Shown: positions 1-64,000 of the stretch, in pieces | How positions within the stretch are numbered: position 1 is the first letter of the stretch | How the letters are laid out: every line of letters begins with the position of its first letter | IMG/VR virus record: IMGVR_UViG_2823670853_000002 | DNA length: 64,000 nucleotides | Direction: 5' to 3' (one strand) | Source: a virus | Lineage: Duplodnaviria > Heunggongvirae > Uroviricota > Caudoviricetes | Notes under the pieces: model-generated | Seen by the model: only the letters and a program-made list of their open reading frames with translations | Told to the model about the DNA's origin: nothing | The model's database searches: none | Position numbers and translations under genes: made by a program

Positions 1-368
1 GTTTCTGTCAGAACAAAATAATCAGCAAGCCATGGGAAACGGCTGGTGGCAGTAGCCCAGTTTATCTTGATGTACTTGAATATACCGGTCATTACCTGCT
101 GAATTTTGTTCGCAACGATAATGGCACGGGCACCTGGATACATGATTATGAACAACATGATCATGATAGAAGTCATGTCTGATTTCCCGGTACCGTGACC
201 AGACGAAACAGATGTCTTGCTACCCTGTTCCTGCACAGACTCAATAATCAGATCCTGCTGCCAGGTAGGTGTTTTGCCGAACAAAACATCAGCGGCCGCA
301 ATCCAGTCATAACGATATAGCGCCACCAGCTCGCGCCAACGTGGATCCGTTACGCAACTTCTGGCCAT
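1..368 (-). CDS. pacB: Terminase large subunit PacB, N-terminal part (partial, runs off window start)
   Basis: Minus-strand frame open from ATG at 366-368 (overlapping pacA stop) to position 1; translation [22 protein letters not shown]...[10 protein letters not shown] contains a Walker-A motif; sits directly downstream of pacA. Confidence 0.65.
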
Positions 369-1561
369 TAATCATCATCCCCGTATAGCTTGCGGGTAAC
401 TTCTTCGTCTTCCTCCTCGTCTTCGTCCAGGTCTTGTTCCAGCCATGGGTCGTTTGATACACCTTCAGTATCAACATCTCCATAACCGCCTGTATCAACG
501 ATATCGGCGATTTCTTCCCTACGCTGCTCAATCCACAATGCGGCATCGGCGCGGCGGTTGGCGGCCCGTTCTCGCGCAACTTTGTCCAGATCTTCAAGAG
601 AAGGGCCACCGACGGCTGTTTGCCTTTCCTCATCATCGGTATTGGTCTTAGGAGCACGCAGATCGGCTTTGATTTGCTCCAGCATCAGGGGCGGCACTTT
701 CCCGCCATGCGCCTCGATGAATTCAGCTGCTTCCAGCACTGACCAGTTATTTTCACGCTTTCGTTCGTATGCCAGCTTAACAATGCCAGCTTGCCCCATA
801 GACAAAGCGTGCTTTTCCGCCTCCCGGCTTTCTTTTCGATAGTTATTCCGGATGCTGTAAATGGTGTTGATCAGGCTGCTTATCTGCGCGGAACAGCTGT
901 TTAGCATGCTCGCGATACGGTATTCAGGCGGAGTACCTTCATCATCGTCTTTTTGCTGATCGCGCATTTCCTGCACCAGGCGAATACACGTATCCCTGGC
1001 GTTCTCCAGCATAAGGAGATGAGAAAGAGACTTTTCCAGAAGAGTGGTTTCCAGAACATCGGCCCCGGACCGACGCAACATAGCGCGCGCGGCCTTCCGC
1101 GCTTCAACGTTATCTATCAGGTAATCGCCAGCTTCGAATTCAAAGCGTTCACCATCATCATCCAGGGTGTCGCGTTCCAGGCGATCACGTAAGGTCCGGT
1201 GGGCGCGGGTGATCACGTCATGATCATCAGAACGATCATTTATGCGCTTATTCTGGCGCTTCGCGTTCTCGACTGCGGCACTGACAACAGCATTAACTCT
1301 TTGTTTTTCAGCCATTTCAGCCACAATGTGATCACCTGCACGTTGATCATTAGCGTGATCAATGATCATGCTTTTTAGTGGTTTTCTGACAGGCTTATTT
1401 GGCTTACGGCTGTCCGCTGTTCCGGTGTCTTCTTTGAATGCACGGAGATAACGACGTGCGGTGTTTGGGTTGAGATTAAACTCGGCGGCATATTGTGCGA
1501 TGGTGTAACCACCATCTCGCGCCAGGCGAGCAAAATTCTTCTTGTGATCGTCCCAGGTCAC
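368..1561 (-). CDS. pacA: Packaging protein PacA (terminase small subunit / pac recognition)
   Basis: 397-aa ORF with N-terminal HTH-like segment ([22 protein letters not shown]); the TGATCA hexamer clusters typical of a P1-type pac site lie inside its 5' third. Confidence 0.7.
1205..1372. other. pac: pac packaging site: two clusters of TGATCA hexamers (with GATC Dam sites) flanking a ~90-bp spacer
   Basis: TGATCA at 1210, 1221 (plus CGATCA at 1233) and at 1329, 1344, 1356, 1363; the 3+4 arrangement inside pacA matches the described P1 pac architecture. Confidence 0.6.
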
Positions 1562-1647
1562 TTATGCTTCCTTTCGTATAAAACTCTTTTTGACGCGAGG
1601 GTAACGAAAGTCACATGTCAAAAGGCCCGGAACGGGCAAGCAATCAA

Positions 1648-2100
1648 TCAGATACGTGCGGATGTGGCATTACCGTAATGACGGTGCTGACGGACCACCT
1701 TATTGAAAAGTTGACGCGCCATCACCCAAGGCTGGTGCTCCCGGCGTTCCTTTTCGTCCTGCGTCATATAGAGTTCGTTCTGGAGTTTTTCATCAAACCG
1801 GCGCGGAGCGCGGCTGCGGCGAAAGAATTCAGGATTCAGAGAGTGGATCTGAAATCTACGTGGGCGTGTACTGTCATCAATCAAAACAGACGAATACTTA
1901 GACACAGCGATAGCCTTTAAGCGCAGATAAACATCGCGCTTATCGACATCCAGATGCGGGTATTCCTTTTCAAGAATTGCTGCGAGTTCTTTCGCTGATA
2001 GAAGAGATTTAGTGCGGATCATGTAATCCGCAATCTCGTACGATGTTATTCGTGAGTGATTTATTTCCATGAAGTGGCGTCCCTGCCAGTTAAGTAACAT
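1648..2100 (-). CDS. lpa: Late promoter activator Lpa-like protein (assigned mainly by position)
   Basis: 150-aa ORF immediately upstream of pacA with a C1-operator-like 17-mer in its promoter region; no strong motif of its own. Confidence 0.45.
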   Translation of the reverse strand: MLLNWQGRHFMEINHSRITSYEIADYMIRTKSLLSAKELAAILEKEYPHLDVDKRDVYLRLKAIAVSKYSSVLIDDSTRPRRFQIHSLNPEFFRRSRAPRRFDEKLQNELYMTQDEKERREHQPWVMARQLFNKVVRQHRHYGNATSARI

Positions 2101-2170
2101 CCTGTCACCTACTGATTAGCCCATGTCAACTAATCAACGTCGAATATAATACCCTCGATTAAATAAATAG

Positions 2171-2187
2171 CAATACATTAGAGCAAT
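2171..2187 (-). promoter_or_regulatory. C1 repressor operator-like site upstream of lpa
   Basis: Reverse complement ATTGCTCTAATGTATTG matches 14 of 17 positions of the P1 C1 operator consensus ATTGCTCTAATAAATTT. Confidence 0.5.
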
Positions 2188-2188
2188 T

Positions 2189-3232
2189 TTATCTAACGCT
2201 CGACGAATGACTTGTGATAGCGCCGACTCCAAGCGCGTAATCAAAGAACAATCGTTGATGCATCGCCAGCCTACCGTGCGTCTTCTCCCAATTATCGCGG
2301 TCACGCTCAATATCACGCTGGCATGACTGGCACAGAGGAATAGCATAAATGTCATGCGCGCATAATCGACTATGACGAACGATATAAGGCGTAATGTGAG
2401 CGCCAGCTCCCGCAGCTCCACAGCCACAGCATGGACGGGAAGCCACAAAATCCATGTACTCGGGCAATTTTAGCGATTGAAGTTTTGGTATTTTGAAATG
2501 CGCCATGCCAGGGTCGGAGTCAACATCCACAGGGCATACTTTTGCACGCATCGGCGCGGCGCGTTCTTCCATCATCTGAACATATGCTGTAGCGCGATCG
2601 TCATACGGGCGAATATCCGCCTCTTTCAGAGTTCCGCTATCCTGCGTTGCGGCTTTCATCTTATTTATTGATATACGGCAAACTTCTTCCGGCATCAGGT
2701 GCATCATGTTGCGCATGAAAGCCCACCAGCACAGTTCCTGAATACTTAAATCATGGCCATCTGAAAGCCCCATTTCCTGACGGGCGACATCCAGTATCCA
2801 GTTAACGCGATTATTATGCAGCGTTTCTTTCAGCTCATTAAAACCACGCATCCGGTAATGGTTATCGTGATGCCAGCACAACAACACCGCGCTATTGTCT
2901 CGTTCAGCGTGGACAATATGGTTGTCACACCAACTACGATCTGCGGCCTGGCATTGCCCCTCTTTCCTGCGCAACCACGCCACCAGCGAGTCAATTCCAC
3001 CAATACGGCGAAACAGTTCATCGCTGTTAAAAAACGGCTGCAACGCCTCATTTGTTGCCATAGTTTGCTCGGAAACAACGAGGCCGTCGTCCATGTGCTC
3101 GATTAACTCACGCGGCACCGGCTCCATAATAAATTTACGGCCAGCCTCCACAAGCTTTCTGACCTCCTGATCCACTTTGAAAGTGGCGAGGCCAAGCTCT
3201 TTCTGTACAAATGGAGTAATTACGGCTTTCAC
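2189..3232 (-). CDS. pdcB: Cysteine-rich DUF968-like protein (P1 PdcB position)
   Basis: 347-aa ORF with C-terminal cysteine cluster (CCGCG...C..C..C); length and architecture resemble E. coli prophage YdfU-type proteins; follows doc/pdcA. Confidence 0.4.
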
Positions 3233-3259
3233 ATCACACCTTTAATCACTGATTGGGCT

Positions 3260-3439
3260 TTATCTGCTGCCCGGCATTCTCTGTTTAAGCACAACCATTT
3301 CCTGACGGCATAACACAGCAATAGCTGTCCTGGCACCAATTTGCTTACCAACCAGGTATTGCTTTACCTTGCGGCGACTCACGCCATCAAGAAGCATCTT
3401 TAACGCTTCACGGGACAACTTGTTGTATTTACGTGCCAT
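3260..3439 (-). CDS. pdcA: Small basic protein (P1 PdcA position)
   Basis: 59-aa ORF from internal Met (MARKYNKLSREALK...) just downstream of doc stop; the longer 66-aa frame would overlap doc. Confidence 0.3.
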   Translation of the reverse strand: MARKYNKLSREALKMLLDGVSRRKVKQYLVGKQIGARTAIAVLCRQEMVVLKQRMPGSR

Positions 3440-3443
3440 TAAT

Positions 3444-3824
3444 CTACTCCGCAGAACCATACAATCTACGTAACGTGTCGGCGACAGAAGATACAGATAT
3501 CTCGCCAGTCGCAGCGCCTACGGTAAGGTCTGCCAGTTCAGGTGAATCAAATACCTGCACCCCGTTACGGCGTAGAAATAGAAGCGCACTGTTTAGCGCG
3601 GTACGCTTATTGGCATCATTGAATATATGCCCTCTCGCTGTAGCCACCAGGTAGGTGGCGGAGACTTCGAAAAGGTCGGTGATCTCTTCGTAGGCAACTC
3701 TGGCCTGAACTCTCCCGATAATGGCCTCTGCCCTACCCGGATCAGACATTCCCGGCAGGCCGCCGTAGCGGCTTATATTCGCATCATGAAGCGCAATAAG
3801 TTCTTCCGGTGATATATGCCTCAT
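3444..3824 (-). CDS. doc: Doc toxin (Fic/Doc family, translation-inhibiting kinase)
   Basis: 126 aa, [22 protein letters not shown]...[12 protein letters not shown] Fic/Doc core motif; to my recollection near-identical to P1 Doc; start overlaps phd stop. Confidence 0.95.
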
Positions 3825-4045
3825 TATCGGTTAACCAGTTCCTTGTTGGTGGAGTCCAGGGTGTCAAACAGGGATGCAAATTCAGCATCCAGCGCCGCTT
3901 TTTTGTAGGCTTCGAAAGTAGCCTTGCTGACAATTACTGCTGGCTCACGGCCTCTGCGGGTGATTTCAACCTCTTCCCCGGCTTCAACATTGTTGAGCAC
4001 TTCAGAAAGGTTGCCGCGCGCGGTACGGAAGTTAATGGATTGCAT
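3824..4045 (-). CDS. phd: Phd antitoxin (prevent host death)
   Basis: 73 aa from [32 protein letters not shown]...; classic Phd/YefM fold sequence; translationally coupled to doc. Confidence 0.95.
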
Positions 4046-4117
4046 AAACACCTCGTGTACTCGTTATGTGTACACAATTATAAACTTCACAGGCATAAAG
4101 CACCAGCACTTTGCAGC

Positions 4118-4507
4118 TTAAATGACCGGACAATCATCAAACTCCCCACTCCGGGCATCATTGATGACATGAGTGATCACACCAAAAACAGCATTACTGC
4201 CCGTGTATCCATCGTCATCTACTGGTAACGCCTCTTTCTTCCCGGTGCTTAAATCCTCCAGGTGCTGGCGCGGATACTTCCTGTATCTCTTTATGCGATA
4301 TTCACCCTCCATAGCGCACACAAGCAGAGAACCATCAACCGGAGTAAGCGAGGAATCAACCACCAGCAAAGCACCCTGCAATATTCCCTCACGGTGATGG
4401 CTGTCTGCCGCCCGCATGAAGTAGGTCGCTGATGGATGCCTGATTAGTTGCTGATCAAGAGAAATTCTGCTTTCAACATAATCCGCCGCAGGAGAAGGGA
4501 AGCCCAT
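4118..4507 (-). CDS. humD: HumD, UmuD'-like S24-family translesion polymerase accessory subunit
   Basis: 129 aa; C-terminal LexA/UmuD-like peptidase core (GALLVVDSSLTPVDGSLLV, EGEYRIKRY); LexA box in its promoter. Confidence 0.85.
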   Translation of the reverse strand: MGFPSPAADYVESRISLDQQLIRHPSATYFMRAADSHHREGILQGALLVVDSSLTPVDGSLLVCAMEGEYRIKRYRKYPRQHLEDLSTGKKEALPVDDDGYTGSNAVFGVITHVINDARSGEFDDCPVI

Positions 4508-4526
4508 AGCGTTTTCACCTCAATAA

Positions 4527-4546
4527 TACTGTTCATTTATACAGTA
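4527..4546. promoter_or_regulatory. LexA (SOS) box in the divergent humD / 4682 ORF promoter region
   Basis: TACTGTTCATTTATACAGTA fits the CTGT-N8-ACAG LexA consensus; 20 bp upstream of humD start. Confidence 0.75.
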
Positions 4547-4681
4547 TACATTAAAGAGACACCTTTGGTGCAAACGCGTTACGTACATCAACCACCGCTG
4601 ATGATTTTGTGCTCTTTGCTACTATTCATCACCAACGGATCAGCGTAACCTCGTTGCCAATCAGTTAATAAGGAATTAGCT

Positions 4682-5254
4682 ATGCCTAATCGCATTCCTC
4701 TCGATCCTGTATTGCCCAAAAATTTTGACTGCACTCCTAACGAGAAACGCTCTAAAGCTCAGCTGGACGCCTGGTGGGACCATCCCTATGGGGTTACAGA
4801 ACATGACGGGAAAATTGTTGTTTATTGTCTGAATGGTGGCGCGTGGGACCGTCCATCCGTGCTTGGTTTGGCAAATAACTATGATGAAGCCTGTGAACTT
4901 GCCGAAAGACAGCAGGCTAGATGGGTGAAAACACGGTCACAGCCGACATTCATGTTTTCAAAAGAACCGCCATTTATACTGGCGAGGATGCCGCAGCGAC
5001 CGGATCATCAACAAGAAATTGTTGCTGAATTTTCCTCAAGGGATGAGATGAATCTCTTCTCATTAAAGCAGGAAGAAAGGGAGCGCGTCGAAGTGTCTCC
5101 AACTCTCGACCACAACCGGATGAACCTGGCCCAACTCGCCTGGTACAGCAAAGAATTAGAGATGTCTATTGCCCGACTTGAAAACGAAAAAGCCGCTATC
5201 CAAGCCCAGCATGAAGCTGTCATTGCCAGGATACGAGAAGTTCAAAACGGTTAA
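4682..5254 (+). CDS. lxr: Hypothetical protein divergent from humD (lxr-like by position and LexA box)
   Basis: 190-aa ORF with coiled-coil C-terminus; no recognisable catalytic motif; shares the LexA-box intergenic region with humD. Confidence 0.4.
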   Translation: MPNRIPLDPVLPKNFDCTPNEKRSKAQLDAWWDHPYGVTEHDGKIVVYCLNGGAWDRPSVLGLANNYDEACELAERQQARWVKTRSQPTFMFSKEPPFILARMPQRPDHQQEIVAEFSSRDEMNLFSLKQEERERVEVSPTLDHNRMNLAQLAWYSKELEMSIARLENEKAAIQAQHEAVIARIREVQNG

Positions 5255-5260
5255 CTACCG

Positions 5261-5524
5261 CTATTTCTTTACGGCATCATCTTTCTGATATGCCGGATCG
5301 CTCCCTTTTGGCAACTGGAGGCTTAACTGCCGGTAGTGCCGTAGCCGTTCCATGAAATAGGTGCGCAGATTCTCTGGTTGCTCGCGGGCTACCTGTTCAG
5401 CTATGACAGGTATGTTCAATCGCTCTTTGTACGCCACACCGCTGGCAGCCAGATCAACGTTAACCTTATCCCGTTCTTCCTGACTTTTAGCTGCAATATT
5501 CCAATCGTACATATCAAATCCCAT
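5261..5524 (-). CDS. hot: Hot, homolog of DNA polymerase III theta subunit (HolE)
   Basis: 87 aa; [43 protein letters not shown] aligns closely with E. coli theta ([43 protein letters not shown]). Confidence 0.85.
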
Positions 5525-5961
5525 CCAGAATAATTGAGTAACGACTATTATTTAACCAGCAAAGTAACTTTTAATTTTTTTTCTTCTCCCATTGATTTTT
5601 GTGCACAGCTTATCTGCCTTGCCGTGCGCAGAATCAACTTTTTTCTTCCTGATTTATCCACAAAGTTATGCACTTGCAAGAGGGCCATTTTCTAAATATT
5701 GTGATGTTTCACAAATGAAATGAATTTTGATTAATGAAGATAAGGAGAAAATTTGAGATGCAATCATGACGTTAATAGATAGGGTCTGCATTACAGACCC
5801 CATCCGCATCAAGGAATTAGCCGTTCCCTGATGTTGTTCCGAAAACATGTGCCGTAAGCTCACGTTAACGACTTTCTTTCACCGAATCCAACTATATAGG
5901 GGTTGGGTTTCTACGTCAACGTGAGCAAGTGCTCCTTTACATTTGACAAGGAACCACCTTA

Positions 5962-6093
5962 ATGACTGCTTTTTTTCAGTTCCTGAGTGCATTTTTAGAT
6001 GCGCCTGTTATTAGCCAGATTCTGGCGATCATCCTCATCATCGTTTTGATATTGCTTTTAAGGTCAGTAAAAAATGGAATTATGCACTGGCTT
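5962..6093 (+). CDS. Small hydrophobic protein (43 aa), unlisted short ORF
   Basis: MTAFFQFLSAFLDAPVISQILAIILIIVLILLLRSVKNGIMHWLT; preceded by AGGAACCACC RBS-like sequence; single predicted TM segment. Confidence 0.3.
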
Positions 6094-6173
6094 ACTTAAT
6101 GTTCAGTGAAACATTAAAATCTCCTTGATGTGGAAACAATCATTTTCTGTATGTGCTGGTGGGTACCTGTAGT

Positions 6174-6536
6174 TCAGCTTTCGTTGGCATTTAACTTCGT
6201 CTTTGCTTTCTCCACCAGCAACTTCCAGATGCCTATTTCATTAGCAGCCGCCTTGATGGCGGCATAAAAAGCATCTTGCTGATCGTAACGCTGAATCTGT
6301 TTTTTCAGTTTTACCTCCACCAATTTAATTTCATTACGTGCTTTCTGAAGCCGCAGCGCCGCCCGGTTACGTCTGTTCTTGTATAGCGCGTTAATCTCTG
6401 ACAATTGCTTTAATTTACCAGCCTGACTGCGGATTATCGCCTCTCTGACTTCTGCCGTGCGTCTCATCTGATCTCTTAAGAGTTCACCGTTTTCGATAAT
6501 TCTTTCAAGGTGTTTGATGTGATCTGCAACTCTCAT
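6174..6536 (-). CDS. Hypothetical coiled-coil protein
   Basis: 120-aa ORF, stop overlaps next gene start (operon-like packing); no motif recognised. Confidence 0.4.
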   Translation of the reverse strand: MRVADHIKHLERIIENGELLRDQMRRTAEVREAIIRSQAGKLKQLSEINALYKNRRNRAALRLQKARNEIKLVEVKLKKQIQRYDQQDAFYAAIKAAANEIGIWKLLVEKAKTKLNANES

Positions 6537-7177
6537 ACTTCACCCTCGCTTGTATCGCCAGCATCCACCAGCGGCAATAAAGCCCTGGCCATCTTATGAA
6601 CCAATAGTGCATCAATAATGCCAAGCGTATGCCCCGGCTTAATGTTTAATGCCGCCTCAAGGTGACACCTTTCCAAGCCACTTTTCTCGGCTTGTTTATG
6701 ATGATCTGGCGTAATAACGTCGCCCAAAACACGGCTAATTCTTTCTCGTAATTGCTGGGTGCCCGCACACTTGATCGCTGTATCGTGGAGACGGTTAACC
6801 AGTTCGCGATAAACATGCGGTTTAATGCGGATACGTTCACCGGTGACGCCCTTTCCTGGCCCTGGCACCGAACTATCCGGAATATCCGGATAGTTGCCAG
6901 CCTCGTAAGCTACCCGCAGCCAGTGCATGAATGTTTCAGTGGACACACAACCACAGTCCACATCGATTTTCCCGCGTTGCTGTTCCAGCCACTGCTCAAA
7001 ATTCAATCTACACGTATTACTTTCATGTTGCTCTTTTTGTCTCAAGGCCAGCATCTGCTGGGCTATTTCCAATACTTCATCTGCCGTATATCCAGCACCG
7101 TGACCATACATTTCGATACGGGAAATAATCTCTGATATACGCTCTTCAGTGATTCTGGTCATTTCTTTTTGCGCCAT
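6533..7177 (-). CDS. Hypothetical protein
   Basis: 214-aa ORF tightly packed in the leftward operon; no motif recognised. Confidence 0.4.
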   Translation of the reverse strand: MAQKEMTRITEERISEIISRIEMYGHGAGYTADEVLEIAQQMLALRQKEQHESNTCRLNFEQWLEQQRGKIDVDCGCVSTETFMHWLRVAYEAGNYPDIPDSSVPGPGKGVTGERIRIKPHVYRELVNRLHDTAIKCAGTQQLRERISRVLGDVITPDHHKQAEKSGLERCHLEAALNIKPGHTLGIIDALLVHKMARALLPLVDAGDTSEGEV

Positions 7178-7533
7178 TTCTTTTCACATTCCTTAATCCA
7201 TTTTTCAATGTTCATTTTGGCAATATCAGTCATTCCATCACCTAAGAAATACTTTTTCCGGTATGTCTTGCACTTAAACCACACTACAACAGCCACCAGC
7301 CAGAAAATAAAAGGCCATACAGCAATACCAACGACAGCCGCGATAAAGCCCAATAGCCATAAATGAAGCTCTCCAACTTCTGTTTCCGGCAATATTCTTA
7401 AAGAATTAAACAGCAGGCTGAACGAATGGTCGTATGCATTGGCAGTATAAGACATGCAATCCATATAATTAAAGTCATAGCCTGCGGCTGCCGCCCATAA
7501 TGGGCGGTCAAGAAAATGTTTTAGTGTCATCAT
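7159..7533 (-). CDS. Predicted membrane protein
   Basis: 124 aa with hydrophobic stretch LWLLGFIAAVVGIAVWPFIFWLVAVVVWF and lysine-rich C-terminus. Confidence 0.4.
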   Translation of the reverse strand: MMTLKHFLDRPLWAAAAGYDFNYMDCMSYTANAYDHSFSLLFNSLRILPETEVGELHLWLLGFIAAVVGIAVWPFIFWLVAVVVWFKCKTYRKKYFLGDGMTDIAKMNIEKWIKECEKKWRKKK

Positions 7534-7539
7534 ATAAAT

Positions 7540-7929
7540 TTAAGGTTCAGACCAGTTATCTTCAATAGCAATGCTTAATCTTTGTAGCCATTCTGCTAAT
7601 TTCAGCATTGCTTCTCTTTCGCTTAAACCACGAGGAAAATCATCAAGCGAAATTGTTGGCTTGAAGCCCCCGTAATTATCCATTTCAACTGTCAGATTTT
7701 GTTCCAGCACGGTATTTCTTACGCGGCTATTGTGCCGGAGCAAATATACTGAGCGTGATTTATTGGTTTTGTGGTCTAGCTTATATTCGGTAAGTATCAT
7801 CTGGCTTTTGCCATGATTATTACCTCTCCACATACTTACCTCACTTAATAAAACAACTCCATGCGTAGTTGATGATTTTTTCCCACGTAATATAAATCTG
7901 CACTCCGGCAGTAAAACCAAAGCCAACAA
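7540..7929 (-). CDS. Hypothetical protein (start uncertain)
   Basis: 129-aa ORF; an alternative unlisted 41-aa hydrophobic ORF (MSKVNVLIFSAIVGFGFTAGVQIYITWEKIINYAWSCFIK) occupies 7838-7963 in another frame. Confidence 0.3.
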   Translation of the reverse strand: MLALVLLPECRFILRGKKSSTTHGVVLLSEVSMWRGNNHGKSQMILTEYKLDHKTNKSRSVYLLRHNSRVRNTVLEQNLTVEMDNYGGFKPTISLDDFPRGLSEREAMLKLAEWLQRLSIAIEDNWSEP

Positions 7930-8011
7930 TTGCTGAAAAAATCAAAACATTTACTTTTGACATTATAAATTTTCTCTCGGTGTCGTAGGTGATAGCACCA
8001 TAATTGATAAT

Positions 8012-8263
8012 TTAGTGAGTTAGCAGTTCCATTTTTTGGATGATTTCCGCATGAGCATCATCGTTATCAACACTTAACTCGTTTAATGCCTCTCGCACTA
8101 CATCAACTTCTTCTGGTTGGAAGAAGTCATCTCGGTAGTCACCAAATAGAACCGAAACAAGCCTGCCACCAGCAACATCAAGATTGGCGCTAACAGGTGG
8201 CTCTTTACCATCCTCAAATTCGACTACAAAAGTTAATTTTCCCATCGTTACCACCAGCGACAA
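8012..8263 (-). CDS. Small acidic hypothetical protein
   Basis: 83-aa ORF in operon context. Confidence 0.35.
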   Translation of the reverse strand: MSLVVTMGKLTFVVEFEDGKEPPVSANLDVAGGRLVSVLFGDYRDDFFQPEEVDVVREALNELSVDNDDAHAEIIQKMELLTH

Positions 8264-8330
8264 ATTGAATACAAACCCAGTGCTGCCGCCATCACAATTC
8301 CTACCGTTGCGAATGCTTCAGGCCAGCTCA

Positions 8331-8591
8331 TTATCTCACCTCCAGTCTCCATACCGCCTGACCAATCCGGCTGGCATGGGTATCTTTGGATACTGTTCCA
8401 TCTTTAGCCATCTCCATAAGAATTTTGCGCAAATCTGCCGAACGCCATTCTTCATCAGGAAATTCCTTCTCCATTGCCAACCGCAGATTCCAGGTTGCCA
8501 TCCTGAATGGATATTCCCCGCCGAGAGCTTTATCTTGCAGGGCAGCCCGGGAACGCATCACCTGCAAAACCTTCTCTTTTACATCCATCAT
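8331..8591 (-). CDS. Hypothetical protein
   Basis: 86 aa from internal Met whose ATG overlaps the upstream stop (ATGA); the longer 134-aa frame overlaps the neighbour by 148 nt. Confidence 0.35.
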   Translation of the reverse strand: MMDVKEKVLQVMRSRAALQDKALGGEYPFRMATWNLRLAMEKEFPDEEWRSADLRKILMEMAKDGTVSKDTHASRIGQAVWRLEVR

Positions 8592-9391
8592 TTCGCCTCC
8601 TGCGGCGGTTCTGGTAGCGGCATCCAGTACAAGGCGTTCCCTAACCACGATAAAGTGCCGTCGCTCAACTCCACGTATTCCCCTTGTACCTGTCCTGCCA
8701 TATACTCGCCGTGCTTTGAATAAATTAAAATCCAATCATCTTGAGCGGGCATTCGCTCACTACAGCTTATCCAACCATCCGGAGTTACCGGATAGTTGCC
8801 ATTCACAAGGTCAGCTCGAACATATAGCGTGTCATCATGGTGCTGATTGTGGCTGCACCACGTTAATTCGCTTAACTCGCCATCTTCTGGCCATACTCCA
8901 GCTGTTTGCAGCCAGATATGGGCTGGCGCATCTTGGCAAGGTGTATTAACTGGCAACTTGTAAGTTTGGCTTACAGGTTGGCTACCCTGAAGCATGGCAG
9001 CGTGGCAGGCATCCTCAACGTTCTTCACTGCATCTGCGCAGTAGTTATAGCGATTGCATTCCACTAATTTCTGCTTGAGGTTTTCAATTGCTAACTCGAT
9101 TTCATCCGGCACTACCGGCTCTGGTTGGATAGTGACGTTGGCAAAGGCAGCACGCAAACCGGCCTTAATTTCCTCTACTTCATCAGCGCCTAGCGATGAA
9201 TCTGACAATGCGTGATGGAATGCGTAAGCCATGTCGTCGTTTACTGCAACCGGTTCTGCTTCCAGCGATGCCAGAGCAATTCGTGCCAGTTCTTCCGCTT
9301 CTTCTGCTGGCAGTACAACGTTGCTACCAGGTCCGTATGTTTCGCGCCACTGCTTGATTGTCAGCAGTCGCTCTTTGGTAATAGTGATCAT
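8588..9391 (-). CDS. Phage protein with DUF551-like C-terminal domain
   Basis: 267 aa; C-terminus WISCSERMPAQDDWILIY...WMPLPEPP resembles the DUF551 signature common in enterobacterial prophages. Confidence 0.4.
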   Translation of the reverse strand: MITITKERLLTIKQWRETYGPGSNVVLPAEEAEELARIALASLEAEPVAVNDDMAYAFHHALSDSSLGADEVEEIKAGLRAAFANVTIQPEPVVPDEIELAIENLKQKLVECNRYNYCADAVKNVEDACHAAMLQGSQPVSQTYKLPVNTPCQDAPAHIWLQTAGVWPEDGELSELTWCSHNQHHDDTLYVRADLVNGNYPVTPDGWISCSERMPAQDDWILIYSKHGEYMAGQVQGEYVELSDGTLSWLGNALYWMPLPEPPQEAK

Positions 9392-9903
9392 GCCGCGTTT
9401 CCTTCTTTCTTATTAACAATTACACCGTCATATATTTCATTAAGGTGCCCTCTCAACTCCATGCGCCTTAATGCAGATAACATGTAATCGCATTCAACCT
9501 GCTTATTTCCAGTAAATGGCTTATCGTCAGGATTACCCCAACAGCAATTACCCTTGGGCCACCCATGTACTTTCCGTACTCTTCCGTTAACAACGTGAAG
9601 TAATCCCCAGCCAGGTGGTAAATCCTCAACTGAAATAATTCCCGGCTCACTAATAAAGAATCGCCAGTCGCCCATTCCAAGAGATGGATTTTTACGAAAA
9701 CGCTTTTTCCTATCTGCCAACAAGTCAGCACGAGAACACTTCGCCTCTATCAGGCATGATGCTGAATTTCTGAATCCCATAGCATCTGGCTGTTCTCCGG
9801 TACTGGTTACAGCTATAAAGCGGTCATGAAAACAAACCTTGAACCCGTTGCGCTTAAGGAACTTATACGCAATCTGACAGAGTTCGCGGTGTGTTAACGC
9901 CAT
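9388..9903 (-). CDS. Predicted PD-(D/E)xK-fold nuclease-like protein
   Basis: 171 aa from MALTHRELCQ; candidate catalytic motif ...GEQPDAMGF...CLIEAKCS (D...E-x-K). Confidence 0.4.
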   Translation of the reverse strand: MALTHRELCQIAYKFLKRNGFKVCFHDRFIAVTSTGEQPDAMGFRNSASCLIEAKCSRADLLADRKKRFRKNPSLGMGDWRFFISEPGIISVEDLPPGWGLLHVVNGRVRKVHGWPKGNCCWGNPDDKPFTGNKQVECDYMLSALRRMELRGHLNEIYDGVIVNKKEGNAA

Positions 9904-9904
9904 A

Positions 9905-10093
9905 TCACTCTCCTTTAGTGCGCAAGTGGTTTTTCCAGCGGTTTTGCGCCGCGCTGGGCTTTTTGCAAAAACCACAATCCATCATCCCGTAATATTTCAT
10001 CAACCCCATCCGTCGGTTGCTGAGTCTCACCCACTGCCAGACGCCAGGAGCGTTTCTACGAACTAACAGAATCTTTGCTTTACGGTTTTTCAT
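9905..10093 (-). CDS. Small basic protein, paralog 3 of a tandem trio
   Basis: 62 aa starting MKNRKAK; ATG overlaps stop of the upstream paralog (ATGA). Confidence 0.3.
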   Translation of the reverse strand: MKNRKAKILLVRRNAPGVWQWVRLSNRRMGLMKYYGMMDCGFCKKPSAAQNRWKNHLRTKGE

Positions 10094-10266
10094 CTTACAG
10101 CGTACCCTTTCTTCCGCCTGTTCTGTGACGCAGTAGGCTTACGCTTTGCGGCAAAAGCCACCTGACCAAATGGATGGAGTACCGCTATCTTATGGTTGCT
10201 AATAACCAGCTCCACCACACGCACAGGTCGCTGTAAAAAAAGTCGTTTTGCCTTACGGTTTTTCAT
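10090..10266 (-). CDS. Small basic protein, paralog 2 of a tandem trio
   Basis: 58 aa starting MKNRKAK; shares a ~20-bp nucleotide repeat at its start with paralog 3; ATGA overlap with upstream ORF. Confidence 0.3.
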   Translation of the reverse strand: MKNRKAKRLFLQRPVRVVELVISNHKIAVLHPFGQVAFAAKRKPTASQNRRKKGYAVR

Positions 10267-10439
10267 CGCTTTGCTCTCCTGCGTCTCTTTGCTGCTCGTC
10301 GTGCCGCTGCAATACCGGTATGGCGGCGCTTTGGTGCCGGGATGATGTTGTCAGCCATCAGGACATACGGCTTTGCAATTAGCGCAGAAGCCCAAAAACG
10401 AGTCGGGTACGGTAACAAGCCGATACATGCCACACGCAT
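10263..10439 (-). CDS. Small basic protein with arginine-rich C-terminus
   Basis: 57 aa ending AARRAAKRRRRAKR; ATG overlaps stop of the Ea22-like gene (TAATG). Confidence 0.3.
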   Translation of the reverse strand: MRVACIGLLPYPTRFWASALIAKPYVLMADNIIPAPKRRHTGIAAARRAAKRRRRAKR

Positions 10440-11191
10440 TACTCACCTCCTTTGATGCGAATGCCTGCGGCGCGGATTGCAGCGATGACTTCAGAAACTT
10501 TGTATGCCATTACCGTTTGGTAATCATCGTGAAAATCTGTTCGATGAAGCATGCTGCTACGTTCCGGGAGCGATATTTCCCGAGCATCCAGTTCCTTAAC
10601 GCGTTCCTCCAGTTCGTAGACCCTGCATTGTTCTCTATCATCAATCAGATATACCCCAAGACATTCGCTTTCTACCCAACCGCCAAAATCATGATCGTAA
10701 CGCTCACATGAAAACTCACCGTCACCGTCCTTTGTTGGAATGGTGTAACTATCTAATGGGCCACCATATGTCGGCACATTTCCCAATGTTGGATGCTCAA
10801 TCCACATGAAAAATGCACGTCCGGTTATTGGGCAAATATCTGGCCGCCATTGGTTACGAACAGCCTTGGTTTCGGATAATTCTTCAGCGTGTTGTTTTAC
10901 TTCCTCAAGCTCAACTCTCAGCTTCCCTACCGTTAGCGCAATATCCTCGTTCTCCTGATCGCGGCGTTTTATGTATTGCTGGTTTCTTTCCCGTTCATCC
11001 AGCAGCGCCAGCACGGTTTCTGGTCCGGTCAGAAATTTGAAGGCGTTGAGCGCATCAATATCCACGCCGTAATCTTTAAGTTCCTGTTCGCTTATCAGAT
11101 CATCATCAACTGGCAACATTAACAGGCGTTCCATTGCCGGAATTGCACGCTCTGCCGCCTCACGCAGTGCCTGATAGTCAATCTTGCTCAC
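10439..11191 (-). CDS. Ead/Ea22-like family protein
   Basis: 250 aa starting MSKIDYQALREAAERA..., the characteristic N-terminus of Ea22-like prophage proteins. Confidence 0.6.
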   Translation of the reverse strand: MSKIDYQALREAAERAIPAMERLLMLPVDDDLISEQELKDYGVDIDALNAFKFLTGPETVLALLDERERNQQYIKRRDQENEDIALTVGKLRVELEEVKQHAEELSETKAVRNQWRPDICPITGRAFFMWIEHPTLGNVPTYGGPLDSYTIPTKDGDGEFSCERYDHDFGGWVESECLGVYLIDDREQCRVYELEERVKELDAREISLPERSSMLHRTDFHDDYQTVMAYKVSEVIAAIRAAGIRIKGGE

Positions 11192-11919
11192 TGGTTGCCT
11201 CCTTTTCGAAGCTCTGCGGCAAAGTCAGTGGCATGTTCACCGAGTAGTTTCCAGTTATCGCGTATATCAGATGCAAATGACTGTTCGGATTTTGAGTTAC
11301 ATTTCTGTGCAAACATCTCCAATCCCTGCGCCCGCACTTCAGCCAGGCATTTGCGAAACTCGGAAACGTACTGTTCGACGCTCATTCCCCAGCTAAGTGG
11401 ACATTCATTGAATGTTTCGCCTTCGTGCTCTTCATCAGGTAGCTCTTTGGTAAAGAACTCACGCTCAATGGCGTGGAGTGTGTCAGCAAAACGACGTAAG
11501 TTACTCAAACCTACCGTAATGGAGAATTCAGGAGCATCACATCCGACGCCCATCTGCTGATAAACGGCGGTTTTGAAGGCCTTAAGCCCCGCATTCTCCG
11601 CCACCAGCGCCGCGAGATTAGTCTCAAGCTCTGCAATTCGACACATAGCATCAATATTTGTGTCCTCCAGGCGCTTAATTTCACCAAGCAGCTCCAGTGC
11701 AACCTTTGGGTTGAACGCGGCAACATAACGAGCGTTATTCTCTGCGTTTTCCTGTCCATCAAAGCCGGGCCATTTGATAACGTCTCCACATCGTTTATCA
11801 CCGGGTGTATGCACCGCATATGTACCAGTACCCGGCGAAATAAATGCGACCCATTCGTCTGGTGTTGCCTTTTCTGCCGCCTCACGCAGTACCTGATAGT
11901 CAATTGTCATTCTCGCCAT
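11188..11919 (-). CDS. Ead/Ea22-like family protein (second tandem copy)
   Basis: 243 aa, MARMTIDYQVLREAAEKATPDEW...; N-terminal module shared with the adjacent paralog, C-terminus divergent. Confidence 0.6.
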   Translation of the reverse strand: MARMTIDYQVLREAAEKATPDEWVAFISPGTGTYAVHTPGDKRCGDVIKWPGFDGQENAENNARYVAAFNPKVALELLGEIKRLEDTNIDAMCRIAELETNLAALVAENAGLKAFKTAVYQQMGVGCDAPEFSITVGLSNLRRFADTLHAIEREFFTKELPDEEHEGETFNECPLSWGMSVEQYVSEFRKCLAEVRAQGLEMFAQKCNSKSEQSFASDIRDNWKLLGEHATDFAAELRKGGNQ

Positions 11920-12533
11920 CCTTCACAGTTGTAATCACGACAGCCTTCAAAATCATATGGGCTGTACTGCCAGGTGATTTTTCCGCAATGCGGACAATTC
12001 CAACGCACCTTCCCGCTTCGCGACTTCTTTCTTCTGTTCTGCTTTTTCAACCAGTCAGGCATGACCAAACCTGCGCCCTGAACCATTGTTCTGCGGTTAA
12101 ATTTATTGATATTGAACGTCCGGCGCTTTGCTGCATCAGCAATGGAAAATGGCAACCAAACTATTCCTGGTTCGTTTTTGTTGGCGACGCTAAAGATGGT
12201 CGCTTTACTGAAGTCATCTGTTGGCAATCCACCGTGTTGAAGCCAGTAAACATCGTTGCCGTTCCAGCTACCTTTTTTGTAGGCCACATACGCAGTGCAA
12301 TCTGACTCAATCAGGCTTTCTGTAGGGATGTACTGGCAATCAACGTGCCACACAGCCATTGCATCCACACTATCGGCACAAACAGGCTGATCGATATCTC
12401 GCCCACAATTCCAGGCTTTTTGGGCTTCTTCCAGCGTGTAAACATGAGCGCGATCGATATCAGAACTGTAACCATTGCCGTTATGGCAATGGAATGAGGC
12501 GTTATTACCCACAGTTTCACGCAAGCACATCAT
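11907..12533 (-). CDS. Hypothetical protein with C-terminal zinc-ribbon-like motif
   Basis: Start placed at internal Met (MMCLRETVG); C-terminus CPHCGK...C..C; longer frame would overlap the upstream gene. Confidence 0.35.
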   Translation of the reverse strand: MMCLRETVGNNASFHCHNGNGYSSDIDRAHVYTLEEAQKAWNCGRDIDQPVCADSVDAMAVWHVDCQYIPTESLIESDCTAYVAYKKGSWNGNDVYWLQHGGLPTDDFSKATIFSVANKNEPGIVWLPFSIADAAKRRTFNINKFNRRTMVQGAGLVMPDWLKKQNRRKKSRSGKVRWNCPHCGKITWQYSPYDFEGCRDYNCEGWRE

Positions 12534-12547
12534 GTAAAAACGGTTAC

Positions 12548-12787
12548 TCACTGGATGCCTCCTTGGTGAAGTTGCGCTGCGATGCACGAAAAAAAAGACT
12601 CCCGAGTATGACTGTTAAGAGCTGGTGCGAACGCCTCGTTAAGAACGGCGGCATCACAGCCGTCATCAATATAGAGCGCAATTTTTTTCTCCAGGCGCGC
12701 TTTGGCTTCCTGCAACTGCATACCCCGGCACGCACGCGGGATATAATCAGCAATTTGAGCGATAGCTTTTTCGTTCTGTTTAAACAT
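12548..12787 (-). CDS. Small hypothetical protein
   Basis: 79-aa ORF, operon-packed. Confidence 0.3.
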   Translation of the reverse strand: MFKQNEKAIAQIADYIPRACRGMQLQEAKARLEKKIALYIDDGCDAAVLNEAFAPALNSHTRESFFSCIAAQLHQGGIQ

Positions 12788-12983
12788 GCTTCACCTCGAT
12801 AGGCTTGATGGTGTCTAACAGCAGTCGGCGGCGCGTATTTTCTGCAAAATGGCGGCGTCCAGTTTCTTTGTGGTAAAACTCGTTTTTGCCAACGACCCAC
12901 ATCCGCTCTGTTTGGTGCAGTTTTTTTACCTGCGGGCCATCTTTGGTGATCACGGTACCGGTATGGGTTTTTACGATTGTCAT
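12780..12983 (-). CDS. Small hypothetical protein
   Basis: 67-aa ORF, overlaps neighbours by a few nt. Confidence 0.3.
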   Translation of the reverse strand: MTIVKTHTGTVITKDGPQVKKLHQTERMWVVGKNEFYHKETGRRHFAENTRRRLLLDTIKPIEVKHV

Positions 12984-13858
12984 GCCACTACCTCTTCGAA
13001 TTTCAACTCCAATTGGTCACCCCAGATTTCACATGATTCGGAACACGAACCAGTATCAAACCGCTTGGCCTGCACCATCGCCTGATACAAATTTCTGTAG
13101 TCGCTGTCGGCATACATTCTGGCAATCCCGTCAAGCGTCAGGTGACCACGGTACATAACGTCTTTACCTGTTCTGCGATGACCATCCCTGACGTGTTTGC
13201 CTGTAACCAGTTCGTTAAAAACCCGCATCAGACCTGGTTCGTCTTTACATGCAAGCCCCAGCTTTTGCGTTGACTTTTTGATGCAAAAAACACAGTTCCC
13301 GAGGTGCTCCGGGATTTGCAAATCAAAAGGTTGTTTTCGCCACCACCGGATAACATCCGACTTATCAAAATCTGACAGCTCGGCAAGATACCGGACGCCC
13401 GGTTTCGGTTTCAGCCTACGGGGTTCGTCCGCACGAATACCGAGCCATGTGATGTAATTCCCTCGCCCAAAATGGTCATCGCAATATTTCGTGAAAGGGG
13501 TGAGTTTTAGCCTGTCAGTACAGAACGCGCCGCCGATGTATGGCGTACCGTACTTTTTAACCATGTCCATAAACGGTTTAAGCACCGGCGTTCGCGTCTG
13601 AATATCCTTTGGTCCCCATTCCGTATAACCATTTGGCTGCCCAAGTTCTGGATTTATATCGACCTGCAACACCGTTAGCGGTACGTTCCAGAACTTCACA
13701 ACCTCACGAATAAAGCGATACGTCAGAGGATGTTCACAGCCGGTATCCATAAAAATGAAATGGACGCTAGCGCCAGCTTTTCGCTGTGCTTCCATCAGAT
13801 GAACGAGATAAGCCGATGTTCGTCCACCTGAAAAGCTGACGACTTGATGCATACTCAC
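12980..13858 (-). CDS. Phosphoadenosine phosphosulfate (PAPS) reductase-like protein
   Basis: 292 aa with the PP-loop motif SFSGGRTS near the N-terminus, as in PAPS reductase/DndC-like ATP pyrophosphatases. Confidence 0.7.
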   Translation of the reverse strand: MSMHQVVSFSGGRTSAYLVHLMEAQRKAGASVHFIFMDTGCEHPLTYRFIREVVKFWNVPLTVLQVDINPELGQPNGYTEWGPKDIQTRTPVLKPFMDMVKKYGTPYIGGAFCTDRLKLTPFTKYCDDHFGRGNYITWLGIRADEPRRLKPKPGVRYLAELSDFDKSDVIRWWRKQPFDLQIPEHLGNCVFCIKKSTQKLGLACKDEPGLMRVFNELVTGKHVRDGHRRTGKDVMYRGHLTLDGIARMYADSDYRNLYQAMVQAKRFDTGSCSESCEIWGDQLELKFEEVVA

Positions 13859-13861
13859 GGT

Positions 13862-14590
13862 TTATTCCTGAATGCGCTTAAACTCAATTACCCATACCCA
13901 GGGATTAGCGTTCCAGCTTTCTTCACCATAGATGGATTCCCACAGACGCTGGAACGCAACCTTGGCCATTGCGAAATCCCCCTTGGGAGTAAGGAATGTT
14001 TCCGGGTAATCAGGAAGCAAACTTCCAGCAGGCGGAACGCCCTCAGCCCCTGCATCGCATTCGCTGATATCGTTCAACCGCTCAACGCGCACGTTGGTAA
14101 TTTCCAACAGAATGCGTGATGCCCATCGCGGCATGTGAATTGATGGACGCCACCCACCATCAAACTTTTCATTCACAGTGTGAGGTTTCCAGTCGGCATC
14201 ATCGGGTATCGACCATAAGCCGTAATCACCAGGCTTTTGCTCACAACTGGCCCGATAAATCCTTGCTGCGTTCTTCTCATCACCACGACAAAGGTTGTCG
14301 TTCCAGTCCACACTACAACCATCCTCATTGCCTAATATCGCCCATGTTTCACGAACCCAAATTCGATCGCCGACGATACCAAAGGGGCAATTGAAGACAC
14401 TGCTTACACCATCAGCCCCGTACCACTGAAAACCTGCACCAATTTTTCTAACCATCACTGGTGCTTCTGGACCAACTTCCGCAGGCTGATTTTTCATTAT
14501 CCGCCGCGTCTGCGTTTTCCTTCCTTCGATGATGGCCCGGACCATCTCATCGTTGAAAATCATGCCGCGCTCTTTCACTTCGCCTTTCAT
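13862..14590 (-). CDS. Conserved phage protein of unknown function
   Basis: 242-aa ORF; probable start at Met10 (MIFNDEMVRAIIEGRKTQTRR), an N-terminus seen in prophage proteins adjacent to PAPS-reductase-like genes. Confidence 0.4.
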   Translation of the reverse strand: MKGEVKERGMIFNDEMVRAIIEGRKTQTRRIMKNQPAEVGPEAPVMVRKIGAGFQWYGADGVSSVFNCPFGIVGDRIWVRETWAILGNEDGCSVDWNDNLCRGDEKNAARIYRASCEQKPGDYGLWSIPDDADWKPHTVNEKFDGGWRPSIHMPRWASRILLEITNVRVERLNDISECDAGAEGVPPAGSLLPDYPETFLTPKGDFAMAKVAFQRLWESIYGEESWNANPWVWVIEFKRIQE

Positions 14591-14768
14591 GCATCCCCCT
14601 TACCCATGTGCGACGATGCCGCCAAAAGTGATAGAGAACAGCCAGAAATAGATCGCGGCCATAATGATTTTGAATGCCGTGTTCATATTTTCAGCTCCTG
14701 TGATTGATTGGATACATGCCGCGCCTTGCGGCATGTTTTTATTTTCACTTTCTCTGTTTTAAAAATCA

Positions 14769-14785
14769 AGATTTATTAGAGCAAT
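14769..14785 (-). promoter_or_regulatory. C1 repressor operator-like site
   Basis: Reverse complement ATTGCTCTAATAAATCT matches 16 of 17 consensus positions; overlaps the stop of the HAD gene and precedes the next leftward genes. Confidence 0.6.
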
Positions 14786-15291
14786 TATTGTTGATGGAGA
14801 AGCGCGTTTTCATACTCCCTGACCATTAACGTAAGTACGCCGTGACTCCTGAAAACACGCGCCACTTCAATCTTATCTTCCAGCGCGAACGCGATTTTAC
14901 TTAGACCAATTTTCTTAAGGAGATCAATCTTTGCTGGGCCGTCATTTCTGTCATCGGTGGCAGGACGCATAGATAGCAAAGGCTCAGCCCCGTTTGTTAC
15001 GTGCTTACGCAACCAGGCTCGTGTTTTATCCCTGGCTATCTCACAGCGCCCGGTTACAAACCAGAGGGTGTAAATGCCGGACAACTGGCGCACCATATCA
15101 ATAACTGGAGTGATGGGAGCATCAGTGTCACAGGCAAGATTAAACTCGTTCCAGTGCTCTGTTAATGCACCTTTGCCCGGTGGTGGAAGTAAATGCAGCC
15201 TGTCTTCCGTTGCCTCTGATATCGTCCCATCAATATCTACTATGACGATGTACGGACGTTCCTGGTGTGCGTGTTTATTGAAAATACTCAA
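14785..15291 (-). CDS. HAD-superfamily phosphatase-like protein
   Basis: 168 aa; N-terminal VIVDIDGTI motif (DxDGT) typical of HAD hydrolases / polynucleotide 3'-phosphatases. Confidence 0.5.
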   Translation of the reverse strand: MSIFNKHAHQERPYIVIVDIDGTISEATEDRLHLLPPPGKGALTEHWNEFNLACDTDAPITPVIDMVRQLSGIYTLWFVTGRCEIARDKTRAWLRKHVTNGAEPLLSMRPATDDRNDGPAKIDLLKKIGLSKIAFALEDKIEVARVFRSHGVLTLMVREYENALLHQQ

Positions 15292-15363
15292 ATGCCCTCC
15301 TCATTGGACGAAAAAAATGCTGGTGGGCGCACTCCACCAGCATTAAAAGTGACACTGTAACTA

Positions 15364-16626
15364 TCAGCGAACGTAAATAGTGCCGCCGTTCTCTTTTTCC
15401 CATGCATCGCTACGTGCATAGCAAACATCGAGAAGTCTTCTTGCCGCTGTTTCCTCTAAACCCAATTCGACAACCAACTGCTCATGACGGCGGGTAACCA
15501 CATCAAACAGGGTATGCAACCCTTTAGTTGCCAGATCATCAATGAATTCCGGTTCGAACGGCAGCTCTGCATCTGCCAACATAACCTCTTGCGCCCACTC
15601 AACTCGACGGACCAATTCCGGGCGGCGGCTTTCCATCTCTTTACAGATTAATTCATGGAAGAACTCTACCCAACCTTCCGGCTGGAACTCGCGGAAAATT
15701 GCCAACGGCTGGAAGTTTGGCATCAACCATTCGTTGATTCGGATATCAATGGCATAGCCCATGTCGCAGCAGAACTGATAAGCAAAGTCCAGCTTAGAAA
15801 CGATATAAGGACGCTCGTTATTGAACTCTTTAGGCGATGAGATCCCATAAGCCAGGAGGCGCGGGAAGAAGGAGATTTGCCCTAACGTCGGATGAAGTTT
15901 GCTTGCAGGGAAACGGCGCTCAGTAATGCCATACATTTCCTTCTTGAGCGTCGCAAATTTGGCATTCTCATTAACCAGCGCGGTAACCTCTGCTTTTTTA
16001 TTAGCAAATGCCACGCGCGCCTCGCTTGCATCTTTAATAGTTTTTTTGAGCTGTTGGTTAAGGTCGGCGACCTGCTTACGCAGTTCCTGTCGCTCGCTTT
16101 TAGCTTTGTTATAGCGTTTCTCAAGGTTAAAAGGATCAAGTTTCATGATCTCTTTATATTGAGATTTTAGAGTTGAAATCTGTGAGTTCCGCAGTTCAAC
16201 CATCGCGGTCATTTCATTGAGTTTTGTTTCCAGCTCAATGCTTATACGTTCGGCATTATCAGCACGCTGGTTGGCGTCATGCGTCGCATCGTCGATCGCG
16301 TCCTGTTGCTGGCGTTTCAAATGTTCAATTTGCAGCTGAAGCTCTTCAATTTCTTTACCCTTCAGACCGAGATCCAACTGCATATTTTCAGCTGCATCTA
16401 CCAGGGAGTTATGGCTATCAGCTTCTGCGTTATAAACATCAATAAGCTGTGCGTGAAGCATCTCCGCTGACTGAACCGCATTATCAAAAAAACGTGCTGT
16501 GAGGTCATCACAACTAACGCGGCGTTGCGCGGCCCGGATGTTCTGGATAATGGCCGGGATACCGGCATTCAGGACGTCAGGGATAGATACATTTTCGATT
16601 GATTGGTTTTGTGCTGAAGTGCTCAT
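15364..16626 (-). CDS. Coiled-coil protein with uncharacterised C-terminal domain
   Basis: 420 aa; long heptad-rich central region, globular C-terminal ~180 aa without recognisable motif. Confidence 0.45.
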   Translation of the reverse strand: MSTSAQNQSIENVSIPDVLNAGIPAIIQNIRAAQRRVSCDDLTARFFDNAVQSAEMLHAQLIDVYNAEADSHNSLVDAAENMQLDLGLKGKEIEELQLQIEHLKRQQQDAIDDATHDANQRADNAERISIELETKLNEMTAMVELRNSQISTLKSQYKEIMKLDPFNLEKRYNKAKSERQELRKQVADLNQQLKKTIKDASEARVAFANKKAEVTALVNENAKFATLKKEMYGITERRFPASKLHPTLGQISFFPRLLAYGISSPKEFNNERPYIVSKLDFAYQFCCDMGYAIDIRINEWLMPNFQPLAIFREFQPEGWVEFFHELICKEMESRRPELVRRVEWAQEVMLADAELPFEPEFIDDLATKGLHTLFDVVTRRHEQLVVELGLEETAARRLLDVCYARSDAWEKENGGTIYVR

Positions 16627-16627
16627 T

Positions 16628-16846
16628 TCAAAGTTCCGTATTAGCTTGTGCTTCGGTCATTTTTCCTAAGTATGAAGGTGGAAGGACTACGCAATTTGTA
16701 TCCAGTCCCTCACCTATGGCAGCCTGTAAAATTCTGGCTAAGGTGAGTCTCTTGTTGCGATACCTGGTGATGACATGCCTGATACCGCCGGTCGGCGTAA
16801 CAAAGGCGATCAGCCAGTAGTGATATTTCCGTCGGAATGGCCACAT
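16628..16846 (-). CDS. Small hypothetical protein
   Basis: 72-aa ORF immediately downstream of the bipartite operator. Confidence 0.3.
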   Translation of the reverse strand: MWPFRRKYHYWLIAFVTPTGGIRHVITRYRNKRLTLARILQAAIGEGLDTNCVVLPPSYLGKMTEAQANTEL

Positions 16847-16860
16847 AGTGCACCTTATGG

Positions 16861-16926
16861 ATTGCTCTAATAAAAAACGTGATGAGTGTACATCACGTTT
16901 TAAAAATATGGAATTATTAGAGCAAT
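16861..16926. promoter_or_regulatory. Bipartite C1 operator-like pair flanking a palindrome
   Basis: ATTGCTCTAATAAAAAA (16861-16877, plus) and reverse complement ATTGCTCTAATAATTCA (16910-16926), each 14 of 17, bracket the inverted repeat CGTGATGAGTGTACATCACG. Confidence 0.45.
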
Positions 16927-16927
16927 A

Positions 16928-17629
16928 TTATTCTGATTCTCGCTCAAAAAACGAGCTAATGAGGGGAAGCCAATCCTCTGACACTTCGCGAGGCCGCGGT
17001 TTGCCGTGGAAAAAGATTATTCGGCAGTCCTTTGGTAATGTCCCATTCCCCCTGGAGTAACGCGCGCTCGCATATTTTGAACCAGGTTCCACAACATCGG
17101 CCTTGTAACTTACAAACCATCCTGGATACAGATCCTGAAATGCTGGTGTATCATCACCCATAACCTTCCGCAAAAACCCCTGATCACCCCAGCATTCAGT
17201 AGTAACACAACGAGCAATCCAACCTTCCGGATCTTGCCAGAATGCACTCCAGATATGCGCTTTTACACTATTTGGTATCCACAGGGCACCGCTACCACGA
17301 TATTGTGGATGGTAAAAATCCCTAAGCATGGTGAAGCTGGTTGGTGGATTCTCAAGGATTGGGCGTATATCACCGGCAATAACTGTGTCCAAATCCAGAT
17401 AGAACAGATCATCGGTTATATCCGGTCGGAACAACTCGATTTTCGCCCACCAGCCACGGCACTTTTGCCACTGGTTGATCAATGGGATAACTTTGACGCC
17501 AGGTACATGTAAACGCTTCAGGTCTGTCAGGCAAATAATTTCATAGCCTTTTGGCAGTTGATTAACCAGCCACTGCACATCGGAAGCGTTATAGTCACCA
17601 CCAGAGCGAAAAACTAAAGCAATCTTCAT
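16928..17629 (-). CDS. Putative GT-A-fold glycosyltransferase-like protein
   Basis: 233 aa; Rossmann-like start [12 protein letters not shown] and a DXD-type motif ([11 protein letters not shown]); assignment from motif only. Confidence 0.35.
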
Positions 17630-18318
17630 GCTGCACCATCACCTTTCACTTTCATCAATGTCAGGTTTCCGCAAAATACGGCACCAGTGTCGATATACTG
17701 CTGATTCCAGAATGTCTTCGGGCTTTTCACCGGAGTGTGACCAAAGATAAAACGATCTGCGCCCGAAATTTCGCCACCAATATCATCCATCGAATCACTG
17801 ATACGCTCGCGCGCCCAGACAACGTTGAAAAGCGGCACCTCCTTACCGAATTGGTATTCATTATCCGGATAGTCGGCATGGGCTATAACGATAGTTTCTT
17901 GCCCGGTGTTCAACTCAATGATATAGGGCAGACGCTTTACCAGCTCCACCAGCGCCCAGGCTAATATTTCCTGATCAGTGTCCAGCATGAAGAACCATTG
18001 TCCGCCATTCATTAGCCAGTTATTCACGTTGCCATCTGGACTTAACGCATCAATCATCAGCCGCTCATGGTTCCCCATCACTGCCCTGAACCAGGGCATC
18101 TGCAATAGTTCCAGACATTCGACATTTTCAGTACCGCGATCGATAAGGTCGCCGACCGATATCAGTAAATCCTGCGCCGGGTCAAAATCCACACGATGGA
18201 GTTCGGACATCAGTCTGGTGTAGCAACCATGCAGATCACCAACAACCCAGACATTCCTGTATTTGGTACCGTCGATACGGTGATAAATTGTGGGTGCCAT
18301 CATGTATTCTTCAGCCAT
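17626..18318 (-). CDS. Ser/Thr protein phosphatase (lambda-phosphatase-like metallophosphoesterase)
   Basis: 230 aa with GDLHG, GDLIDRG and GNHE motifs of the PPP family; occupies the position of the P1 protein phosphatase gene (ppp). Confidence 0.85.
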
Positions 18319-18926
18319 TCTTTAAGAGTCATCTGCGGAATACCTCCCATTTTCCCGCATGAAACAACGTCAATCTGTTCACGCGCAGACTGGAATAACA
18401 AAGGCAGGTGACTTAGATTTTTTGGCGTGCCGCCGGAGTGAACGCGTGGTTCTTGTGTAGCGTCAACGCCCACCAGGGCGACATGTTTGAATCCGATATG
18501 GAAAGCCAGGTTCAGAGCGCCATATGCACTATTGCCGCTGGCAATTTCATTCTCATCTTCGCAAAGTCCGAAATGTGCGGACCAGCGCCACGCCCACCAC
18601 TCGGGAGAATTCGTATTTTTTGGCTCCATGCCACGTTCAGCCACACGACGGAAGCACAGAACGCCGTCTCTGACTTCACGTTCTTTAACATCGGGTAGTG
18701 CCATGCAATAACAAACACCACGGCGACGGCGGCCACGACCAACGCGCCGCATATTGTCTAGCGATGGATCAAGTGTGAAAAAATAAGAAGCGCGGTTCAG
18801 CCAGTCGATGGCCCCATTGACCGCTATAATCGGCACTCCGCGCGGCGCAACAAAGTTTGCGGCGCTTGGGCCACTGCCGACGATAATAACGCGATCACTG
18901 CCTCTAAATTTATTCTTGGGAAACAT
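18300..18926 (-). CDS. DUF115 (MptE/Maf-like) domain protein, paralog B
   Basis: 208 aa; N-terminal [10 protein letters not shown] nucleotide-binding-like motif resembling the DUF115 signature. Confidence 0.4.
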
Positions 18927-19486
18927 TGAATTGCACTGCTCCTACTTGCATTCAAAATATGTAAATCTGCGTGTTTTTTGCGGGTATCCAGGAACTGCTG
19001 TTGCCATTTTGAAATAGACACCTGCGTTGGATTCCGTAGGGCTTGAGGGTGCGCGCCATGCCAATGAAGGCCGTTTTGCAGAGAACAGTCATAGCCGACT
19101 AATACAACTACTTCAGCCCCTGATTCAGCAGCCAGACTGATAGCCTGCGCGCCGCTATTTACCCCTTCCGCCGGTCCACAATATCGCCTGTACTCCAACG
19201 AAAATGATTTCGCCGCCGCCAGGTTGGCTGTCACTTTGCGGAATTTCCCTCCCGGTATGGTGGATCCGTATTGCTTCCACCATGACAAATCACCGGCGTA
19301 TAAGGCATAAATGTCATCGAACATCTGCCAGGAATTGTTAACCGCGATGATTGAACAGCCAGTTTTTTCTATAGCAGCACAGTCCTCACGAGTGAGTGAC
19401 GGACCGCTACCGACACAAAAAACAGTCCTAGTCGCCCTGGGTGGTATGTTCATTCTCAGCTGCAAATTCAGCCTCCAGGCGAGCAT
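18824..19486 (-). CDS. DUF115 (MptE/Maf-like) domain protein, paralog A
   Basis: 220 aa; FCVGSGPSL motif; overlaps paralog B by ~100 nt in a different frame. Confidence 0.4.
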   Translation of the reverse strand: MLAWRLNLQLRMNIPPRATRTVFCVGSGPSLTREDCAAIEKTGCSIIAVNNSWQMFDDIYALYAGDLSWWKQYGSTIPGGKFRKVTANLAAAKSFSLEYRRYCGPAEGVNSGAQAISLAAESGAEVVVLVGYDCSLQNGLHWHGAHPQALRNPTQVSISKWQQQFLDTRKKHADLHILNASRSSAIQCFPRINLEAVIALLSSAVAQAPQTLLRRAECRL

Positions 19487-19634
19487 TCATTTCAGCGATT
19501 ACCGGGTCCACTACAGCATCTGCTTCCTGTTCATTACGCGGCATGATCGATGCCAGCGATTCATAATTAGCCTTGGATGACACGATTATTCTCCCGATGT
19601 TAATGTGCGCTGTATCAAAGATACACATATGCAC
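19428..19634 (-). CDS. Small hypothetical protein (start uncertain)
   Basis: 68-aa ORF downstream of the VRR-NUC gene; acidic C-terminal half. Confidence 0.25.
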   Translation of the reverse strand: MHMCIFDTAHINIGRIIVSSKANYESLASIMPRNEQEADAVVDPVIAEMNARLEAEFAAENEHTTQGD

Positions 19635-19650
19635 TAATTAATTTATTATT

Positions 19651-30615: not shown

Positions 30616-32625
30616 TATACCTAAAACGTCATGAGCAACACCTCGAGTGTCCCCCTTACAAGACACAGAACGTCTGGCAAAAAGAGGTTCCACTCTGAAG
30701 CCATTGTCATGATAAAGCTCTCTGATGTTTGGCGCGCCACTGTTAGTAATGAGAACCTTTGCACCTCGGCGATGAGCATCCGTCAACAGAGACACCAGGC
30801 GTTTTTGCTCTTCAAACTTAAAGTCATGACCGGAATAGTTCGTGAATCCCTCTGTATTTGGAAGCGGTTCATATGGCGGATCGCAAAAAATGACATCTCC
30901 TTCTCCGGCAGCTTCAATCACCGCAGCAAAATCACCACATACAAACTCAGAACGACCTTCCGCACCGAGGAAGGCTTCCATCTCCTGTAATGGGAAATAC
31001 GGAGTTTTATACTTCCCATAACCGACATTGAACTCACCGGCCTGGTTGTAACGCGTCAATCCGTTAAAACAATGTCGGTTCAGGAACAAAAACGCCGCTG
31101 CGCGATGTAAATCATCATAGACTTGTTTGTTAAACGCATTCCGTACTGCCAGGTATCCTTCCTGTGTGTTGTAGTCCTGGAAAAACTGATGCGCCAGTGT
31201 GATAAGTGAATGCGCCTCGCGTTGCAGAGTCTTGTAAAAGTTAATCAGGTCAGCATTCACATCATTTAGCAGATTTTCCTGGTATCCGGCATTCATGAAG
31301 ACAGCTCCACCACCGACGAAAGGTTCAATCAGGCGCTTCCCTTCTGGCAAATAGCGAAAGATTTGTTCCAGAACACCAAATTTTCCACCAGCCCATTTGA
31401 ATATGGACCGTTCGAATTCTGCCGCTGGTTTAACTTTTCGCTCTTTTGTTTCACGCCCTTCATTCTGCCGACATGCAGCCTTGGTTATCCGCTCGCCAAT
31501 CCAGCGCATTACTGGTATCGCCATACTATTGCCGATCGCTTTGTAACGCGGTCCGTCAGCTGCAAGCATTGCGGCCTCTTCTTCGCTTAAATCTGGATAG
31601 TGATTGTGCAGATATGCCAGTTCATCTGAATTAACTTTTTTACGCTTTTCCGTAGGGATCAACGTATGCCAATCAGGAAAACCTTGCAGCCTTTCACATT
31701 CGACAGGGGTAAGACGGCGCATTCTACCGTCGCCGAGCAATACAATTGGTGCTTCATGGTTACATGTCAAAGTTGGTGCCGAATTATCGGTTTTTATCTC
31801 AGCCCCTCCTTGCCCATGTGCCATGGCAATTATGTTTGTATCATCGCAAGTTCTGATAGCGATGTTTGAAGTATATCTGGTAGTTTCCTTCCCCTCGCCT
31901 CTGCTCGGCGCAATATTCCGGCGCACGCCTTCGAACTCAAAAAGTACCGTTGCGGGATCGAGGTCTGTTCGAGCACTTGCGACAACAAACACGCGTCGGC
32001 GTCGTTGTGCCACTCCGAAGTATTGGGCATCAAGGATTCTCCAGGCCACCTTTCGCTGCGGTCCATAAATACAACCACACTGCGGCCACTTTGGAGCATG
32101 GCAACCGGTTTTGACATCCCACCGCCAGAACGTGTTACTTTTTCGTGATTCAGGTCGATCACCAGGTTCGAATGGCGCATCTTCTCCAGCCAATCCGGCA
32201 AGGAAACATCCGAACGCGTTGTCTGCTGATGACAGGACTCCTGGGACATTTTCCCAGACGATAACTGTCGGTTTGAGGAAGGACTCAGACCGTTTGTCGT
32301 CAATTGCATTTGCAAGCTCCACATACTTCAAAGTTAGCGCGCCGCGTTCATCATCAAGCCCACCACGTAAGCCCGCGATACTGAATGCCTGACAAGGCGT
32401 ACCCCCGACGAGCACATCAGGGGCTTCAATTTCTCCAGCCTGGACTTTTTGGGCGAGTTTTGTCATGTCGCCAAGGTTCGCGACATGGGGCCAGCGGTGC
32501 GCAAGAACGGCAGATGGAAAAGACTCGATTTCAGCAAACCACGCCGGACGCATACCCAACGGTTCCCAGGCAATACTCGCGGCTTCAATTCCACTGCAAA
32601 CAGATCCATAGCACAGCTCTTTCAC
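30607..32625 (-). CDS. dmt: Bifunctional DNA methyltransferase Dmt (C5-cytosine MTase fused to Dam-like N6-adenine MTase)
   Basis: 672 aa; N-terminal Dcm-like motifs ([17 protein letters not shown]), C-terminal Dam-like motifs ([12 protein letters not shown]). Confidence 0.85.
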
Positions 32626-33527
32626 TGCTTAGCCTCTCCACCAAGGGCATTTACCAGAGCATCAACCAGGCACGAAATTTCACTGGTCAACAGGAAGAAA
32701 TCTGCGTCCAGTCGCTGCGCAACATCTTCACTATCAATATCAGAGTTCTGCTCAAGCAATTCATCCGCAAATTTGACGCTGGTAAGGCTGAAGTTATGGT
32801 CCAGTGTAAATTTAATGCGGTTCTGCCAGTCGAGTGCCAACTTAGTGACGAGCTTGCCAGCTTCCAGGTGTGTGGAAATTTCATCGCTTCCCAAATCCTG
32901 CTTTTTCACTCGGGCAATACCGCCATCCTCAAGCACTGCCTTAAGTTCTGCCGCATCCCCCATTTGAAATCCCTGTGGAGCACTACCATCACGTACCCAG
33001 TCGGTCAGCGTTAATTCAATGGGATTTTCAACACTCAGGGGAACAACAGGAAGAGAACCCAGAGACTTACGCATAAGCGCGAGCATATCCTCTGCCTGCC
33101 GCGCGCTGGCATTGATATAGATACGTTTAGTTGAACCGTCGTAGATCGCCTGGATAACAGAAAACTTTGAAAAAGCCCGTGGCAGAAGAGAATGCAGAAC
33201 TTCGTCTTTCAGGGAGTCCTTCTCTGTTTTCTTAAGTTTACGCGCTTGTTCTTGCTCAAGTTTTTCAATTTTTTCTTGAATAGCTCGCTGGATAACCGGC
33301 GGGGGAAGAATTTTTGTTTCGCGCTTTGCTTCAACAAGGATAAAACCATTTCCATGCATAGCGATAACTTCGGAATTATCACCAAATGGCGATACAAAAC
33401 CGAACTTGGCCATATCCTGACTACCGCATGGCGTGAAAAGGATCATTTTCTTTTTATCTTCTAAGTCGGTCAGATCCGCCTCACGAGAAAGTTTATAAAT
33501 AGTAATGTTTTTCCAGTGCTTAAACAT
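32622..33527 (-). CDS. hrdC: RdgC-like recombination-associated protein (P1 HrdC position)
   Basis: ~301 aa from Met39 ([13 protein letters not shown]), resembling the RdgC N-terminus MLWFKNLMVYRL; stop overlaps dmt start. Confidence 0.65.
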
Positions 33528-33876
33528 GTTGTAACCCTTGAATATCAACCACAGAAAGCTCGTCTTTGTAGAAAAAGGCCAGGTTGTGGCACCCCCTCGT
33601 TTGAGCGTATGAGCTGGGACCAATTTCGTTCTTCCAGACAAATGGCTTCAAATCCGTACGGCGAAGCATAAAAACGCGATTTGTTCCGCTCTGATTCCCA
33701 ATGAGGCAAAAGCCTTCTTTCACCTTGATAGCCTGCAAGTTGTCGAGTTCACCGCTGGTTACACGGCTATCGAACTCCTTGCGGCTTATTAGCTCCATCT
33801 GCATCTGACGACTCCAAACAAATGCCCATTGAAGGGCGATGGCTGAATGGTACCGAAAACACGACATAAAAAACAA
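33520..33876 (-). CDS. Hypothetical protein (P1 uhr position)
   Basis: 118-aa ORF preceded by a strong C1 operator-like site. Confidence 0.35.
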
Positions 33877-33892
33877 TATTTATTAGAGCAAT
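33876..33892 (-). promoter_or_regulatory. C1 repressor operator-like site
   Basis: Reverse complement ATTGCTCTAATAAATAT, 16 of 17; in divergent region between 33876 (-) and 33974 (+). Confidence 0.6.
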
Positions 33893-33973
33893 TTTATAAT
33901 GAGTAAACGCCATGTAGACCACAAACAACCTAAGTTAAAATAACGAAAATCAGAGCAAATCATTGGTGATAAC

Positions 33974-34258
33974 GTGGCAAGTATTGCAACAAAAGACAGC
34001 ATTTGTTCGGGGCACGGAGGATTCCCATCCAGGCCTCCTGTAGAGAGTGAACCACTACTTAAAGTCAACGGAGTAGAAGTGTTAGTTGATGGTAAGCAAT
34101 ATGCACAGCATACCGATGGAAACAGTACGCACGGTGGGCAAGCTATATCAACCAGGGCATGGTTTACCGTCAATGGTAAAGGGGTCGTATGCGTTGGTGA
34201 CCCTGTTTCATGCGGCTCTACCGTAGCATCAGGAGACGGCCTGGTTCAGGTAAGTTAG
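33974..34258 (+). CDS. PAAR-like repeat protein
   Basis: 94 aa; ICSGHGG...HTDGNSTHGG...VNGKGVVCVGDPVSCGSTVASGDG resembles PAAR spike-tip repeats. Confidence 0.5.
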   Translation: MASIATKDSICSGHGGFPSRPPVESEPLLKVNGVEVLVDGKQYAQHTDGNSTHGGQAISTRAWFTVNGKGVVCVGDPVSCGSTVASGDGLVQVS

Positions 34259-34266
34259 GAGATATC

Positions 34267-35037
34267 ATGCTGGAAAAAGACTACCAGTTATCCGCATATA
34301 AAAAATTGGCCGCAGCCGGTGGGATGAAAACACCTGGTGCCATAACATCAGCACGAAACAGTGCTAACACGGCAAAACAGCTTGCAGAAGAATTGACGGG
34401 ATTAATTCTGGATACAATTGTCTATCCCGACACTATTACCAGCTATGTTTCAACGATCAGAACAACCACAACCGGCTTAACGAACATTGGAGAACTGGCA
34501 ACTAAGCACGCGGACCTGTTGGCTGATTATGCAGATCTGTCAATGCTGCTTCAACTCGATATTGGTTGGGATGTTTACTGCCGTGCTAATGAGCGAGAAG
34601 TTTCAGAACTGCCGATCTCTATTGCCATTGGTGATGTGAATATTACTAAATCGCTTGAGGACGCTGTTAATGCGCTTAATACATCAAGTTTAGTCGCTGC
34701 TATGGGGGAGATTAACCAGACCCTTAACACTGGCTCAGGAAGCTCGTCAGGCTCTGGTTCAGGCGGCGGAACTGCCACTCCCCCACCAGCACTAACAGAA
34801 GAACAAATTGAATCTCTGAAAGTAGCAACTGAACAGTTTGGGGTTGTTTTCAACCAGACAACAGCGCCCACAACTGCGTTACAACAGCAGTATGAACGAG
34901 CGAATGAAAGCGCCAACGTAGCCATAACTGCTTATAACCATGCTATCGGTACCGCGCTTGCGGAAGCATCAGCAAAGAACCACGGCAGCCTGGCGGCTGC
35001 AAATCGTGGTGTGGCAGAATATGAGCTTTCAGAGTAA
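34267..35037 (+). CDS. Hypothetical protein with Gly/Ser-rich linker
   Basis: ~256 aa from MLEKDYQL; central SGSSSGSGSGGGTATPPP linker; function unknown. Confidence 0.4.
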   Translation: MLEKDYQLSAYKKLAAAGGMKTPGAITSARNSANTAKQLAEELTGLILDTIVYPDTITSYVSTIRTTTTGLTNIGELATKHADLLADYADLSMLLQLDIGWDVYCRANEREVSELPISIAIGDVNITKSLEDAVNALNTSSLVAAMGEINQTLNTGSGSSSGSGSGGGTATPPPALTEEQIESLKVATEQFGVVFNQTTAPTTALQQQYERANESANVAITAYNHAIGTALAEASAKNHGSLAAANRGVAEYELSE

Positions 35038-35056
35038 CCATCCAGAATGAGTTCCC

Positions 35057-35329
35057 ATGTCACACAACCTGGAGCACCAGAAAGTCCACACCAGAATGGT
35101 GAAAGAGGTTCTGAAAGCCGTCGCCAGGGCCAATAATCACCCTTATCAGTCTGTATTTACAGACTTTATCGCCGGTCATCCCTCCTGTACGGTCTGTTTC
35201 TGGGAAACCTTCCACAAAATGTACCCGGATTCACCGTACGAATACGTCACGTTCTGCCATACCTGCCGTCGTTTTGATTTATACGAAACTGAAGCGGAGA
35301 TGAAGGCGGATGACCCGAAGTGGTGGTGA
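35057..35329 (+). CDS. Small cysteine-rich ORF upstream of the transposase
   Basis: 90 aa with CTVC...CHTC motifs; overlaps transposase start by 20 nt in another frame; may be an IS91 orf121-like accessory ORF. Confidence 0.35.
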   Translation: MSHNLEHQKVHTRMVKEVLKAVARANNHPYQSVFTDFIAGHPSCTVCFWETFHKMYPDSPYEYVTFCHTCRRFDLYETEAEMKADDPKWW

Positions 35330-36518
35330 TTTTCAGCCCCGACCGCTGAAACGCCTGTTCACAGCCAACCAGTGCTGGACATCCTTCCTGGATGCGGGCG
35401 GCCTGCGCGATATCGAGGTTGAGGCTGTCACAAAAATGCTGGCCTGCGGCACGCGGATACTGGGTGTGAAGGAATACAACTGCGATAAACCTGAGTGCCC
35501 CCACGTCAGATACGTCACTAACTCATGTGGCAGCCGTGCCTGCCCGTCCTGCGGAAAAAAGGCCACAGACCTGTGGATAGCGACACAGCTGAATCGTCTT
35601 CCTGACTGCGACTGGGTGCACCTGGTCTTCACCCTGCCGGACACGCTGTGGCCGGTGTTCGAAAGCAACCGCTGGCTGCTGAATGACGTGTGCCGTCTGG
35701 CGGTGGAGAATCTGCTGTATGCAGCCCGGAAACGGGGTCTGGAACCCGGTATCTTCTGCGCCATCCATACGTATGGCCGTCGTCTCAACTGGCATCCGCA
35801 TGTGCATGTGTCAGTGACCTGCGGAGGTCTGAATAAACACGGACACTGGAAAAAGCTGAGCTTCCTGAAAGACGCGATGCGTTCGCGGTGGATGTGGAAT
35901 ATGCGGCAGCTGCTTCTGAAAGCGTGGTCAGAAGGTCTGGCGATGCCGGAATCGTTGTCACATATCACGACGGAATCACAGTGGAGAAGCCTGGTGCTGA
36001 AAGCCGGCGGAAAATACTGGCATGTGTACATGTCGAAGAAGACAGCCGGAGGGCGGAATACGGCACGCTACCTGGGTCGTTATCTGAAGAAGCCACCAAT
36101 AGCGGCTTCCCGGCTGGCGCATTACAACGGAGGAGCGAGTCTGAGCTTCCGTTACCTGGACCACAAAACGGGAGAAACGGCGACGGAAACGCTGACACAG
36201 CGGGAGCTGGTCGCGAGGCTGAAACAGCACATCCCGGAGAAGTTTTTTAAGATGGTGAGATACTTCGGGTTCCTTGCCAACCGGGTGTGTGGAGAGAAGC
36301 TGCCGCAGGTGTACCGTGCTCTGGGGATGGATAAGCCGGAACCAGTGGCGAAAGTGTGCTATGCACAAATGGTGAAACAGTTCCTGAGTCGTGACCCGTT
36401 CGAATGCGTGCTGTGTGGCGGCCGGATGGTATACCGCCGGGCCATTGCGGGGCTGAATGTATCAGGGCTGAAGAAAAACGCGCGGGATATCAGTCTGCTG
36501 AGGTATATGCCGGCCTGA
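35310..36518 (+). CDS. tnpA: IS91-family transposase (HUH, Y2 type)
   Basis: 402 aa; N-terminal zinc-binding CGSRACPSCGKK, HUH motif NWHPHVHVSV, tyrosine motif ARYLGRYLKKPP. Confidence 0.75.
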   Translation: MTRSGGDFQPRPLKRLFTANQCWTSFLDAGGLRDIEVEAVTKMLACGTRILGVKEYNCDKPECPHVRYVTNSCGSRACPSCGKKATDLWIATQLNRLPDCDWVHLVFTLPDTLWPVFESNRWLLNDVCRLAVENLLYAARKRGLEPGIFCAIHTYGRRLNWHPHVHVSVTCGGLNKHGHWKKLSFLKDAMRSRWMWNMRQLLLKAWSEGLAMPESLSHITTESQWRSLVLKAGGKYWHVYMSKKTAGGRNTARYLGRYLKKPPIAASRLAHYNGGASLSFRYLDHKTGETATETLTQRELVARLKQHIPEKFFKMVRYFGFLANRVCGEKLPQVYRALGMDKPEPVAKVCYAQMVKQFLSRDPFECVLCGGRMVYRRAIAGLNVSGLKKNARDISLLRYMPA

Positions 36519-36780
36519 CACAGGCTAAGTGTGCCCGGGAATCGGTGCAGGTATAAAAAACAGCCTGTTACGGTATAAAAATCGACCATGCAGAGAGAGA
36601 AACCACCGGAGTGGAGGGAAAAGCAGAAAGGCTCACGTGGCATAAGGCGTGGACAGCGGTATCGTCTGGTTTTTCAATTTCCTATACGTCAAGGCCAGCA
36701 CAGCCAGCGCAGTCGCCGCTTTGGTTCCTGATTCTGTTCTTGATGAATTAAACAAAGCGGCACAGTAACAAAGGACTTCA

Positions 36781-37230
36781 TTGATAATTTTTCTTCAGGA
36801 GGAAGACATGTCATTCTTTTCTACGTTAAAAACAGCTTTGTCTTTGAAGGAGAAACTTGCTGCTACTGGTGTTCTTGTTCTGATTTGCGCACTTGTTGGT
36901 GCTGGGTTTGTATGGGAACGTCATCAGCTAAAGCAAGCCATGGAGAAAATTGGCAGTCTTGATCAGGCTGTTAAGGAACGTGATAAGTCAATAATGGATC
37001 TTAACCAGACCATTGAGACGATGAACAAAGCAGAGCAACATTTTCACAGCCAGGAAGTGAAAAATGAATCAGAACAAGCCAAATATGCTGACAGGCAAAT
37101 GGAACGAAAAGCTGAAGTTCAGAAACAACTGGTTGCGGCGGGTAATGTTCGCCAGCGCATTCCTGCTGACACTCAGCGGTTGCTCCGGGAGTCGATCAGC
37201 GAATTTAACGCCGACGCCGATAAAGGTTAA
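36781..37230 (+). CDS. i-spanin-like protein (N-terminal TM, periplasmic coiled coil)
   Basis: 149 aa; TM segment AATGVLVLICALVGAGFVW followed by coiled coil; overlapped by a lipoprotein ORF in +1 frame. Confidence 0.45.
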   Translation: MIIFLQEEDMSFFSTLKTALSLKEKLAATGVLVLICALVGAGFVWERHQLKQAMEKIGSLDQAVKERDKSIMDLNQTIETMNKAEQHFHSQEVKNESEQAKYADRQMERKAEVQKQLVAAGNVRQRIPADTQRLLRESISEFNADADKG

Positions 37231-37396
37231 CCACCCTGCCCCCAAAAGTGCATTTATGTGCAGGATGCCAGAGTTTAGCAGTGAATATTTTGATGATCTG
37301 CCAGCCTATATCCTTGATACAGAAACGATGCTGATGGGGATTAACAGGAAGAATCGCAACGTTAATGATTACAACCGCGCTATCAGCGGTAACTAA
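37145..37396 (+). CDS. o-spanin-like lipoprotein overlapping the i-spanin-like gene
   Basis: ~83 aa from MFASAFLLTLSGCSGS (lipobox LSGC); starts inside and extends beyond the preceding ORF. Confidence 0.45.
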   Translation: MFASAFLLTLSGCSGSRSANLTPTPIKVNHPAPKSAFMCRMPEFSSEYFDDLPAYILDTETMLMGINRKNRNVNDYNRAISGN

Positions 37397-37407
37397 AAGG
37401 GATTTTT

Positions 37408-37800
37408 ATGTCTGATAAAGTAACAGTAAAGCAAACTATCAACAAAGCGACTTCAATCTACAAAATTGAGCACATCACTGTTGGCAAGCCAGGATCTGAA
37501 CAATACCGTCATGCTTTCGAGCTTGCCGATCAGCTTGGTTTAAAACACCCGGATTGCATCGAGCATGTATTTCCGACCTATGCTGATGAGCAATGTACTC
37601 ATGTTCTTACCGAAGAGGATTTTTTCAGCACTGAAGAACGAGAAGGCGTTGATCGCTGCATTGGTGTGATTTGCTCTTCAGTGAGTTATGAGTTATTCCC
37701 TAATGTCCATGAAAATGGTGGTATTGGATACCAATTCCTGTACGAAGGCGATGAGCTTAAATGTTATGAACATGGCCTTCTCATCGAAAGCGTAGAATAA
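37408..37800 (+). CDS. Hypothetical protein
   Basis: 130-aa ORF followed by a hairpin (37814-37836) and the origin region. Confidence 0.4.
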   Translation: MSDKVTVKQTINKATSIYKIEHITVGKPGSEQYRHAFELADQLGLKHPDCIEHVFPTYADEQCTHVLTEEDFFSTEEREGVDRCIGVICSSVSYELFPNVHENGGIGYQFLYEGDELKCYEHGLLIESVE

Positions 37801-37842
37801 TACCCTTCCTTCTAACCGGCTATGTTGGCCGGTTTATTCAAC

Positions 37843-38058
37843 TTATCCACAGCATAGATCCAATAAACAGATCCTAAAGAGAACCTAGTAAGATCCAAAG
37901 AAGATCCCGGATCGCTGTAAGCCGCGTCATTTCTGGCCTGAAATGGGATCAACATTGACTATACGCGATTTTATGTTGACTGTGCACGATTTATTGTTGA
38001 CTGCACGCGATTTATTGTTGACTATACGCGACAGAAACATTGACTGTACGCGATTTTA
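37843..38058. other. oriR: Plasmid replication origin oriR: DnaA box, GATC cluster and five direct iterons
   Basis: DnaA box TTATCCACA (37843-37851); six GATC sites between 37857 and 37950; five ~21-bp direct repeats TTGACTrTrCrCGATTT (37956-38058). Confidence 0.6.
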
Positions 38059-38098
38059 GAGTCTGAATATTCACAGCTGTTGATAACAGCCATCCAAA

Positions 38099-39019
38099 TT
38101 GACGTCAGGCCGCGCCACACATGGAGAAACCACGATGCCGGAAGAAAGTAAAGGCTTCCTTAGCGTTGAAGAAGTTGCAGGAAATACAGGAGAAATCCAC
38201 AGCCTGAAGCCCAATAACAACAGCACTATACAACCCATCGCTTTGTTGCGTTTAGGTGTGTTTGTGCCAACCTTAAAATCTACCAATGTGGCGCTACGTC
38301 GCGGATCGTCAGTTACAACAAACACAACGAACGCAACTGAAGAACTATCAAGCCTCAAAATTGTTGAGCAGGAAGGCTATGAGGGAATTGAAATTCATGG
38401 TCCACGCCTGGATATGGATACTGATTTTAAGGTGTGGGTGGGCATAACCTCCGCGTTGTTTGACTATGCACCTGATGATGACGGTATAATCACCCTGCCA
38501 TTCTCCGAGTTTGCCGATCGATGCGGCTATCCACGTAAGCGCCTTTCAAAGGCGTTCCGTAAAAGTATTGATGACTCTCTGACACGCATTCAGCAGACAG
38601 TTGTCAAATTCCGCTTCCCGGCGGCAAAAGGTCATCTCAATAACATTAACGTCAACTTGTTGGCATATAGCAGCCTGAATACCGAGCTTGATGTTATCGA
38701 GATCCAGCCGCAGAAACAGCTATCTGAACTTTACTATGTTGACTATAAGCGAATCCTGAAGCTGAAGATGCTGGATAAACTAGGGCGCAAAGAGACGGCC
38801 AAGGTACTGTATACATTCTTTGAGGCTCTACCCGCCAACCCGGCACCTGTCAGCATTGAGCGCCTTAGGGCGAGGCTTAATCTCAAATCATCCGTTAGCG
38901 TGCAAAATAGCGTTATCAGAAAAGCCATGAAAGATTTAGAAGCTATTGAATATCTTAAATTTTCAGAGATAAAAAACGGCAGGAAAATCGGCTTCCAGAT
39001 CCATAAGCGCAATCCATAA
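38099..39019 (+). CDS. repA: Plasmid replication initiator RepA (P1 RepA family)
   Basis: 306 aa (294 if start at Met13, which has a GGAG RBS); conserved blocks IQPIALLRLGVFVP and GPRLDMDTDFKVW shared with P1 RepA; flanked by iterons. Confidence 0.8.
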   Translation: MTSGRATHGETTMPEESKGFLSVEEVAGNTGEIHSLKPNNNSTIQPIALLRLGVFVPTLKSTNVALRRGSSVTTNTTNATEELSSLKIVEQEGYEGIEIHGPRLDMDTDFKVWVGITSALFDYAPDDDGIITLPFSEFADRCGYPRKRLSKAFRKSIDDSLTRIQQTVVKFRFPAAKGHLNNINVNLLAYSSLNTELDVIEIQPQKQLSELYYVDYKRILKLKMLDKLGRKETAKVLYTFFEALPANPAPVSIERLRARLNLKSSVSVQNSVIRKAMKDLEAIEYLKFSEIKNGRKIGFQIHKRNP

Positions 39020-39020
39020 T

Positions 39021-39279
39021 ATTGACTATATGCGATAGCGAGAAGTTGACTATAGGCGACATTCGTTGACGCTGGTGGATTTTTGCTGGCGTCAATATTC
39101 TGCAAGTCTCTATTGAGATGGCTTTTAGGGCCATTTCATCGCGTATAGTCAACGTTTCTCCCGACAATATCTTACATAGTCGATCTTTGGTGGAGTTAAA
39201 TCGACTACAGTCAACTTTTGACTGTAGTCACATCGCGCATAGTCAACTATTCACATTAACCTTCGCGCATAGTCAACAT
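39021..39279. repeat. incA-like iteron cluster downstream of repA (copy-control locus)
   Basis: About eight copies of the TTGACTATrCGCG-type iteron in both orientations (e.g. 39021, 39046, 39140, 39200, 39235, 39265). Confidence 0.55.
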
Positions 39280-39311
39280 TTGCGCGGTTCTCATCAAGCA
39301 GTGGTATTGAT

Positions 39312-40121
39312 ATGCAAGAAGAAAAACAATACTACCTCTACGTTCTGGTGCCGGAGAACGGAGATACTTTTAAAATCGGCATTTCATGTGGTCCATTGGC
39401 ACGGTTTAAAGGGCTACAAGTGAGTCCCGATTTTGCGCTTTCACGGGTCTATCGTGGTACGCGTTTGGCAATGGTTAATCTTGAGCGAGCTTTACACGCA
39501 ACCTTTTTCCCCTGGAATGCGCCGTGGGAGAAAAGCGCCGGTGGCGGGCATACTGAATGGTTTACACGAGAGTGTCTTGATAAGGTTTTGGCTCATATCG
39601 AATATCTAAATGATATGTGGGGAGGGATTCTCGAGCGCATTAAGTCGAATGATTTACTTCAGCGTCCAGTAGATGCTGCTTGCTCTTTCGAAAAAGAGCT
39701 GGATGTTACTTCTATCGTGACTTTCAAAGATGACGCAGGAATGAGGGACGTGGCTTATGTCTCCATATCTGGCTATGAACCGGACGCGATCCGCGCTCAA
39801 TGTGAATTGCTGAAAGCAATGTTTATGCTTCGGACTAAATATCCCTGGGAGACAGGGCGGGTGTGCTTCCCTATGGAAGAGTTAACCGCCACCATTGATT
39901 CCCAGCTTTACCACGATAATCCAGAGAAGTTTTTTAGCCTTTTAGCCGGTAATGGGCTTAACTGTGTGTCCGGGCTGGGGCGAAGTAGAATCCAACATGC
40001 CTCGCTCTTCGGTCCCTTCTTTTACGATCGACACGGGTACTTTGAGGCTGAACTTCCGGCGCTTACGCGTGCTATAGATACTATCGATTTCGAACGATTA
40101 TTCGCTGCTCTTAGCAAATAA
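39312..40121 (+). CDS. T5orf172 (GIY-YIG-like) domain protein
   Basis: 269 aa; N-terminus YYLYVLVPENGDTFKIGIS...RFKGL...GGGHTEWF resembles the T5orf172/MUG113 signature; C-terminal ~170 aa unassigned; own terminator downstream. Confidence 0.5.
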   Translation: MQEEKQYYLYVLVPENGDTFKIGISCGPLARFKGLQVSPDFALSRVYRGTRLAMVNLERALHATFFPWNAPWEKSAGGGHTEWFTRECLDKVLAHIEYLNDMWGGILERIKSNDLLQRPVDAACSFEKELDVTSIVTFKDDAGMRDVAYVSISGYEPDAIRAQCELLKAMFMLRTKYPWETGRVCFPMEELTATIDSQLYHDNPEKFFSLLAGNGLNCVSGLGRSRIQHASLFGPFFYDRHGYFEAELPALTRAIDTIDFERLFAALSK

Positions 40122-40128
40122 CACTGAT

Positions 40129-40150
40129 GCCCCTGAACGGGGCTTTTTTG
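40129..40150 (+). terminator. Rho-independent terminator after the T5orf172 gene
   Basis: GCCCC-TGAAC-GGGGC hairpin followed by TTTTTT. Confidence 0.6.
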
Positions 40151-40289
40151 TGCCCTCCTTGTAACTCTCAATCGTGCAAAATGAACCAAACATGCAGAGA
40201 ATGCTATGTACAAGCATCTGTGCATACATTATTATTTTATGCAGCATTTTTAAGTAAATTCAAAAATACAGCATAAAGGATGACTTTCG

Positions 40290-41486
40290 ATGAGTGATTC
40301 CAGCCAGCTTCACAAGGTTGCTCAAAGAGCAAATAGAATGCTCAATGTTCTGACTGAACAAGTACAGTTGCAAAAGGATGAGCTACACGCGAACGAGTTT
40401 TACCAGGTCTATGCGAAAGCGGCACTGGCAAAATTGCCTCTACTGACTCGAGCGAACGTTGACTATGCCGTAAGTGAAATGGAAGAAAAGGGCTATGTTT
40501 TCGATAAACGCCCTGCTGGCTCTTCAATGAAATATGCGATGTCAATTCAGAACATCATTGACATATATGAACATCGCGGAGTGCCAAAATACCGGGATCG
40601 CTACAGCGAAGCGTATGTGATTTTCATCTCCAATCTTAAAGGCGGTGTGTCAAAAACTGTATCGACGGTTTCTCTGGCGCATGCAATGCGTGCCCACCCT
40701 CATCTTCTGATGGAAGATTTAAGGATTCTGGTTATTGACCTTGATCCGCAATCTTCAGCAACGATGTTTTTAAGCCATAAACACTCTATTGGTATCGTAA
40801 ACGCAACATCTGCACAGGCTATGTTGCAGAATGTAAGCCGTGAAGAGCTGTTAGAGGAGTTTATTGTTCCTTCTGTTGTACCTGGGGTTGACGTTATGCC
40901 TGCGTCGATTGACGATGCCTTTATTGCATCCGATTGGAGAGAGCTGTGCAATGAGCATCTACCGGGTCAGAACATCCATGCTGTCCTGAAAGAAAATGTG
41001 ATTGATAAGCTGAAGAGCGATTATGACTTTATCCTCGTTGATAGTGGTCCTCACCTTGACGCCTTCCTGAAAAATGCTTTGGCCTCGGCCAATATACTGT
41101 TTACACCTCTGCCGCCAGCAACTGTCGATTTCCACTCATCGCTTAAATACGTTGCCCGCCTTCCTGAGTTGGTGAAACTCATTTCGGATGAAGGCTGCGA
41201 GTGCCAGCTTGCGACTAACATTGGTTTTATGTCCAAGTTGAGTAACAAGGCAGATCATAAGTATTGCCATAGCTTGGCTAAAGAAGTGTTCGGTGGGGAT
41301 ATGCTCGATGTCGTCCTCCCTCGCCTTGACGGTTTTGAACGCTGCGGCGAGTCTTTTGACACTGTTATTTCAGCTAACCCGGCAACGTATGTTGGTAGTG
41401 CTGATGCATTGAAGAACGCGCGAATTGCTGCGGAAGATTTTGCTAAAGCAGTTTTTGACCGTATTGAATTTATCAGATCTAACTGA
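40290..41486 (+). CDS. parA: Partition ATPase ParA (type Ia)
   Basis: 398 aa; N-terminal HTH extension plus deviant Walker A (NLKGGVSKT); same length as P1 ParA; preceded by a palindromic operator-like region. Confidence 0.9.
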   Translation: MSDSSQLHKVAQRANRMLNVLTEQVQLQKDELHANEFYQVYAKAALAKLPLLTRANVDYAVSEMEEKGYVFDKRPAGSSMKYAMSIQNIIDIYEHRGVPKYRDRYSEAYVIFISNLKGGVSKTVSTVSLAHAMRAHPHLLMEDLRILVIDLDPQSSATMFLSHKHSIGIVNATSAQAMLQNVSREELLEEFIVPSVVPGVDVMPASIDDAFIASDWRELCNEHLPGQNIHAVLKENVIDKLKSDYDFILVDSGPHLDAFLKNALASANILFTPLPPATVDFHSSLKYVARLPELVKLISDEGCECQLATNIGFMSKLSNKADHKYCHSLAKEVFGGDMLDVVLPRLDGFERCGESFDTVISANPATYVGSADALKNARIAAEDFAKAVFDRIEFIRSN

Positions 41487-41502
41487 GGAGTAAGAAACCC
41501 CC

Positions 41503-42504
41503 ATGTCAAAGAAAAACAGACCAACAATTGGGCGAACCCTTAATCCTTCAATATTAAGCGGATTTGATAGTTCTTCAGCCTCTGGCGATCGAGTCGAGCA
41601 GGTATTCAAGTTATCAACTGGTCGCCAGGCCACATTTATTGAAGAGGTAATACCTCCGAACCAGGTAGAAAGCGATACCTTTGTTGATCAGCATAACAAC
41701 GGGCGTGACCAGGCATCTCTTACGCCAAAATCATTAAAAAGTATCCGAAGCACTATTAAGCATCAGCAATTTTACCCTGCAATAGGTGTTAGACGGGCTA
41801 CAGGGAAAATTGAAATTTTGGATGGTTCCCGGCGTCGAGCTTCTGCCATCTTAGAGAACGTAGGGTTGCGGGTTTTAGTCACGGACCAGGAGATCAGCGT
41901 TCAGGAAGCGCAAAATTTAGCGAAAGACGTTCAGACAGCATTGCAGCACAGCATTCGAGAAATAGGTCTGCGTTTGATGCGAATGAAAAATGATGGGATG
42001 AGTCAGAAGGATATTGCAGCCAAAGAAGGGCTGTCTCAGGCGAAGGTCACGCGTGCTCTCCAGGCAGCGAGTGCTCCGGAAGAATTAGTCGCCCTTTTCC
42101 CTGTGCAGTCGGAATTAACCTTTTCGGACTACAAAACACTTTGTGCTGTTGGCGACGAAATGGGGAACAAGAATTTAGAGTTTGATCAGCTTATTCAAAA
42201 CATATCCCCGGAAATAAACGACATCTTATCCATTGAAGAAATGGCCGAAGATGAAGTTAAAAATAAAATCCTGCGCTTGATAACAAAGGAAGCCTCACTA
42301 CTCACGGATAAAGGTTCTAAAGATAAGTCCGTAGTTACTGAATTATGGAAATTTGAGGACAAGGATCGCTTTGCAAGGAAGCGCGTGAAAGGCCGTGCAT
42401 TTTCTTATGAGTTTAATCGACTTTCAAAAGAGCTACAGGAAGAACTCGACAGGATGATTGGGCATATCCTTAGAAAGAGCCTCGATAAAAAGCCGAAGCC
42501 TTAA
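41503..42504 (+). CDS. parB: Partition protein ParB
   Basis: 333 aa; ParB/Spo0J-like centre; directly followed by a parS with P1-type A and B boxes. Confidence 0.9.
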   Translation: MSKKNRPTIGRTLNPSILSGFDSSSASGDRVEQVFKLSTGRQATFIEEVIPPNQVESDTFVDQHNNGRDQASLTPKSLKSIRSTIKHQQFYPAIGVRRATGKIEILDGSRRRASAILENVGLRVLVTDQEISVQEAQNLAKDVQTALQHSIREIGLRLMRMKNDGMSQKDIAAKEGLSQAKVTRALQAASAPEELVALFPVQSELTFSDYKTLCAVGDEMGNKNLEFDQLIQNISPEINDILSIEEMAEDEVKNKILRLITKEASLLTDKGSKDKSVVTELWKFEDKDRFARKRVKGRAFSYEFNRLSKELQEELDRMIGHILRKSLDKKPKP

Positions 42505-42508
42505 ACTT

Positions 42509-42591
42509 TCGCCATTCAAATTTCACTATTAAACTACTGTTTTTAAAGTAAATCCCTCTAAAATTTCAAGGTGAAATCGCCACGATTTCAC
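42509..42591. other. parS: Partition site parS (heptamer A boxes and hexamer B boxes around an AT-rich IHF-like core)
   Basis: B box TCGCCA (42509, 42577), A box ATTTCAC (42520, 42585) and its complement GTGAAAT (42571), arranged as in P1 parS. Confidence 0.75.
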
Positions 42592-42708
42592 CTTGGATTT
42601 TACCTTCCTCCCCTACTCCCGAAAAAAATAAAAAAATTGCTTGTCACGAGAAAGTCAACAAGTGACTTTCAATAAAATCTCTTCCGAAAAGGGATTCACA
42701 CAAGTGCC

Positions 42709-44436
42709 TTGTGTTTAAGGAAGAGTAAATTGAGTAACTTACGCGAATACCAGAATCGTATTGCAGATATCGCAAAACGCTCTAAAGCTGTGCTTGGCTG
42801 GGCAAGCACTGCGCAGTTCGGTACTGATAACCAATTCATTAAAGATGATGCCGCGCGTGCCGCATCTATCCTTGAAGCTGCACGTAAAGACCCGGTTTTT
42901 GCGGGTATCTCTGATAATGCCACCGCTCAAATCGCTACAGCGTGGGCAAGTGCACTGGCTGACTACGCCGCAGCACATAAATCTATGCCGCGTCCGGAAA
43001 TTCTGGCCTCCTGCCACCAGACGCTGGAAAACTGCCTGATTGAGTCCACCCGCAATAGCATGGATGCCACTAATAAAGCGATGCTGGAATCCGTCGCAGC
43101 AGAGATGATGAGCGTTTCTGACGGTGTTATGCGTCTGCCTTTATTCCTCGCGATGATCCTGCCTGTTCAGTTGGGGGCAGCTACCGCTGATGCGTGTACC
43201 TTCATTCCGGTTACGCGTGACCAGTCCGACATCTATGAAGTCTTTAACGTGGCAGGTTCCTCTTTTGGTTCTTATGCTGCTGGTGATGTTCTGGACATGC
43301 AATCCGTCGGTGTGTACAGCCAGTTACGTCGCCGCTATGTGCTGGTGGCAAGCTCCGATGGCACCAGCAAAACCGCAACCTTCAAGATGGAAGACTTCGA
43401 AGGCCAGAATGTACCAATCCGAAAAGGTCGCACTAACATCTACGTTAACCGTATTAAGTCTGTTGTTGATAACGGTTCCGGCAGCCTACTTCACTCGTTT
43501 ACTAATGCTGCTGGTGAGCAAATCACTGTTACCTGCTCTCTGAACTACAACATTGGTCAGATTGCCCTGTCGTTCTCCAAAGCGCCGGATAAAGGCACTG
43601 AGATCGCAATTGAGACGGAAATCAATATTGAAGCCGCTCCTGAGCTGATCCCGCTGATCAACCACGAAATGAAGAAATACACCCTGTTCCCAAGTCAGTT
43701 CGTTATCGCGGCTGAGCACACGGTACAGGCGGCGTATGAAGCACAGCGTGAATTTGGTCTGGACCTGGGTTCCCTACAGTTCCGCACCCTGAAGGAATAC
43801 CTGTCTCATGAACAGGATATGCTGCGTCTTCGCATCATGATCTGGCGCACTCTTGCGACCGACACCTTTGACATCGCTCTGCCGGTTAACCAGTCCTTTG
43901 ATGTATGGGCAACCATTATTCGTGGCAAATTCCAGACTGTATATCGCGACATTATTGAGCGCGTTAAATCTTCTGGTGCGATGGGGATGTTTGCTGGTGC
44001 TGATGCAGCATCTTTCTTCAAACAGTTGCCGAAGGATTTCTTCCAGCCAGCCGAAGACTATATCCAGACTCCGTATGTTCACTACATCGGTACCCTGTTC
44101 GGTAACGTGAAAGTGTACGAAGTACCTGCTGGTATTTGTAAGAACTTAACGACAGAGAACATTCAGTTCAGCTCGATGGATGTGCTGTGCTACGTCCGTG
44201 ATGAAAATCCGGGTAAAGCAGGCTTCGTGACTGGTGATGCTGTCCCGGCGATCCCGTTCCAGCATCCGACCACTCCGGCGCTGGTCAACCGTACCACACT
44301 GTGGGGTTCGGCTATCAACGATATGCACCCACGCAACGGCGCTGATTACTTCACTCGTGTAACGCTGACAATGGCCAAAAAAGGCGGGCTTAACTTCATA
44401 AGCGGCGACACGATTGATGCCGGTGACTCTGAGTAA
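42709..44436 (+). CDS. Putative major head protein (start probably TTG at 42730)
   Basis: 575-aa frame; AGGA RBS fits a TTG start at 42730 (MSNLREYQ...); first gene after parS, consistent with the P1 head gene 23 position. Confidence 0.5.
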   Translation: MCLRKSKLSNLREYQNRIADIAKRSKAVLGWASTAQFGTDNQFIKDDAARAASILEAARKDPVFAGISDNATAQIATAWASALADYAAAHKSMPRPEILASCHQTLENCLIESTRNSMDATNKAMLESVAAEMMSVSDGVMRLPLFLAMILPVQLGAATADACTFIPVTRDQSDIYEVFNVAGSSFGSYAAGDVLDMQSVGVYSQLRRRYVLVASSDGTSKTATFKMEDFEGQNVPIRKGRTNIYVNRIKSVVDNGSGSLLHSFTNAAGEQITVTCSLNYNIGQIALSFSKAPDKGTEIAIETEINIEAAPELIPLINHEMKKYTLFPSQFVIAAEHTVQAAYEAQREFGLDLGSLQFRTLKEYLSHEQDMLRLRIMIWRTLATDTFDIALPVNQSFDVWATIIRGKFQTVYRDIIERVKSSGAMGMFAGADAASFFKQLPKDFFQPAEDYIQTPYVHYIGTLFGNVKVYEVPAGICKNLTTENIQFSSMDVLCYVRDENPGKAGFVTGDAVPAIPFQHPTTPALVNRTTLWGSAINDMHPRNGADYFTRVTLTMAKKGGLNFISGDTIDAGDSE

Positions 44437-44496
44437 TCAGGGGAAGTTCTCCGTTTAACATAGCGCCCCCGTGCGGGGCGCATAACAGGGAAAGTT

Positions 44497-46086
44497 ATGT
44501 CTCAATATTCAATTCAACAGTCATTAGGTAATGCATCCGGCGTCGCGGTTAGCCCGATCAATGCCGATGCGACGTTATCTACCGGTGTTGCATTAAATAG
44601 CAGCTTGTGGGCTGGTATTGGCGTATTTGCGCGTGGCAAGCCGTTTACTGTTCTCGCTGTTACTGAGTCCAATTACGAAGATGTTCTCGGCGAACCGCTG
44701 AAACCGTCTTCCGGCTCACAGTTCGAACCAATTCGTCATGTGTACGAAGCTATTCAGCAAACGTCTGGTTATGTTGTTCGTGCTGTTCCGGATGATGCGA
44801 AATTCCCGATTATTATGTTCGATGAATCAGGCGAACCAGCTTACAGTGCGTTGCCATACGGTTCTGAAATTGAACTTGATAGCGGCGAAGCCTTTGCTAT
44901 CTACGTTGATGATGGTGATCCGTGTATTTCACCTACCCGTGAGTTAACCATCGAAACGGCAACAGCGGACAGCGCGGGTAATGAACGCTTCCTCTTAAAA
45001 CTGACCCAGACGACTTCGCTCGGCGTGGTAACGACCCTGGAGACACACACTGTGTCTTTGGCGGAAGAAGCGAAAGATGACATGGGCCGCTTGTGTTATC
45101 TGCCTACGGCTCTGGAAGCCCGTTCTAAATATCTGCGCGCGGTTGTTAATGAAGAGCTGATTTCGACAGCGAAAGTAACAAACAAAAAATCGTTGGCGTT
45201 CACTGGCGGTACCAACGGCGATCAGTCGAAAATCTCAACCGCTGCGTACCTGCGTGCGGTTAAAGTGCTGAATAATGCGCCGTACATGTACACCGCTGTT
45301 CTTGGCCTGGGCTGCTATGACAATGCGGCTATCACCGCATTAGGTAAAATCTGTGCAGATCGCCTGATTGATGGCTTCTTTGATGTCAAACCGACATTGA
45401 CGTACACGGAAGCGATCTCTGCTGTTGAAGATACCGGTTTACTTGGTACCGATTATGTAAGCTGTGCTGTCTATCACTACCCGTTCTCCTGCAAAGACAA
45501 ATGGACCCAATCCCGTGTGGTCTTTGGTCTGTCTGGCGTGGCGTATGCGGCGAAAGCTCGTGGCGTCAAGAAAAACTCTGATGTCGGCGGTTGGCATTAC
45601 TCACCGGCTGGTGAAGAACGTGCCGTCATTGCTCGTGCGTCAATTCAACCGCTGTATCCGGAAGATACCCCGGACGAAGAAGCAATGGTCAAGGGCCGTC
45701 TCAATAAAGTATCTGTTGGCACCTCTGGCCAGATGATCATCGACGATGCTTTAACTTGCTGCACGCAGGATAACTATCTGCACTTCCAGCACGTCCCATC
45801 CCTGATGAATGCAATCAGCCGTTTCTTTGTCCAGTTAGCCCGACAGATGAAGCATAGCCCGGACGGTATTACTGCGGCTGGCCTGACTAAAGGGATGACC
45901 AAACTTTTAGATCGCTTTGTCGCCTCCGGCGCTCTGGTGGCTCCTCGTGATCCTGATGCTGACGGTACAGAACCGTATGTGCTGAAAGTTACGCAGGCGG
46001 AATTCGATAAATGGGAAGTAGTCTGGGCCTGCTGCCCGACTGGCGTAGCCCGTCGTATCCAGGGCGTACCGCTGCTTATTAAGTAA
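44497..46086 (+). CDS. Contractile tail sheath protein
   Basis: 529 aa; size and conserved sheath-like central region (…LAFTGGTNGD…); follows the head gene as P1 gene 22 does. Confidence 0.7.
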   Translation: MSQYSIQQSLGNASGVAVSPINADATLSTGVALNSSLWAGIGVFARGKPFTVLAVTESNYEDVLGEPLKPSSGSQFEPIRHVYEAIQQTSGYVVRAVPDDAKFPIIMFDESGEPAYSALPYGSEIELDSGEAFAIYVDDGDPCISPTRELTIETATADSAGNERFLLKLTQTTSLGVVTTLETHTVSLAEEAKDDMGRLCYLPTALEARSKYLRAVVNEELISTAKVTNKKSLAFTGGTNGDQSKISTAAYLRAVKVLNNAPYMYTAVLGLGCYDNAAITALGKICADRLIDGFFDVKPTLTYTEAISAVEDTGLLGTDYVSCAVYHYPFSCKDKWTQSRVVFGLSGVAYAAKARGVKKNSDVGGWHYSPAGEERAVIARASIQPLYPEDTPDEEAMVKGRLNKVSVGTSGQMIIDDALTCCTQDNYLHFQHVPSLMNAISRFFVQLARQMKHSPDGITAAGLTKGMTKLLDRFVASGALVAPRDPDADGTEPYVLKVTQAEFDKWEVVWACCPTGVARRIQGVPLLIK

Positions 46087-46095
46087 GGGAATACA

Positions 46096-46911
46096 ATGAG
46101 CAAAAACTTTTTTCAATCCGGGGCATTTTTGGGGAATGGACTGTCTCGTTTCGCTTTGAACTCTGATCCTGTGCAGCTGATGGAGTCTGCCCGAGCAAGC
46201 GCTGAACCGCCAACAGATCCGGTTATTAATAATAATCCGGAACCGGCGGCACAGACTAACGATAACGTTCCATCTGCCCAGGCTCCTGAGCAAATCCTGG
46301 AAGGGAAAGACGGTAAAGAATGGACCGTCGAACAGGCGCACCAGATGATTCTGGAAGCTGCAAATCGAAGTGCTATGCAAAATGCGTTGAGTGATGCGGC
46401 CGACGCCGTTTTCGCCTGGGCTGATAGCGGTGATCTGACTTTCGACTCCCTTGATGGTTTCGTTCAGGCTATCGCTGGTATCTCTGATGACGACGACTCC
46501 GAAGTTACAGAAGAACAGGACGATGCCTATAACGAAGCATGGGCAAATGTTGCTGACTTCCTCGCAGCATGCGGTGTAGATGATGACCTGATCGAAGCAC
46601 TGGCTGACGATGAAGACGACGACGCAGCTGCTGATGTTGGTGCCTCTATCGCTGGTTTAGATAGCGACGACCGCGACGAACTGGAAGCGGCGTTTGTTGT
46701 TGCTGGCACTTCTGATGAAATGCTGACTGAAGCATTTAAGAAGGTTGTTCGTAACGGTGAGATCAAACTCATCCGTAAACGCCTGCGTAAAAAACGTCTG
46801 ACTGCGGCTCAAAAATCGGCGCTGAAAAAAGCGCGTCGAAAAGCCCAGACCGGCGCGGCAAAACTTGCCCGCAAAAAGTCAATGAAACTGCGCCGTAAGC
46901 GCCTTGGCTAA
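46096..46911 (+). CDS. Acidic protein with Lys/Arg-rich C-terminal tail (virion-associated?)
   Basis: 271 aa; highly acidic middle (DDDDSEVTEEQDD...), C-terminus KLIRKRLRKKRL...RRKAQ...RRKRLG. Confidence 0.35.
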   Translation: MSKNFFQSGAFLGNGLSRFALNSDPVQLMESARASAEPPTDPVINNNPEPAAQTNDNVPSAQAPEQILEGKDGKEWTVEQAHQMILEAANRSAMQNALSDAADAVFAWADSGDLTFDSLDGFVQAIAGISDDDDSEVTEEQDDAYNEAWANVADFLAACGVDDDLIEALADDEDDDAAADVGASIAGLDSDDRDELEAAFVVAGTSDEMLTEAFKKVVRNGEIKLIRKRLRKKRLTAAQKSALKKARRKAQTGAAKLARKKSMKLRRKRLG

Positions 46912-46946
46912 AGGAGGAGGCCGGGGAACTCCGGCCTTTAACTTGA

Positions 46947-47528
46947 ATGGCTCCTATAGCTTATGGGGTTTACAGCCAGGCTGACGGTGTATCGCCATAT
47001 CTGAAAGTTACTTTAACGAACTCTCAGTACCAGGTTACCGGATATATCAGCCAGGGAGCGGCAATGAACATGGCCCAGAATTGGGAAGCGCCGTTTACCG
47101 GTATGTCCATGGGATCTGTTTCTGGTGCTCTGGGTGGTTTTGTGCAAGTAGGTACTGAAACAACGTCGGTTGCCCGTTGGAATAGCTTAATGGTTTGGGA
47201 AGGGGGGACTCCGCCGACGTTCACGCTGCCTGTAACTTTCATTGCTTTGAACAATCCATTCATTGAAGTTTCAGGCGCTATCGCCGCGTTGACAGCCATG
47301 ATTAGCCCGGAACTAAAAGCGGCCAATGTTGGTGGTCGAATCCCGGAGCGCGTGACGCTAAACATTGGTCGCCGGATCAACATCACCGATGTCGCTATCC
47401 AGGACTTAAGTTTTGATCTCGATGCGCCAAGGGACAGTAATGGATATTTCCTGAAAAACACCGTCAACCTCCAGTTGACCGGTTCTTCGATATATAACAG
47501 CTCCGATATTGTTCGGGCGTTCCAGTAA
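46947..47528 (+). CDS. Putative tail tube-like protein
   Basis: 193 aa downstream of sheath; assignment by position and size only. Confidence 0.35.
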   Translation: MAPIAYGVYSQADGVSPYLKVTLTNSQYQVTGYISQGAAMNMAQNWEAPFTGMSMGSVSGALGGFVQVGTETTSVARWNSLMVWEGGTPPTFTLPVTFIALNNPFIEVSGAIAALTAMISPELKAANVGGRIPERVTLNIGRRINITDVAIQDLSFDLDAPRDSNGYFLKNTVNLQLTGSSIYNSSDIVRAFQ

Positions 47529-47539
47529 AAGGATTTTAT

Positions 47540-48049
47540 ATGGGGCACAATAACACTAAGGGAAACCGTAAATTTATTAAGGGCCGCTATACTGCCAACG
47601 CGGCCAAAGGCGAACGACTGGTATCTTCTGAATTCCAGCTCACTTTTGCAGGCCATGAAGATATCAGCGTACTGGTTCGCACGTCGCAAATCCCTGAAAT
47701 GACTCGCGAGGATGTGGAGGACTATGGTCCGAATGGTGTGAAGTTCAACCAGCACGGACCAATTCGAAACTCTGGGGAAATCCAGGTCCAGTGCGTGGAG
47801 ACTATCGAAGGCGATATTCTTCAGTTCATCAAGGATCGCATTGCGGCGAAGGACTATGTTGATATCACGATGGCTGCGACCCCTGAATCCAAATCTTCCG
47901 GGGTTAACGCTGTGACAAAAGCTGCTACAACAATTGAAATGTTGGACTGCAAAATCTACAGTGATGCAATCGACTTTAGTACCGAAGATGTGACTGCCGC
48001 TGTGCGCCCGTCACTTCGTATCGTCTACAACTGGATTGAGTGGGATTAA
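47540..48049 (+). CDS. Hypothetical tail-module protein
   Basis: 169-aa ORF ending at a bidirectional terminator. Confidence 0.35.
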   Translation: MGHNNTKGNRKFIKGRYTANAAKGERLVSSEFQLTFAGHEDISVLVRTSQIPEMTREDVEDYGPNGVKFNQHGPIRNSGEIQVQCVETIEGDILQFIKDRIAAKDYVDITMAATPESKSSGVNAVTKAATTIEMLDCKIYSDAIDFSTEDVTAAVRPSLRIVYNWIEWD

Positions 48050-48067
48050 GAGTCATCCCTTGTATTT

Positions 48068-48093
48068 TAAAGCTCCTTCGGGAGCTTTTTTAT
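48068..48093. terminator. Rho-independent terminator (bidirectional) between tail block and hok locus
   Basis: AGCTCC-TTCG-GGAGCT hairpin followed by TTTTTTA and preceded by TTTTAAA. Confidence 0.55.
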
Positions 48094-48165
48094 TTGGAGA
48101 GGAAAGGGTGCATTGAGGATACCTGACACACGAAGAGTGACGGGGATCTCTCCCCGCCAGGTCTC

Positions 48166-48321
48166 TTACCTTTCAGATTCGTAGGCTGTGAAGACAGTGA
48201 CCTCCGTCTGGCCGGTTCGGATTCGTACCTCGCAGAGGTCTTTCCTCGTTACCAGTGCCGTCACAATGACGGTTAAACAGATGACGATCAGAGCGATTAA
48301 CATCGCTTTTTGCTGCTTCAT
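48166..48321 (-). CDS. hok: Hok/Gef-family type I toxin (51 aa), unlisted short ORF
   Basis: MKQQKAMLIALIVICLTVIVTALVTRKDLCEVRIRTGQTEVTVFTAYESER matches the Hok pattern (…LTRKSLCEIRYRDG.REVAAFMAYES…). Confidence 0.8.
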   Translation of the reverse strand: MKQQKAMLIALIVICLTVIVTALVTRKDLCEVRIRTGQTEVTVFTAYESER

Positions 48322-48379
48322 AGCCTGCTTCTCCTTGACCTTTTGGTCGGTAAGAGGCTAATCTACGTATGCTAAGCAT
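48173..48379 (-). CDS. mok: Mok-like overlapping reading frame
   Basis: 68-aa ORF starting upstream of hok and overlapping it completely in another frame, as mok does in hok/sok loci. Confidence 0.5.
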   Translation of the reverse strand: MLSIRRLASYRPKGQGEAGYEAAKSDVNRSDRHLFNRHCDGTGNEERPLRGTNPNRPDGGHCLHSLRI

Positions 48380-48430
48380 AGATATGGCCTCAGATTAATG
48401 TTAAGCGTCTTGCAGGACGCGTAATGTTAT
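48371..48430 (+). ncRNA. sok: Predicted Sok-like antisense RNA (position inferred, not resolved)
   Basis: Plus-strand promoter-like TTGACC (48335) N18 TAATCT (48359) would drive a short transcript antisense to the mok start/leader; hairpin GCGTC-TTGCAG-GACGC at 48404-48419. Confidence 0.3.
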
Positions 48431-48502
48431 CTGGGGCTTTCTTCTATCTGCTTTTCGGGTAATGCCTGAAGCAGATAGCCTCAAGCACCCGCAACGATTG
48501 TA

Positions 48503-48748
48503 TCAATGTCTGGCTTTTTTTCTATAGAAATCACCAGGAAGGGTGAATATCCACATCAGAAGAAATGTTGCAGCAAACATGATCCCTAATGGCCAGACCG
48601 CGCCAAAGAAAATCCATACTAAGATCTCCTCTGCTCGTTCTTTGCGGTCGATATCGACAAGCATTTTTCGGCTGATCATGTATACACAGAAGCCAATACA
48701 AACATATCCTGCAAAAGCGATCGCTAACTGTAAAAAATCAGATTGCAT
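48503..48748 (-). CDS. Small membrane protein
   Basis: ~81 aa from internal Met (MQSDFLQLAIAFAGYVCIGFCVY...), three hydrophobic segments; longer frame would overlap repL. Confidence 0.35.
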   Translation of the reverse strand: MQSDFLQLAIAFAGYVCIGFCVYMISRKMLVDIDRKERAEEILVWIFFGAVWPLGIMFAATFLLMWIFTLPGDFYRKKARH

Positions 48749-48798
48749 CTCCGACCTCAAACTGAAAACGCCAGGTGACTCCAGATTAGAGCAATCTA

Positions 48799-49644
48799 TC
48801 ACCCTCTGAATCCTGCCGGTATACCCCATTGTTCGTTATCTTTATTTTTGGCTAAAACCGCATTAAGAGCTTCGTTTACCGTCATGCAATGCGGCAGATT
48901 ATCGAAGTTTGATATCCCGCCAATATCAGGAGAACGCTTGTTCTTCAGGTAAGCATATTTCCGCGCTGTCGCCTCTACTTTCTGCTTGAACTCATGTTTT
49001 TGAGCGCGTTTTTTGGATAACCGCAGATTGTCAGCCTTTGCTTTTGCCTCAGCGATCCATGAAGTCAGTTTTTTGAGGCTGCTCGTTCCGGCACCGCCGG
49101 AAACTGATCTTTTTGTTTTTTTAATTTGTGACTTCTTATTCTTTATTGCCACGTCATCCTGACAGGGGGAGGGGGTATCATTTTGACATGGGGGTGTGGA
49201 TAAAAAATCAAATAAAGCCAATGTCTTAGCGAGAACAGCTTTAACCTTGGTTGCGGCTGAAGAGATCTTTAATTTGCTTTCAATTAGCGCATTTTTGGCT
49301 TGTTGAGCAAAGGCTAAAAAGGATGGTGTAAACCGGTACAGGTTAGCGCGGCGTTCACGGTGATCGCCGATAACAATCTCTACAGACAGGATTCCTTTGT
49401 TTACAGCTTCACGGAATGCACGAACGACGGTTGATTGGCTATAACCAGTTTCTGCCGCGATCAGGCGGTGAGGCTTGTGAATGAAGTATTCACAGGTTGT
49501 TGCCGCGAGATTTGCACATTGCGATAGGATATGCCCGGCGCTACGGGATAGACCGGAGTGTGTTACAAAGCAGGCCAATTCATAGCCAGAAAAAGTAAAA
49601 TCGCTCATCGTTATACAGCTCAGGAAAGTGACTTTAGCCAGCAT
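48799..49644 (-). CDS. repL: Lytic replication protein RepL-like
   Basis: 281 aa; winged-helix-like N-terminal region, basic serine-rich middle; downstream of kilA in a C1-operator-controlled operon, as P1 repL. Confidence 0.6.
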   Translation of the reverse strand: MLAKVTFLSCITMSDFTFSGYELACFVTHSGLSRSAGHILSQCANLAATTCEYFIHKPHRLIAAETGYSQSTVVRAFREAVNKGILSVEIVIGDHRERRANLYRFTPSFLAFAQQAKNALIESKLKISSAATKVKAVLAKTLALFDFLSTPPCQNDTPSPCQDDVAIKNKKSQIKKTKRSVSGGAGTSSLKKLTSWIAEAKAKADNLRLSKKRAQKHEFKQKVEATARKYAYLKNKRSPDIGGISNFDNLPHCMTVNEALNAVLAKNKDNEQWGIPAGFRG

Positions 49645-49673
49645 TACAATGCTGGTGGTTCTTACTACGTCTG

Positions 49674-50474
49674 TTAGCGCGTAGCCGCGACAGGTACCAG
49701 CACACCAGCATCAAGCAATCGCTTCATTAGCCACTGCTGACCTTTGCCGGTTATACGAGTCGTGAAAGAAATCCTGCTTCCGTTGCTTGTATCGATCACG
49801 GTTTCTTTGAGGGTGAAGTACCCACGGGATATGTATTCTTGTTTGGGGACGTTCCTGCGTTCACCGGTTGCGATCAGAATTCCGTTATCACGCAACCAGG
49901 TGAAGAGATAGTTTTGGCCCAGGCCGAGCACTTTGGCATAGTTGCCGATTAGAACCCCGCTGGCGGTAGCAACGCGTTCGGCGAATTCGACTTTAGGTGC
50001 ATCCATAAGCATTTTTTGCTCCAGCCGTTGCTTTTGCTCTGCCAGGTCGGCAGCCAAACGGAGAGCTTCTGGGAGGCTCTTCGGAATAGCAGGTTGTAAT
50101 CTTCCAGCTCGATAGTCGATAAATGTCTGGTTTACCTTCAGCCGAAACGCGGGAGAAATCCAGCCTGCGTACTCCACAGCGAGCAATTCATGGGCAAAAG
50201 TGCCGCCGCCACGGCCTTCGAACGAAACTATGCAATTCTGCATAGTTTCTTTTTCAAGCTCTTCGATGAGCTGTTTGGCTGACAGCGTTCTTAGCCATTG
50301 AGCTGGCGCTTTATGGGCACCGAGTCCGCTCGCTCTGTGTAGAGCATTAAGGTTGTAACGGCCAGCGCGGTCGGTCGTAATTTCAACACCACAAATAACA
50401 GGCAGAGTGGTTGAAGGATCGACATTTTGATGAAGGTTTGATATATTCATATCCGCATTGAATGTTTGTTGCAT
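49674..50474 (-). CDS. kilA: KilA (KilA-N domain with antirepressor-like C-terminal domain)
   Basis: 266 aa; C-terminal ~110 aa are highly similar to the Ant C-terminus (PKVEFAERVATASGVLIGNYAKV... vs PKVDFADRVSVANGILIGNFAKV...). Confidence 0.65.
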   Translation of the reverse strand: MQQTFNADMNISNLHQNVDPSTTLPVICGVEITTDRAGRYNLNALHRASGLGAHKAPAQWLRTLSAKQLIEELEKETMQNCIVSFEGRGGGTFAHELLAVEYAGWISPAFRLKVNQTFIDYRAGRLQPAIPKSLPEALRLAADLAEQKQRLEQKMLMDAPKVEFAERVATASGVLIGNYAKVLGLGQNYLFTWLRDNGILIATGERRNVPKQEYISRGYFTLKETVIDTSNGSRISFTTRITGKGQQWLMKRLLDAGVLVPVAATR

Positions 50475-50533
50475 TTTTTCTCCAAATTTGCATCAACCTT
50501 CAATCACCAGCTCGAAATGGTGATTCTTTGCAC

Positions 50534-50550
50534 TTAGAAAACGAAATTTA
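50534..50550 (-). promoter_or_regulatory. C1 repressor operator-like site upstream of kilA-repL
   Basis: Reverse complement TTTGCTCTAATAAATTT, 16 of 17. Confidence 0.6.
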
Positions 50551-61168: not shown

Positions 61169-62004
61169 TGCAACGTTCCTGGTTTAATAACCGGCTTACA
61201 TCAGCTAAGCAAAAGTCATTGCTCTATAAATCATTGGCTGATTTGGTTCAGTCAATGATGGACACCTTTGTTGACCCATGGTTGGAGCGAATTACCAACC
61301 GGAAGTCTATTTTCTCCATGAGCAAGGAGGATCTGGAGACCAGGACAAATGAACTTGGCCAGTTTTTTACTATCAGAACGTCGAATTCATCTTCCGTTCC
61401 GATGTTGTTACAACAGCGGTTTGATGAGATCCATTTTAAGGGTACTGAACGCCCTATAAACCAGACAATTTATCGCGAATTTAACGGTATATCGGTTTTA
61501 TGGGATCCCATATATGCTCCGGTGGACTTTGAACGTCATCCCTATGGCACGGTCCTGATTCCAGAAAGCACACTGGAAACCACCGGCGGCACATTCGGTG
61601 AGATGTTTCTGACTTCCAGAGGAATGATCAGTATTCCCATAAACGACCTGGCCCGGACAATGGGTATTACTGGAACGATAGATCAGTCCGCAATTACAGA
61701 AGAAATTCTCAGAAAGTTTAATCAGTTCGTAAAGCCTCTACTGCCACTGCATATAGTGTTTGATGGGCTTACGCTCTATTTGTCGGTTGTTGTAAATGAA
61801 CAGGCCGACATGATCACTTTGAATGAGATTTCTGATACCGAAAAAGCATTCTGCTGGTTTGAAACTTCGGATACAACTTCGCTTACTGAAGTTACGTCGA
61901 TTAACGCCCCGATCACTGCAACGCCGGGCGGCACTATTGTGAAAGCAACGCCTACGTTTGATCGCACCCGCGCAGATGATTTGCTGTTGGATAGCGATGC
62001 GTGA
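61165..62004 (+). CDS. Putative baseplate/tail protein
   Basis: 279-aa ORF, ATGA-coupled. Confidence 0.4.
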   Translation: MMQRSWFNNRLTSAKQKSLLYKSLADLVQSMMDTFVDPWLERITNRKSIFSMSKEDLETRTNELGQFFTIRTSNSSSVPMLLQQRFDEIHFKGTERPINQTIYREFNGISVLWDPIYAPVDFERHPYGTVLIPESTLETTGGTFGEMFLTSRGMISIPINDLARTMGITGTIDQSAITEEILRKFNQFVKPLLPLHIVFDGLTLYLSVVVNEQADMITLNEISDTEKAFCWFETSDTTSLTEVTSINAPITATPGGTIVKATPTFDRTRADDLLLDSDA

Positions 62005-62082
62005 CAATCACCCCGTCCGCAGGGCGGGGTGACAAGTTACTTATCTTACAATGAGGCTTCACAACATTGATTAGGGAAAATC

Positions 62083-62517
62083 ATGTCTGACGTCTCAACA
62101 AACCTCTATAAGAGTCAGTTGTTGGACTATTACTATCAGCGGCGCGCTGAATCGTCCATTAACAAAGGCTCTCGATTTTTAATCAGCAAGGCCGTTTTCG
62201 GTACCAGTTCACTGGTTACTAAGAAAGGAGATGGCACTTATGAGATTGGAGAACTGCCAAAGGCTTTCGATCTGGCAGAACTGACCAGTCAATTTTGCAC
62301 CATCAACCTCGTTCCAACCTACTCAGGCGGGATAATTACTGTCCGAATGGACCTTGATCAAAGTCAGTTGCAGGAAGGGAAAAACTACCCATTCAACACT
62401 CTGGTTGTTCTGGATAACGAGAATAAGCCAATCGCCATTATTTGTGTCCAAGAAGACTCGCTGTATGTGGGCAAAACATATACCGCAGTTATGGCCATAA
62501 ACTCGACTACAGCATAA
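62083..62517 (+). CDS. Hypothetical protein upstream of the tail fiber gene (R-like position)
   Basis: 144-aa ORF. Confidence 0.35.
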   Translation: MSDVSTNLYKSQLLDYYYQRRAESSINKGSRFLISKAVFGTSSLVTKKGDGTYEIGELPKAFDLAELTSQFCTINLVPTYSGGIITVRMDLDQSQLQEGKNYPFNTLVVLDNENKPIAIICVQEDSLYVGKTYTAVMAINSTTA

Positions 62518-62528
62518 GGATATGCTTG

Positions 62529-64000
62529 ATGAATGACGTTACAGTTGTTACATCGGTTACTTACCCATCACCCGAGTCGTTGGCTCTGGTGGCTGATGTG
62601 CAATACCACGAACCATATCTGTCAGCCGCTCTAAACCGAAAATTCAGGGGAATTGTTGACCCAGGATTTTATGCTGGTTTCTTGCCTAAGCCTGGCGGTG
62701 GAATGAACCTGTTAATCACCTCAGTGGATGGAGATAAAACCGCTGGCGCGGCGTCAGTGGATATTGGTGAATTCTACCAGGTAACTATTCAGCATCGTAA
62801 GGATATCTCTCTTGCACTTAACGCAGGCAAGAAATATGCAATTGTGCTGAAGGGAAGATACCTTCTTGGAGAAGATACCTATCAGGTGAATACCGCGTCA
62901 CATATTCATGCAGCTGAATTTGTTGCCAGAACCTATACCGATTCATATCAGTTAGGTGATGGGGAACTGCTGGTTTGTACGGTGAATATCCCTGCTGGCG
63001 TATCTACCATTACTCAAGAGATGATTGATACATCCGAGCGTATCAACCGCACGATCGGCATTGATATTTCAGACTCTGTAACCAGTACCAGAAGTGATGT
63101 TGCTGCGAGTTCGCTGGCAGTTAAAAAAGCCTACGATCTGGCGAAAAGCAAGTATACGGCGCAGGATGCAAGCACAACGCAAAAGGGATTAGTTCAGCTC
63201 AGTAGTGCCACTAACAGTACGTCTGAAGTGCTGGCCGCCACACCGAAAGCTGTCAAGGCTGCATATGACCTGGCTAACGGGAAGTATACAGCCCAGGATG
63301 CAACCACGACACAAAAAGGGATAGTTCAGCTCAGTAGCGACACCAACAGCACTTCTGAAACATTAGCTGCAACTCCAAAAGCGGTTAAAGCTGCATACGA
63401 TCTAGCAGCCGGAAAGGCACCATCCAGTCATACACATCCCTGGAATCAGATCACTGGTGTGCCAACAGCTTCATTGACAGCGAAAGGCATCACTCAGCTC
63501 AGTAGTGCCACTAACAGTACGTCTGAAGTGCTGGCCGCCACACCGAAAGCTGTCAAGGCTGCATATGACCTGGCTAACGGGAAGTATACAGCCCAGGATG
63601 CAACCACGGCTCAAAAAGGGATAGTCCAACTCAGCAGTGCTACCAATAGCACGTCCGAAGTGCTGGCCGCCACACCGAAAGCTGTCAAGGCTGCATATGA
63701 TTTGGCTAATGGAAAGCAAGCGGCAGACGCTACGCTCACTGCTCTAGCGGCACTAGCTACAGCAGCAGATAAACTCCCTTATTTCACAGGTGTTGATCGT
63801 GCCGCGTTAACTGCATTGACAAGTGTTGGACGCGCCATTCTTGGTAAGACCAGTATTCAGAGCGTTCTTGATTACCTTGGTTTGGGAGAAGGCTCTGCAT
63901 TACCTGTTGGTGTCCCTGTTCCGTGGCCTTCCGCCACTCCGCCAACAGGCTGGCTGAAATGCAACGGTGCGGTTTTTTCTGCTGAAGAATACCCGGAACT
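62529..64000 (+). CDS. Tail fiber protein (partial, runs off window end), unlisted in ORF track
   Basis: Frame open from ATG at 62529 to window end; N-terminus MNDVTVVTSVTYPSPESLALVADVQYHEP typical of side tail fibers; repeated ~50-aa units (ITQLSSATNSTSEVLAATPKAVKAAYDLANGKYTAQDATT). Confidence 0.7.
   Translation, partial: MNDVTVVTSVTYPSPESLALVADVQYHEPYLSAALNRKFRGIVDPGFYAGFLPKPGGGMNLLITSVDGDKTAGAASVDIGEFYQVTIQHRKDISLALNAGKKYAIVLKGRYLLGEDTYQVNTASHIHAAEFVARTYTDSYQLGDGELLVCTVNIPAGVSTITQEMIDTSERINRTIGIDISDSVTSTRSDVAASSLAVKKAYDLAKSKYTAQDASTTQKGLVQLSSATNSTSEVLAATPKAVKAAYDLANGKYTAQDATTTQKGIVQLSSDTNSTSETLAATPKAVKAAYDLAAGKAPSSHTHPWNQITGVPTASLTAKGITQLSSATNSTSEVLAATPKAVKAAYDLANGKYTAQDATTAQKGIVQLSSATNSTSEVLAATPKAVKAAYDLANGKQAADATLTALAALATAADKLPYFTGVDRAALTALTSVGRAILGKTSIQSVLDYLGLGEGSALPVGVPVPWPSATPPTGWLKCNGAVFSAEEYPE
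63194..63608 (+). repeat. Perfect 115-bp direct repeat inside the tail fiber gene (63194-63308 and 63494-63608), plus degenerate copies
   Basis: Identical sequence read at both positions; additional diverged copies around 63120-63190, 63310-63420 and 63610-63720. Confidence 0.8.

What the first reader, a model, noticed from the sequence alone, without database searches (positions are those of the whole stretch)
4508..4681. LexA box in the divergent promoter shared by humD-phd-doc and the lxr-like gene
A near-consensus SOS box lies 20 bp upstream of humD, which is followed on the same strand by phd and doc. If transcription reads through, expression of the toxin-antitoxin pair would be coupled to the host SOS response, alongside the UmuD' homolog and the nearby theta homolog.
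Basis: partly seen in the sequence, partly recalled or inferred. Interest (0 to 1): 0.4.

Follow-up and report, generated by a model that had tools for sequence, protein, structure and literature searches.

The report
Known LexA operator of phage P1 humD
This is the SOS (LexA) operator already annotated in front of the phage P1 humD gene; it is real and conserved, but it belongs to humD rather than to lxr, and the phd-doc toxin-antitoxin pair behind humD is a separate cassette with its own promoter, so any SOS coupling is untested read-through.

Summary
TACTGTTCATTTATACAGTA lies at 4527-4546, 19 nt from the humD start codon and 135 nt from lxr. It is the only site in the window within 3 mismatches of the 20-mer LexA consensus (0 expected by chance).

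The region is 99.1% identical to phage P1. The P1 GenBank record already annotates this site as "LexA binding site in the regulatory region of lxr and humD", so the feature is already known.

- **The box travels with humD, not lxr.** It is kept in P1-like elements that have hot instead of lxr upstream. It is also kept in pECOH89/Cyrano-type elements and in about half of the distant HumD homologues in other Enterobacteriaceae. Three distant Lxr homologues without humD have no box.
- **phd-doc is a separate cassette.** It carries its own promoter and operator in the 72-nt spacer. Homology to IncF plasmids that have phd-doc but no humD starts at the humD stop codon, and none of 27 distant humD homologues examined has phd-doc downstream.
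- **Read-through is possible but untested.** No terminator lies between humD and phd, whereas Cyrano/pECOH89 humD has a strong one. The E. coli dinB-yafNO operon is a proven precedent for such read-through.

I found nothing that shows read-through here or that it has a function. Ordinary, low interest.

The parts
4527..4546 (.). LexA (SOS) box TACTGTTCATTTATACAGTA; in the humD sense TACTGTATAAATGAACAGTA
   Evidence: unique in the window, 0 expected by chance; the homologous P1 site is annotated as a LexA binding site; the arms are nearly invariant in 26 unique P1-like upstream variants, and C3T4G5/C16A17G18 are 21/21 in distant humD homologues.
4543..4548 (-). -10-like hexamer TATACT overlapping the left arm of the box; the probable humD promoter -10 (predicted only)
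   Evidence: best promoter-like match on the humD strand. The same hexamer follows TTCACA-18 in the hot-humD type and TTCAAA-17 in Cyrano/pECOH89 (sequences, read by eye). Reference P1 has TGTACT here.
4568..4574 (-). Candidate -35 (TTTGCA or TTGCAC) with a long 19-20 nt spacer; weak, predicted only
4118..4507 (-). humD, the UmuD'-type (pre-truncated) S24 peptidase-fold protein, 129 aa
   Evidence: Pfam Peptidase_S24; phrog_811 UmuD-like, profile positions 21-140 of 140, so the N-terminal segment is absent.
4046..4117 (-). 72-nt humD-phd spacer. It holds the phd promoter (-10 TATAAT at 4077-4082, annotated -35 at 4100-4105) and GTAC-centred palindromes (TGTGTACACA at 4067-4076 and GAGTACAC at 4055-4062). 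No terminator.
   Evidence: Pphd annotation in P1; sequence; no terminator-like site, and the fold is no more stable than shuffles (z +1.0); homology to the IncF phd-doc cassette begins at the humD stop codon.
3824..4045 (-). phd antitoxin
3444..3824 (-). doc toxin (Fic/DOC); its start overlaps the phd stop
4682..5254 (+). lxr ('LexA regulated function' by annotation only), divergent from humD; no known domain
   Evidence: no Pfam match; phrog_6164, unknown function; distant homologues without humD have no box.
5261..5524 (-). hot, homologue of the DNA polymerase III theta subunit (context only)

Best explanation
The site is the LexA operator of the humD gene of a P1-type phage-plasmid.

In undamaged cells a LexA dimer on the palindrome covers the -10/start region of a rather weak humD promoter. 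After DNA damage LexA is cleaved, and HumD is made. HumD is a ready-made UmuD' that can partner host UmuC. (The binding and the promoter position are inferred. The sequence, its conservation and the gene identities are shown.)

The box is part of a portable 'box + humD' module. lxr merely happens to lie on the other side of it in one subgroup of P1-like elements, and its LexA control is unproven.

phd-doc downstream is a second, self-contained module. It is transcribed mainly from its own Phd/Doc-autoregulated promoter inside the 72-nt spacer. Because P1-type elements have no terminator at the junction, some SOS-induced humD transcripts probably continue into phd-doc. I read this as a by-product of module juxtaposition rather than a selected coupling.
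For: **The box itself**
- It is unique in the window, with 0 expected by chance.
- The identical position is annotated as a LexA binding site in P1.
- PMC9603915 calls humD a LexA-regulated SOS gene.

**Conservation with humD**
- In 78 P1-like IMG/VR loci (26 unique upstream variants) the arms are nearly invariant while the centre and the upstream flank vary.
- The box is kept in both architectures: lxr divergent from humD (33 loci) and hot followed by humD without lxr (35 loci with phd-doc).
- About half of the distant short HumD homologues (50-75% amino-acid identity, other Enterobacteriaceae species) carry a box with at most 5 mismatches. It lies 15-19 or 42-45 nt before the ATG, and several carry tandem boxes.
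- Cyrano and pECOH89 also carry the box.

**lxr**
- Three distant Lxr homologues without humD have no box within 300 nt.

**Autonomy of phd-doc**
- P1 annotation places the phd promoter in the spacer.
- Of 1423 plasmids with a match, only 477 carry the whole doc-phd-humD-box stretch. In an evenly spaced sample of 60 records, about half end at query position 678, which is the humD stop codon.
- The IncF example pEC743_1 has phd-doc next to hsdM, and its homology to the window starts at the stop codon.
- The P1-like phage phi456 has phd-doc without humD.

**humD without phd-doc**
- None of 27 distant loci examined has phd or doc downstream.
- Cyrano and pECOH89 have a strong intrinsic terminator right after humD.

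**No terminator in the window spacer**
- The terminator scan finds nothing there.
- The fold is no more stable than shuffled sequence, z +1.0.
- The spacer has 19 G against 11 C. As I recall, Rho-loading sites are C-rich and G-poor, so this does not look like one.
Against: - No LexA binding or expression data could be obtained here. The primary papers (Lobocka 2004, McLenigan 1999) are not in the held library.
- The humD promoter is only predicted. Its -35 is poor and its spacer is 19-20 nt. The P1 record places the predicted humD promoter elsewhere, inside lxr.
- 'By-product' is an inference. About one third of matching plasmids (477) keep humD-phd-doc together with an unchanged 72-nt junction, which is also compatible with a useful coupling.
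- About half of the distant humD homologues have no recognisable box.
Confidence: 0.72

Rival explanations
1. humD-phd-doc is in effect an SOS-inducible operon: LexA cleavage raises transcription of the toxin-antitoxin pair from the humD promoter in addition to its own autoregulated promoter. This coupling would be functionally meaningful, as in E. coli dinB-yafNO.
For: - The genes are on the same strand with a 72-nt gap and no intrinsic terminator, and the spacer is G-rich rather than C-rich.
- The junction is unchanged in most P1-like loci and in 477 plasmids.
- A direct precedent exists: yafNO is transcribed both from the SOS promoter of dinB and from its own YafN-autoregulated promoter (PMC2814082).
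Against: - phd-doc with the same spacer is found more often without humD than with it.
- humD with its box is found without phd-doc, followed by a terminator or at what look like prophage ends.
- D6-type elements carry an extra 140-aa ORF between humD and phd.
- The predicted humD promoter is weak.
- Co-transcription raises toxin and antitoxin together, and feedback at the phd promoter would compensate (inference).
- The searches run found no paper reporting such read-through.
Confidence: 0.2
2. The reading in the P1 annotation. One LexA site serves as a shared operator for the divergent lxr and humD promoters, so that lxr is a true SOS gene.
For: - The P1 GenBank record labels the site 'in the regulatory region of lxr and humD' and names lxr 'LexA regulated function'.
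- The box is the only operator-like element in the 174-nt intergenic region.
Against: - The box is 135 nt from the lxr ATG.
- The best lxr-strand promoter-like elements are poor. One (TGcTACTAT at 4617-4625) lies about 70 nt away from the box.
- The box persists where lxr is absent.
- Lxr homologues L177, L180 and L181 without humD have no box.
- Homology between the lxr-type and hot-type upstream regions breaks about 12 nt beyond the box. The box therefore lies on the humD side of the recombination joint.
Confidence: 0.2
3. A chance AT-rich palindrome with no regulatory role.
For: CTGT-N8-ACAG alone is not significantly enriched: 2 found against 0.69 expected, and 12 of 100 shuffles reach 2.
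Against: - A 20-mer match within 3 mismatches has an expectation of 0.00.
- The arms are kept while the centre and flanks vary.
- The same element sits at the same distance before humD homologues of only 50-75% amino-acid identity.
Confidence: 0.02

Closest known systems
LexA binding site of phage P1 between lxr and humD (GenBank AF234172/AF234173/NC_005856; Lobocka et al. 2004 genome paper, not readable here)
   Same: Same position, same 20-mer and same flanking genes. The region is 99.1% identical.
   Different: Three substitutions in the intergenic region. One lies immediately 5' of the box: the window has TATACT where reference P1 has TGTACT. Otherwise it is the same feature.
E. coli umuDC-type SOS operator, with the LexA box overlapping the promoter of a UmuD-family gene (recalled from general knowledge)
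   Same: A consensus-type CTGT-N8-ACAG box lies immediately upstream of a UmuD-family gene and overlaps a -10-like hexamer.
   Different: HumD starts as the already-truncated UmuD' form and has no umuC partner gene downstream. The promoter has not been mapped.
E. coli dinB-yafNO(-yafP) operon: an SOS promoter of a translesion-synthesis gene reading into a type II toxin-antitoxin pair that also has its own autoregulated promoter (PMC2814082)
   Same: The layout is the same: a LexA-boxed mutagenesis gene, then a co-oriented type II toxin-antitoxin pair with its own promoter and palindromic operator, and no terminator in between.
   Different: For yafNO, mitomycin-C induction dependent on the dinB promoter was shown experimentally. 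For humD-phd-doc nothing has been measured. The toxin families differ (RelE-like YafO against Fic/Doc). The humD and phd-doc modules are demonstrably separable in nature.
phd-doc addiction cassette of P1 and IncF plasmids
   Same: phd, doc and the 72-nt promoter/operator spacer are 97-99% identical to hundreds of plasmid copies.
   Different: In IncF plasmids the cassette lies next to a type I restriction-modification gene. It has no humD and no LexA box upstream.

Membership tests
Enterobacterial LexA (SOS) box | Palindrome CTGT-N8-ACAG within the 20-mer TACTG(TA)5CAGTA | tested here: met
   17 of 20 positions match and both arms are exact. It is unique in the window with 0 expected.
Enterobacterial LexA (SOS) box | Position overlapping the promoter or transcription start of the regulated gene | tested here: inconclusive
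   A -10-like TATACT overlaps the left arm, but the -35 is weak with a 19-20 nt spacer. No start site has been mapped. The P1 record predicts the humD promoter elsewhere.
Enterobacterial LexA (SOS) box | Conserved in front of orthologous genes in diverged genomes | tested here: met
   Arms nearly invariant in 26 unique P1-like variants. A box with at most 5 mismatches is present in 19 distant homologues plus Cyrano and pECOH89. C3T4G5/C16A17G18 are 21/21.
Enterobacterial LexA (SOS) box | LexA binding in vitro, and derepression on damage or in lexA(Def) | not testable with these tools
   Needs EMSA or footprinting and expression assays. PMC9603915 only cites humD as LexA-regulated.
UmuD'-like protein (HumD) | S24 peptidase fold, UmuD family, lacking the N-terminal segment removed by RecA-mediated cleavage | tested here: met
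   Pfam Peptidase_S24, E 5.7e-9. phrog_811 UmuD-like, matched from profile position 21 of 140. 129 aa, beginning MGFPSPAADY.
Type II toxin-antitoxin operon phd-doc | PhdYeFM antitoxin followed by an overlapping Fic/Doc toxin, with its own promoter and palindromic operator | tested here: met
   Pfam matches. Stop and start overlap at 3824. TATAAT and GTAC palindromes in the spacer. The cassette occurs with the same spacer in IncF plasmids lacking humD. Autoregulation itself was not tested.
SOS-driven read-through into a toxin-antitoxin pair (dinB-yafNO type) | LexA-controlled upstream gene, a co-oriented toxin-antitoxin pair, and no terminator between them | tested here: met
SOS-driven read-through into a toxin-antitoxin pair (dinB-yafNO type) | Damage-induced toxin-antitoxin mRNA that depends on the upstream SOS promoter | not testable with these tools
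   Shown for yafNO (PMC2814082). No data for phd-doc were found in the searches run.
Shared divergent SOS operator (lxr and humD) | The box co-occurs with lxr independently of humD | tested here: not met
   Three Lxr homologues without humD have no box within 300 nt. The box is retained where lxr is absent.

The most novel reading that the evidence does not exclude
In P1-type phage-plasmids, DNA damage raises phd-doc transcription by read-through from the LexA-controlled humD promoter, as at dinB-yafNO. The addiction module would then be SOS-responsive, for example buffering or triggering Doc activity when the host is damaged or the prophage is being induced.
Probability: 0.25. Interest if true: 0.35.

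Novelty: already known. Interest (0 to 1): 0.15.

Why it matters
It matters little. The box has been annotated in P1 for about twenty years, and humD is cited as an SOS gene.

What this analysis adds is modest:
- The operator belongs to a portable humD module and not to lxr. The name 'LexA regulated function' for lxr therefore rests on position alone.
- The humD/phd junction is a module boundary.

If read-through into phd-doc were shown, it would be a second example of the dinB-yafNO arrangement, on a widespread family of resistance-carrying phage-plasmids. It would not be a new principle.

Tried and rejected
- **Primary literature.** I tried to read Lobocka 2004, McLenigan 1999 and Chikova 2007 by PMC id, DOI and PubMed id. 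None is held.
- **Literature searches** for humD/phd read-through or P1 SOS transcriptomics found nothing relevant. One further search failed on a term that was too short.
  - The P1vir RNA-seq paper does not mention these genes.
  - The Ref paper measured humD, phd and hot only after thermal induction, and gives no values in its text.
- **Standard promoter scan** found no sigma-70 site in the intergenic region. A relaxed scan of my own gave only weak candidates, so the promoter assignment stays a prediction.
- **Second CTGT-N8-ACAG at 30536-30551.** It has a GC-rich centre (CTGTCGCGGCTAACAG) and no TA flanks. I judged it a chance match.
- **Heterology index.** I considered computing one but did not, because the reference site table would have come from memory.
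- **Terminators.** I found no intrinsic terminator, and the base composition does not suggest a Rho-loading site between humD and phd.

Full report
**What is there**

The window around the finding is the pdcA-doc-phd-humD / lxr / hot segment of a P1-type phage-plasmid. It is 99.1% identical to phage P1 over 2.3 kb. The genes, in window coordinates:
- doc, 3444-3824, - strand
- phd, 3824-4045, - strand
- humD, 4118-4507, - strand
- lxr, 4682-5254, + strand
- hot, 5261-5524, - strand

Pfam confirms Peptidase_S24 for HumD, PhdYeFM for Phd, Fic/DOC for Doc and DNA_pol3_theta for Hot. Lxr has no Pfam match and falls only in a PHROG of unknown function. HumD aligns to the UmuD-like PHROG from profile position 21, so it is the pre-truncated UmuD' form.

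**The observation**

The interval 4508-4681 is exactly the humD-lxr intergenic region. TACTGTTCATTTATACAGTA lies at 4527-4546, with both TACTGT/ACAGTA arms exact.
- It is the only site in 64 kb within 3 mismatches of the 20-mer consensus, with 0.00 expected.
- The 16-mer pattern CTGT-N8-ACAG alone would not be significant.
- It lies 19 nt from the humD ATG and 135 nt from the lxr ATG.

**Already known**

The P1 GenBank record carries a protein_bind feature, 'LexA binding site in the regulatory region of lxr and humD', at the homologous position. It names lxr 'LexA regulated function' and annotates a separate sigma-70 promoter for phd between humD and phd. A 2022 survey of P1-like phage-plasmids calls humD a LexA-regulated SOS gene (PMC9603915). 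The primary papers could not be read here.

**Is the box functional, and for which gene?**

In 78 P1-like viral contigs there are 26 distinct upstream variants. The CTGT/ACAG arms are nearly invariant, while the centre of the box and the sequence about 12 nt or more upstream vary.

Two main architectures exist:
- lxr divergent from humD, as in this window: 33 loci.
- hot directly upstream of humD on the same strand, without lxr: 35 loci with phd-doc downstream.

The box is kept in front of humD in both.

Outside the P1 group, phage Cyrano and plasmid pECOH89 carry a humD homologue (about 84-86% nucleotide identity) with a perfect-armed box at the same distance.

Short HumD homologues of only 50-75% amino-acid identity occur in Citrobacter, Kluyvera, Klebsiella, Enterobacter, Yokenella, Trabulsiella and others. 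About half of them carry a box with at most 5 mismatches, 15-19 or 42-45 nt before the ATG, and some carry it in tandem. Positions C3T4G5 and C16A17G18 are 21/21.

Conversely, three distant Lxr homologues that are not next to humD have no box within 300 nt. The box therefore belongs to a portable 'box + humD' module. LexA control of lxr rests on position alone.

**Promoter**

The standard scan finds nothing in the intergenic region. A relaxed scan gives TTGCAC-19-TATACT or TTTGCA-20-TATACT on the humD strand, with TATACT overlapping the left arm of the box. The same TATACT follows better -35 elements in the hot-humD type (TTCACA-18) and in Cyrano/pECOH89 (TTCAAA-17); I read these by eye from the sequences.

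This is the classical geometry for LexA repression, but it is a prediction. The P1 record instead places its predicted humD promoter about 440 nt upstream of the box, inside lxr.

**The humD-phd junction**

The 72-nt spacer contains a perfect TATAAT (4077-4082) and GTAC-centred palindromes just upstream of the phd ribosome-binding site. It has no terminator-like hairpin. Its fold is no more stable than shuffled sequence (z +1.0). It has 19 G against 11 C; as I recall, Rho-loading sites are C-rich and G-poor, so this does not look like one.

By contrast, the Cyrano/pECOH89 humD homologue is followed at once by GGCGGTGCATTGCACCGCC-TTTTT (z -3.0).

**But phd-doc is an autonomous cassette**

A search of plasmid records with doc-phd-humD-box hit 1423 plasmids.
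- Only 477 carry the whole stretch.
- In an evenly spaced sample of 60 records, about half match only query positions 1-678. That is doc, phd and the spacer, ending at the humD stop codon.
- About 12% of the sample match only humD plus the box.

In the IncF plasmid pEC743_1, phd-doc lies next to hsdM, and its identity to the window starts at the humD stop codon. The P1-like phage phi456 has phd-doc without humD. D6-type elements have an extra ORF between humD and phd. None of 27 distant humD homologues examined has phd or doc downstream. The junction is a module boundary.

**Mechanism proposed**

1. LexA represses humD at this box (inferred, strongly supported).
2. DNA damage derepresses it, giving a ready-made UmuD' (inferred).
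3. phd-doc is expressed mainly from its own autoregulated promoter (from the annotation, and from knowledge of the phd-doc system that I recall rather than tested).
4. Some SOS-induced transcripts probably run on into phd-doc, because nothing stops them (inferred, untested).

The E. coli dinB-yafNO locus shows that exactly this two-promoter arrangement can operate. There, mitomycin-C induction of yafNO came from the dinB promoter, while the proximal promoter is autoregulated by YafN (PMC2814082). Because the two modules are so often found apart, I rate a selected functional coupling as unlikely, and measurable read-through as possible.

**Verdict**

The feature is already known and of low interest.

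Noticed in passing
window 4547-4548; P1 locus L001 (AF234173) homologous position: The base immediately 5' of the box differs. The window and all 79 matching sites in the IMG/VR P1-like loci read AATGTA|T[A/G]CTGT, giving a -10-like TATACT in 77 of them. Reference P1 alone reads AATGTG|TACTGT, giving TGTACT. If TATACT is the humD -10, laboratory P1 carries a down-change at its most critical base.
   Followed up: partly
window 3444-4121 versus 4118-4560; plasmid hits H25-H84: doc-phd-spacer and humD-box behave as two separable modules that join at the humD stop codon. About a third of 1423 matching plasmids have both, about half have only phd-doc (for example IncF plasmids, next to hsdM), and about 12% have only humD plus the box (pECOH89/SSU5-type).
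   Followed up: yes
window 4985-5011 (- strand) and 4967-4985 (- strand), inside lxr: The P1 GenBank record places its predicted humD promoter here, antisense inside lxr and about 440 nt upstream of the LexA box. A weak terminator-like hairpin (TCGCCAGTATAAATGGCGG + TTCTTTT) follows it directly.
   Followed up: no
L087, L088, L089, L090, L092, L100, L101, L112 (upstream of humD homologues): Citrobacter, Kluyvera, Klebsiella and Pseudocitrobacter humD homologues carry two LexA-type boxes in tandem, a few nucleotides apart, which suggests tighter SOS control than in P1.
   Followed up: no
L093-L096, L098, L110, L089, L113 (first ~60 nt after the humD homologue stop): Short direct repeats such as TGGGGCATGGGTGGGGCA follow the gene. 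In some loci (L096, L098) a convergent ORF of about 400 aa follows. This looks like a prophage end with integrase arm-type sites, so humD may sit at prophage borders there.
   Followed up: no
L083 (phage D6) 2355-2777; L077-L079: D6-type elements have an extra 140-aa ORF of unknown function inserted between humD and phd on the same strand. A TATAAT-containing promoter-like sequence precedes it.
   Followed up: no
L177, L180, L181: Distant Lxr homologues (51-61% identity over the N-terminal ~130 aa) occur in other viral contigs without humD and without a LexA box. The C-terminal third of Lxr is a separate PHROG (phrog_10721), so Lxr may be a two-part protein.
   Followed up: partly
window 30536-30551: A second CTGT-N8-ACAG match (CTGTCGCGGCTAACAG) with a GC-rich centre and non-consensus flanks. 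Probably a chance match.
   Followed up: partly

Follow-up and report, generated by a model that had tools for sequence, protein, structure and literature searches.

Three small, very basic open reading frames between ea22 and xis/int of an Stx2 prophage are likely genes of two catalogued phage protein families

Phage proteins with arginine-rich-motif (ARM) RNA-binding peptides include lambda N, P22 N and HK022 Nun. Small proteins encoded between exo and xis are reported to shift the lysis-lysogeny decision and have been modelled as modulators of RNA polymerase or of transcription (PMC8614690), and a further report presents λ Orf73 in its title as a homolog of TraR and as reprogramming the transcription of the host (PMC9239242). 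The genes that follow ea22 in Stx phages are described as uncharacterised; they vary, and some are duplicated (PMC8614690, PMC4195576). Two families in the PHROG catalogue are also relevant. Members of phrog_1380 (62-aa profile) include PhiV10p50, p51, VT2-Sap08, RCS47 gp057, TL-2011c gp07, Sasha gp78, D6 orf101 and Av-05 gp113, and the phiV10 annotators already recorded the likeness of p50, p51 and VT2-Sap08. Members of phrog_13831 (58-aa profile) include PhiV10p49 and X015 of EDL933, the 933W allele of the first of the three ORFs described here.

The window analysed, a stretch of 64,000 nucleotides of viral DNA, contains three ORFs (ORF1, ORF2 and ORF3) that tile 9905-10439 on one strand (Table 1). 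Both the chromosome of E. coli O145:H28 RM12581 and the Stx2c phage Stx2_EH1904 match the region at 100% identity, and the window represents the accessory ('exo-xis/ea') part of the pL early-left region in the lambdoid Stx2 prophage of RM12581. In RefSeq, a long series of genes on one strand starts at the cI/cro region and leads by way of kil, an ERF recombinase gene, an anti-RecBCD gene and two Ea22-like genes to ORF1-ORF3, and beyond ORF3 through DUF551 and ASCH genes to a xis-like HTH gene adjoining int. ORF1-ORF3 are like the small exo-xis proteins in operon, in the pL early-left position from exo to xis, in size class and in dispensable accessory character, whereas no sequence or fold similarity between the two groups was detected and the Cys residues of ORF1-ORF3 are not conserved. 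The early-left operon is interrupted by two IS3-family transposase copies on the stretch that leads from cI/pL to the three ORFs; the anti-RecBCD gene is split by one of them, and the other occupies the place expected for the N-proximal genes. As both copies separate pL from the cassette, a possible polar disruption, its expression may be impaired or poor in this prophage, a point that counts against the explanation favoured below.

Table 1. Positions of the three ORFs, their junctions and neighbouring features in the window
Feature	Position	Strand	Description
ORF1	10263-10439	minus	58 aa, MRVACIG...AAKRRRRAKR; RefSeq WP_001261538.1; phrog_13831; full sequence MRVACIGLLPYPTRFWASALIAKPYVLMADNIIPAPKRRHTGIAAARRAAKRRRRAKR; variable N-terminal half, conserved C-terminal tail PKRRHTGIAAARRAAKRRRRAKR
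ORF2	10090-10266	minus	58 aa, MKNRKAKRLF...; phrog_1380; full sequence MKNRKAKRLFLQRPVRVVELVISNHKIAVLHPFGQVAFAAKRKPTASQNRRKKGYAVR; C-terminus ...SQNRRKKGYAVR
ORF3	9905-10093	minus	62 aa, MKNRKAKILL...; RefSeq WP_000797279.1; phrog_1380; full sequence MKNRKAKILLVRRNAPGVWQWVRLSNRRMGLMKYYGMMDCGFCKKPSAAQNRWKNHLRTKGE; C-terminus KPSAAQNRWKNHLRTKGE
Ead/Ea22-like upstream neighbour	10439-11191	minus	Pfam PF13935 E=3e-29; RefSeq WP_001289898.1
Second Ead/Ea22-like paralog	11188-11919	minus	PF13935 E=8e-20; 4-nt overlap with the 10439-11191 copy
Downstream neighbour (PD-(D/E)xK-like)	9388-9903	minus	171-aa ORF, PD...EAK motif seen by eye; phrog_9263 and phrog_631
Part of downstream neighbour called in RefSeq (PGAP)	9725-9903		'frameshifted' pseudogene; 9388-9724 left empty
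Shine-Dalgarno for ORF1	10446-10452	minus	AAGGAGG, in final Ea22-like codons, 6 nt before ATG
Shine-Dalgarno for ORF2	10276-10280	minus	AGGAG, in ORF1 Arg-rich tail codons, 9 nt before ATG
Shine-Dalgarno for PD-(D/E)xK-like gene	9910-9915	minus	AAGGAG, in last ORF3 codons (KGE)
Ea22-like stop and ORF1 start	10441-10437	sense	TAATG
ORF1/ORF2 junction	10266-10263	sense	ATGA
ORF2/ORF3 junction	10093-10090	sense	ATGA
ORF3 stop and next gene's start	9907-9901	sense	TGAtATG
21-nt repeat, copy 1	10247-10267		ORF2 5' end and overlapping ORF1 stop
21-nt repeat, copy 2	10074-10094		ORF3 5' end and overlapping ORF2 stop
12-nt inverted repeat	9926-9937 / 9964-9975		92% complementary, 26-nt spacer, in ORF3 3' part
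IS3-family transposase copy	13554-14767
IS3-family transposase copy	17469-18682
Fragments of anti-RecBCD gene split by IS3 copy	~13413-13514 and 14822-15019

The preliminary description, made from the letters alone, had placed three small tandem ORFs linked by ATGA or TAATG between a gene like Ea22 and one of PD-(D/E)xK type, and reading the sequence bears this out, with all three on the same strand. As is typical of coupled operon genes, stop and start codons overlap or abut at all four junctions, and such overlaps would permit translational coupling. Tiling of at least 95% by ATG-initiated ORFs of at least 50 codons was seen in 16 strands out of 40000 that were simulated by a Markov model at equal length and composition. 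ORF3 has only a weak purine run, at least 11 nt upstream of its start, so that its Shine-Dalgarno sequence is weak and distant. The products are small and basic and ORF1 ends in an Arg-rich (Arg/Lys) tail, as had also been noted; the basicity is extreme, with computed net charges of +13.6 to +14.7 and pI values of 11.3-12.0.

As for the flanks, the Ea22-like assignment is secured by the Pfam match (Table 1). The first Ea22-like paralog ends in ...IRIKGGE with the Shine-Dalgarno sequence of the next gene in its last codons, and ORF3 ends alike (...LRTKGE). The PD-(D/E)xK-like assignment stands as far as the motif visible by eye, but the 171-aa ORF has no Pfam, NCBIfam or PDB match, its one PHROG functional match being a weak one to 'DNA repair protein' (E=0.0023). 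This ORF is intact in the window, and dozens of other loci have it with unchanged length and start (MALTHRELCQIA); the PGAP pseudogene call within it looks like an annotation artefact.

ORF1, ORF2 and ORF3 are very probably real, translated genes. Each matches a PHROG profile: ORF1 matches phrog_13831 at full length (E=1.1e-41, residues 1-58 on profile 1-58), ORF3 matches phrog_1380 at full length (E=1e-40, residues 1-62 on profile 1-62), and ORF2 matches phrog_1380 with residues 1-58 on profile 1-60 (E=6.5e-23). The exact protein sequences each occur on at least 1000 public contigs under the names 'hypothetical', 'uncharacterized' or 'prophage protein', and of 5426 complete genomes of E. coli, 1309 have a match to the DNA. 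Among close alleles, the synonymous share of polymorphisms is 0.48 for ORF1 (p=0.006), 0.62 for ORF2 (10/16, 24% being expected; p=0.001) and 0.42 for ORF3 (p=0.017), against an expected share of 0.19-0.26 across the three frames. Among distant homologs, pN is lower than pS in every segment of every ORF3-family comparison. The frames, whose conservation in relatives had been named as a point to check, are conserved in related and in unrelated phages; ORF2 is intact in the ORF3-seeded loci except for one copy (L070), which is truncated by a frameshift.

Evidence of translation, likewise proposed as a check, is published for the 933W ortholog of ORF1, the novel gene X015 of EDL933, which has ribosome footprints (Neuhaus et al. 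2016, PMC4765031, supplementary file 8). The values for X015 are a transcript RPKM of 108.8, a footprint RPKM of 34.8, a footprint coverage of 0.84 and an RCV of 0.32, with no mass-spectrometry peptides (PMC4765031). X015 is 51 aa long; compared with ORF1, it lacks 7 internal residues and has a Cys in its tail. Published small-gene datasets yielded no translation data on ORF2 or ORF3, and the ORF1-ORF3 sequences are absent from the supplements of the Sakai small-gene paper.

Annotation of these genes is inconsistent. The RefSeq record of this genome has ORF1 and ORF3, with ORF2 falling in an unannotated gap; that of RCS47 has ORF2 alone; and the original 933W record (AF125520) has neither the ORF1 nor the ORF3 homolog. 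ORF2 is annotated elsewhere, for example as RCS47 gp057 and TL-2011c gp07. In 933W, L0068 (95 aa) runs over the 3' end of the ORF3 homolog, which has no annotation of its own; L0068 appears to be a DUF4014-like gene called with too long an N-terminus. Such omissions, of ORF2 here, of ORF3 in 933W and of ORF1 and ORF3 in RCS47, would fit spurious ORFs or decayed fragments of a larger gene in what would be a non-coding spacer or a regulatory RNA, as would the fused forms phrog_9263 and phrog_12350 that PHROGs includes. That explanation is nevertheless highly improbable given the purifying selection, the ribosome footprints on the ORF1 ortholog and the frames that remain open in divergent phages. 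An Rfam scan of the region found no family match, nor was any promoter or terminator consensus found inside the three-ORF cassette, and these results also weigh against it. A regulatory RNA hairpin formed by the 12-nt inverted repeat, the only hairpin found, was considered and rejected, since shuffled sequences fold as stably (z=+0.70) and the 5' arm falls in a variable part of the family. Accepted as genes, the three make the cassette a clean case of annotation pipelines overlooking small genes of phages, with RefSeq omitting ORF2 and the neighbours inconsistently annotated.

ORF2 and ORF3 belong to a narrow family, here called the MKNRKAK family, for which a profile search run exhaustively over 1.84 billion representatives found 48 clusters. 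Homologs with a named source come from Escherichia and Salmonella, and the phages with homologs infect E. coli, Salmonella and Yersinia. The search for the family in other phages, which the preliminary description had suggested for prophages, found it in Stx phages (Sepvirinae), the P1-like RCS47 and D6 (Punavirus), phiV10 (Uetakevirus), Sasha (Sashavirus), Av-05 (Vequintavirinae), PhiR12_2 and a Yersinia phage; the ORF3 homologs of Sasha, D6, phiV10, PhiR12_2, Av-05 and the Yersinia phage stand alone. Alignments show three motifs around a variable core: N-terminal [MK]NRKA[KR]xL, central [RK][ILV]SN[RH][RK] and C-terminal SAAQNRWKNH. ORF3 carries all three, and ORF2 has MKNRKAKRL, ISNHK and TASQNRRK, the last with Arg in place of Trp (C-terminal test form SA[AS]QNR[WR]K). 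Size, motifs and the character of a short gene overlapping its neighbours are common to ORF2, ORF3 and the other phrog_1380 members. The window differs in having a two-copy array behind ORF1, other phages having one copy or a hybrid, and nothing essential differs. In 91 ORF3-seeded loci, one MKNRKAK copy was found in 47, two in 41 and three in one; a gene with the exact MKNRKAK start is lacking in 3 of the ORF3-seeded loci.

The three ORFs had been taken for one recently duplicated family. ORF2 and ORF3 are indeed paralogs, both in phrog_1380, but ORF1 lies outside that family, and the duplication does not look recent. ORF2 and ORF3 share 33% amino acid and 58% nucleotide identity, their synonymous sites are saturated (pS 0.79), and the low synonymous divergence over the whole length that marks a recent tandem duplication is not found. 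By this sequence divergence the two are, with little doubt, old duplicates. Their common MKNRKAK start and the repeat of about 20 bp were correctly noted, the latter being a direct repeat of 21 nt, 20/21 identical (95%), over both MKNRKAK starts. As a fresh duplication scar, however, the repeat does not hold up: it encodes the family-wide [MK]NRKA[KR] start, and the observed differences in it are synonymous. Because near-identity of these saturated paralogs is limited to the first 20 nt (19/20), the repeat is better read as a conserved start than as the trace of a recent duplication. In MKNRKAK-starting copies, the observed differences in the first seven codons are all synonymous; these copies were chosen by the motif, and a profile search also shows substitutions such as MNNRKAK.

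The ends of these genes recur as junctions beside different neighbours. The C-terminus ...SQNRRKKGYAVR always stands ahead of another MKNRKAK gene and ...QNRWKNHLRTKGE ahead of unrelated genes. Correspondingly, the junction ...GCAGGAGAGCAAA(A/G)CGATGAAAAACCG is found ahead of MKNRKAK genes behind differing upstream genes, and the ORF3-end junction CGCACTAAAGGAGAGTGATATGGC recurs ahead of at least 5 different downstream genes. In comparisons of Sasha, D6, phiV10 and EH0505, pS is 0.14 in the C-terminal segment and 0.64-0.69 in the middle of the gene. As pS is low at the 3' end and the junctions recur, the gene ends are under constraint at the RNA or DNA level, or recently exchanged, in addition to being constrained as protein.

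Recombinant forms are also seen. PhiV10p50 is a hybrid with an ORF3-like N-terminus and core and the C-terminus of ORF2 type, which suggests unequal crossing-over between tandem copies; PhiV10p51 has in RefSeq an N-terminal extension that overlaps p50. Among five further database proteins (P0175, P0165, P0035, P0180 and P0181) are fusions of an MKNRKAK N-terminus to DUF4014, to a nuclease-like C-terminus or to a DUF551-like protein, and in P0181 a ...AAQNRWKNYLRTKGE end is joined to an unrelated N-terminus. These five look like products of deletion or recombination at the conserved junctions. Databases commonly contain fusions by deletion and alleles with frameshifts.

Such patterns raise the alternative that the ORFs are mainly junction sequence, with ends kept as DNA or RNA to serve as ribosome-binding sites of the following gene and as short homologies for module exchange, and that the peptides have little or no function. 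The coincidence of conserved ends with junctions that recur before and behind different genes speaks for it, as do 3' DNA more conserved than neutral, the frequency of hybrid and deletion-fusion forms such as p50 and the five just named, and a double frameshift in the middle region that is tolerated in P0054 and P0060. We consider it unlikely, because amino acids are kept where the DNA has diverged. In PhiR12_2, SAAQNRWKNH shows 7 synonymous and 0 nonsynonymous changes, and residues 36-58 of the ORF1 tail show 10 synonymous changes and 1 nonsynonymous change against a divergent copy (L096), a dN/dS of about 0.02, with 0.2-0.75 in the N-terminal half of ORF1. The central SN[RH][RK] motif is far from any junction, dN/dS is below 1 (0.30-0.44) even in the variable middle, and the synonymous differences in the first seven codons, in that motif-selected set, point the same way.

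ORF1 forms a family of its own (phrog_13831), whose source-named members are from Escherichia. In viral loci seeded with ORF1, it is followed by ATGA and an MKNRKAK gene in 77 of the 78 that could be parsed; in the remaining one the MKNRKAK gene comes directly after ORF1, without the ATGA overlap. Six more loci, reached through divergent ORF1 proteins, agree: five do so by gene sizes (62-64 aa) or, for L096, by reading, and for L097 the pairing is assigned by analogy with L096. ORF1 is thus always followed by a phrog_1380 gene in the sampled loci, while members of phrog_1380 also travel alone. A profile scan of genome contigs with the ORF1 alignment found nothing. It was also considered whether the Arg tail is a mere by-product of the ribosome-binding site of the next gene, and the synonymous changes against L096 rule this out.

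Some ORF1 alleles (P0125, P0126 and P0130) are +1-frame variants in which the Arg-rich tail is replaced by an acidic one (...EQQRDAGEQSDEKP). The variant frame stops 14 nt into the MKNRKAK gene, and P0130 is on 95 contigs. This same end, as ...GDAGEQ(S/N)DEKP, also terminates some Ea22-like genes directly before an MKNRKAK gene (L007, L012). The acidic-tail alleles of ORF1 are fairly common, which weighs against the explanation favoured below.

The tail of ORF1 is comparable with the ARM peptides: AAARRAAKRRRRAKR is an Arg/Lys-rich predicted helix (residues 40-57; pLDDT ~74, a low-to-moderate confidence). It differs from them in being C-terminal and not N-terminal, and RNA binding by it is putative. 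Membership of ORF1 in the N/Nun family found no support in Pfam or NCBIfam, and no cognate RNA hairpin was identified (no Rfam match; z=+0.70 for the hairpin above). The predicted structure of ORF1 has two helices (pLDDT 65.4) and found no neighbour among PDB structures.

For all three proteins, no usable match came from Pfam, NCBIfam, PADLOC, Rfam or the sequence profiles of the PDB, PADLOC defence-system models giving 0 families at E up to 1, and no fold match was found. A literature search on the ORF accessions, the peptide and the PHROG ids also found nothing. Several identities were considered and rejected. ORF3 has a CxxC and a zf-C2H2_jaz Pfam match below the gathering cutoff (E=0.096); other members of the family do not conserve its C40 and C43, and neither is present in ORF2, so a zinc finger was discarded. 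Likeness to the ribosome-associated protein Sra (S22) had an hhalign probability of 1.5%. A dsRBD or HicA-like fold, suggested by an alpha-beta3-alpha topology, gained no support from superposition on solved members. A membrane peptide, type I toxin or holin would need a hydrophobic segment, and there is none: the maximum 19-residue Kyte-Doolittle means are 1.24 (ORF1), 0.96 (ORF2) and 0.21 (ORF3), the usual transmembrane threshold being 1.6.

On balance, it is somewhat probable that the cassette consists of three genuine small genes in the pL accessory block between ea22 and xis/int, encoding dispensable early polyanion-binding factors. After induction, ribosomes on the long pL transcript would pass from Ea22 to ORF1 by way of the strong Shine-Dalgarno sequence and the TAATG, and from ORF1 to ORF2 by way of the Shine-Dalgarno sequence in the ORF1 tail and the ATGA. 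As the Shine-Dalgarno sequence of ORF3 is weak and distant, passage from ORF2 to ORF3 at the ATGA is probably by termination-reinitiation, and ribosomes would finally reach the nuclease-like gene through the Shine-Dalgarno sequence in the last codons of ORF3. With a net charge of +14 in about 60 residues, the products would most likely bind a polyanion, be it RNA, DNA or the ribosome, and serve early on as accessory factors that the phage can dispense with. That they bind nucleic acid or the ribosome specifically is proposed only tentatively, from the extreme basicity, from conserved positions that are polar or basic (Arg, Lys, Asn, Gln, Ser and Trp for the most part) and from the spread over unrelated phages. 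Since the family also occurs in P1-like, epsilon15-like, Sasha-like and virulent rV5-like phages, the target is probably host-encoded or generic.

The same spread over unrelated phage types, pointing to a host target, would suit proteins that act by touching proteins of the host, for instance RNA polymerase, components of the division apparatus or defence proteins, with the charge being incidental. The small exo-xis proteins have been proposed to work in this way, the location of ORF1-ORF3 fits the exo-xis accessory block, and both the lysis-lysogeny studies and the λ Orf73 report cited above lend support. Such a role, the main rival to polyanion binding, is possible but rather unlikely, as a charge of about +14 in about 60 residues and conserved Arg, Lys, Asn and Gln are more typical of polyanion binders, and no similarity to a known RNA polymerase-binding or anti-defence family was found.

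A more specific and distinctly speculative version of polyanion binding is that ORF1 and the MKNRKAK protein or proteins form an obligate two-family small RNA-binding module. The ARM-like helix would come from the C-terminus of ORF1 and a compact basic domain from the MKNRKAK protein, and the module would act early on host RNA or the ribosome, for example by biasing translation or RNA stability. If true, this would be a new class of phage small RNA-binding regulators in temperate and virulent enterobacterial phages.

As it stands, ORF1-ORF3 are already catalogued as hypothetical phage proteins, the likeness of the paralogs has already been noted, and no new kind of system is indicated. The practical value is modest and the finding is ordinary save for the function of the proteins. 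Because the exo-xis/ea region influences the lysis-lysogeny decision, and hence toxin release, a host-directed activity of these proteins could bear on the induction of Stx phages.

Follow-up and report, generated by a model that had tools for sequence, protein, structure and literature searches.

Maf flagellin glycosyltransferases (DUF115/PF01973, e.g., PDB 5MU5) have about 600 aa, including additional domains at both the N and the C terminus, and they use CMP-pseudaminic or CMP-legionaminic acid as donor. The E. coli KdoIII transferase WaaZ (GT73) uses CMP-Kdo and has LPS, not protein, as its own acceptor, while Cst-I and Cst-II of Campylobacter (GT42) are sialyltransferases, and LgtC, glycogenin, GlyE and the Skp1 alpha-galactosyltransferase represent the retaining GT8 enzymes. 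Among viruses, virion glycosylation cassettes of mycobacteriophages have reportedly been described by Freeman et al. in 2023, and the chlorovirus PBCV-1 possesses the capsid glycosyltransferase A64R. These systems belong to Gram-positive-type or algal hosts, and their enzymes are of different families from the P1 proteins PmgO, PmgP and PmgQ considered here. We know of no DUF115 member in either of these glycosylation systems.

The window analysed here, a stretch of 64,000 nucleotides, derives from a P1-like phage-plasmid with an identity to P1 of 98–99%. Positions 14785–19486 hold pmgO, pmgP, ppp, pmgQ, pmgR, pmgS and pap (Table 1), in which a sequence-only reading had recognized one C1-controlled operon encoding two DUF115-like paralogs, a GT-A-like protein and two phosphatases, with a PAPS-reductase-like protein just downstream. 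The ORFs named in that reading are all present on the minus strand where it had placed them; two further genes of the span, pmgR and pmgS, had been omitted, and pmgS has invariably been found 3' of pmgR in P1-like elements. Functionally, just three of the genes, pmgO, pmgP and pmgQ, make up a module, and with a probability of about 0.5 we consider it to be a late glycan-building cassette that would act on protein, probably a virion protein.

Table 1. Positions of genes and regulatory elements of the cassette region within the window.
Feature	Position	Strand	Description
C1 operator Op83 (Oppp)	19628–19644	+	from the P1 record; upstream of pmgN-pmgO-pmgP-ppp-pmgQ
pmgN	19428–19583	−	51-aa ORF at the head of the tightly overlapping unit; P1 annotation
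pmgO	18824–19486	−	DUF115/Maf/Cst-fold glycosyltransferase-like; optional second cassette member
pmgP	18300–18926	−	DUF115-like paralog, the more conserved one; core cassette member
ppp	17626–18318	−	lambda/PrpA-type Ser/Thr metallophosphatase; variable slot between pmgP and pmgQ
pmgQ	16928–17629	−	GT8-like (retaining-type GT-A) glycosyltransferase-like, invariant DxD; core cassette member
Boundary element	16861–16926		Op86a and Op86b flanking a terminator-like hairpin, plus predicted promoter PpmgR
C1 operator Op86a	16910–16926	−	between pmgQ and pmgR
C1 operator Op86b	16861–16877	+	between pmgQ and pmgR
pmgR	16628–16846	−	P1 annotation; deletion phenotype in PMC9024508
pmgS	15364–16626	−	420-aa coiled-coil protein
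Intrinsic-terminator-like hairpin	15316–15344	−	between pmgS and pap; U7 run
pap	14785–15291	−	PNKP-type (3'-phosphatase) HAD enzyme with a DIDGT motif; presence differs between P1-like elements
C1 operator Op88	14769–14785	−	1 mismatch; overlaps the pap stop codon; controls the next unit (pmgT)
PAPS-reductase-like PP-loop ORF	12980–13858	−	lambdoid mosaic block, outside the P1 module

The proposal of one operon has not survived the inspection of its regulatory elements. Instead of one promoter-operator without internal terminators or operators, the span contains Op86a and Op86b, has Op88 at the end of pap, and is interrupted by two stable, terminator-like hairpins with U-runs behind them, one 3' of pmgQ (−13.4 kcal/mol, z −4.6) and one 3' of pmgS (−18.1 kcal/mol, z −5.0); it is a mosaic of at least three predicted transcription units. 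In the window, Op83 agrees with the 17-bp consensus in 13 of its 17 bases and thus fell outside our operator scan, which allowed 3 mismatches; it was found via the P1 record. The unit that it precedes opens with pmgN, which overlaps pmgO by 59 nt, has no Pfam match and is confined to P1-like loci. In P1, the unit of pmgO, pmgP and pmgQ is annotated as C1-controlled (early), not as purely late, and the P1 record places the late promoter LPpmgL upstream on the same strand as the cassette.

In comparison to Maf, PmgO and PmgP are bare catalytic domains of about 200 aa, with an identity of only 16%. Their scores against the Pfam model MptE-like (DUF115, PF01973) are 23.6 and 20.7 bits, respectively, and both stay below the gathering threshold of 34.6, but the model is matched by 35 of 36 PmgO-family and all 36 PmgP-family members (E ≤ 1; best 1.7e-11 and 8.6e-7), which speaks for the earlier DUF115 assignment; the fusion P0051 reaches 44.6 bits. 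The description of both as overlapping paralogs (the genes share 103 nt) also holds, and their relation is real but distant: BLASTP has aligned a 36-aa motif only, and the profile-profile comparison yields a probability of 98% with E 2.5e-13 over 163 columns. The PmgP family amounts to 617 clusters at 50% identity. The best structural match of the two proteins is Maf, over 163 residues, and they have the Rossmann-like fold common to Maf, MptE and Cst. The motifs GSGPSL, NSG and GYDCS of PmgO align to GNGPSL, TSG and SGIDF of Cst-II, weakly and with E about 0.2, a value at which the sequence matches to Cst-I and Cst-II are not significant, and the PmgO profile covers, again weakly, two CMP-binding motif regions of Cst-II. 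Histidines are invariant at H141 and H143 in PmgO and at H173 in PmgP, and the catalytic base of Cst-II is a histidine. The fold of these DUF115-superfamily enzymes recurs in Maf flagellin glycosyltransferases, in Cst sialyltransferases and in the Kdo transferase WaaZ, so that PmgP, and PmgO as its optional paralog, would most likely transfer a CMP-activated 2-keto-3-deoxy sugar acid.

Regarding the donor, no sugar-nucleotide synthesis genes have been found travelling with the cassette, those for the CMP-sugars of Maf being absent here as well, and because of this the donors would be host metabolites, probably CMP-Kdo-type and UDP-hexose sugars. To our knowledge, E. coli K-12 makes no CMP-sialic acid, so that a literal sialyltransferase annotation is unlikely to be right. 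CMP-Kdo, present in every cassette host, is as far as we know the sole CMP-sugar of E. coli K-12, which makes Kdo the likeliest acid sugar. WaaZ matches the same Pfam model as PmgO and PmgP at a similar sub-threshold score (29.6 bits, E 6.9e-7, residues 1–195), and WaaZ_KDO_III is among the precomputed Pfam entries for the O-P fusion, where it is marked faint. Direct comparison of the profiles shows little similarity to WaaZ (E about 2e-3, probability 12–14%, C-terminal motif region only), which leaves Kdo as a putative donor.

The description of PmgQ as a DXD-motif GT-A-like protein can be narrowed to a GT8-like enzyme; it has a GT-A fold with the DxD metal site and a nucleotide-sugar site. 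It is shorter than the retaining GT8 enzymes named above, 14–17% identical to them, and forms a family of its own (phrog_1962); no Pfam family, Glyco_transf_8 included, has been matched at E ≤ 0.1, and hhalign gives a probability of 6% for the PmgQ family against E. coli WaaO. The donor of this GT8-like DxD enzyme is most likely a UDP-sugar, from which PmgQ would transfer a hexose. One might also regard PmgO and PmgP not as glycosyltransferases but as pyrophosphokinases of the MptE or thiamine-pyrophosphokinase kind, with a pterin, thiamine, a nucleotide or a similar small molecule as substrate. This is very unlikely in view of the structural match to Maf, the alignment of motifs with the CMP-sugar site of Cst-II, and the constant linkage, up to fusion, with a GT8-like enzyme as well as with sugar-type O-methyltransferases, and no pterin or thiamine genes lie nearby.

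This linkage has been followed in loci grouped at 85% PmgP identity, resulting in 37 clusters (28 non-P1 and 9 P1-like). PmgQ stands beside PmgP in each of the 24 non-P1 clusters whose flanks are long enough, PmgO does so in 19 of the 28, and both do so in 9/9 P1-like clusters; the hosts comprise Gamma-, Beta- and Alphaproteobacteria, Bacteroidota and Gemmatimonadota. Natural fusions have been observed as O+P, P+Q, Q+P and Q+P+methyltransferase, and in phage XacN1 a TylF-type O-methyltransferase is fused to Q. The companions of the cassette in other phages are methyltransferases, of TylF, FkbM and small-molecule types, or further glycosyltransferases. Co-occurrence in unrelated phages, even across phyla, and fusion thus characterize O, P and Q as a conserved module, and for these three the idea of a modification pathway rather than of random genes is retained. 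It fails for Ppp, Pap and the PAPS reductase: neither phosphatase occurs in any of the 28 non-P1 PmgP clusters, and both vary even among P1-like elements (Ppp in 5/9 clusters, Pap in 2/9).

The family assignments of both phosphatases are nevertheless correct. Ppp matches Metallophos (PF00149) with 59 bits and the PrpA/PrpB-type model NF008516 with 272 bits, below its equivalog cut-off of 326; its translation carries GDLHG, GDLIDRG and GNHE, all three metallophosphatase motifs being found also in E. coli PrpA/PrpB, and according to the P1 record it is 64% identical to lambda protein phosphatase. Pap exceeds the cut-off of HAD_PNKP (PF25109, 44.1 versus 27.6 bits) with its nucleophile motif D19-I-D-G-T, matches phrog_415 'polynucleotide kinase' at E 5.7e-56, and has Pnkp1 as nearest solved sequence (E 0.036). 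It shares DxDGT with the HAD 3'-phosphatase domain of T4 and Clostridium PNKP and comes without a kinase or ligase partner. Within the HAD enzymes, Pap is closest to the polynucleotide 3'-phosphatase (PNKP) branch rather than to sugar-phosphate phosphatases.

If the five enzymes and the PAPS reductase formed one pathway, as the sequence-only reading had it, the phosphatases would process phosphorylated glycan or small-molecule intermediates. In P1, ppp indeed overlaps both of its neighbours, pmgP with 19 nt and pmgQ with 4 nt, and is thus translationally coupled within the unit, and several P1-like lineages, with PmgP identities as low as about 73%, retain the order O-P-Ppp-Q. We regard such a pathway as improbable, since beyond the distribution outside P1-like elements, Ppp and Pap are missing from 4/9 and 7/9 P1-like clusters, the P1 relative D6 has kept ppp without O, P and Q, no phosphatase is present among the fusions found, and Pap lies behind a terminator-like hairpin and resembles nucleic-acid 3'-phosphatases. 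In one P1 sublineage, the variable slot between pmgP and pmgQ has received the gene of Ppp, a lambda-type phosphatase and not a pathway member, and the two phosphatases are lineage-specific passengers. The PAPS-reductase-like ORF exists downstream as described, but it is a lambdoid mosaic insert and no member of the pathway: it lies within a Stx-phage-like block, is absent from reference P1, and has been found in 3 of 80 P1-like IMG/VR loci.

The target had been left open between virion proteins, host surface and DNA, as undecidable from the sequence; the comparative context favours a protein, probably of the virion, over DNA. In phages, the cassette usually lies within head or late genes, directly 3' of an HK97-type capsid gene in 7 clusters and elsewhere 3' of portal or MuF genes, at the lysis-terminase junction in phiNP, and in jumbo phages in front of giant PKD-domain genes and those for the tail-sheath stabiliser and the tail sheath. 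In Pseudescherichia chromosomes it is found at five loci among genes for inverse autotransporters and Big_1 (Ig-domain) adhesins. These locations, in late or virion regions on the phage side and beside Ig-domain adhesin genes in a single bacterial genus, make a protein the most likely acceptor. Morons, too, typically lie in late regions, and such a position is no proof of a virion target. No Ig-domain acceptor has been identified in P1, P1 is said to lack decoration proteins, and in the literature no report of P1 virion glycosylation has been found, the virion proteome paper being without mention of it.

The LPS core is the receptor of P1, and the cassette could remodel LPS or another envelope glycan of the host during lytic growth, with PmgP and PmgO as WaaZ-like Kdo transferases and PmgQ as a WaaO/WaaJ-like GT8 enzyme that together would change the core oligosaccharide; this would keep progeny from being lost on debris or would block superinfection. 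Every cassette host is an LPS-producing diderm. The one portion of LPS that hosts so diverse have in common is Kdo2-lipid A, which could account for the strong conservation of PmgP. The WaaZ-driven addition of KdoIII accompanies outer-core truncation (PMC6358824). We consider this possibility rather unlikely, as placement inside head-gene clusters and overlap with structural genes suit virion modification better, the Pseudescherichia genes lie among adhesin rather than LPS genes, and the similarity to WaaZ and WaaO is at the superfamily level only; moreover, the unit is repressed in the lysogen, which argues against lysogenic conversion.

Glycosylation of phage DNA as an anti-restriction hypermodification appears least probable. 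Phage DNA glycosyltransferases exist, some of them reportedly acting with methyltransferases (bioRxiv 10.1101/2023.12.21.572611), and P1 is heavily invested in anti-restriction. However, no base-hydroxymethylating or oxidising enzyme stands beside the cassette in any locus examined, the companion methyltransferases are of TylF, FkbM and small-molecule types, and the cassette occurs also in a non-phage adhesin locus. Antirestriction has been unchanged in 24 P1 knockouts without plaquing defect, from a collection that includes the pmgO, pmgP and pmgQ deletions (PMC9024508).

For the favoured protein-directed cassette, PmgP, together with PmgO where present, would add the acid sugar and PmgQ the hexose, building a short glycan; other phages would add to these enzymes either a sugar O-methyltransferase or one more glycosyltransferase. 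The acceptor in P1 would be a virion protein, and its modification would take place in the cytoplasm during the late phase of infection. No plating defect has resulted from deleting pmgO, pmgP and pmgQ or from knocking them down by CRISPRi, which fits an accessory decoration.

Between positions 14000 and 21000 the window shares 98-99% identity with phage P1 and with three close relatives of it (P7, RCS47 and SJ46); the region is an already known, annotated part of a classical phage, whose pmg genes have carried the label 'putative morphogenetic function' since 2004. The genes have been placed by mapping onto the curated P1 record (see table), with pmgN, pmgM and pmgL upstream of the studied span and a pmgT-like gene downstream. 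A sequence-only reading had described two DUF115-like paralogs, a GT-A-like protein and two phosphatases as one operon and one modification pathway, joined by a PAPS reductase. Its open reading frames and coordinates are confirmed by the mapping, while pmgR and pmgS were missing from its description; the observation has thus proved largely correct, and its interpretation holds for three genes, pmgO, pmgP and pmgQ, and fails for the remainder.

Features of the region in window coordinates
Feature	Coordinates	Strand	Basis or remark
pmgN	19428-19583		P1 gene
pmgO	18824-19486	minus	P1 record mapping
pmgP	18300-18926	minus	P1 record mapping
ppp	17626-18318	minus	P1 record mapping
pmgQ	16928-17629	minus	P1 record mapping
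pmgR	16628-16846	minus	P1 record mapping
pmgS	15364-16626	minus	P1 record mapping
pap	14785-15291	minus	P1 record mapping
Op83	19628-19644		C1 operator
Op86a, Op86b and hairpin	16861-16926		inverted operators
Intergenic hairpin	14714-14736	plus	between pap and pmgT
28-codon ORF	14600-14686	minus	unannotated
PAPS reductase	12980-13858		ORF
Lambdoid block	~9247-14002		mosaic insert

The supposed single operon is broken up by C1 operators at three sites and by two terminator-like hairpins. In the P1 record, the operators are located upstream of pmgN (Op83), between pmgQ and pmgR (Op86a/b, annotated with the promoter PpmgR) and at the pap end, ahead of pmgT (Op88); a consensus scan has recovered Op86a/b and Op88 in the window, and at Op83 the window agrees with the consensus in 13 of its 17 bases. 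Of the hairpins, each followed by a U-run, the one behind pmgQ, flanked by Op86a and Op86b, folds at −13.4 kcal/mol (z −4.6 versus shuffled sequences) and the one separating pmgS from pap at −18.1 kcal/mol (z −5.0). The tightly overlapping unit is confined to pmgN-pmgO-pmgP-ppp-pmgQ (overlaps of 59, 103, 19 and 4 nt); in P1 it is divergent from the tail/baseplate operon and has the late promoter LPpmgL upstream on the same strand. Op86a and Op86b have been observed in inverted orientation on either side of the hairpin directly 3' of pmgQ, and C1 bound there, or a loop joining the two operators, could affect termination or read-through into pmgR-pmgS. Between pap and pmgT, a further strong terminator-like hairpin of 10 pairs and a T-run has been seen on the plus strand, with no plus-strand gene near it; the minus-strand fold reaches −16.3 kcal/mol and is devoid of a U-run. 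Between Op88 and pmgT, where the P1 record holds no CDS, an ORF of 28 codons (MNTAFKIIMAAIYFWLFSITFGGIVAHG) is preceded by a CAGGAG Shine-Dalgarno-like sequence and is strongly hydrophobic, and it could encode a small membrane peptide.

The PAPS reductase has been excluded from the pathway, as it lies in a lambdoid insert, is absent from this region of reference P1 and is carried by only 3 of 80 P1-like IMG/VR loci. The match to reference P1 breaks off within the pmgT homolog at ~14002, and lambdoid Stx phages match most of 9247-13850; the gene is therefore a mosaic insert outside the conserved P1 set. The lambdoid block, which also contains Ea22-like and DUF551 genes, takes the place of pmgU, pmgV and the 3'-terminal part of pmgT in P1; a few P1 variants, MH422554 among them, show the same arrangement.

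The two phosphatases have likewise been separated from the three remaining genes. Ppp belongs to the lambda/PrpA-type metallophosphatases and has each of their three signature motifs; Pap is a HAD enzyme, best matched by the PNKP 3'-phosphatase domain family. Pap is not an acid phosphatase, and a KdsC-like function (Kdo-8-phosphate phosphatase), which would have linked it to a Kdo pathway, found no support; against PDB chains Pap has given nothing significant (best E 0.036, designed repeat proteins set aside). In a six-frame ORF scan with the P1 proteins as queries, Ppp has been detected in five and Pap in two of nine P1-like clusters, and each in 0/28 non-P1 clusters. In the P1 relative D6, ppp is found in a different neighbourhood and pmgO, pmgP and pmgQ are absent; no phosphatase fusion has been seen among the fusion proteins of the three families. 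That the whole span encodes one pathway is much less likely than a separate three-gene cassette, and setting Ppp and Pap apart should end their reading as sugar-pathway enzymes. In the jumbo phages XacN1 (locus L189, 1-410) and RAS14 (locus L190, 1-850), a metallophosphoesterase gene of the Ser/Thr phosphatase family lies at ~7 kb distance from the cassette, on the far side of a pair of ribonucleotide reductase genes, and on a Sinomicrobium contig (L100, 9397-12092) the cassette also adjoins ribonucleotide reductase genes; this nearness may be coincidental.

Regarding the enzymes themselves, PmgO and PmgP match the Pfam MptE-like model (formerly DUF115) below its cut-off of 34.6 bits, with 23.6 and 20.7 bits over ~35 residues each, and PmgQ has no Pfam match. 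Families have been assembled out of a large protein collection, with 51 hits to PmgO, 39 to PmgQ and 327 to PmgP, and at this level MptE-like is matched by 35 of 36 PmgO-family members (best E 1.7e-11) and by all 36 PmgP-family members (best E 8.6e-7). By BLASTP the two proteins share only a 36-residue N-terminal motif; profile-profile comparison, run without the natural O-P fusion P0051, has aligned 163 columns with a probability of 98% and an E of 2.5e-13, and on these alignments PmgO and PmgP are judged genuine but distant paralogs. The PmgO profile weakly aligns with two nucleotide-sugar motif regions of Cst-II (GNGPSL; TSG...SGIDF), and the KdoIII transferase WaaZ of E. coli matches MptE-like at 29.6 bits, so that three of the four characterised branches of the fold transfer CMP-activated keto-deoxy sugar acids. 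A role of PmgO and PmgP as pyrophosphokinases is much less likely. Equating PmgO/PmgP with WaaZ, or PmgQ with WaaO, gave weak hhalign results against the single E. coli sequences, and the claim is consequently kept at the superfamily level. Searches of PDB chains with PmgO alone and with the PmgO and PmgP profiles have returned nothing significant, NCBIfam holds no model for PmgO, PmgP, PmgQ or Pap, and a BFVD fold search has retrieved uncharacterised phage proteins only. RefSeq and PHROGs label PmgO 'alpha-2,3-sialyltransferase' and PmgQ 'glycosyltransferase', yet the host of PmgO lacks CMP-sialic acid.

Co-occurrence of the genes has been examined across the fetched loci. A first IMG/VR scan with a PmgP alignment yielded 80 near-identical P1 copies and was uninformative in this respect; IMG/VR was rescanned with a divergent first sequence, and a one-genome-per-species collection was added. 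Six-frame ORFs of all fetched loci have been searched with HMMs for the three families and with P1 proteins, and the loci have been made non-redundant at 85% PmgP identity, giving 37 clusters. PmgO and PmgQ are each present in 9/9 P1-like clusters, and in four P1-like lineages pmgO-pmgP-pmgQ is contiguous without ppp. Among the 28 non-P1 clusters, PmgQ occurs in 24, all four misses having less than 1 kb of flank, and PmgO in 19; a SAM- or FkbM-type methyltransferase is present in 10 and a further glycosyltransferase in eight. Between pmgP and pmgQ the content of the slot varies: a methyltransferase, in phage IME392 a GT-B enzyme, and in P1 ppp. Fusions join PmgO to PmgP (P0051), PmgP to PmgQ (P0218, P0287), PmgQ to PmgP (P0309), PmgQ to PmgP and a methyltransferase (P0268), a methyltransferase to PmgP (P0308) and a TylF-type O-methyltransferase to PmgQ (XacN1, RAS14). 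Hosts include Enterobacterales, Pseudomonas, Zhongshania, Microbulbifer, Methylophilaceae, Ochrobactrum/Brucella and Brevundimonas, and further carriers are Xanthomonas/Stenotrophomonas jumbo phages, one Bacteroidota MAG and one Gemmatimonadota MAG.

Many Gram-negative phages carry the cassette within their virion-gene regions, and the PmgP family numbers 617 clusters at 50% identity. In HK97-like prophages it lies directly 3' of the major capsid gene, ahead of connector or head-closure genes; at other loci it follows portal or MuF genes or adjoins terminase, in phiNP Rz and terS flank it, and in jumbo phages the genes that follow it encode the tail sheath, a tail-sheath stabiliser and proteins of >1000 aa, among them one with a PKD domain. 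The three genes encode a conserved, often fused set of enzymes with glycosyltransferase folds, accompanied by sugar-type methyltransferases in late or virion regions; pmgO, pmgP and pmgQ form one portable, putative glycosylation cassette, and the comparative evidence defines it as widespread in phages and previously undescribed. Modification of DNA by such an enzyme set is much less likely. At five Pseudescherichia loci with no phage genes near, the three genes lie scattered among those for an inverse-autotransporter adhesin and other Big_1 proteins. On these chromosomal contigs (L088-L092, e.g., L088, 226-14416), the adhesin has 1213 aa with IAT_beta and seven Big_1 domains, the PmgO, PmgP and PmgQ homologs occur in three different orientations, and three other Big_1 proteins are encoded; this may be a bacterial adhesin-glycosylation locus. 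Two IMG/VR contigs (L113 and L116, ~2660-11360) carry terminase, portal, PmgO, PmgP, a second GT-A-like gene and PmgQ, in L113 followed on the opposite strand by a P2 GPA-type replication gene, and look like a small P2/P4-related element with the cassette.

We infer that the cassette would build a short glycan on a protein, in P1 probably a virion protein, for which PmgP and PmgO would use a CMP-activated ulosonic acid and PmgQ a UDP-hexose. For the acid, Kdo is the likeliest candidate, since the cassette brings along no genes for donor synthesis and CMP-Kdo is the only donor of this kind that E. coli K-12 is known to make. A bolder reading is that P1 and hundreds of other phages of Gram-negative hosts would attach to one of their virion proteins, probably the capsid, a short Kdo-containing and often methylated glycan, made in the cytoplasm from the host LPS precursors CMP-Kdo and UDP-hexose by a portable PmgP(+PmgO)/PmgQ cassette, which bacteria would have borrowed for Ig-domain adhesins; we give this a probability of roughly one in five. 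LPS is a serious rival as acceptor; the position among virion genes fits a virion protein better.

Our literature search has found nothing relevant on PmgO, PmgP or PmgQ function or on DUF115 in phages, and no paper on P1 glycosylation or on nonulosonic or Kdo glycosylation of virions. In P1, plating is unaffected by deletion or CRISPRi knockdown of pmgO, pmgP, ppp, pmgQ, pmgS and pap; in the CRISPRi data pmgN is essential, with an EOP of 1.4e-2, and pmgR is not, both calls being contradicted by the P1 deletion study. The cassette provides a concrete hypothesis for pmgO, pmgP and pmgQ that is testable at once, since in-frame deletions of these genes already exist (PMC9024508). If LPS is the target, a lytic-phase receptor-editing strategy would emerge. 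If a virion protein is the target, phage virion glycosylation would extend from mycobacteriophages to coliphages, with a bearing on phage immunogenicity, stability and P1-based delivery vectors, and a Kdo glycan on the virion would give the classical coliphages their first virion glycosylation system and show Kdo in a new role attached to protein.

What the first reader, a model, noticed from the sequence alone, without database searches (positions are those of the whole stretch)
35053..36740. IS91-family rolling-circle element inserted between two backbone genes
A HUH/Y2 transposase with the characteristic zinc-binding, HxH and tyrosine motifs interrupts the block between the PAAR-like/Gly-Ser-linker genes and the spanin-like pair. 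IS91-family elements mobilise adjacent DNA by one-ended transposition, so this could be the entry route of nearby cargo such as resistance genes in related elements.
Basis: partly seen in the sequence, partly recalled or inferred. Interest (0 to 1): 0.4.

Follow-up and report, generated by a model that had tools for sequence, protein, structure and literature searches.

The report
Common IS1294-type insertion in P1-like plasmid
A complete, probably still mobile copy of a well-known jumping gene (an IS91-family, IS1294-type insertion sequence) has landed in the tail end of a gene of unknown function, upfB, on a P1-like phage-plasmid. It brought no extra DNA with it, so this is an ordinary event.

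Summary
It spans window 34977-36689 (1713 bp), not 35053-36740.

**What it contains**
- Left (ter) end starting with GAAC, followed by a hairpin.
- A conserved 90-codon ORF (35057-35329).
- A full-length 402-aa zinc-finger/HUH/Y2 transposase (35310-36518).
- A right (ori) end finishing in ...CCTATACGT.

**Evidence that it is a recently active copy**
- It is 100% identical over its whole length to copies at other sites in E. coli plasmids.
- It has no terminal inverted repeats and made no target duplication.
- Its ori end abuts CAAG, a canonical family target.

**Where it sits**
- It lies inside upfB, 79 nt before the end of that ORF, not between two genes.
- It replaces the last 26 residues of UpfB with 20 residues encoded by the element.
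- Both flanks continue directly into P1 backbone, so it is a simple insertion with no cargo.
- Most P1-like plasmids read TAAG at this site. The CAAG allele does exist uninterrupted in two public contigs.

**Name and rating**
- It is a sister isoform of the 1688-bp IS1294 and is probably the published IS1294b. I could not confirm the name without ISfinder.
- This exact insertion was not found in any collection searched.
- Already known; low interest.

The parts
34977..36689 (+). Complete IS1294-type (IS91-family) insertion sequence, 1713 bp
   Evidence: The P1 homology break is at 34979/36691. 100%-identical full-length copies in L003 (two copies), L004, L019 and L020 have the same first and last bases. 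GC content is 54.9% against 45-48% in the flanks.
34977..34980 (-). terIS cleavage tetranucleotide (GAAC on the + strand, 5'-GTTC on the - strand); first four bases of the element
   Evidence: It is conserved as the first four bases of every full copy. The literature gives 5'-GTTC as the terIS cleavage site of IS1294/IS1294b (PMC13181058).
34979..35010 (.). Subterminal terIS hairpin. The inner 6-bp stem GCAGCC/GGCTGC is shared with IS1294; the outer stem is specific to this isoform.
   Evidence: DNA folding of either strand predicts the hairpin (- strand z = -2.4). The first 28 nt are identical in the 1688-bp IS1294.
35057..35329 (+). orf90, a small conserved accessory ORF (identical to WP_000019163.1) that overlaps the tnpA start by 20 nt. 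The conserved start may be M14 at 35096.
   Evidence: pN/pS is about 0.06-0.12 against 96%-identical isoforms, on only 5-6 substitutions per comparison. Homologues at 61-72% identity sit in the same overlapping position upstream of IS91-family transposase genes. There is no Pfam or NCBIfam family. The model is helical with pLDDT 76.6 and has no informative fold match.
35310..36518 (+). tnpA, a 402-aa IS91-family transposase (identical to WP_000198533.1)
   Evidence: Pfam Zn_Tnp_IS91 covers residues 19-109 and Y2_Tnp residues 147-327. NCBIfam transpos_IS91 scores 311.9 bits. The exact protein is recorded on at least 1000 contigs. It is about 96% identical to IS1294 TnpA.
36576..36689 (.). oriIS-proximal terminal segment, ending ...TTTCCTATACGT
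   Evidence: All copies and variants share the same last bases. This roughly 115-bp terminal piece survives as solo remnants in many plasmids (rows H128-H131). A weak imperfect palindrome lies near 36653-36668 but is not significant by folding energy.
36690..36693 (-). Target tetranucleotide abutting oriIS (CAAG on the + strand, 5'-CTTG on the - strand). It belongs to the host DNA, not to the IS.
   Evidence: Flanks of the other copies read GAAC in 12 cases, CAAG in 2 and GTAC in 2. The family target is 5'-GTTC/CTTG (PMC13181058).
34210..35037 (+). Disrupted upfB. The 255 native residues of the 34210 ORF are fused to 20 residues encoded by the left end of the IS.
   Evidence: Translation of the occupied and reconstructed empty sites. 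P1 annotation of upfB.
36690..36768 (+). Orphaned 3' end of upfB (last 25 codons plus the stop). It still contains the predicted P1ppfA promoter at about 36740-36766.
   Evidence: Alignment to P1 and to the P1-like record MH422554.
36808..37230 (+). ppfA, the first intact backbone gene downstream of the IS
   Evidence: P1 annotation transferred by alignment.

Best explanation
Window 34977-36689 is a complete, very probably active copy of a 1713-bp IS1294-type insertion sequence. It belongs to the IS91 family and is most likely the isoform published as IS1294b. It arrived by a single, simple rolling-circle transposition into the 3' end of upfB on a P1-like phage-plasmid.

Mechanism, taken from the family model and not shown here:
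- The zinc-finger/HUH/Y2 transposase nicks the - strand between a 5'-GTTC or 5'-CTTG tetranucleotide and oriIS, the right end of the element.
- The displaced strand is cut after the 5'-GTTC at terIS, the left end, which lies next to a hairpin.
- The resulting single-stranded circle is joined 3' of a target tetranucleotide. Here that target is 5'-CTTG, read as CAAG on the + strand at 36690-36693.
- No inverted repeats are involved and no target duplication is made.

Consequences in this window:
- The last 26 residues of UpfB are replaced by 20 IS-encoded residues.
- The upstream ppfA promoter P2 is moved 1.7 kb away from ppfA, while promoter P1 stays in place.
- No cargo DNA came in with the element.
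- If termination at terIS failed in a future event, the DNA carried along would be the backbone to the left of 34977 (upfB 5' part, upfC, uhr, hrdC, dmt).
For: Shown directly:
- Transposase family membership and motifs.
- Exact ends, from five 100%-identical copies at other sites and from the break in P1 homology.
- No terminal inverted repeats (8 of 40 matches in register) and no direct repeat of the flanks.
- The ori end abuts CAAG. Other copies abut GAAC, CAAG or GTAC.
- A ter-end hairpin directly after GAAC.
- The flanks rejoin into continuous upfB.
- The CAAG allele of the empty site exists uninterrupted in an IMG/VR contig and in a metagenome contig.
- tnpA and orf90 are both under purifying selection when compared with 96%-identical isoforms.
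- About 470-500 PLSDB records and 131 complete E. coli genomes hold near-full-length copies.

From the literature:
- The ori/ter organisation, the tetranucleotides, the bottom-strand circle intermediate and one-ended transposition at 1-14% for IS1294/IS1294b (PMC13181058).
- IS1294b sits downstream of repZ in IncI1 plasmids (PMC5043248). The window's isoform occupies that position in the two IncI plasmids I examined.
- The 1688-bp variant is what an ISfinder-based annotation calls IS1294 (PMC10101111, together).
Against: - None of the 477 PLSDB plasmids matching the reconstructed empty site has CAAG there; all copies inspected read TAAG. The canonical-target reading therefore depends on a rare allele, seen once against 73 T-allele contigs in IMG/VR.
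- Both uninterrupted CAAG contigs also carry a second nearby SNP that the window lacks.
- The name IS1294b could not be checked against ISfinder.
- One paper gives 5'-GTCC as the IS1294b target. I did not see GGAC (its + strand form) next to any of the 17 ori ends examined, counting the window.
- The oriIS palindrome is not supported by folding energy.
- Activity of this particular copy is inferred, not measured.
- This exact insertion was found in no other record, so it rests on this single sequence.
Confidence: 0.92

Rival explanations
1. The element inserted at the common, non-canonical TAAG site, and the flanking T later mutated to C. Alternatively, the base was altered during integration.
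For: All 477 matching PLSDB plasmids differ from the reconstructed site, and every copy inspected has TAAG. IS91 uses rare non-canonical targets at under 1% each.
Against: This needs two rare events instead of one. Uninterrupted CAAG alleles exist in two independent contigs. Offset-cleavage schemes that I worked through by hand would leave an extra T at the left junction, and none is present (sequence at 34970-34980).
Confidence: 0.06
2. The copy is a decayed or domesticated remnant that can no longer move.
For: No direct activity assay was possible. Truncated remnants of this family are very common in plasmids (rows H96-H132).
Against: It is identical at all 1713 bases to copies at five other sites. 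Both ends and both ORFs are intact.
Confidence: 0.03
3. The IS arrived as part of a longer one-ended transposition unit that delivered cargo into the plasmid.
For: IS1294/IS1294b perform one-ended transposition in 1-14% of events. The same isoform has resistance DNA on its ter side in IncI plasmids.
Against: The base before 34977 and the base after 36689 are adjacent in uninterrupted upfB. Against the closest IS-free relative, the only extra DNA at this locus is the 1713-bp IS itself. The other differing segments lie at least 14 kb away and hold phage-type genes.
Confidence: 0.01
4. Assembly artefact: a multicopy IS was placed wrongly into the P1-like contig.
For: This insertion site appears in no other record of PLSDB, INPHARED, RefSeq complete E. 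coli genomes, IMG/VR or JGI metagenomes.
Against: Both junctions have the exact signature of the mechanism: the element starts at GAAC, ends at ACGT next to CAAG, and no base is lost or duplicated. A misjoin would not be expected to reproduce this. Nearby independent insertions of the same family into upfB are documented in finished plasmids.
Confidence: 0.03

Closest known systems
IS1294b (IS91 family; Yassine et al. 2015, as cited in PMC5043248 and PMC13181058)
   Same: It is an IS1294-like isoform with a 5'-GTTC ter end. It is found downstream of repZ/repA in IncI plasmids with resistance DNA on the ter side. It is experimentally active and capable of one-ended transposition according to the literature.
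   Different: Identity to the ISfinder reference could not be computed here. The published preferred target 5'-GTCC was not seen next to any copy I examined; the flanks were GAAC, CAAG or GTAC.
IS1294 (1688 bp in L005; the element an ISfinder-based annotation of p1108-IncY and p1108-CMY2 calls IS1294)
   Same: The first 28 nt and the terminal bases are identical. Positions 361-1713 are 94.5% identical. TnpA is about 96% identical. The targets and the lack of inverted repeats and target duplication are the same. It also inserts into upfB and rdgC of P1-like plasmids.
   Different: Positions 29-360 are unrelated. IS1294 carries a 62-aa ORF there instead of orf90, has a different TnpA N-terminus, and is 25 bp shorter.
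IS91 (family prototype)
   Same: Same transposase architecture, the same ter-gene-ori layout, a target tetranucleotide next to oriIS, and a small ORF upstream of and overlapping tnpA.
   Different: The IS91 ter site is 5'-CTCG. It has two ori palindromes. Its accessory gene is orf121, with a 1-nt stop/start overlap. I did not test orf90 for homology with orf121.
ISCR elements
   Same: Distantly related HUH rolling-circle transposases that capture adjacent resistance genes.
   Different: The NCBIfam ISCR clade model scores only 14.7 bits against a cutoff of 925. This element is not a member.

Membership tests
IS91 family | Transposase with an N-terminal zinc-binding domain plus an HUH/Y2 catalytic domain | tested here: met
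   Pfam PF14319 at E=2.1e-22 and PF04986 at E=2.8e-57. NCBIfam NF033538 scores 311.9 bits against a cutoff of 125. HPHVHV at residues 162-167 and YLGRY at 253-257.
IS91 family | No terminal inverted repeats; two different ends (ter and ori) | tested here: met
   The first 40 nt against the reverse complement of the last 40 nt give 8 of 40 matches in register and at most 12 at any offset.
IS91 family | No target-site duplication | tested here: met
   The flanks AGCATCAGCAAA and CAAGGCCAGCAC share no direct repeat and rejoin exactly into upfB.
IS91 family | The ori end abuts a 5'-GTTC or 5'-CTTG target tetranucleotide | tested here: met
   The window reads CAAG (5'-CTTG on the - strand). Other copies read GAAC in 12 cases, CAAG in 2 and GTAC in 2.
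IS91 family | The ter end carries the cleavage tetranucleotide next to a subterminal palindrome | tested here: met
   GAAC at 34977-34980 and a hairpin at 34979-35010.
IS91 family | Palindrome(s) in oriIS | tested here: inconclusive
   Only a weak imperfect stem near 36653-36668 was found. Folding z-scores are -0.06 and -0.47.
IS91 family | Rolling-circle transposition through a single-stranded circle; one-ended transposition | not testable with these tools
   Known for IS91, IS1294 and IS1294b from experiments. For this copy there is only indirect evidence: identical copies at many sites.
IS1294b (isoform name) | At least 95% nucleotide identity to the ISfinder reference over the full length | not testable with these tools
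   No reference sequence was available. Indirect support: the element is distinct from the variant annotated as IS1294, and it occupies the site downstream of repZ in IncI plasmids.
ISCR elements | ISCR-clade transposase | tested here: not met
   NF052416 scores 14.7 bits against a cutoff of 925.

The most novel reading that the evidence does not exclude
orf90 could be a real transposition regulator of IS1294b-type elements, playing the part that Orf121 plays in IS91 (damping transposition and sharpening termination at terIS). It is a small helical protein whose gene overlaps the tnpA start.

If so, upstream accessory genes would be a general and interchangeable feature of the IS91 family rather than something unique to IS91, as a 2026 paper states. 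IS1294 carries an unrelated 62-aa ORF in the same slot.
Probability: 0.3. Interest if true: 0.3.

Novelty: already known. Interest (0 to 1): 0.1.

Why it matters
- Practically, this is an annotation correction. The element's true ends are 34977-36689, and upfB should be marked as disrupted.
- The insertion shows that loss of the UpfB C-terminus is compatible with carriage of a P1-like plasmid.
- It adds one more case to a stretch upstream of repA (upfB, upfA) that has taken several independent insertions in relatives.
- An active IS1294-type element on a transducing phage-plasmid could in principle move neighbouring phage DNA to other replicons, or recruit resistance DNA later. Nothing of that kind has happened in this window.

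Tried and rejected
- **Cargo delivery by this copy.** Rejected because the flanks are contiguous upfB.
- **Non-canonical TAAG target.** First suspected because no PLSDB record matched the reconstructed empty site exactly. Downgraded after exact-pattern scans found the CAAG allele uninterrupted in IMG/VR and in a metagenome contig.
- **The same insertion elsewhere.** Not found in PLSDB, INPHARED, RefSeq complete E. coli genomes, IMG/VR or JGI metagenomes.
- **Records that first looked like the same site.** CP122754, NZ_CP062833 and NZ_JBWDPV010000003 turned out to be different insertion points.
- **Naming the element.** Text searches for published lengths found nothing useful. PMC4135994 is not held. 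pR7AC (KF434766) is not in the plasmid collection. Cluster names say only 'IS91 family transposase'.
- **Solved structures related to TnpA.** None by sequence.
- **orf90.** No Pfam or NCBIfam family. An AlphaFold model at pLDDT 76.6 gave no Foldseek match below E=3.5.
- **oriIS hairpin.** Not significant by folding energy.
- **Promoter and terminator scan.** At chance level.
- **Second copy in the window.** None found.

Full report
**Setting.** The window is a P1-like phage-plasmid.
- Window 32600-40000 is 96-98.5% identical to phage P1 and its relatives and runs in the same gene order: dmt, hrdC/rdgC, uhr, upfC (PAAR motif), upfB, ppfA, mlp, upfA and a RepFIB/pO111-type repA.

**The observation.**
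- ORF 35310-36518 encodes a 402-aa protein. It matches Pfam Zn_Tnp_IS91 (E=2.1e-22) and Y2_Tnp (E=2.8e-57), and NCBIfam transpos_IS91 at 311.9 bits against a cutoff of 125.
- The zinc-binding cysteines are at residues 58-81, the HUH motif HPHVHV at 162-167 and the double tyrosine YLGRY at 253-257.
- The transposase reading is therefore correct, and the protein is neither truncated nor damaged.

**True boundaries.**
- Alignment with P1 and with a P1-like genome shows homology ending at 34979 and resuming at 36691.
- Full-length copies that are 100% identical over 1713 bp occur at other sites in E. coli plasmids CP122754 (two copies), NZ_CP062839, NZ_CP062833 and NZ_JBWDPV010000003. Every one starts GAACCACGGCAG and ends TTTCCTATACGT.
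- The element is therefore window 34977-36689, 1713 bp.
- The two ends are not inverted repeats (8 of 40 matches), and the flanks share no duplication.
- GC content is 54.9% inside the element and 45-48% outside.

**Anatomy, left to right on the + strand.**
- GAAC (5'-GTTC on the other strand), the ter cleavage tetranucleotide reported for IS1294/IS1294b (PMC13181058).
- A hairpin at 34979-35010.
- orf90, 35057-35329.
- tnpA, 35310-36518, overlapping orf90 by 20 nt.
- About 170 bp of ori-side sequence ending in ACGT. I found only a weak palindrome in the ori end, not distinguishable from shuffled sequence.
- The host tetranucleotide CAAG (5'-CTTG on the other strand).

Among the other copies I collected, the tetranucleotide next to the ori end is GAAC 12 times, CAAG twice and GTAC twice. 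This matches the family rule.

**Insertion site.**
- The element lies inside upfB, 79 nt before the end of that ORF.
- The last 26 residues of UpfB (NKASTASAVAALVPDSVLDELNKAAQ) are replaced by 20 residues read from the left end of the IS.
- By coordinate transfer from the P1 record, the predicted promoter P1ppfA stays between the IS and ppfA, at about 36740-36766. P2ppfA, at about 34808-34837, is now 1.7 kb further away.

**A discrepancy at the empty site, and its resolution.**
- Rejoining the two flanks gives ...CAGCAAA|CAAGGCC....
- None of the 477 PLSDB records that match this site is identical to it. Every copy I read has TAAG instead of CAAG. The difference is synonymous, AAT versus AAC.
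- I considered an insertion at a non-canonical target followed by a mutation. I also worked through offset-cleavage schemes by hand; these predict an extra T at the left junction, which is absent.
- Exact-pattern scans then found the CAAG allele uninterrupted in one IMG/VR contig, against 73 contigs with the T allele, and in one metagenome contig.
- The simplest history is a canonical insertion next to CAAG in a lineage that carried this rare allele.
- The two CAAG contigs also carry a nearby second SNP that the window lacks, so they are not the direct parent.

**No cargo.**
- Compared with the closest IS-free relative, NZ_CP062860.1 (97-99% identical), the only extra DNA at this locus is the 1713-bp IS.
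- Three other window segments are unmatched in that relative: 4122-14595, 51166-51408 and 63218-64000. All lie at least 14 kb away. The largest holds phage-type genes (Ead/Ea22, DUF551, a PAPS-reductase-like protein) where the relative has a type I restriction system.
- The window has only one copy of the IS.

**Which element is it?**
- A 1688-bp sister element shares the first 28 nt and the last 1353 bp (94.5% identity). It differs completely between positions 29 and 360, where it has a 62-aa ORF, and its 399-aa TnpA has a different N-terminus.
- That sister is the form present in p1108-IncY and p1108-CMY2, which an ISfinder-based annotation calls IS1294 (PMC10101111).
- The window's 1713-bp form is thus an IS1294-like isoform.
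- In two IncI plasmids it sits at the same position just downstream of repA, with an integron or tet(A) on its ter side. PMC5043248 describes the site downstream of repZ as a hot spot for IS1294b.
- I therefore think it is IS1294b but could not verify this. Note that one paper lists 5'-GTCC as the IS1294b target, and I did not observe that flank.

**Is it active?**
- Its sequence is identical to copies at five other sites, and both ends and both ORFs are intact.
- Near-full-length copies occur in about 470-500 PLSDB records and 131 complete E. coli genomes.
- These facts argue for a recently mobile element. Activity of this particular copy is an inference.
- The mechanism I describe comes from published work on the family, not from anything measured here. 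It consists of an HUH/Y2 nick at ori, strand displacement, cleavage at ter, a bottom-strand circle and joining next to a target tetranucleotide.
- Under that model, read-through at ter would carry along DNA to the left of 34977.

**Relatives.**
- IS1294-type elements have entered the same part of P1-like plasmids several times. IS1294 is at the GAAC of window position 34894 in pYZMc17-1_100k. The 1713-bp form is at the GAAC of 34606 in NZ_JBWDPV010000003 and between upfA and repA in CP122754.
- NZ_CP062833 has a single copy whose ter flank equals the site in NZ_CP062839 and whose ori flank is the 34894 GAAC. That corresponds to a deletion of roughly 10 kb removing ban/dnaB, dmt, rdgC, uhr, upfC and most of upfB.
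- Phage JL22 has ISEcp1-blaCTX-M-55 in upfA.
- This stretch clearly tolerates insertions. With 18 candidate tetranucleotides in upfB alone, there is no need to invoke targeting.

**orf90.**
- PGAP annotates it as a hypothetical protein (WP_000019163.1).
- Against two 96%-identical isoforms it shows 4 synonymous and 1-2 non-synonymous changes, giving pN/pS of about 0.06-0.12. The counts are small.
- Homologues at 61-72% identity lie in the same overlapping position upstream of IS91-family transposase genes on unrelated contigs.
- Conservation starts at M14, so the real product may be 77 aa.
- The model is a small helical protein (pLDDT 76.6) with no informative structural match.
- A 2026 paper states that IS91 is unique in the family in having an extra ORF, orf121, which regulates transposition. 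orf90 occupies the equivalent place. I did not compare the two proteins.

**Verdict.** This is a real and correctly classified element, but with wrong coordinates and no sign of the suggested cargo role. It is an ordinary insertion of a very common enterobacterial IS.

Noticed in passing
window 35057-35329 (orf90); L099 3001-3273; L100 136-369; L005 13628-13816: A conserved small ORF overlaps the start of tnpA in IS1294b-type elements and in homologues at 61-72% identity. IS1294 has an unrelated 62-aa ORF in the same slot. A 2026 paper says only IS91 has such an accessory gene (orf121).
   Followed up: partly
L019 (NZ_CP062833.1) 4002-5714 compared with L004 (NZ_CP062839.1) 4201-5913; window 34894: A sister plasmid from the same pig-faeces study has one IS copy with the ter flank of the L004 site and an ori flank at a GAAC in upfB. 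This amounts to a roughly 10-kb deletion of ban/dnaB, dmt, rdgC, uhr, upfC and most of upfB. It arose either by an intramolecular ori-end event or by recombination between two copies.
   Followed up: partly
window 34606, 34894, 36690 and about 37767; L005, L020, L003, L104: The stretch from upfB through upfA to the region upstream of repA has taken at least five independent mobile-element insertions in P1-like plasmids and phages. They include ISEcp1-blaCTX-M-55 in upfA of phage JL22.
   Followed up: partly
L095 (NZ_MW077911.1) and L105 (NZ_CP162989.1), record position about 1924-3641: The identical 1713-bp IS sits at the same point downstream of IncI repA in two plasmids. The DNA on its ter side differs: intI1-dfrA17-aadA5 in one and tet(A)/tetR in the other.
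   Followed up: no
window 34976/36690 (reconstructed empty site); L021 143-169; L103 1846-1872: The CAAG target exists only as a rare synonymous allele of upfB (AAC instead of AAT). It was seen in 1 of 74 IMG/VR contigs and in none of 477 PLSDB records.
   Followed up: yes
window 4122-14595: A 10.5-kb segment is absent from the closest relative, which carries a type I restriction-modification system at that place. Here it encodes Ead/Ea22-like, DUF551 and PAPS-reductase-like proteins and several ORFs with no family.
   Followed up: partly
window 51166-51408: A short 243-bp stretch is unmatched in the closest relative, which has an IS1 copy at about this position.
   Followed up: no
L007, L011, L012 (Acinetobacter idrijaensis MII contigs): A 99.9%-identical full copy of the IS forms a stand-alone 1718-bp contig, and its left end appears at two other contig ends, in an Acinetobacter draft genome. 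This could be real spread outside Enterobacterales or contamination.
   Followed up: no

What the first reader, a model, noticed from the sequence alone, without database searches (positions are those of the whole stretch)
37843..39279. P1-type RepA flanked by iterons that differ from the P1 iteron sequence
RepA shares conserved blocks with P1 RepA and the origin has the P1 layout (DnaA box, GATC cluster, five direct repeats, downstream incA-like cluster). The repeat unit here is TTGACTrTrCrCGATTT, which does not resemble the P1 19-mer as I remember it (GATGTGTGCTGGAGGGAAA). That points to a P1-like backbone with a different incompatibility specificity.
Basis: partly seen in the sequence, partly recalled or inferred. 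Interest (0 to 1): 0.45.

Follow-up and report, generated by a model that had tools for sequence, protein, structure and literature searches.

The report
Known p0111 replicon in P1-like plasmid
This is the plasmid-replication unit of a P1-like phage-plasmid, of the already catalogued 'p0111' type: it is laid out like phage P1's unit but uses a different initiator protein and different binding repeats, and it occurs almost unchanged in hundreds of sequenced E. coli and Salmonella plasmids, so it is real but ordinary.

Summary
Window 37843-39279 holds a DnaA box, six GATC sites, five direct 21/22-bp-spaced repeats (core TTGACTRYRNRCGAT), a 294-aa RepA gene and a downstream cluster of the same repeat in both orientations. 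RepA is 42% identical to P1 RepA, and the repeats show no resemblance to the P1 19-mer.

It is not new. The 1.5-kb region is 98-99.9% identical to about 400 plasmids and to phages RCS47, SJ46 and JL22. RepA is 292/294 identical to that of pO111_2, which I take to be the source of the PlasmidFinder type 'p0111'. Published surveys already divide P1-like phage-plasmids into IncY and p0111.

New detail found here:
- The swapped module runs from about 37640-37840 to 40187 and includes a tightly linked T5orf172/GIY-YIG gene.
- Iteron number, orientation and spacing copy P1 exactly.
- Iteron sequence changes in step with RepA across relatives.
- ParA, ParB and parS are P1-type (ParB 100% identical), so partition incompatibility with P1 should persist.
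- Among 5426 complete E. coli genomes only 2 carry both replicons, against about 28 expected by chance.

Most likely mechanism: P1/RepFIB-style iteron initiation with copy control by handcuffing.

The parts
37843..37851 (+). Left DnaA box, TTATCCACA
   Evidence: Exact consensus. It is invariant in five p0111-type elements and in the relative L008, whose RepA is 85% identical. It aligns with the annotated DnaA site of P1 oriR.
37857..37950 (.). Cluster of six GATC (Dam) sites, mostly in (A/T)AGATCC heptamers; presumed origin-opening and SeqA-sequestration region
   Evidence: GATC at 37857, 37870, 37892, 37903, 37910 and 37947. The region is about 70% identical to the five-GATC region of P1 oriR. 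It is fully conserved in L008, where the upstream flank is unrelated. Similar stretches occur next to many IncFIB replicons.
37955..38054 (+). Five direct origin iterons (incC equivalent): 15-nt cores at 37955-69, 37976-90, 37997-38011, 38018-32 and 38040-54
   Evidence: The spacing of 21, 21, 21 and 22 bp is identical to P1 iterons 14-10. The outer parts, TTGACT and GCGA(T), are invariant across relatives while the central 4-5 nt vary.
38067..38086 (.). Right-hand DnaA-like boxes: ATATTCACA (+, 38067-75) and TTATCAACA (-, 38078-86)
   Evidence: Each has one mismatch to TTATNCACA. The second aligns with a perfect TTATCCACA on the - strand in L008. P1 oriR also has DnaA-type boxes on this side (sequence; functional role from my knowledge of P1).
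38135..39019 (+). repA, 294-aa iteron-binding initiator (p0111 type)
   Evidence: GGAGAA lies 6 nt upstream of the ATG.

Family and fold:
- Pfam Rep3_C scores 27.3, above the 21.1 cutoff. Rep3_N scores 22.0, just under the 22.4 cutoff.
- The AlphaFold2 model has pLDDT 71.9. The top 38 Foldseek PDB hits are all iteron initiators: RctB, RepE, pi and RepA-WH1.

Identities:
- 100% to RCS47 RepA.
- 292/294 to pO111_2.
- 42% to P1.
38739..38753 (+). Iteron-like site inside repA (TTGACTATAAGCGAA), function unknown
   Evidence: PWM score 23.2, against 24-31 for the flanking iterons. It is unchanged in the 76%-identical gene of L008, although half of the same-amino-acid codons carry synonymous changes there.
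39022..39080 (+). Downstream iterons in repA orientation: 39022-36, 39046-60 and the conserved variant 39066-80 (TTGACGCTGGTGGAT)
   Evidence: The variant third copy is conserved in all five p0111 elements and in L008. This corresponds to the three same-orientation iterons 9-7 of P1 incA.
39138..39276 (-). Downstream iterons in the opposite orientation (incA-like control set): 39138-52, degenerate 39169-83, 39200-14, 39232-46 and 39262-76
   Evidence: The start-to-start spacing is 31, 31, 32 and 30 bp, as in P1 incA iterons 1-6 (30-31 bp). The degenerate position is a good iteron in L008.
39312..40121 (+). 269-aa T5orf172 / GIY-YIG-family gene that travels with the replicon; role unknown
   Evidence: Pfam T5orf172, E = 5e-6, and PHROG 2876. 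It is absent from P1. It is found in 401 plasmid records, against 400 for the replicon. It is followed by the hairpin GCCCCTGAACGGGGC plus a T-run at 40129-40149.
37640..40187 (.). Extent of the segment that replaces P1 oriR-repA-incA
   Evidence: On the left, identity to P1 falls in steps: 98-100% up to about 37640, then 92-94%, 88%, and about 70% at 37840-37931, with no alignment beyond 37937. The right junction is sharp at 40188, about 19 bp before the Ppar -35.
40290..42600 (+). P1-type parA-parB-parS (context; not part of the swapped module)
   Evidence: ParA is 397/398 and ParB 333/333 identical to P1. All parS ParB boxes are identical.

Best explanation
This is the low-copy plasmid-maintenance replicon of a P1-like phage-plasmid. 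It is of the known p0111 type, a sister lineage of the P1 (IncY) and RepFIB replicons, and it sits where P1 carries oriR-repA-incA.

Inferred mechanism, by homology with P1 and RepFIB:
1. Monomers of the 294-aa two-winged-helix RepA bind the five phased iterons at 37955-38054.
2. Together with host DnaA at the flanking boxes, they open the adjacent Dam-methylated GATC-rich region, and the host replisome is loaded.
3. RepA bound at the origin iterons also represses its own promoter.
4. The eight downstream iteron positions (three in one orientation, five in the other) titrate RepA and pair with origin iterons ('handcuffing'), holding copy number down and creating replication incompatibility.

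The iteron sequence and RepA have diverged together from P1's. P1 RepA and incA should therefore not act on this origin, nor this RepA on P1's. That is a distinct replication-control specificity.

Shown here: sequence anatomy, homology, predicted fold, RepA-iteron co-variation and population distribution.
Inferred, not shown: DNA binding, origin firing, autorepression, handcuffing and actual compatibility.
For: Repeats are far beyond chance and confined to the repA flanks (12 matches against 1.1 expected).

The layout copies P1:
- Five origin iterons spaced 21, 21, 21 and 22 bp in both.
- Three downstream iterons in one orientation, then an inverted set with about 31-bp phasing, in both.
- DnaA boxes on both sides, and 5-6 GATC sites.

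RepA belongs to the initiator family. It is homologous to P1 RepA, matches Pfam Rep3, and its model matches RctB, RepE, pi and RepA-WH1 structures.

Iteron sequence tracks RepA divergence:
- 85% RepA: TTGACTATGTGCGAT
- 53% RepA: GTTGATGCTAGWCGATTT
- 48.6% RepA: TGTCTACTGTATGCGAT
- 45.7% RepA (SSU5): AACCACTGTAGAGAGTAG
- 42% RepA (P1): GATGTGTGCTGGAGGGAAA

Iteron ends, DnaA box and GATC sites are conserved while spacers drift.

Identity with the known type:
- 98-99.9% identical to 400 plasmids and 12 phage records.
- RepA 292/294 identical, and the 2.39-kb module 98.2% identical, to pO111_2.
- JL22, typed p0111 in PMC9603915, has RepA 99.7% identical.

Most carriers are non-mobilizable plasmids, and the listed ones are mostly about 90-100 kb. 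No other plasmid initiator was noticed in this window. [quoted passage not shown]

For RepFIB, experiments show that the downstream iteron block alone exerts incompatibility (PMC11983097).
Against: - Nothing here shows binding, firing or copy control directly.
- No convincing sigma-70 repA promoter was found on the + strand by the consensus scan, so autorepression through iterons is argued only by analogy.
- Rep3_N is marginally below Pfam's cutoff.
- The model's N-terminal 70 residues are low-confidence, and whole-chain TM-scores to solved initiators are low (0.2-0.4) because domain orientation differs.
- The two replicon types almost never share a cell, so functional 'compatibility' is not visible in nature. 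Shared immunity and partition systems can explain this.
Confidence: 0.9

Rival explanations
1. It is merely a divergent allele of the P1 (IncY) replicon with the same specificity. P1 RepA and this RepA would recognise each other's iterons, and the elements would be replication-incompatible.
For: Identical architecture and spacing. Homologous RepA. The origin's DnaA/GATC part is about 70% identical. The two types are strongly mutually exclusive in genomes.
Against: The iterons share no alignable core with P1's 19-mer. RepA is only 42% identical and is no closer to P1 than to RepFIB or SSU5 initiators. Even a relative with 85% identical RepA has systematically altered iterons. Typing schemes separate the two (PMC9603915). 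The exclusion is explained by P1-type par and immunity.
Confidence: 0.04
2. The replicon module spreads among P1-like genomes because the linked T5orf172/GIY-YIG protein acts as a homing-type nuclease. It would cut IncY-type P1 DNA near the incA/Ppar junction, and repair would copy in the nuclease gene together with the adjacent p0111 replicon.
For: - The gene is linked almost 1:1 to the replicon (401 against 400 plasmid records).
- It sits at the sharp right junction, about 70 bp from P1-type sequence. The left junction is a gradient like a co-conversion tract.
- It has a GIY-YIG-clan domain and a weak match to a phage 'endonuclease' PHROG.
- Seventeen IncY/p0111 switches were inferred on one Salmonella phage-plasmid tree (PMC11165635).
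Against: - No nuclease activity is known for this protein or shown for T5orf172 domains in general.
- No NCBIfam or PADLOC match.
- The gene is split in pO111_2, yet the replicon persists there.
- The 85% relative L008 carries the replicon without this gene arrangement.
- Ordinary homologous recombination in the flanking 98% identical P1 DNA suffices to explain the swaps.
Confidence: 0.05
3. The repeats are not initiator sites. They are chance or regulatory repeats (for example, stacked -35-like TTGACT promoters), and repA is a relic.
For: Each repeat begins with TTGACT, a near-consensus -35 hexamer. No binding data exist.
Against: - 12 copies against 1.1 expected, all flanking repA.
- Exact P1 phasing.
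- Both orientations are used downstream.
- The repeats co-vary with RepA in four other lineages.
- repA is intact and under strong conservation in more than 400 plasmids.
- The promoter scan finds no + strand promoters there.
Confidence: 0.01

Closest known systems
p0111 replicon type (PlasmidFinder), as in E. coli O111:H- 11128 plasmid pO111_2 and phages RCS47, SJ46 and JL22
   Same: - RepA is 100% identical to RCS47, 99.7% to SJ46 and JL22, and 292/294 to pO111_2.
- The whole origin-repA-iteron-T5orf172 module is 97.8-99.9% identical.
- It occupies the same position between upfA and parA in a P1-like genome.
   Different: - This element pairs the replicon with P1-type ParA/ParB/parS. RCS47 and SJ46 are reported to carry P7-type par (PMC5241659).
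- There are a few point differences in iteron centres.
- An IS91-family element lies 1.1 kb upstream, in upfB.
P1 plasmid replicon oriR-repA-incA (IncY)
   Same: - Same genomic slot.
- Homologous RepA (42%).
- DnaA boxes flank the origin, with a Dam-site cluster.
- Five origin iterons spaced 21, 21, 21 and 22 bp.
- Downstream control iterons: three in one orientation, then an inverted set at about 31-bp spacing.
   Different: - The iteron sequence is unrelated (TTGACTRYRNRCGAT against GATGTGTGCTGGAGGGAAA).
- One rather than two tandem left DnaA boxes.
- Eight rather than nine downstream positions.
- An extra T5orf172 gene lies between the control iterons and parA.
- An iteron-like site inside repA, which P1 lacks.
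RepFIB replicons (F, P307, pO157; IncFIB(K)-like Klebsiella plasmids) and the SSU5 phage-plasmid replicon
   Same: - Same RepA family (45-49% identity).
- rep is flanked by upstream origin iterons and downstream control iterons.
- A related DnaA-box/GATC stretch.
- The IncFIB(K)-like iteron TCTACTGTATGCGAT matches 11 of 15 positions of the iteron here.
   Different: A separate, tight clade. 392 plasmids carry a RepA at least 99% identical. The next nearest relative in the protein search is 53% identical, and in the plasmid collection the rest are at most 48.6%. The iteron centre is different, and this clade is associated with P1-like phage backbones.
Dual winged-helix iteron initiators with solved structures (RepE of F, pi of R6K, RepA of pPS10, RctB domains 2-3)
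   Same: Predicted fold and Pfam Rep3 domains. Binding to direct repeats is implied.
   Different: Sequence identity is only 10-14%. Sequence search alone finds no solved relative. The disordered N-terminal 70 residues are specific to the P1/RepFIB group.

Membership tests
p0111 replicon type | Near-identity of the rep gene to the type's reference (pO111_2 of E. coli O111:H- 11128) | tested here: met
   RepA is 292/294 identical, and 2391 bp of the module are 98.2% identical, to NC_013370 pO111_2. That NC_013370 equals the AP010962 cited as reference in PMC11165635 is from my own knowledge. JL22, typed p0111 in PMC9603915, is 99.7% identical in RepA.
p0111 replicon type | Carried by P1-like phage-plasmids in the oriR-repA-incA slot | tested here: met
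   The window is colinear with P1, and the module lies between upfA and parA.
P1 / IncY replicon | RepA essentially identical to P1 or P7 RepA | tested here: not met
   42% identity.
P1 / IncY replicon | 19-bp iterons GATGTGTGCTGGAGGGAAA in incC and incA | tested here: not met
   No copy in the region. The repeats here do not align with them.
P1 / IncY replicon | Architecture: DnaA boxes, Dam-site cluster, five phased origin iterons, rep gene, bidirectional downstream control iterons | tested here: met
P1 / IncY replicon | Replication incompatibility with P1 (incA/incC) | not testable with these tools
   Needs a plasmid displacement experiment. Genome co-occurrence (2 observed against about 28 expected) is confounded by shared par and immunity.
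Rep_3 / RepE-like iteron initiators | WH1 and WH2 domains (Pfam Rep3_N, Rep3_C) | tested here: inconclusive
   Rep3_C scores 27.3, above the 21.1 cutoff. Rep3_N scores 22.0, just below the 22.4 cutoff.
Rep_3 / RepE-like iteron initiators | Two winged-helix fold | tested here: met
   The AlphaFold2 model (pLDDT 72; 80-94 over much of residues 90-290) gives 38 top Foldseek hits, all RctB, RepE, pi or RepA-WH1. WH1 alone scores TM 0.61-0.66.
Rep_3 / RepE-like iteron initiators | Cognate direct repeats next to the gene that co-vary with the protein | tested here: met
Rep_3 / RepE-like iteron initiators | Sequence-specific binding of Rep monomers to iterons and origin opening | not testable with these tools
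   Requires EMSA or footprinting and in vitro replication.
GIY-YIG homing endonucleases (for the linked ORF 39312-40121) | GIY-YIG catalytic domain plus demonstrated site-specific cleavage and biased inheritance | tested here: inconclusive
   Only a T5orf172 domain match (E = 5e-6) and a weak PHROG 'endonuclease' match. No NCBIfam or PADLOC hit. Activity is untestable here.

The most novel reading that the evidence does not exclude
The p0111 module is more than a passive alternative replicon in two possible ways.

(a) Its tightly linked T5orf172/GIY-YIG gene, placed exactly at the sharp junction with P1 DNA, could drive homing-like replacement of the IncY replicon in P1-like phages.

(b) The iteron copy inside repA could be an unrecognised control element. 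Iteron copies inside repA also occur, at other positions, in the Proteus relative (L010) and the SSU5 replicon, but not in P1.

Neither possibility is excluded by my data, and neither is supported beyond linkage and conservation.
Probability: 0.07. Interest if true: 0.45.

Novelty: already known. Interest (0 to 1): 0.15.

Why it matters
The practical value is modest. The finding identifies this window's element as a P1-like phage-plasmid with the p0111 replicon, a class common in E. coli and Salmonella. That replicon was found in 415 of 5426 complete E. coli genomes here, and these elements are known carriers of ESBL genes.

The useful by-products are descriptive:
- An explicit map of the p0111 iterons, their phasing and the module borders. 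I did not find such a map in the searchable literature.
- The point that this element keeps P1-type partition functions, so the replicon type alone does not predict compatibility with P1.
- The strong under-representation of IncY and p0111 co-carriage.

None of this changes how iteron replicons are thought to work.

Tried and rejected
- **Promoter search.** The consensus scan found no + strand sigma-70 promoter between the iterons and repA. Manual inspection gave only weak candidates: TTGACT of iteron 5 with poor -10 hexamers. I do not assign PrepA.
- **Solved structures by sequence.** The PDB sequence search found nothing at E below 0.39. Structure prediction plus Foldseek was needed.
- **NCBIfam.** No model hits this RepA, P1 RepA or the T5orf172 protein. 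PADLOC gave nothing for the T5orf172 protein.
- **Literature.** I searched for a description of p0111 iterons or an IncY/p0111 incompatibility experiment. I found only typing and phylogeny statements and 'theoretically compatible' (PMC11165635). The original RCS47 paper is not in the held library.
- **Accession AP010962.** It is not in the collections. NC_013366 turned out to be the ehx plasmid pO111_3. NC_013370, pO111_2, was the right record.
- **The swap as iterons plus repA only.** I first took the swap to cover only these parts, because blastn extended P1 homology to 37937. Sliding identity and the L008 alignment showed that the DnaA/GATC part belongs to the incoming replicon.
- **A palindromic half-iteron operator (TTGACGTCA at 38100-38108).** It is not conserved in L008, so I dropped it.
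- **My own error.** I read only the first record of a multi-record file. This was corrected.
Full report
**1. What is in the sequence**

Window 37800-39320 reads as a complete iteron replicon. After the stop codon of a upfA homologue (37408-37800) comes a perfect DnaA box, TTATCCACA, at 37843-37851. Six GATC sites follow between 37857 and 37950, mostly in AGATCC heptamers.

Next are five direct repeats starting at 37955, 37976, 37997, 38018 and 38040. Two DnaA-like boxes follow at 38067-75 (+) and 38078-86 (-). A Shine-Dalgarno GGAGAA precedes a 294-aa ORF at 38135-39019.

Directly after the stop codon the same repeat recurs. It appears twice strongly and once as a variant on the + strand (39022, 39046, 39066). 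It then appears five times on the - strand (ending at 39152, 39183 [degenerate], 39214, 39246 and 39276).

The repeat core is TTGACTRYRNRCGAT. With up to one mismatch, the pattern occurs 12 times in the 64-kb window, all within 37955-39276. Shuffles give 1.1 expected, and none of 100 shuffles reaches 12.

**2. Comparison with P1 itself**

I fetched the annotated P1 genome NC_005856.

- RepA here is 42% identical to P1 RepA over 272 residues.
It does not align with the repeats here.
- The geometry is nonetheless the same. P1's five incC iterons are spaced 21, 21, 21 and 22 bp, and so are these.
- P1's incA has three iterons in the repA orientation followed by six inverted ones at 30-31-bp intervals. 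This region has three followed by five inverted ones at 30-32 bp.

**3. Extent of the replaced segment**

The window as a whole is a P1-like genome, colinear with P1 positions 92089 to 37095 at 95-99% identity.

On the left side, identity to P1 falls in steps:

| Window interval | Identity to P1 |
|---|---|
| up to about 37640 | 98-100% |
| 37641-37790 | 92-94% |
| 37791-37839 | 88% |
| 37840-37931 (DnaA box and GATC cluster) | about 70% |
| after 37937 | none |

On the right side, P1 homology resumes abruptly at 40188 at 98.9% identity, about 19 bp upstream of the par promoter -35.

The incoming segment therefore contains the whole origin, repA, the control iterons and an extra 269-aa gene (39312-40121) with a T5orf172/GIY-YIG-clan domain. 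A terminator-like hairpin follows at 40129-40149.

The DnaA/GATC part belongs to the incoming replicon, not to the P1 backbone. A relative in a different context (L008, RepA 85% identical) confirms this. Its upstream flank is unrelated, but its homology to the window starts at the DnaA box.

**4. Identity of the replicon**

The 1.5-kb region is 97.8-99.9% identical to 400 plasmids (371 Escherichia, 23 Salmonella). It matches 12 phage records to the same degree, including RCS47, SJ46, JL22 and phi456. RepA is 100% identical to that of RCS47 and 99.7% to SJ46 and JL22.

RepA is 292/294 identical to that of pO111_2 of E. coli O111:H- 11128, and the 2.39-kb module is 98.2% identical. By my knowledge, that plasmid gave the PlasmidFinder type 'p0111' its name.

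The published record is consistent:
- P1-like phage-plasmids carry either IncY or p0111 replicons in roughly equal numbers (PMC9603915; PMC11165635; PMC10879196).
- In JL22, 'repA' (p0111) and an unknown gene replace repA (IncY)' (PMC9603915).
- The SJ46 paper already reported 42% identity to P1 RepA (PMC5241659).

This is a known replicon type. I found no paper in the held library that describes its iterons or tests its incompatibility. One calls the two types 'theoretically' compatible (PMC11165635).

**5. Place in the wider family**

This RepA forms a tight clade. In the plasmid collection, 392 plasmids carry a protein at least 99% identical, and only seven records fall between 60% and 99%. 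The remainder are at most 48.6% identical:

| Relative | RepA identity |
|---|---|
| IncFIB(K)-like | 48.6% |
| F/pO157 RepFIB | 45-47% |
| SSU5 | 45.7% |
| P1 | 42.3% |

. 'P1-type' is thus true only in the broad sense. P1 is no closer than the RepFIB initiators.

The DnaA-box/GATC stretch is recognisably shared with many IncFIB replicons.

A structure prediction from a 40-sequence alignment gave mean pLDDT 72, with the residue 90-290 core mostly 80-94. Its top 38 Foldseek PDB matches are all iteron initiators: RctB domains 2-3, RepE, pi and RepA WH1. Pfam gives Rep3_C above threshold and Rep3_N just below it.

**6. Evidence that the repeats are the RepA sites**

Iteron sequence changes in step with RepA:

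| RepA identity to the window | Iteron |
|---|---|
| 85% (L008) | TTGACTATGTGCGAT (one systematic change) |
| 53% (Proteus, L010) | GTTGATGCTAGWCGATTT (same ends, different centre) |
| 48.6% | TGTCTACTGTATGCGAT |
| 45.7% (SSU5) | AACCACTGTAGAGAGTAG |
| 42% (P1) | unrelated |

Among five p0111 elements and L008, the iteron ends, the DnaA box and all GATC sites are invariant. Iteron centres, spacers and the leader upstream of repA vary. The variant third downstream copy (39066) is conserved in all of them. The degenerate copy at 39169-39183 is a good iteron in L008.

**7. Mechanism**

By homology with P1 (my knowledge of the work of Abeles, Austin, Chattoraj and Wickner) and RepFIB (PMC11983097), I infer the following:

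- RepA monomers on the five origin iterons, together with DnaA, open the methylated GATC region.
- RepA at these iterons represses repA.
- The downstream iterons limit copy number by titration and handcuffing, and are the main incompatibility determinant.

All of this is inference. No promoter could be placed with confidence.

**8. Limits of the 'different incompatibility' reading**

ParB is 333/333 and ParA 397/398 identical to P1, and the parS ParB boxes are identical. Partition-mediated (incB) incompatibility with P1 should therefore remain, as should C1 immunity. RCS47 and SJ46, by contrast, are reported to carry P7-type par (PMC5241659). Replicon and partition modules therefore reassort.

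I used inclusion-exclusion on three searches of 5426 complete E. coli genomes:

| Query | Genomes | Records |
|---|---|---|
| p0111-specific segment | 415 | 415 |
| IncY-specific segment | 361 | 362 |
| Either segment | 774 | 777 |

No single record carries both segments, and only 2 genomes do. Independence predicts 27.6. The genomes are not independent samples. Even so, the depletion is large and in the direction of mutual exclusion of P1-like elements regardless of replicon type.

**9. Verdict**

The feature is already known (the p0111 replicon of P1-like phage-plasmids), so interest is low.

Two residual curiosities remain: an iteron-like site inside repA, and the tight linkage of a GIY-YIG-family gene at the module's sharp junction.

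Noticed in passing
window 38739-38753 (inside repA, codons 202-206): An iteron-like site, GTTGACTATAAGCGAA, lies within the repA coding sequence. It is unchanged in the 76%-identical repA of L008, where 51% of same-amino-acid codons carry synonymous changes and both flanking codons do (about p = 0.03). The Proteus relative (L010, position 3439, - strand) and SSU5 (L006, position 1505) also have an iteron inside repA at other positions. P1 repA has none.
   Followed up: partly
window 39312-40121: A 269-aa T5orf172/GIY-YIG-clan gene is absent from P1 and is linked almost 1:1 to the p0111 replicon (401 against 400 plasmid records). It sits about 70 bp from the sharp junction with P1-type DNA. It is split into two CDS in pO111_2. 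Its function is unknown, and a homing role is only speculation.
   Followed up: partly
window 34980-36690: A 1.7-kb IS91-family element (402-aa transposase at 35310-36518, NCBIfam NF033538) is inserted in the upfB homologue. It is absent from P1 and from the closest plasmid, NZ_CP069570.
   Followed up: partly
E. coli genome collection: p0111 and IncY replicons occur in 415 and 361 of 5426 complete E. coli genomes. They occur together in only 2, against about 28 expected, and never on one record. The two co-carrying genomes were not identified.
   Followed up: partly
window 40290-42600: ParA, ParB and parS are P1-type (ParB 100% identical to P1). Published p0111 phages RCS47 and SJ46 are said to have P7-type par. 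The replicon and partition modules therefore assort independently.
   Followed up: partly
annotations of related records (L013, L017; RefSeq phage records; PHROG 775): PLSDB/MOB-suite types these plasmids as 'IncHI1B'. RefSeq phage records and PHROG 775 call RepA a 'replication helicase'. Both labels are misleading for a winged-helix iteron initiator of the p0111 type.
   Followed up: no
window 6909-13895, 28385-28879, 48092-48784, 63276-64000: Further segments have no match in P1. The 7-kb one lies at the pmgT-humD variable region and encodes DUF551, Ead/Ea22-like and PAPS-reductase-domain proteins. The 48-kb one replaces rlfA, rlfB and pmgF. These are the known variable regions of P1-like elements.
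   Followed up: partly
L010 3831-4500 (Proteus mirabilis relative, RepA 53%): Downstream of its repA, this relative has an 11-copy tandem array of a 43-bp unit, each unit carrying an iteron-like TCGTTGAAGCAAGACGATTT. It also has a duplicated origin segment about 350 bp apart. This is a much larger control array than in P1 or p0111.
   Followed up: no

What the first reader, a model, noticed from the sequence alone, without database searches (positions are those of the whole stretch)
39300..40152. T5orf172-domain gene wedged between the incA iterons and the par operon
The gene sits between the incA-like iteron cluster and the parA promoter, has its own terminator, and carries a GIY-YIG-like T5orf172 N-terminal domain fused to an uncharacterised ~170-aa C-terminal domain. 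As far as I recall, P1 has no gene between incA and parA. A nuclease-like single gene at a plasmid-maintenance junction is a plausible stand-alone defence, exclusion or homing-type cargo.
Basis: partly seen in the sequence, partly recalled or inferred. Interest (0 to 1): 0.7.

Follow-up and report, generated by a model that had tools for sequence, protein, structure and literature searches.

The report
Nuclease gene riding a swappable replicon cassette
A P1-like phage-plasmid carries a small nuclease-type gene at the edge of the DNA block that sets its plasmid replication type; the gene is already catalogued in hundreds of relatives as a hypothetical protein, evolves far faster than its neighbours, is often broken, and most likely is a selfish or rival-cutting endonuclease rather than part of plasmid maintenance.

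Summary
A 269-aa ORF lies at 39312..40121 (+). Its N-terminus passes Pfam's threshold for T5orf172 (GIY-YIG superfamily). It starts 30 bp after a RepA iteron cluster, ends before a terminator at 40129-40152, and sits upstream of the P1 par promoter. P1 has no gene there.

It is not a simple insertion. The block 37938-40187 (origin iterons, repA, control iterons, this gene, terminator) replaces P1's 1.5-kb IncY block. This is the known 'p0111' replicon of RCS47/SJ46/JL22-type phage-plasmids. The gene occurs in about 400 PLSDB plasmids and 12 phage records, annotated 'GIY-YIG nuclease family protein'.

New findings:
- Among 1.8 billion representative proteins there are only four deep alleles (44%, 28% and 30% identity to the window protein). 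All sit at this same spot in P1-like elements, next to three different RepA/iteron types.
- The catalytic-type residues are kept in all four.
- The gene shows 28 synonymous versus 35 amino-acid-changing variable codons, against 112:4 in repA plus parA.
- At least seven independent inactivations were seen.

Best reading: a homing- or exclusion-type site-specific nuclease. Activity and target are untested.

The parts
37938..38134 (+). Left end of the alternative replicon cassette: five origin iterons (37953-38053, 21-bp spacing) with the repA promoter region. P1 homology ends at 37937, inside oriR just before P1's incC iterons.
38135..39019 (+). repA, a p0111-type Rep3-family initiator. It is 42% identical to P1 RepA. 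The start follows the RefSeq annotation of identical genes; the ORF is open from 38099. One iteron-like copy lies inside the gene at 38737-38752.
39020..39281 (.). Control (incA-like) iteron cluster: copies at 39020 and 39044 are forward; copies at 39139, 39201, 39233 and 39263 are inverted.
39312..40121 (+). T5orf172-domain gene, 269 aa. The N-terminal nuclease-type domain is aa 1-103 (39312-39620). A low-confidence linker covers aa ~111-126. The C-terminal alpha/beta winged-helix-like domain is aa ~128-268.
40129..40152 (+). Intrinsic-terminator-like hairpin (GCCCC-TGAAC-GGGGC) followed by a T-run. A homologous hairpin follows the allele in L007.
40188..40289 (+). Right junction of the cassette (40187/40188), then the P1-identical par promoter/operator. 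Ppar hexamers lie at 40207-40235.
40290..42504 (+). parA (40290-41486) and parB (41503-42504). They are 99.7% and 100% identical to P1 ParA and ParB. They are conserved flanks, not part of the cassette.

Best explanation
The gene encodes a free-standing, two-domain, site-specific DNA endonuclease of the T5orf172 branch of the GIY-YIG superfamily. The N-terminal domain is the nuclease. The fast-evolving C-terminal domain is winged-helix-like and probably binds DNA.

The gene is not part of plasmid replication or partition. It rides at the right-hand edge of the exchangeable replicon-specificity cassette of P1-like phage-plasmids (origin iterons, repA, control iterons, nuclease gene, terminator). 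It is probably transcribed at a low level by read-through from the RepA-autoregulated repA promoter.

Inferred mechanism: when two P1-like elements meet in one cell, the enzyme cuts the relative that lacks it or carries another allele. The broken element is then either repaired from the nuclease-bearing element or lost. Repair would copy in the gene together with the adjacent, non-homologous replicon cassette, bounded by the conserved oriR and Ppar flanks; this is homing with co-conversion. Loss would be exclusion.

What is shown: domain membership, conserved catalytic-type residues, the conserved locus, the cassette borders, relaxed constraint, and dispensability. What is inferred: nuclease activity, the target, and the homing or exclusion outcome.
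For: 1. Domain. The Pfam T5orf172 match is above threshold. The GIY-like Tyr10, K21-x-G23, Arg31, E58, H62 and Glu82 (in TEWF) are invariant in all four deep alleles and in four remote T5orf172 proteins. None is hit by the population polymorphisms.

2. Locus. HMMER against 1.84 billion representatives finds full-length relatives only as four alleles. Every one sits between the control iterons and parA of a P1-like element, with its ATG 20-30 bp after the last iteron. The neighbouring RepA/iteron systems are of three different types.

3. Cassette borders. Window versus P1: homology breaks at 37937 and resumes at 40188, 67 bp after the stop codon. An independent pair, L005 versus L004, has 94-98.6% identical backbones but unrelated cassettes. 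Its borders fall in the same places, 63-84 bp after the nuclease stop. This matches the published pattern of T5orf172 homing-endonuclease genes sitting at boundaries of genetic exchange next to essential genes (PMC10448857).

4. Tempo. Window versus L004: RepA 84% and ParA 89% identical, but the nuclease 44% (N-domain 64%, C-domain 32%). Within the window-type allele, variable codons split synonymous:amino-acid-changing as 28:35. The figures are 44:3 for repA and 68:1 for parA (41 cassettes, Fisher p about 1e-15). A separate PLSDB sample gives 13:20 versus 49:2. pN/pS is 0.37, against 0.02 for repA and 0.00 for parA.

5. Dispensability. There are at least seven independent inactivations: stops at codons 36, 68, 112 and 228, a 2-bp deletion, a frameshift, and an IS200/IS605 insertion. 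All are in otherwise intact elements, including phage SJ46.

6. Independent mobility. The L005 and L007 alleles share 62% N-domain identity and a 231-bp stretch at 76% DNA identity, although their RepAs are only 43% identical.

Against: - No biochemical or genetic data exist. Cleavage, target and homing are all inferred.
- The gene accompanies the p0111 cassette in every complete record I sampled, with no clean deletion variant. A classic homing gene would show a more sporadic pattern, and simple linkage to a successful replicon would give the same picture.
- The cassette swap could arise by ordinary recombination between the conserved flanks, without any nuclease.
- The fold evidence for a DNA-binding C-domain is weak. 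Foldseek E-values are 0.09 or worse and TM-scores 0.35-0.41. There is no sequence-level similarity to Rep proteins (hhalign probability 0.2). The model rests on only four sequences.
- Foldseek of the full model did not return solved GIY-YIG nucleases.
- No promoter-like site of its own was found, and the Shine-Dalgarno sequence is weak.
- The high rate of amino-acid change and breakage is also what a decaying passenger gene would show.
Confidence: 0.5

Rival explanations
1. Stand-alone anti-phage defence gene carried as prophage/plasmid cargo. The nuclease would cut the DNA of unrelated infecting phages.
For: It has a nuclease-type domain and evolves fast. One remote T5orf172 relative (P0013) sits in a chromosomal island next to Mrr- and WYL-domain genes. 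T5orf172 nuclease domains occur in some described defence proteins (my own knowledge, not tested here).
Against: There is no match to any of 5027 PADLOC models. The full-length family is confined to one fixed position in P1-like elements rather than spread over defence islands. About one fifth of copies are broken.
Confidence: 0.13
2. Domesticated, replicon-associated DNA-binding or RepA-binding factor. It would use a WH1-like domain to sit on the control iterons or to pair with RepA, and so tune copy number, handcuffing or par-promoter insulation. The precedent is CapR, a T5orf172 homing-gene relative turned repressor.
For: In all four cassette types the ATG lies 20-30 bp after the last control iteron. 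No terminator-like or promoter-like site was found on this strand between repA and the gene, so co-transcription with repA is likely. The C-domain's best structural matches are Rep WH1 domains, which both dimerise and bind iteron half-sites. The CapR precedent is in PMC10448857.
Against: - P1 and about 160 related PLSDB plasmids carry a different (non-p0111) cassette; in P1 that cassette has no such gene.
- At least seven independent knock-outs persist in otherwise intact elements.
- The window and L004 share the same iteron family and 84% RepA identity, yet their C-domains are only 32% identical.
- The catalytic-type residues are conserved, which a pure binder would not need.
Confidence: 0.12
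3. A functionless passenger. It would be an old nuclease gene that hitch-hikes with a successful replicon cassette and is drifting toward loss, as has already happened in the P1/IncY lineage.
For: Amino-acid-changing variation is at least as common as synonymous variation. There are 24 distinct proteins in 41 cassettes, and 7 of 41 carry premature stops. No remnant of the gene is left in P1's spacer.
Against: Four alleles, diverged to about 28-44% identity, all keep a full-length ORF, the two-domain layout and the catalytic-type residues. pN/pS of 0.37 overall (0.21 in the N-domain) is still below neutrality. Most copies are intact.
Confidence: 0.15

Closest known systems
Free-standing T5orf172-family homing endonuclease genes of phages (ICP1 gp53/gp121/gp130 type; Barth, Dunham and Seed 2023, PMC10448857)
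   Same: The nuclease domain is the same Pfam family. The protein has nuclease-plus-second-domain architecture. It is a free-standing intergenic gene next to essential genes. It lies exactly at a boundary of genetic exchange between related elements. Its presumed specificity domain evolves fast and appears modular.
   Different: Most of those genes carry Zn-finger DNA-binding modules (CapR, DUF723, DUF4397). Here there is no such Pfam match, and only one Cys is invariant. The host is the plasmid-maintenance region of a temperate phage-plasmid rather than a lytic phage. The gene is nearly fixed within one cassette type. Homing has not been shown.
Odn (ICP1 Gp88), the origin-directed nuclease (Barth et al. 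2021, PMC8263062)
   Same: It is a T5orf172 nuclease joined to a domain related to a replication initiator's DNA-binding domain. It takes part in a conflict in which replicon modules (initiator plus iterons) are swapped as units.
T4 Seg proteins and I-TevI (GIY-YIG homing endonucleases; my own knowledge)
   Same: They belong to the GIY-YIG superfamily, consist of a nuclease plus a linker plus a DNA-binding domain, are free-standing between genes, and co-convert flanking markers.
   Different: They are a different GIY-YIG subfamily with different binding domains. They act during lytic co-infection. There is no replicon linkage.
The 'p0111' replicon of RCS47/SJ46/JL22-type P1-like phage-plasmids (PMC9603915, PMC5241659)
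   Same: The window carries exactly this replicon. The region is 98.7-99.2% identical over 4.6 kb, including this gene.
   Different: The literature treats the gene only as an unknown ORF ('gp57') that comes with repA'. No function, allele series or selection analysis has been reported in the papers I could search.

Membership tests
T5orf172 domain family (Pfam PF10544, GIY-YIG superfamily) | Profile match above the curated gathering score | tested here: met
   27.4 bits against a cut-off of 20, E 5.1e-6, aa 8-85. The related MUG113 profile scores below its threshold.
T5orf172 domain family (Pfam PF10544, GIY-YIG superfamily) | Conserved GIY-like Tyr, catalytic Arg in the first helix, and catalytic Glu | tested here: met
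   Y10, R31 and E82 (plus K21, G23, E58, H62) are invariant across the four alleles and four remote homologs. Their catalytic roles are assigned by analogy with the Odn alignment in PMC8263062.
T5orf172 domain family (Pfam PF10544, GIY-YIG superfamily) | GIY-YIG alpha/beta fold | tested here: inconclusive
   The model has the expected strand-strand-helix order. However, Foldseek against the PDB returned no GIY-YIG nuclease, and a profile search of PDB sequences gave only a UPF0213 protein (1ywl_A; a GIY-YIG-type family by my own knowledge) at E 0.24.
T5orf172 domain family (Pfam PF10544, GIY-YIG superfamily) | Endonuclease activity | not testable with these tools
   Needs purified protein and an E82A control.
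Free-standing homing endonuclease gene | Presence/absence or allele polymorphism at one fixed site among close relatives | tested here: met
   The gene is absent in P1 and present in the window and its relatives. Four alleles occupy the same site.
Free-standing homing endonuclease gene | Sits at a recombination boundary next to essential genes | tested here: met
   The right-hand cassette junction lies 63-84 bp after the stop codon in two independent backbone pairs.
Free-standing homing endonuclease gene | Phylogeny discordant with flanking genes (independent mobility) | tested here: inconclusive
   The L005/L007 N-domains are 62% identical against 43% for their RepAs, with a 231-bp stretch at 76% DNA identity. 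There are only four alleles, so no robust tree is possible.
Free-standing homing endonuclease gene | Cleaves the gene-less allele and is copied into it with co-conversion of flanks | not testable with these tools
   Needs in vitro cleavage and co-residence crosses.
T5orf172 homing genes with Zn-finger binding modules (CapR/DUF723/DUF4397) | CxxC-type Zn-finger DNA-binding domain | tested here: not met
   There is no Pfam hit on the C-domain of any allele. Only C88 is invariant.
Odn-like origin-directed nuclease | Binding domain homologous in sequence to a replication initiator's DNA-binding domain | tested here: not met
Odn-like origin-directed nuclease | Iteron-dependent cleavage of a rival origin | not testable with these tools
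   Needs nuclease assays on IncY and p0111 iteron DNA.
Known anti-phage defence systems (PADLOC-DB 2.0) | Match to a defence-protein model | tested here: not met
   0 families at E up to 1.

The most novel reading that the evidence does not exclude
The protein could be a weapon against rival replicons, comparable to ICP1's Odn. Its Rep-WH1-like C-terminal domain would recognise the iterons of a competing P1-like phage-plasmid, or dock onto that plasmid's RepA. The T5orf172 domain would then cut the rival's replicon. That would eliminate the rival or convert it to the attacker's cassette. Such competitors share the same parABS system and so cannot coexist stably. On this reading, the nuclease would drive both the diversification of RepA/iteron types in P1-like elements and the turnover between IncY and p0111.
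Probability: 0.15. Interest if true: 0.8.

Novelty: new member of a known kind. Interest (0 to 1): 0.45.

Why it matters
P1-like phage-plasmids are common carriers of ESBL and other resistance genes. They fall into two replicon types, IncY and p0111, which are used for typing. If the nuclease gene at the cassette edge promotes replacement or exclusion of the other type, that would explain how the replicon block is exchanged as a unit between otherwise near-identical elements, and why the gene-bearing type is so frequent. It would also extend the 'nuclease genes mark boundaries of exchange' pattern from lytic phages to plasmid-maintenance modules. The experiment is simple: one small gene, an obvious catalytic mutant, and ready-made P1 genetics. 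If it is only a decaying passenger, the finding is routine comparative annotation.

Tried and rejected
- Simple insertion into P1: rejected. The whole block 37938-40187 is non-homologous to P1.
- Remnant of the gene in P1's incA-Ppar spacer: none found (tblastn, all E above 0.4).
- Known defence family: no PADLOC hit. NCBIfam gives none. PHROGs gives only its own unknown-function family, plus a weak 'endonuclease' hit to the N-domain.
- Sequence homology of the C-domain to RepA, Pfam or PDB sequences: none.
- Foldseek on the C-domain model alone: not significant. The Rep WH1 entry 6h24 ranks second among noise. The AFDB library was unavailable.
- General link between T5orf172 proteins of this size and plasmid replicons: rejected. 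Three remote homologs lie in unrelated contexts.
- Search for the other alleles in curated phage and plasmid collections: P0009-type is absent from both. All 44 IMG/VR loci carry the window-type allele.
- Own sigma-70 promoter: none found between the iterons and the ATG.
- Compositional foreignness: none. The gene is 47.4% GC against 47.7% for the window.
- Essential maintenance role: rejected, because of recurrent knock-outs in otherwise intact elements.

Full report
**What is there**

The window carries an ORF at 39312..40121 on the + strand, 269 aa. Its first ~100 residues match Pfam T5orf172 (PF10544), a branch of the GIY-YIG nuclease superfamily. The match covers aa 8-85 at 27.4 bits against a curated cut-off of 20, with E 5.1e-6. 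The remaining ~165 residues match nothing in Pfam, NCBIfam or PADLOC. In PHROGs the protein falls in its own family of unknown function, phrog_2876, with a weak N-terminal hit to an 'endonuclease' family.

Upstream is repA, a Rep3-type initiator, flanked by a 16-nt iteron with consensus TGTTGACTATACGCGA:
- five copies at 21-bp spacing upstream of repA (37953-38053);
- one copy inside repA;
- a downstream cluster with two forward copies (39020, 39044) and four inverted copies (39139-39281).

The ATG lies 30 bp after the last iteron. A GC hairpin plus T-run follows the stop codon at 40129-40152. The P1 par promoter, parA and parB come next.

**Relation to P1**

The annotated P1 reference has no CDS between incA and Ppar. 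However, the window is not P1 plus an insertion. Homology to P1 runs up to 37937 at 95% identity. That point is inside oriR, after the DnaA box and Dam sites and just before P1's incC iterons. Homology resumes at 40188 at 99% identity, 19 bp upstream of the Ppar -35 hexamer.

Between these points, 2250 bp replace 1491 bp of P1. The window's RepA is only 42% identical to P1 RepA. So a whole replicon-specificity cassette has been exchanged: origin iterons, repA, control iterons, the T5orf172 gene and its terminator. The gene is the last element on the right. P1's own spacer holds no remnant of such a gene.

**It is already known as a sequence**

The same 4.6-kb region, gene included, is 98.7-99.2% identical in phages RCS47, SJ46, JL22, phi456 and others. 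There the gene is annotated 'GIY-YIG nuclease family protein', 'T5orf172 domain-containing protein' or 'hypothetical protein'.

- In PLSDB, 401 plasmids encode it at 90% identity or more. Nearly all are from Escherichia or Salmonella and about 90-100 kb long.
- Of 548 plasmids sharing this parA, 387 carry the full cassette. The rest match only from position 40188 onward, so they carry another cassette.
- The literature calls this replicon 'p0111', as opposed to P1's IncY. It mentions the gene only as an unknown ORF, 'gp57', that comes in with repA' (PMC9603915). See also '2 orfs inserted between repA and parA' (PMC6906374) and the 42% RepA identity (PMC5241659).
- I found no paper that links T5orf172 with P1-like elements.

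**A fixed locus with four deep alleles**

A word-indexed search found one distant relative (44% identity). A full HMMER scan of 1.84 billion representative proteins added two more. Global pairwise identity of the three to the window protein is 44%, 28% and 30%. Everything else matched only the N-terminal domain.

All four alleles lie at the same place in P1-like contigs, between the control iterons and parA. In each case the ATG is 20-30 bp after the last inverted iteron. The neighbouring replicons differ:
- The window and L004 share one iteron family, with RepA 84% identical.
- L005/L006 have P1-type iterons and a RepA 83% identical to P1's.
- L007 has a third iteron type.

L005 and L004 have almost the same backbone, 94-98.6% DNA identity on both sides, with ParA 99.7% identical. 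Yet their cassettes are unrelated, and the borders fall where they fall in the window/P1 pair: at the first origin iteron on the left, and 63-84 bp past the nuclease stop codon on the right. The cassette, nuclease gene included, has therefore been swapped as a unit at least twice, in two different backbones.

The L005 and L007 alleles are closer to each other than their RepAs are. Their N-domains are 62% identical and they share 231 bp at 76% DNA identity, against 43% for RepA. This hints that the gene, or its N-domain, also moves between cassette types.

**Tempo and dispensability**

At depth, the nuclease is 44% identical between the window and L004 (N-domain 64%, C-domain 32%). The adjacent RepA and ParA are 84% and 89% identical.

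Within the window-type allele I took two independent samples.

| Sample | T5orf172 syn : aa-changing codons | Flanks syn : aa-changing | Fisher p | Source |
|---|---|---|---|---|
| 10 cassettes (PLSDB, RCS47, window) | 13:20 | repA 32:2, parA 5' part 17:0 | 8e-9 | |
| 41 cassettes (window + 40 IMG/VR) | 28:35 | repA 44:3, parA 68:1 | about 1e-15 | |

- In the first sample, pN/pS is 0.37 for the gene (N-domain 0.21, C-domain 0.59), against 0.02 for repA and 0.00 for parA.
- Leaving out the broken copies does not change the result in either sample (Fisher p = 3e-6; 3e-16).
- In the second sample there are 24 distinct nuclease proteins, against 5 RepA and 3 ParA.

Inactivating lesions are frequent and independent:
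- stops at codons 36, 68, 112 (five loci) and 228 (the SJ46 lineage);
- a 2-bp deletion;
- a frameshift in phage 673R5;
- an IS200/IS605-family insertion.

The gene is thus dispensable for maintaining the element and only weakly constrained. That rules out a core replication or partition role. Over the long term, however, all four alleles keep an intact two-domain ORF. They also keep Y10, K21, G23, R31, E58, H62 and E82, the GIY-YIG-type catalytic set, which is shared with remote T5orf172 proteins. No population polymorphism touches these residues.

**The C-terminal domain**

AlphaFold models built from the four alleles are of moderate confidence. The full-length model has pLDDT 72. The C-domain alone has pLDDT 75 and pTM 0.74. 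The C-domain has a strand-helix-helix-helix-strand-strand core typical of winged helices.

RctB, ORC/Cdc6 and MarR-type winged helices are among the weaker matches further down the list. Foldseek with the independent full-length model also puts Rep WH1 and RepE on top, but at E 0.09-2. With the C-domain model alone, Foldseek gives nothing significant. Profile comparison with the RepA alignment finds no sequence similarity.

I take 'winged-helix, probably DNA-binding' as likely. 'Rep-WH1-like' is a lead, not a result.

**Interpretation**

The closest described things are the free-standing T5orf172 homing-endonuclease genes of ICP1-like and T5-like phages. These sit next to essential genes, mark the borders of recombination tracts, and have modular, fast-changing binding domains (PMC10448857). 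Also close is Odn, a T5orf172 nuclease fused to a copy of a satellite's initiator DNA-binding domain. Odn cuts that satellite's origin, and the satellite escapes by swapping its replicon module (PMC8263062).

The present gene shares the domain, the architecture, the boundary position, the allele turnover and the replicon-swap context. It differs in three ways. It lacks the usual Zn-finger modules. It lies inside a plasmid-maintenance cassette of a temperate phage-plasmid. It is nearly fixed within one cassette type.

I therefore favour a site-specific nuclease that acts on related co-resident elements, by homing with co-conversion of the cassette or by exclusion (confidence 0.5). The rivals are:
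- an anti-phage defence gene (0.13; no PADLOC hit, fixed locus);
- a domesticated factor that tunes the replicon (0.12; argued against by the knock-outs and by P1 lacking it);
- a decaying passenger (0.15; argued against by the deep conservation of ORF, architecture and catalytic residues).

Transcription by read-through from the repA promoter is inferred. The scan found no promoter-like or terminator-like site on this strand between repA and the gene, and a terminator-like hairpin directly after it.

**Verdict**

The gene itself is already catalogued and widespread, so it is a new member of a known kind rather than a new kind of system. The replicon-cassette context, the four-allele series and the selection pattern appear in none of the papers I could search, and they point to a cheap, decisive experiment. 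Interest 0.45. The Odn-like reading, a nuclease aimed at rival replicons (probability about 0.15), would merit about 0.8.

Noticed in passing
window 34980-36690: An IS91-family element is a clean 1711-bp insertion relative to both P1 and RCS47. Its 402-aa transposase ORF (35310..36518) has Y2_Tnp and Zn_Tnp_IS91 domains. It interrupts the end of the upfB homolog, about 1.2 kb upstream of the replicon cassette.
   Followed up: yes
window 38737-38752; L004 7609-7630: An iteron copy (94% match to the reference iteron) lies inside the repA coding sequence. It is at the same relative position in the 84%-identical repA of L004. It may be a conserved internal RepA-binding site.
   Followed up: partly
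L059 2794-4558 (IMG/VR contig); PLSDB hit H121; protein P0005: Three rearrangements fall in or beside the inter-domain linker of the nuclease gene, at about aa 98-105. One is an IS200/IS605-family insertion (TnpB-like 389 aa plus Y1 transposase 141 aa) with a deletion. One is a truncation at window position ~39607. One is a fusion ORF. Whether this is a single ancestral event or a preferred breakpoint is unknown.
   Followed up: partly
PLSDB records behind L008-L015: The MOB-suite typing shown by PLSDB labels these P1-like plasmids as replicon 'IncHI1B', while the literature and PlasmidFinder call this replicon p0111. This looks like a typing artefact.
   Followed up: no
window 40290-42504 versus P1 and RCS47: [quoted passage not shown] Here the window's ParA and ParB are 99.7% and 100% identical to P1's, and the same DNA is 98.7% identical to RCS47. 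So the par system of these elements looks P1-type.
   Followed up: no
L007 6140-8307: The element carrying the fourth allele has a different partition system (ParA 57% and ParB 44% identical to the window's) as well as a third RepA/iteron type. Even so, the terminator and about 50 bp after its nuclease gene resemble those in the window.
   Followed up: no
L016 (CP168302.1, 808398-819273): A remote N-domain homolog (P0013, 291 aa) lies in a chromosomal island next to genes with Mrr_cat, WYL/WCX and Hypoth_Ymh domains. That neighbourhood looks like a defence island.
   Followed up: no
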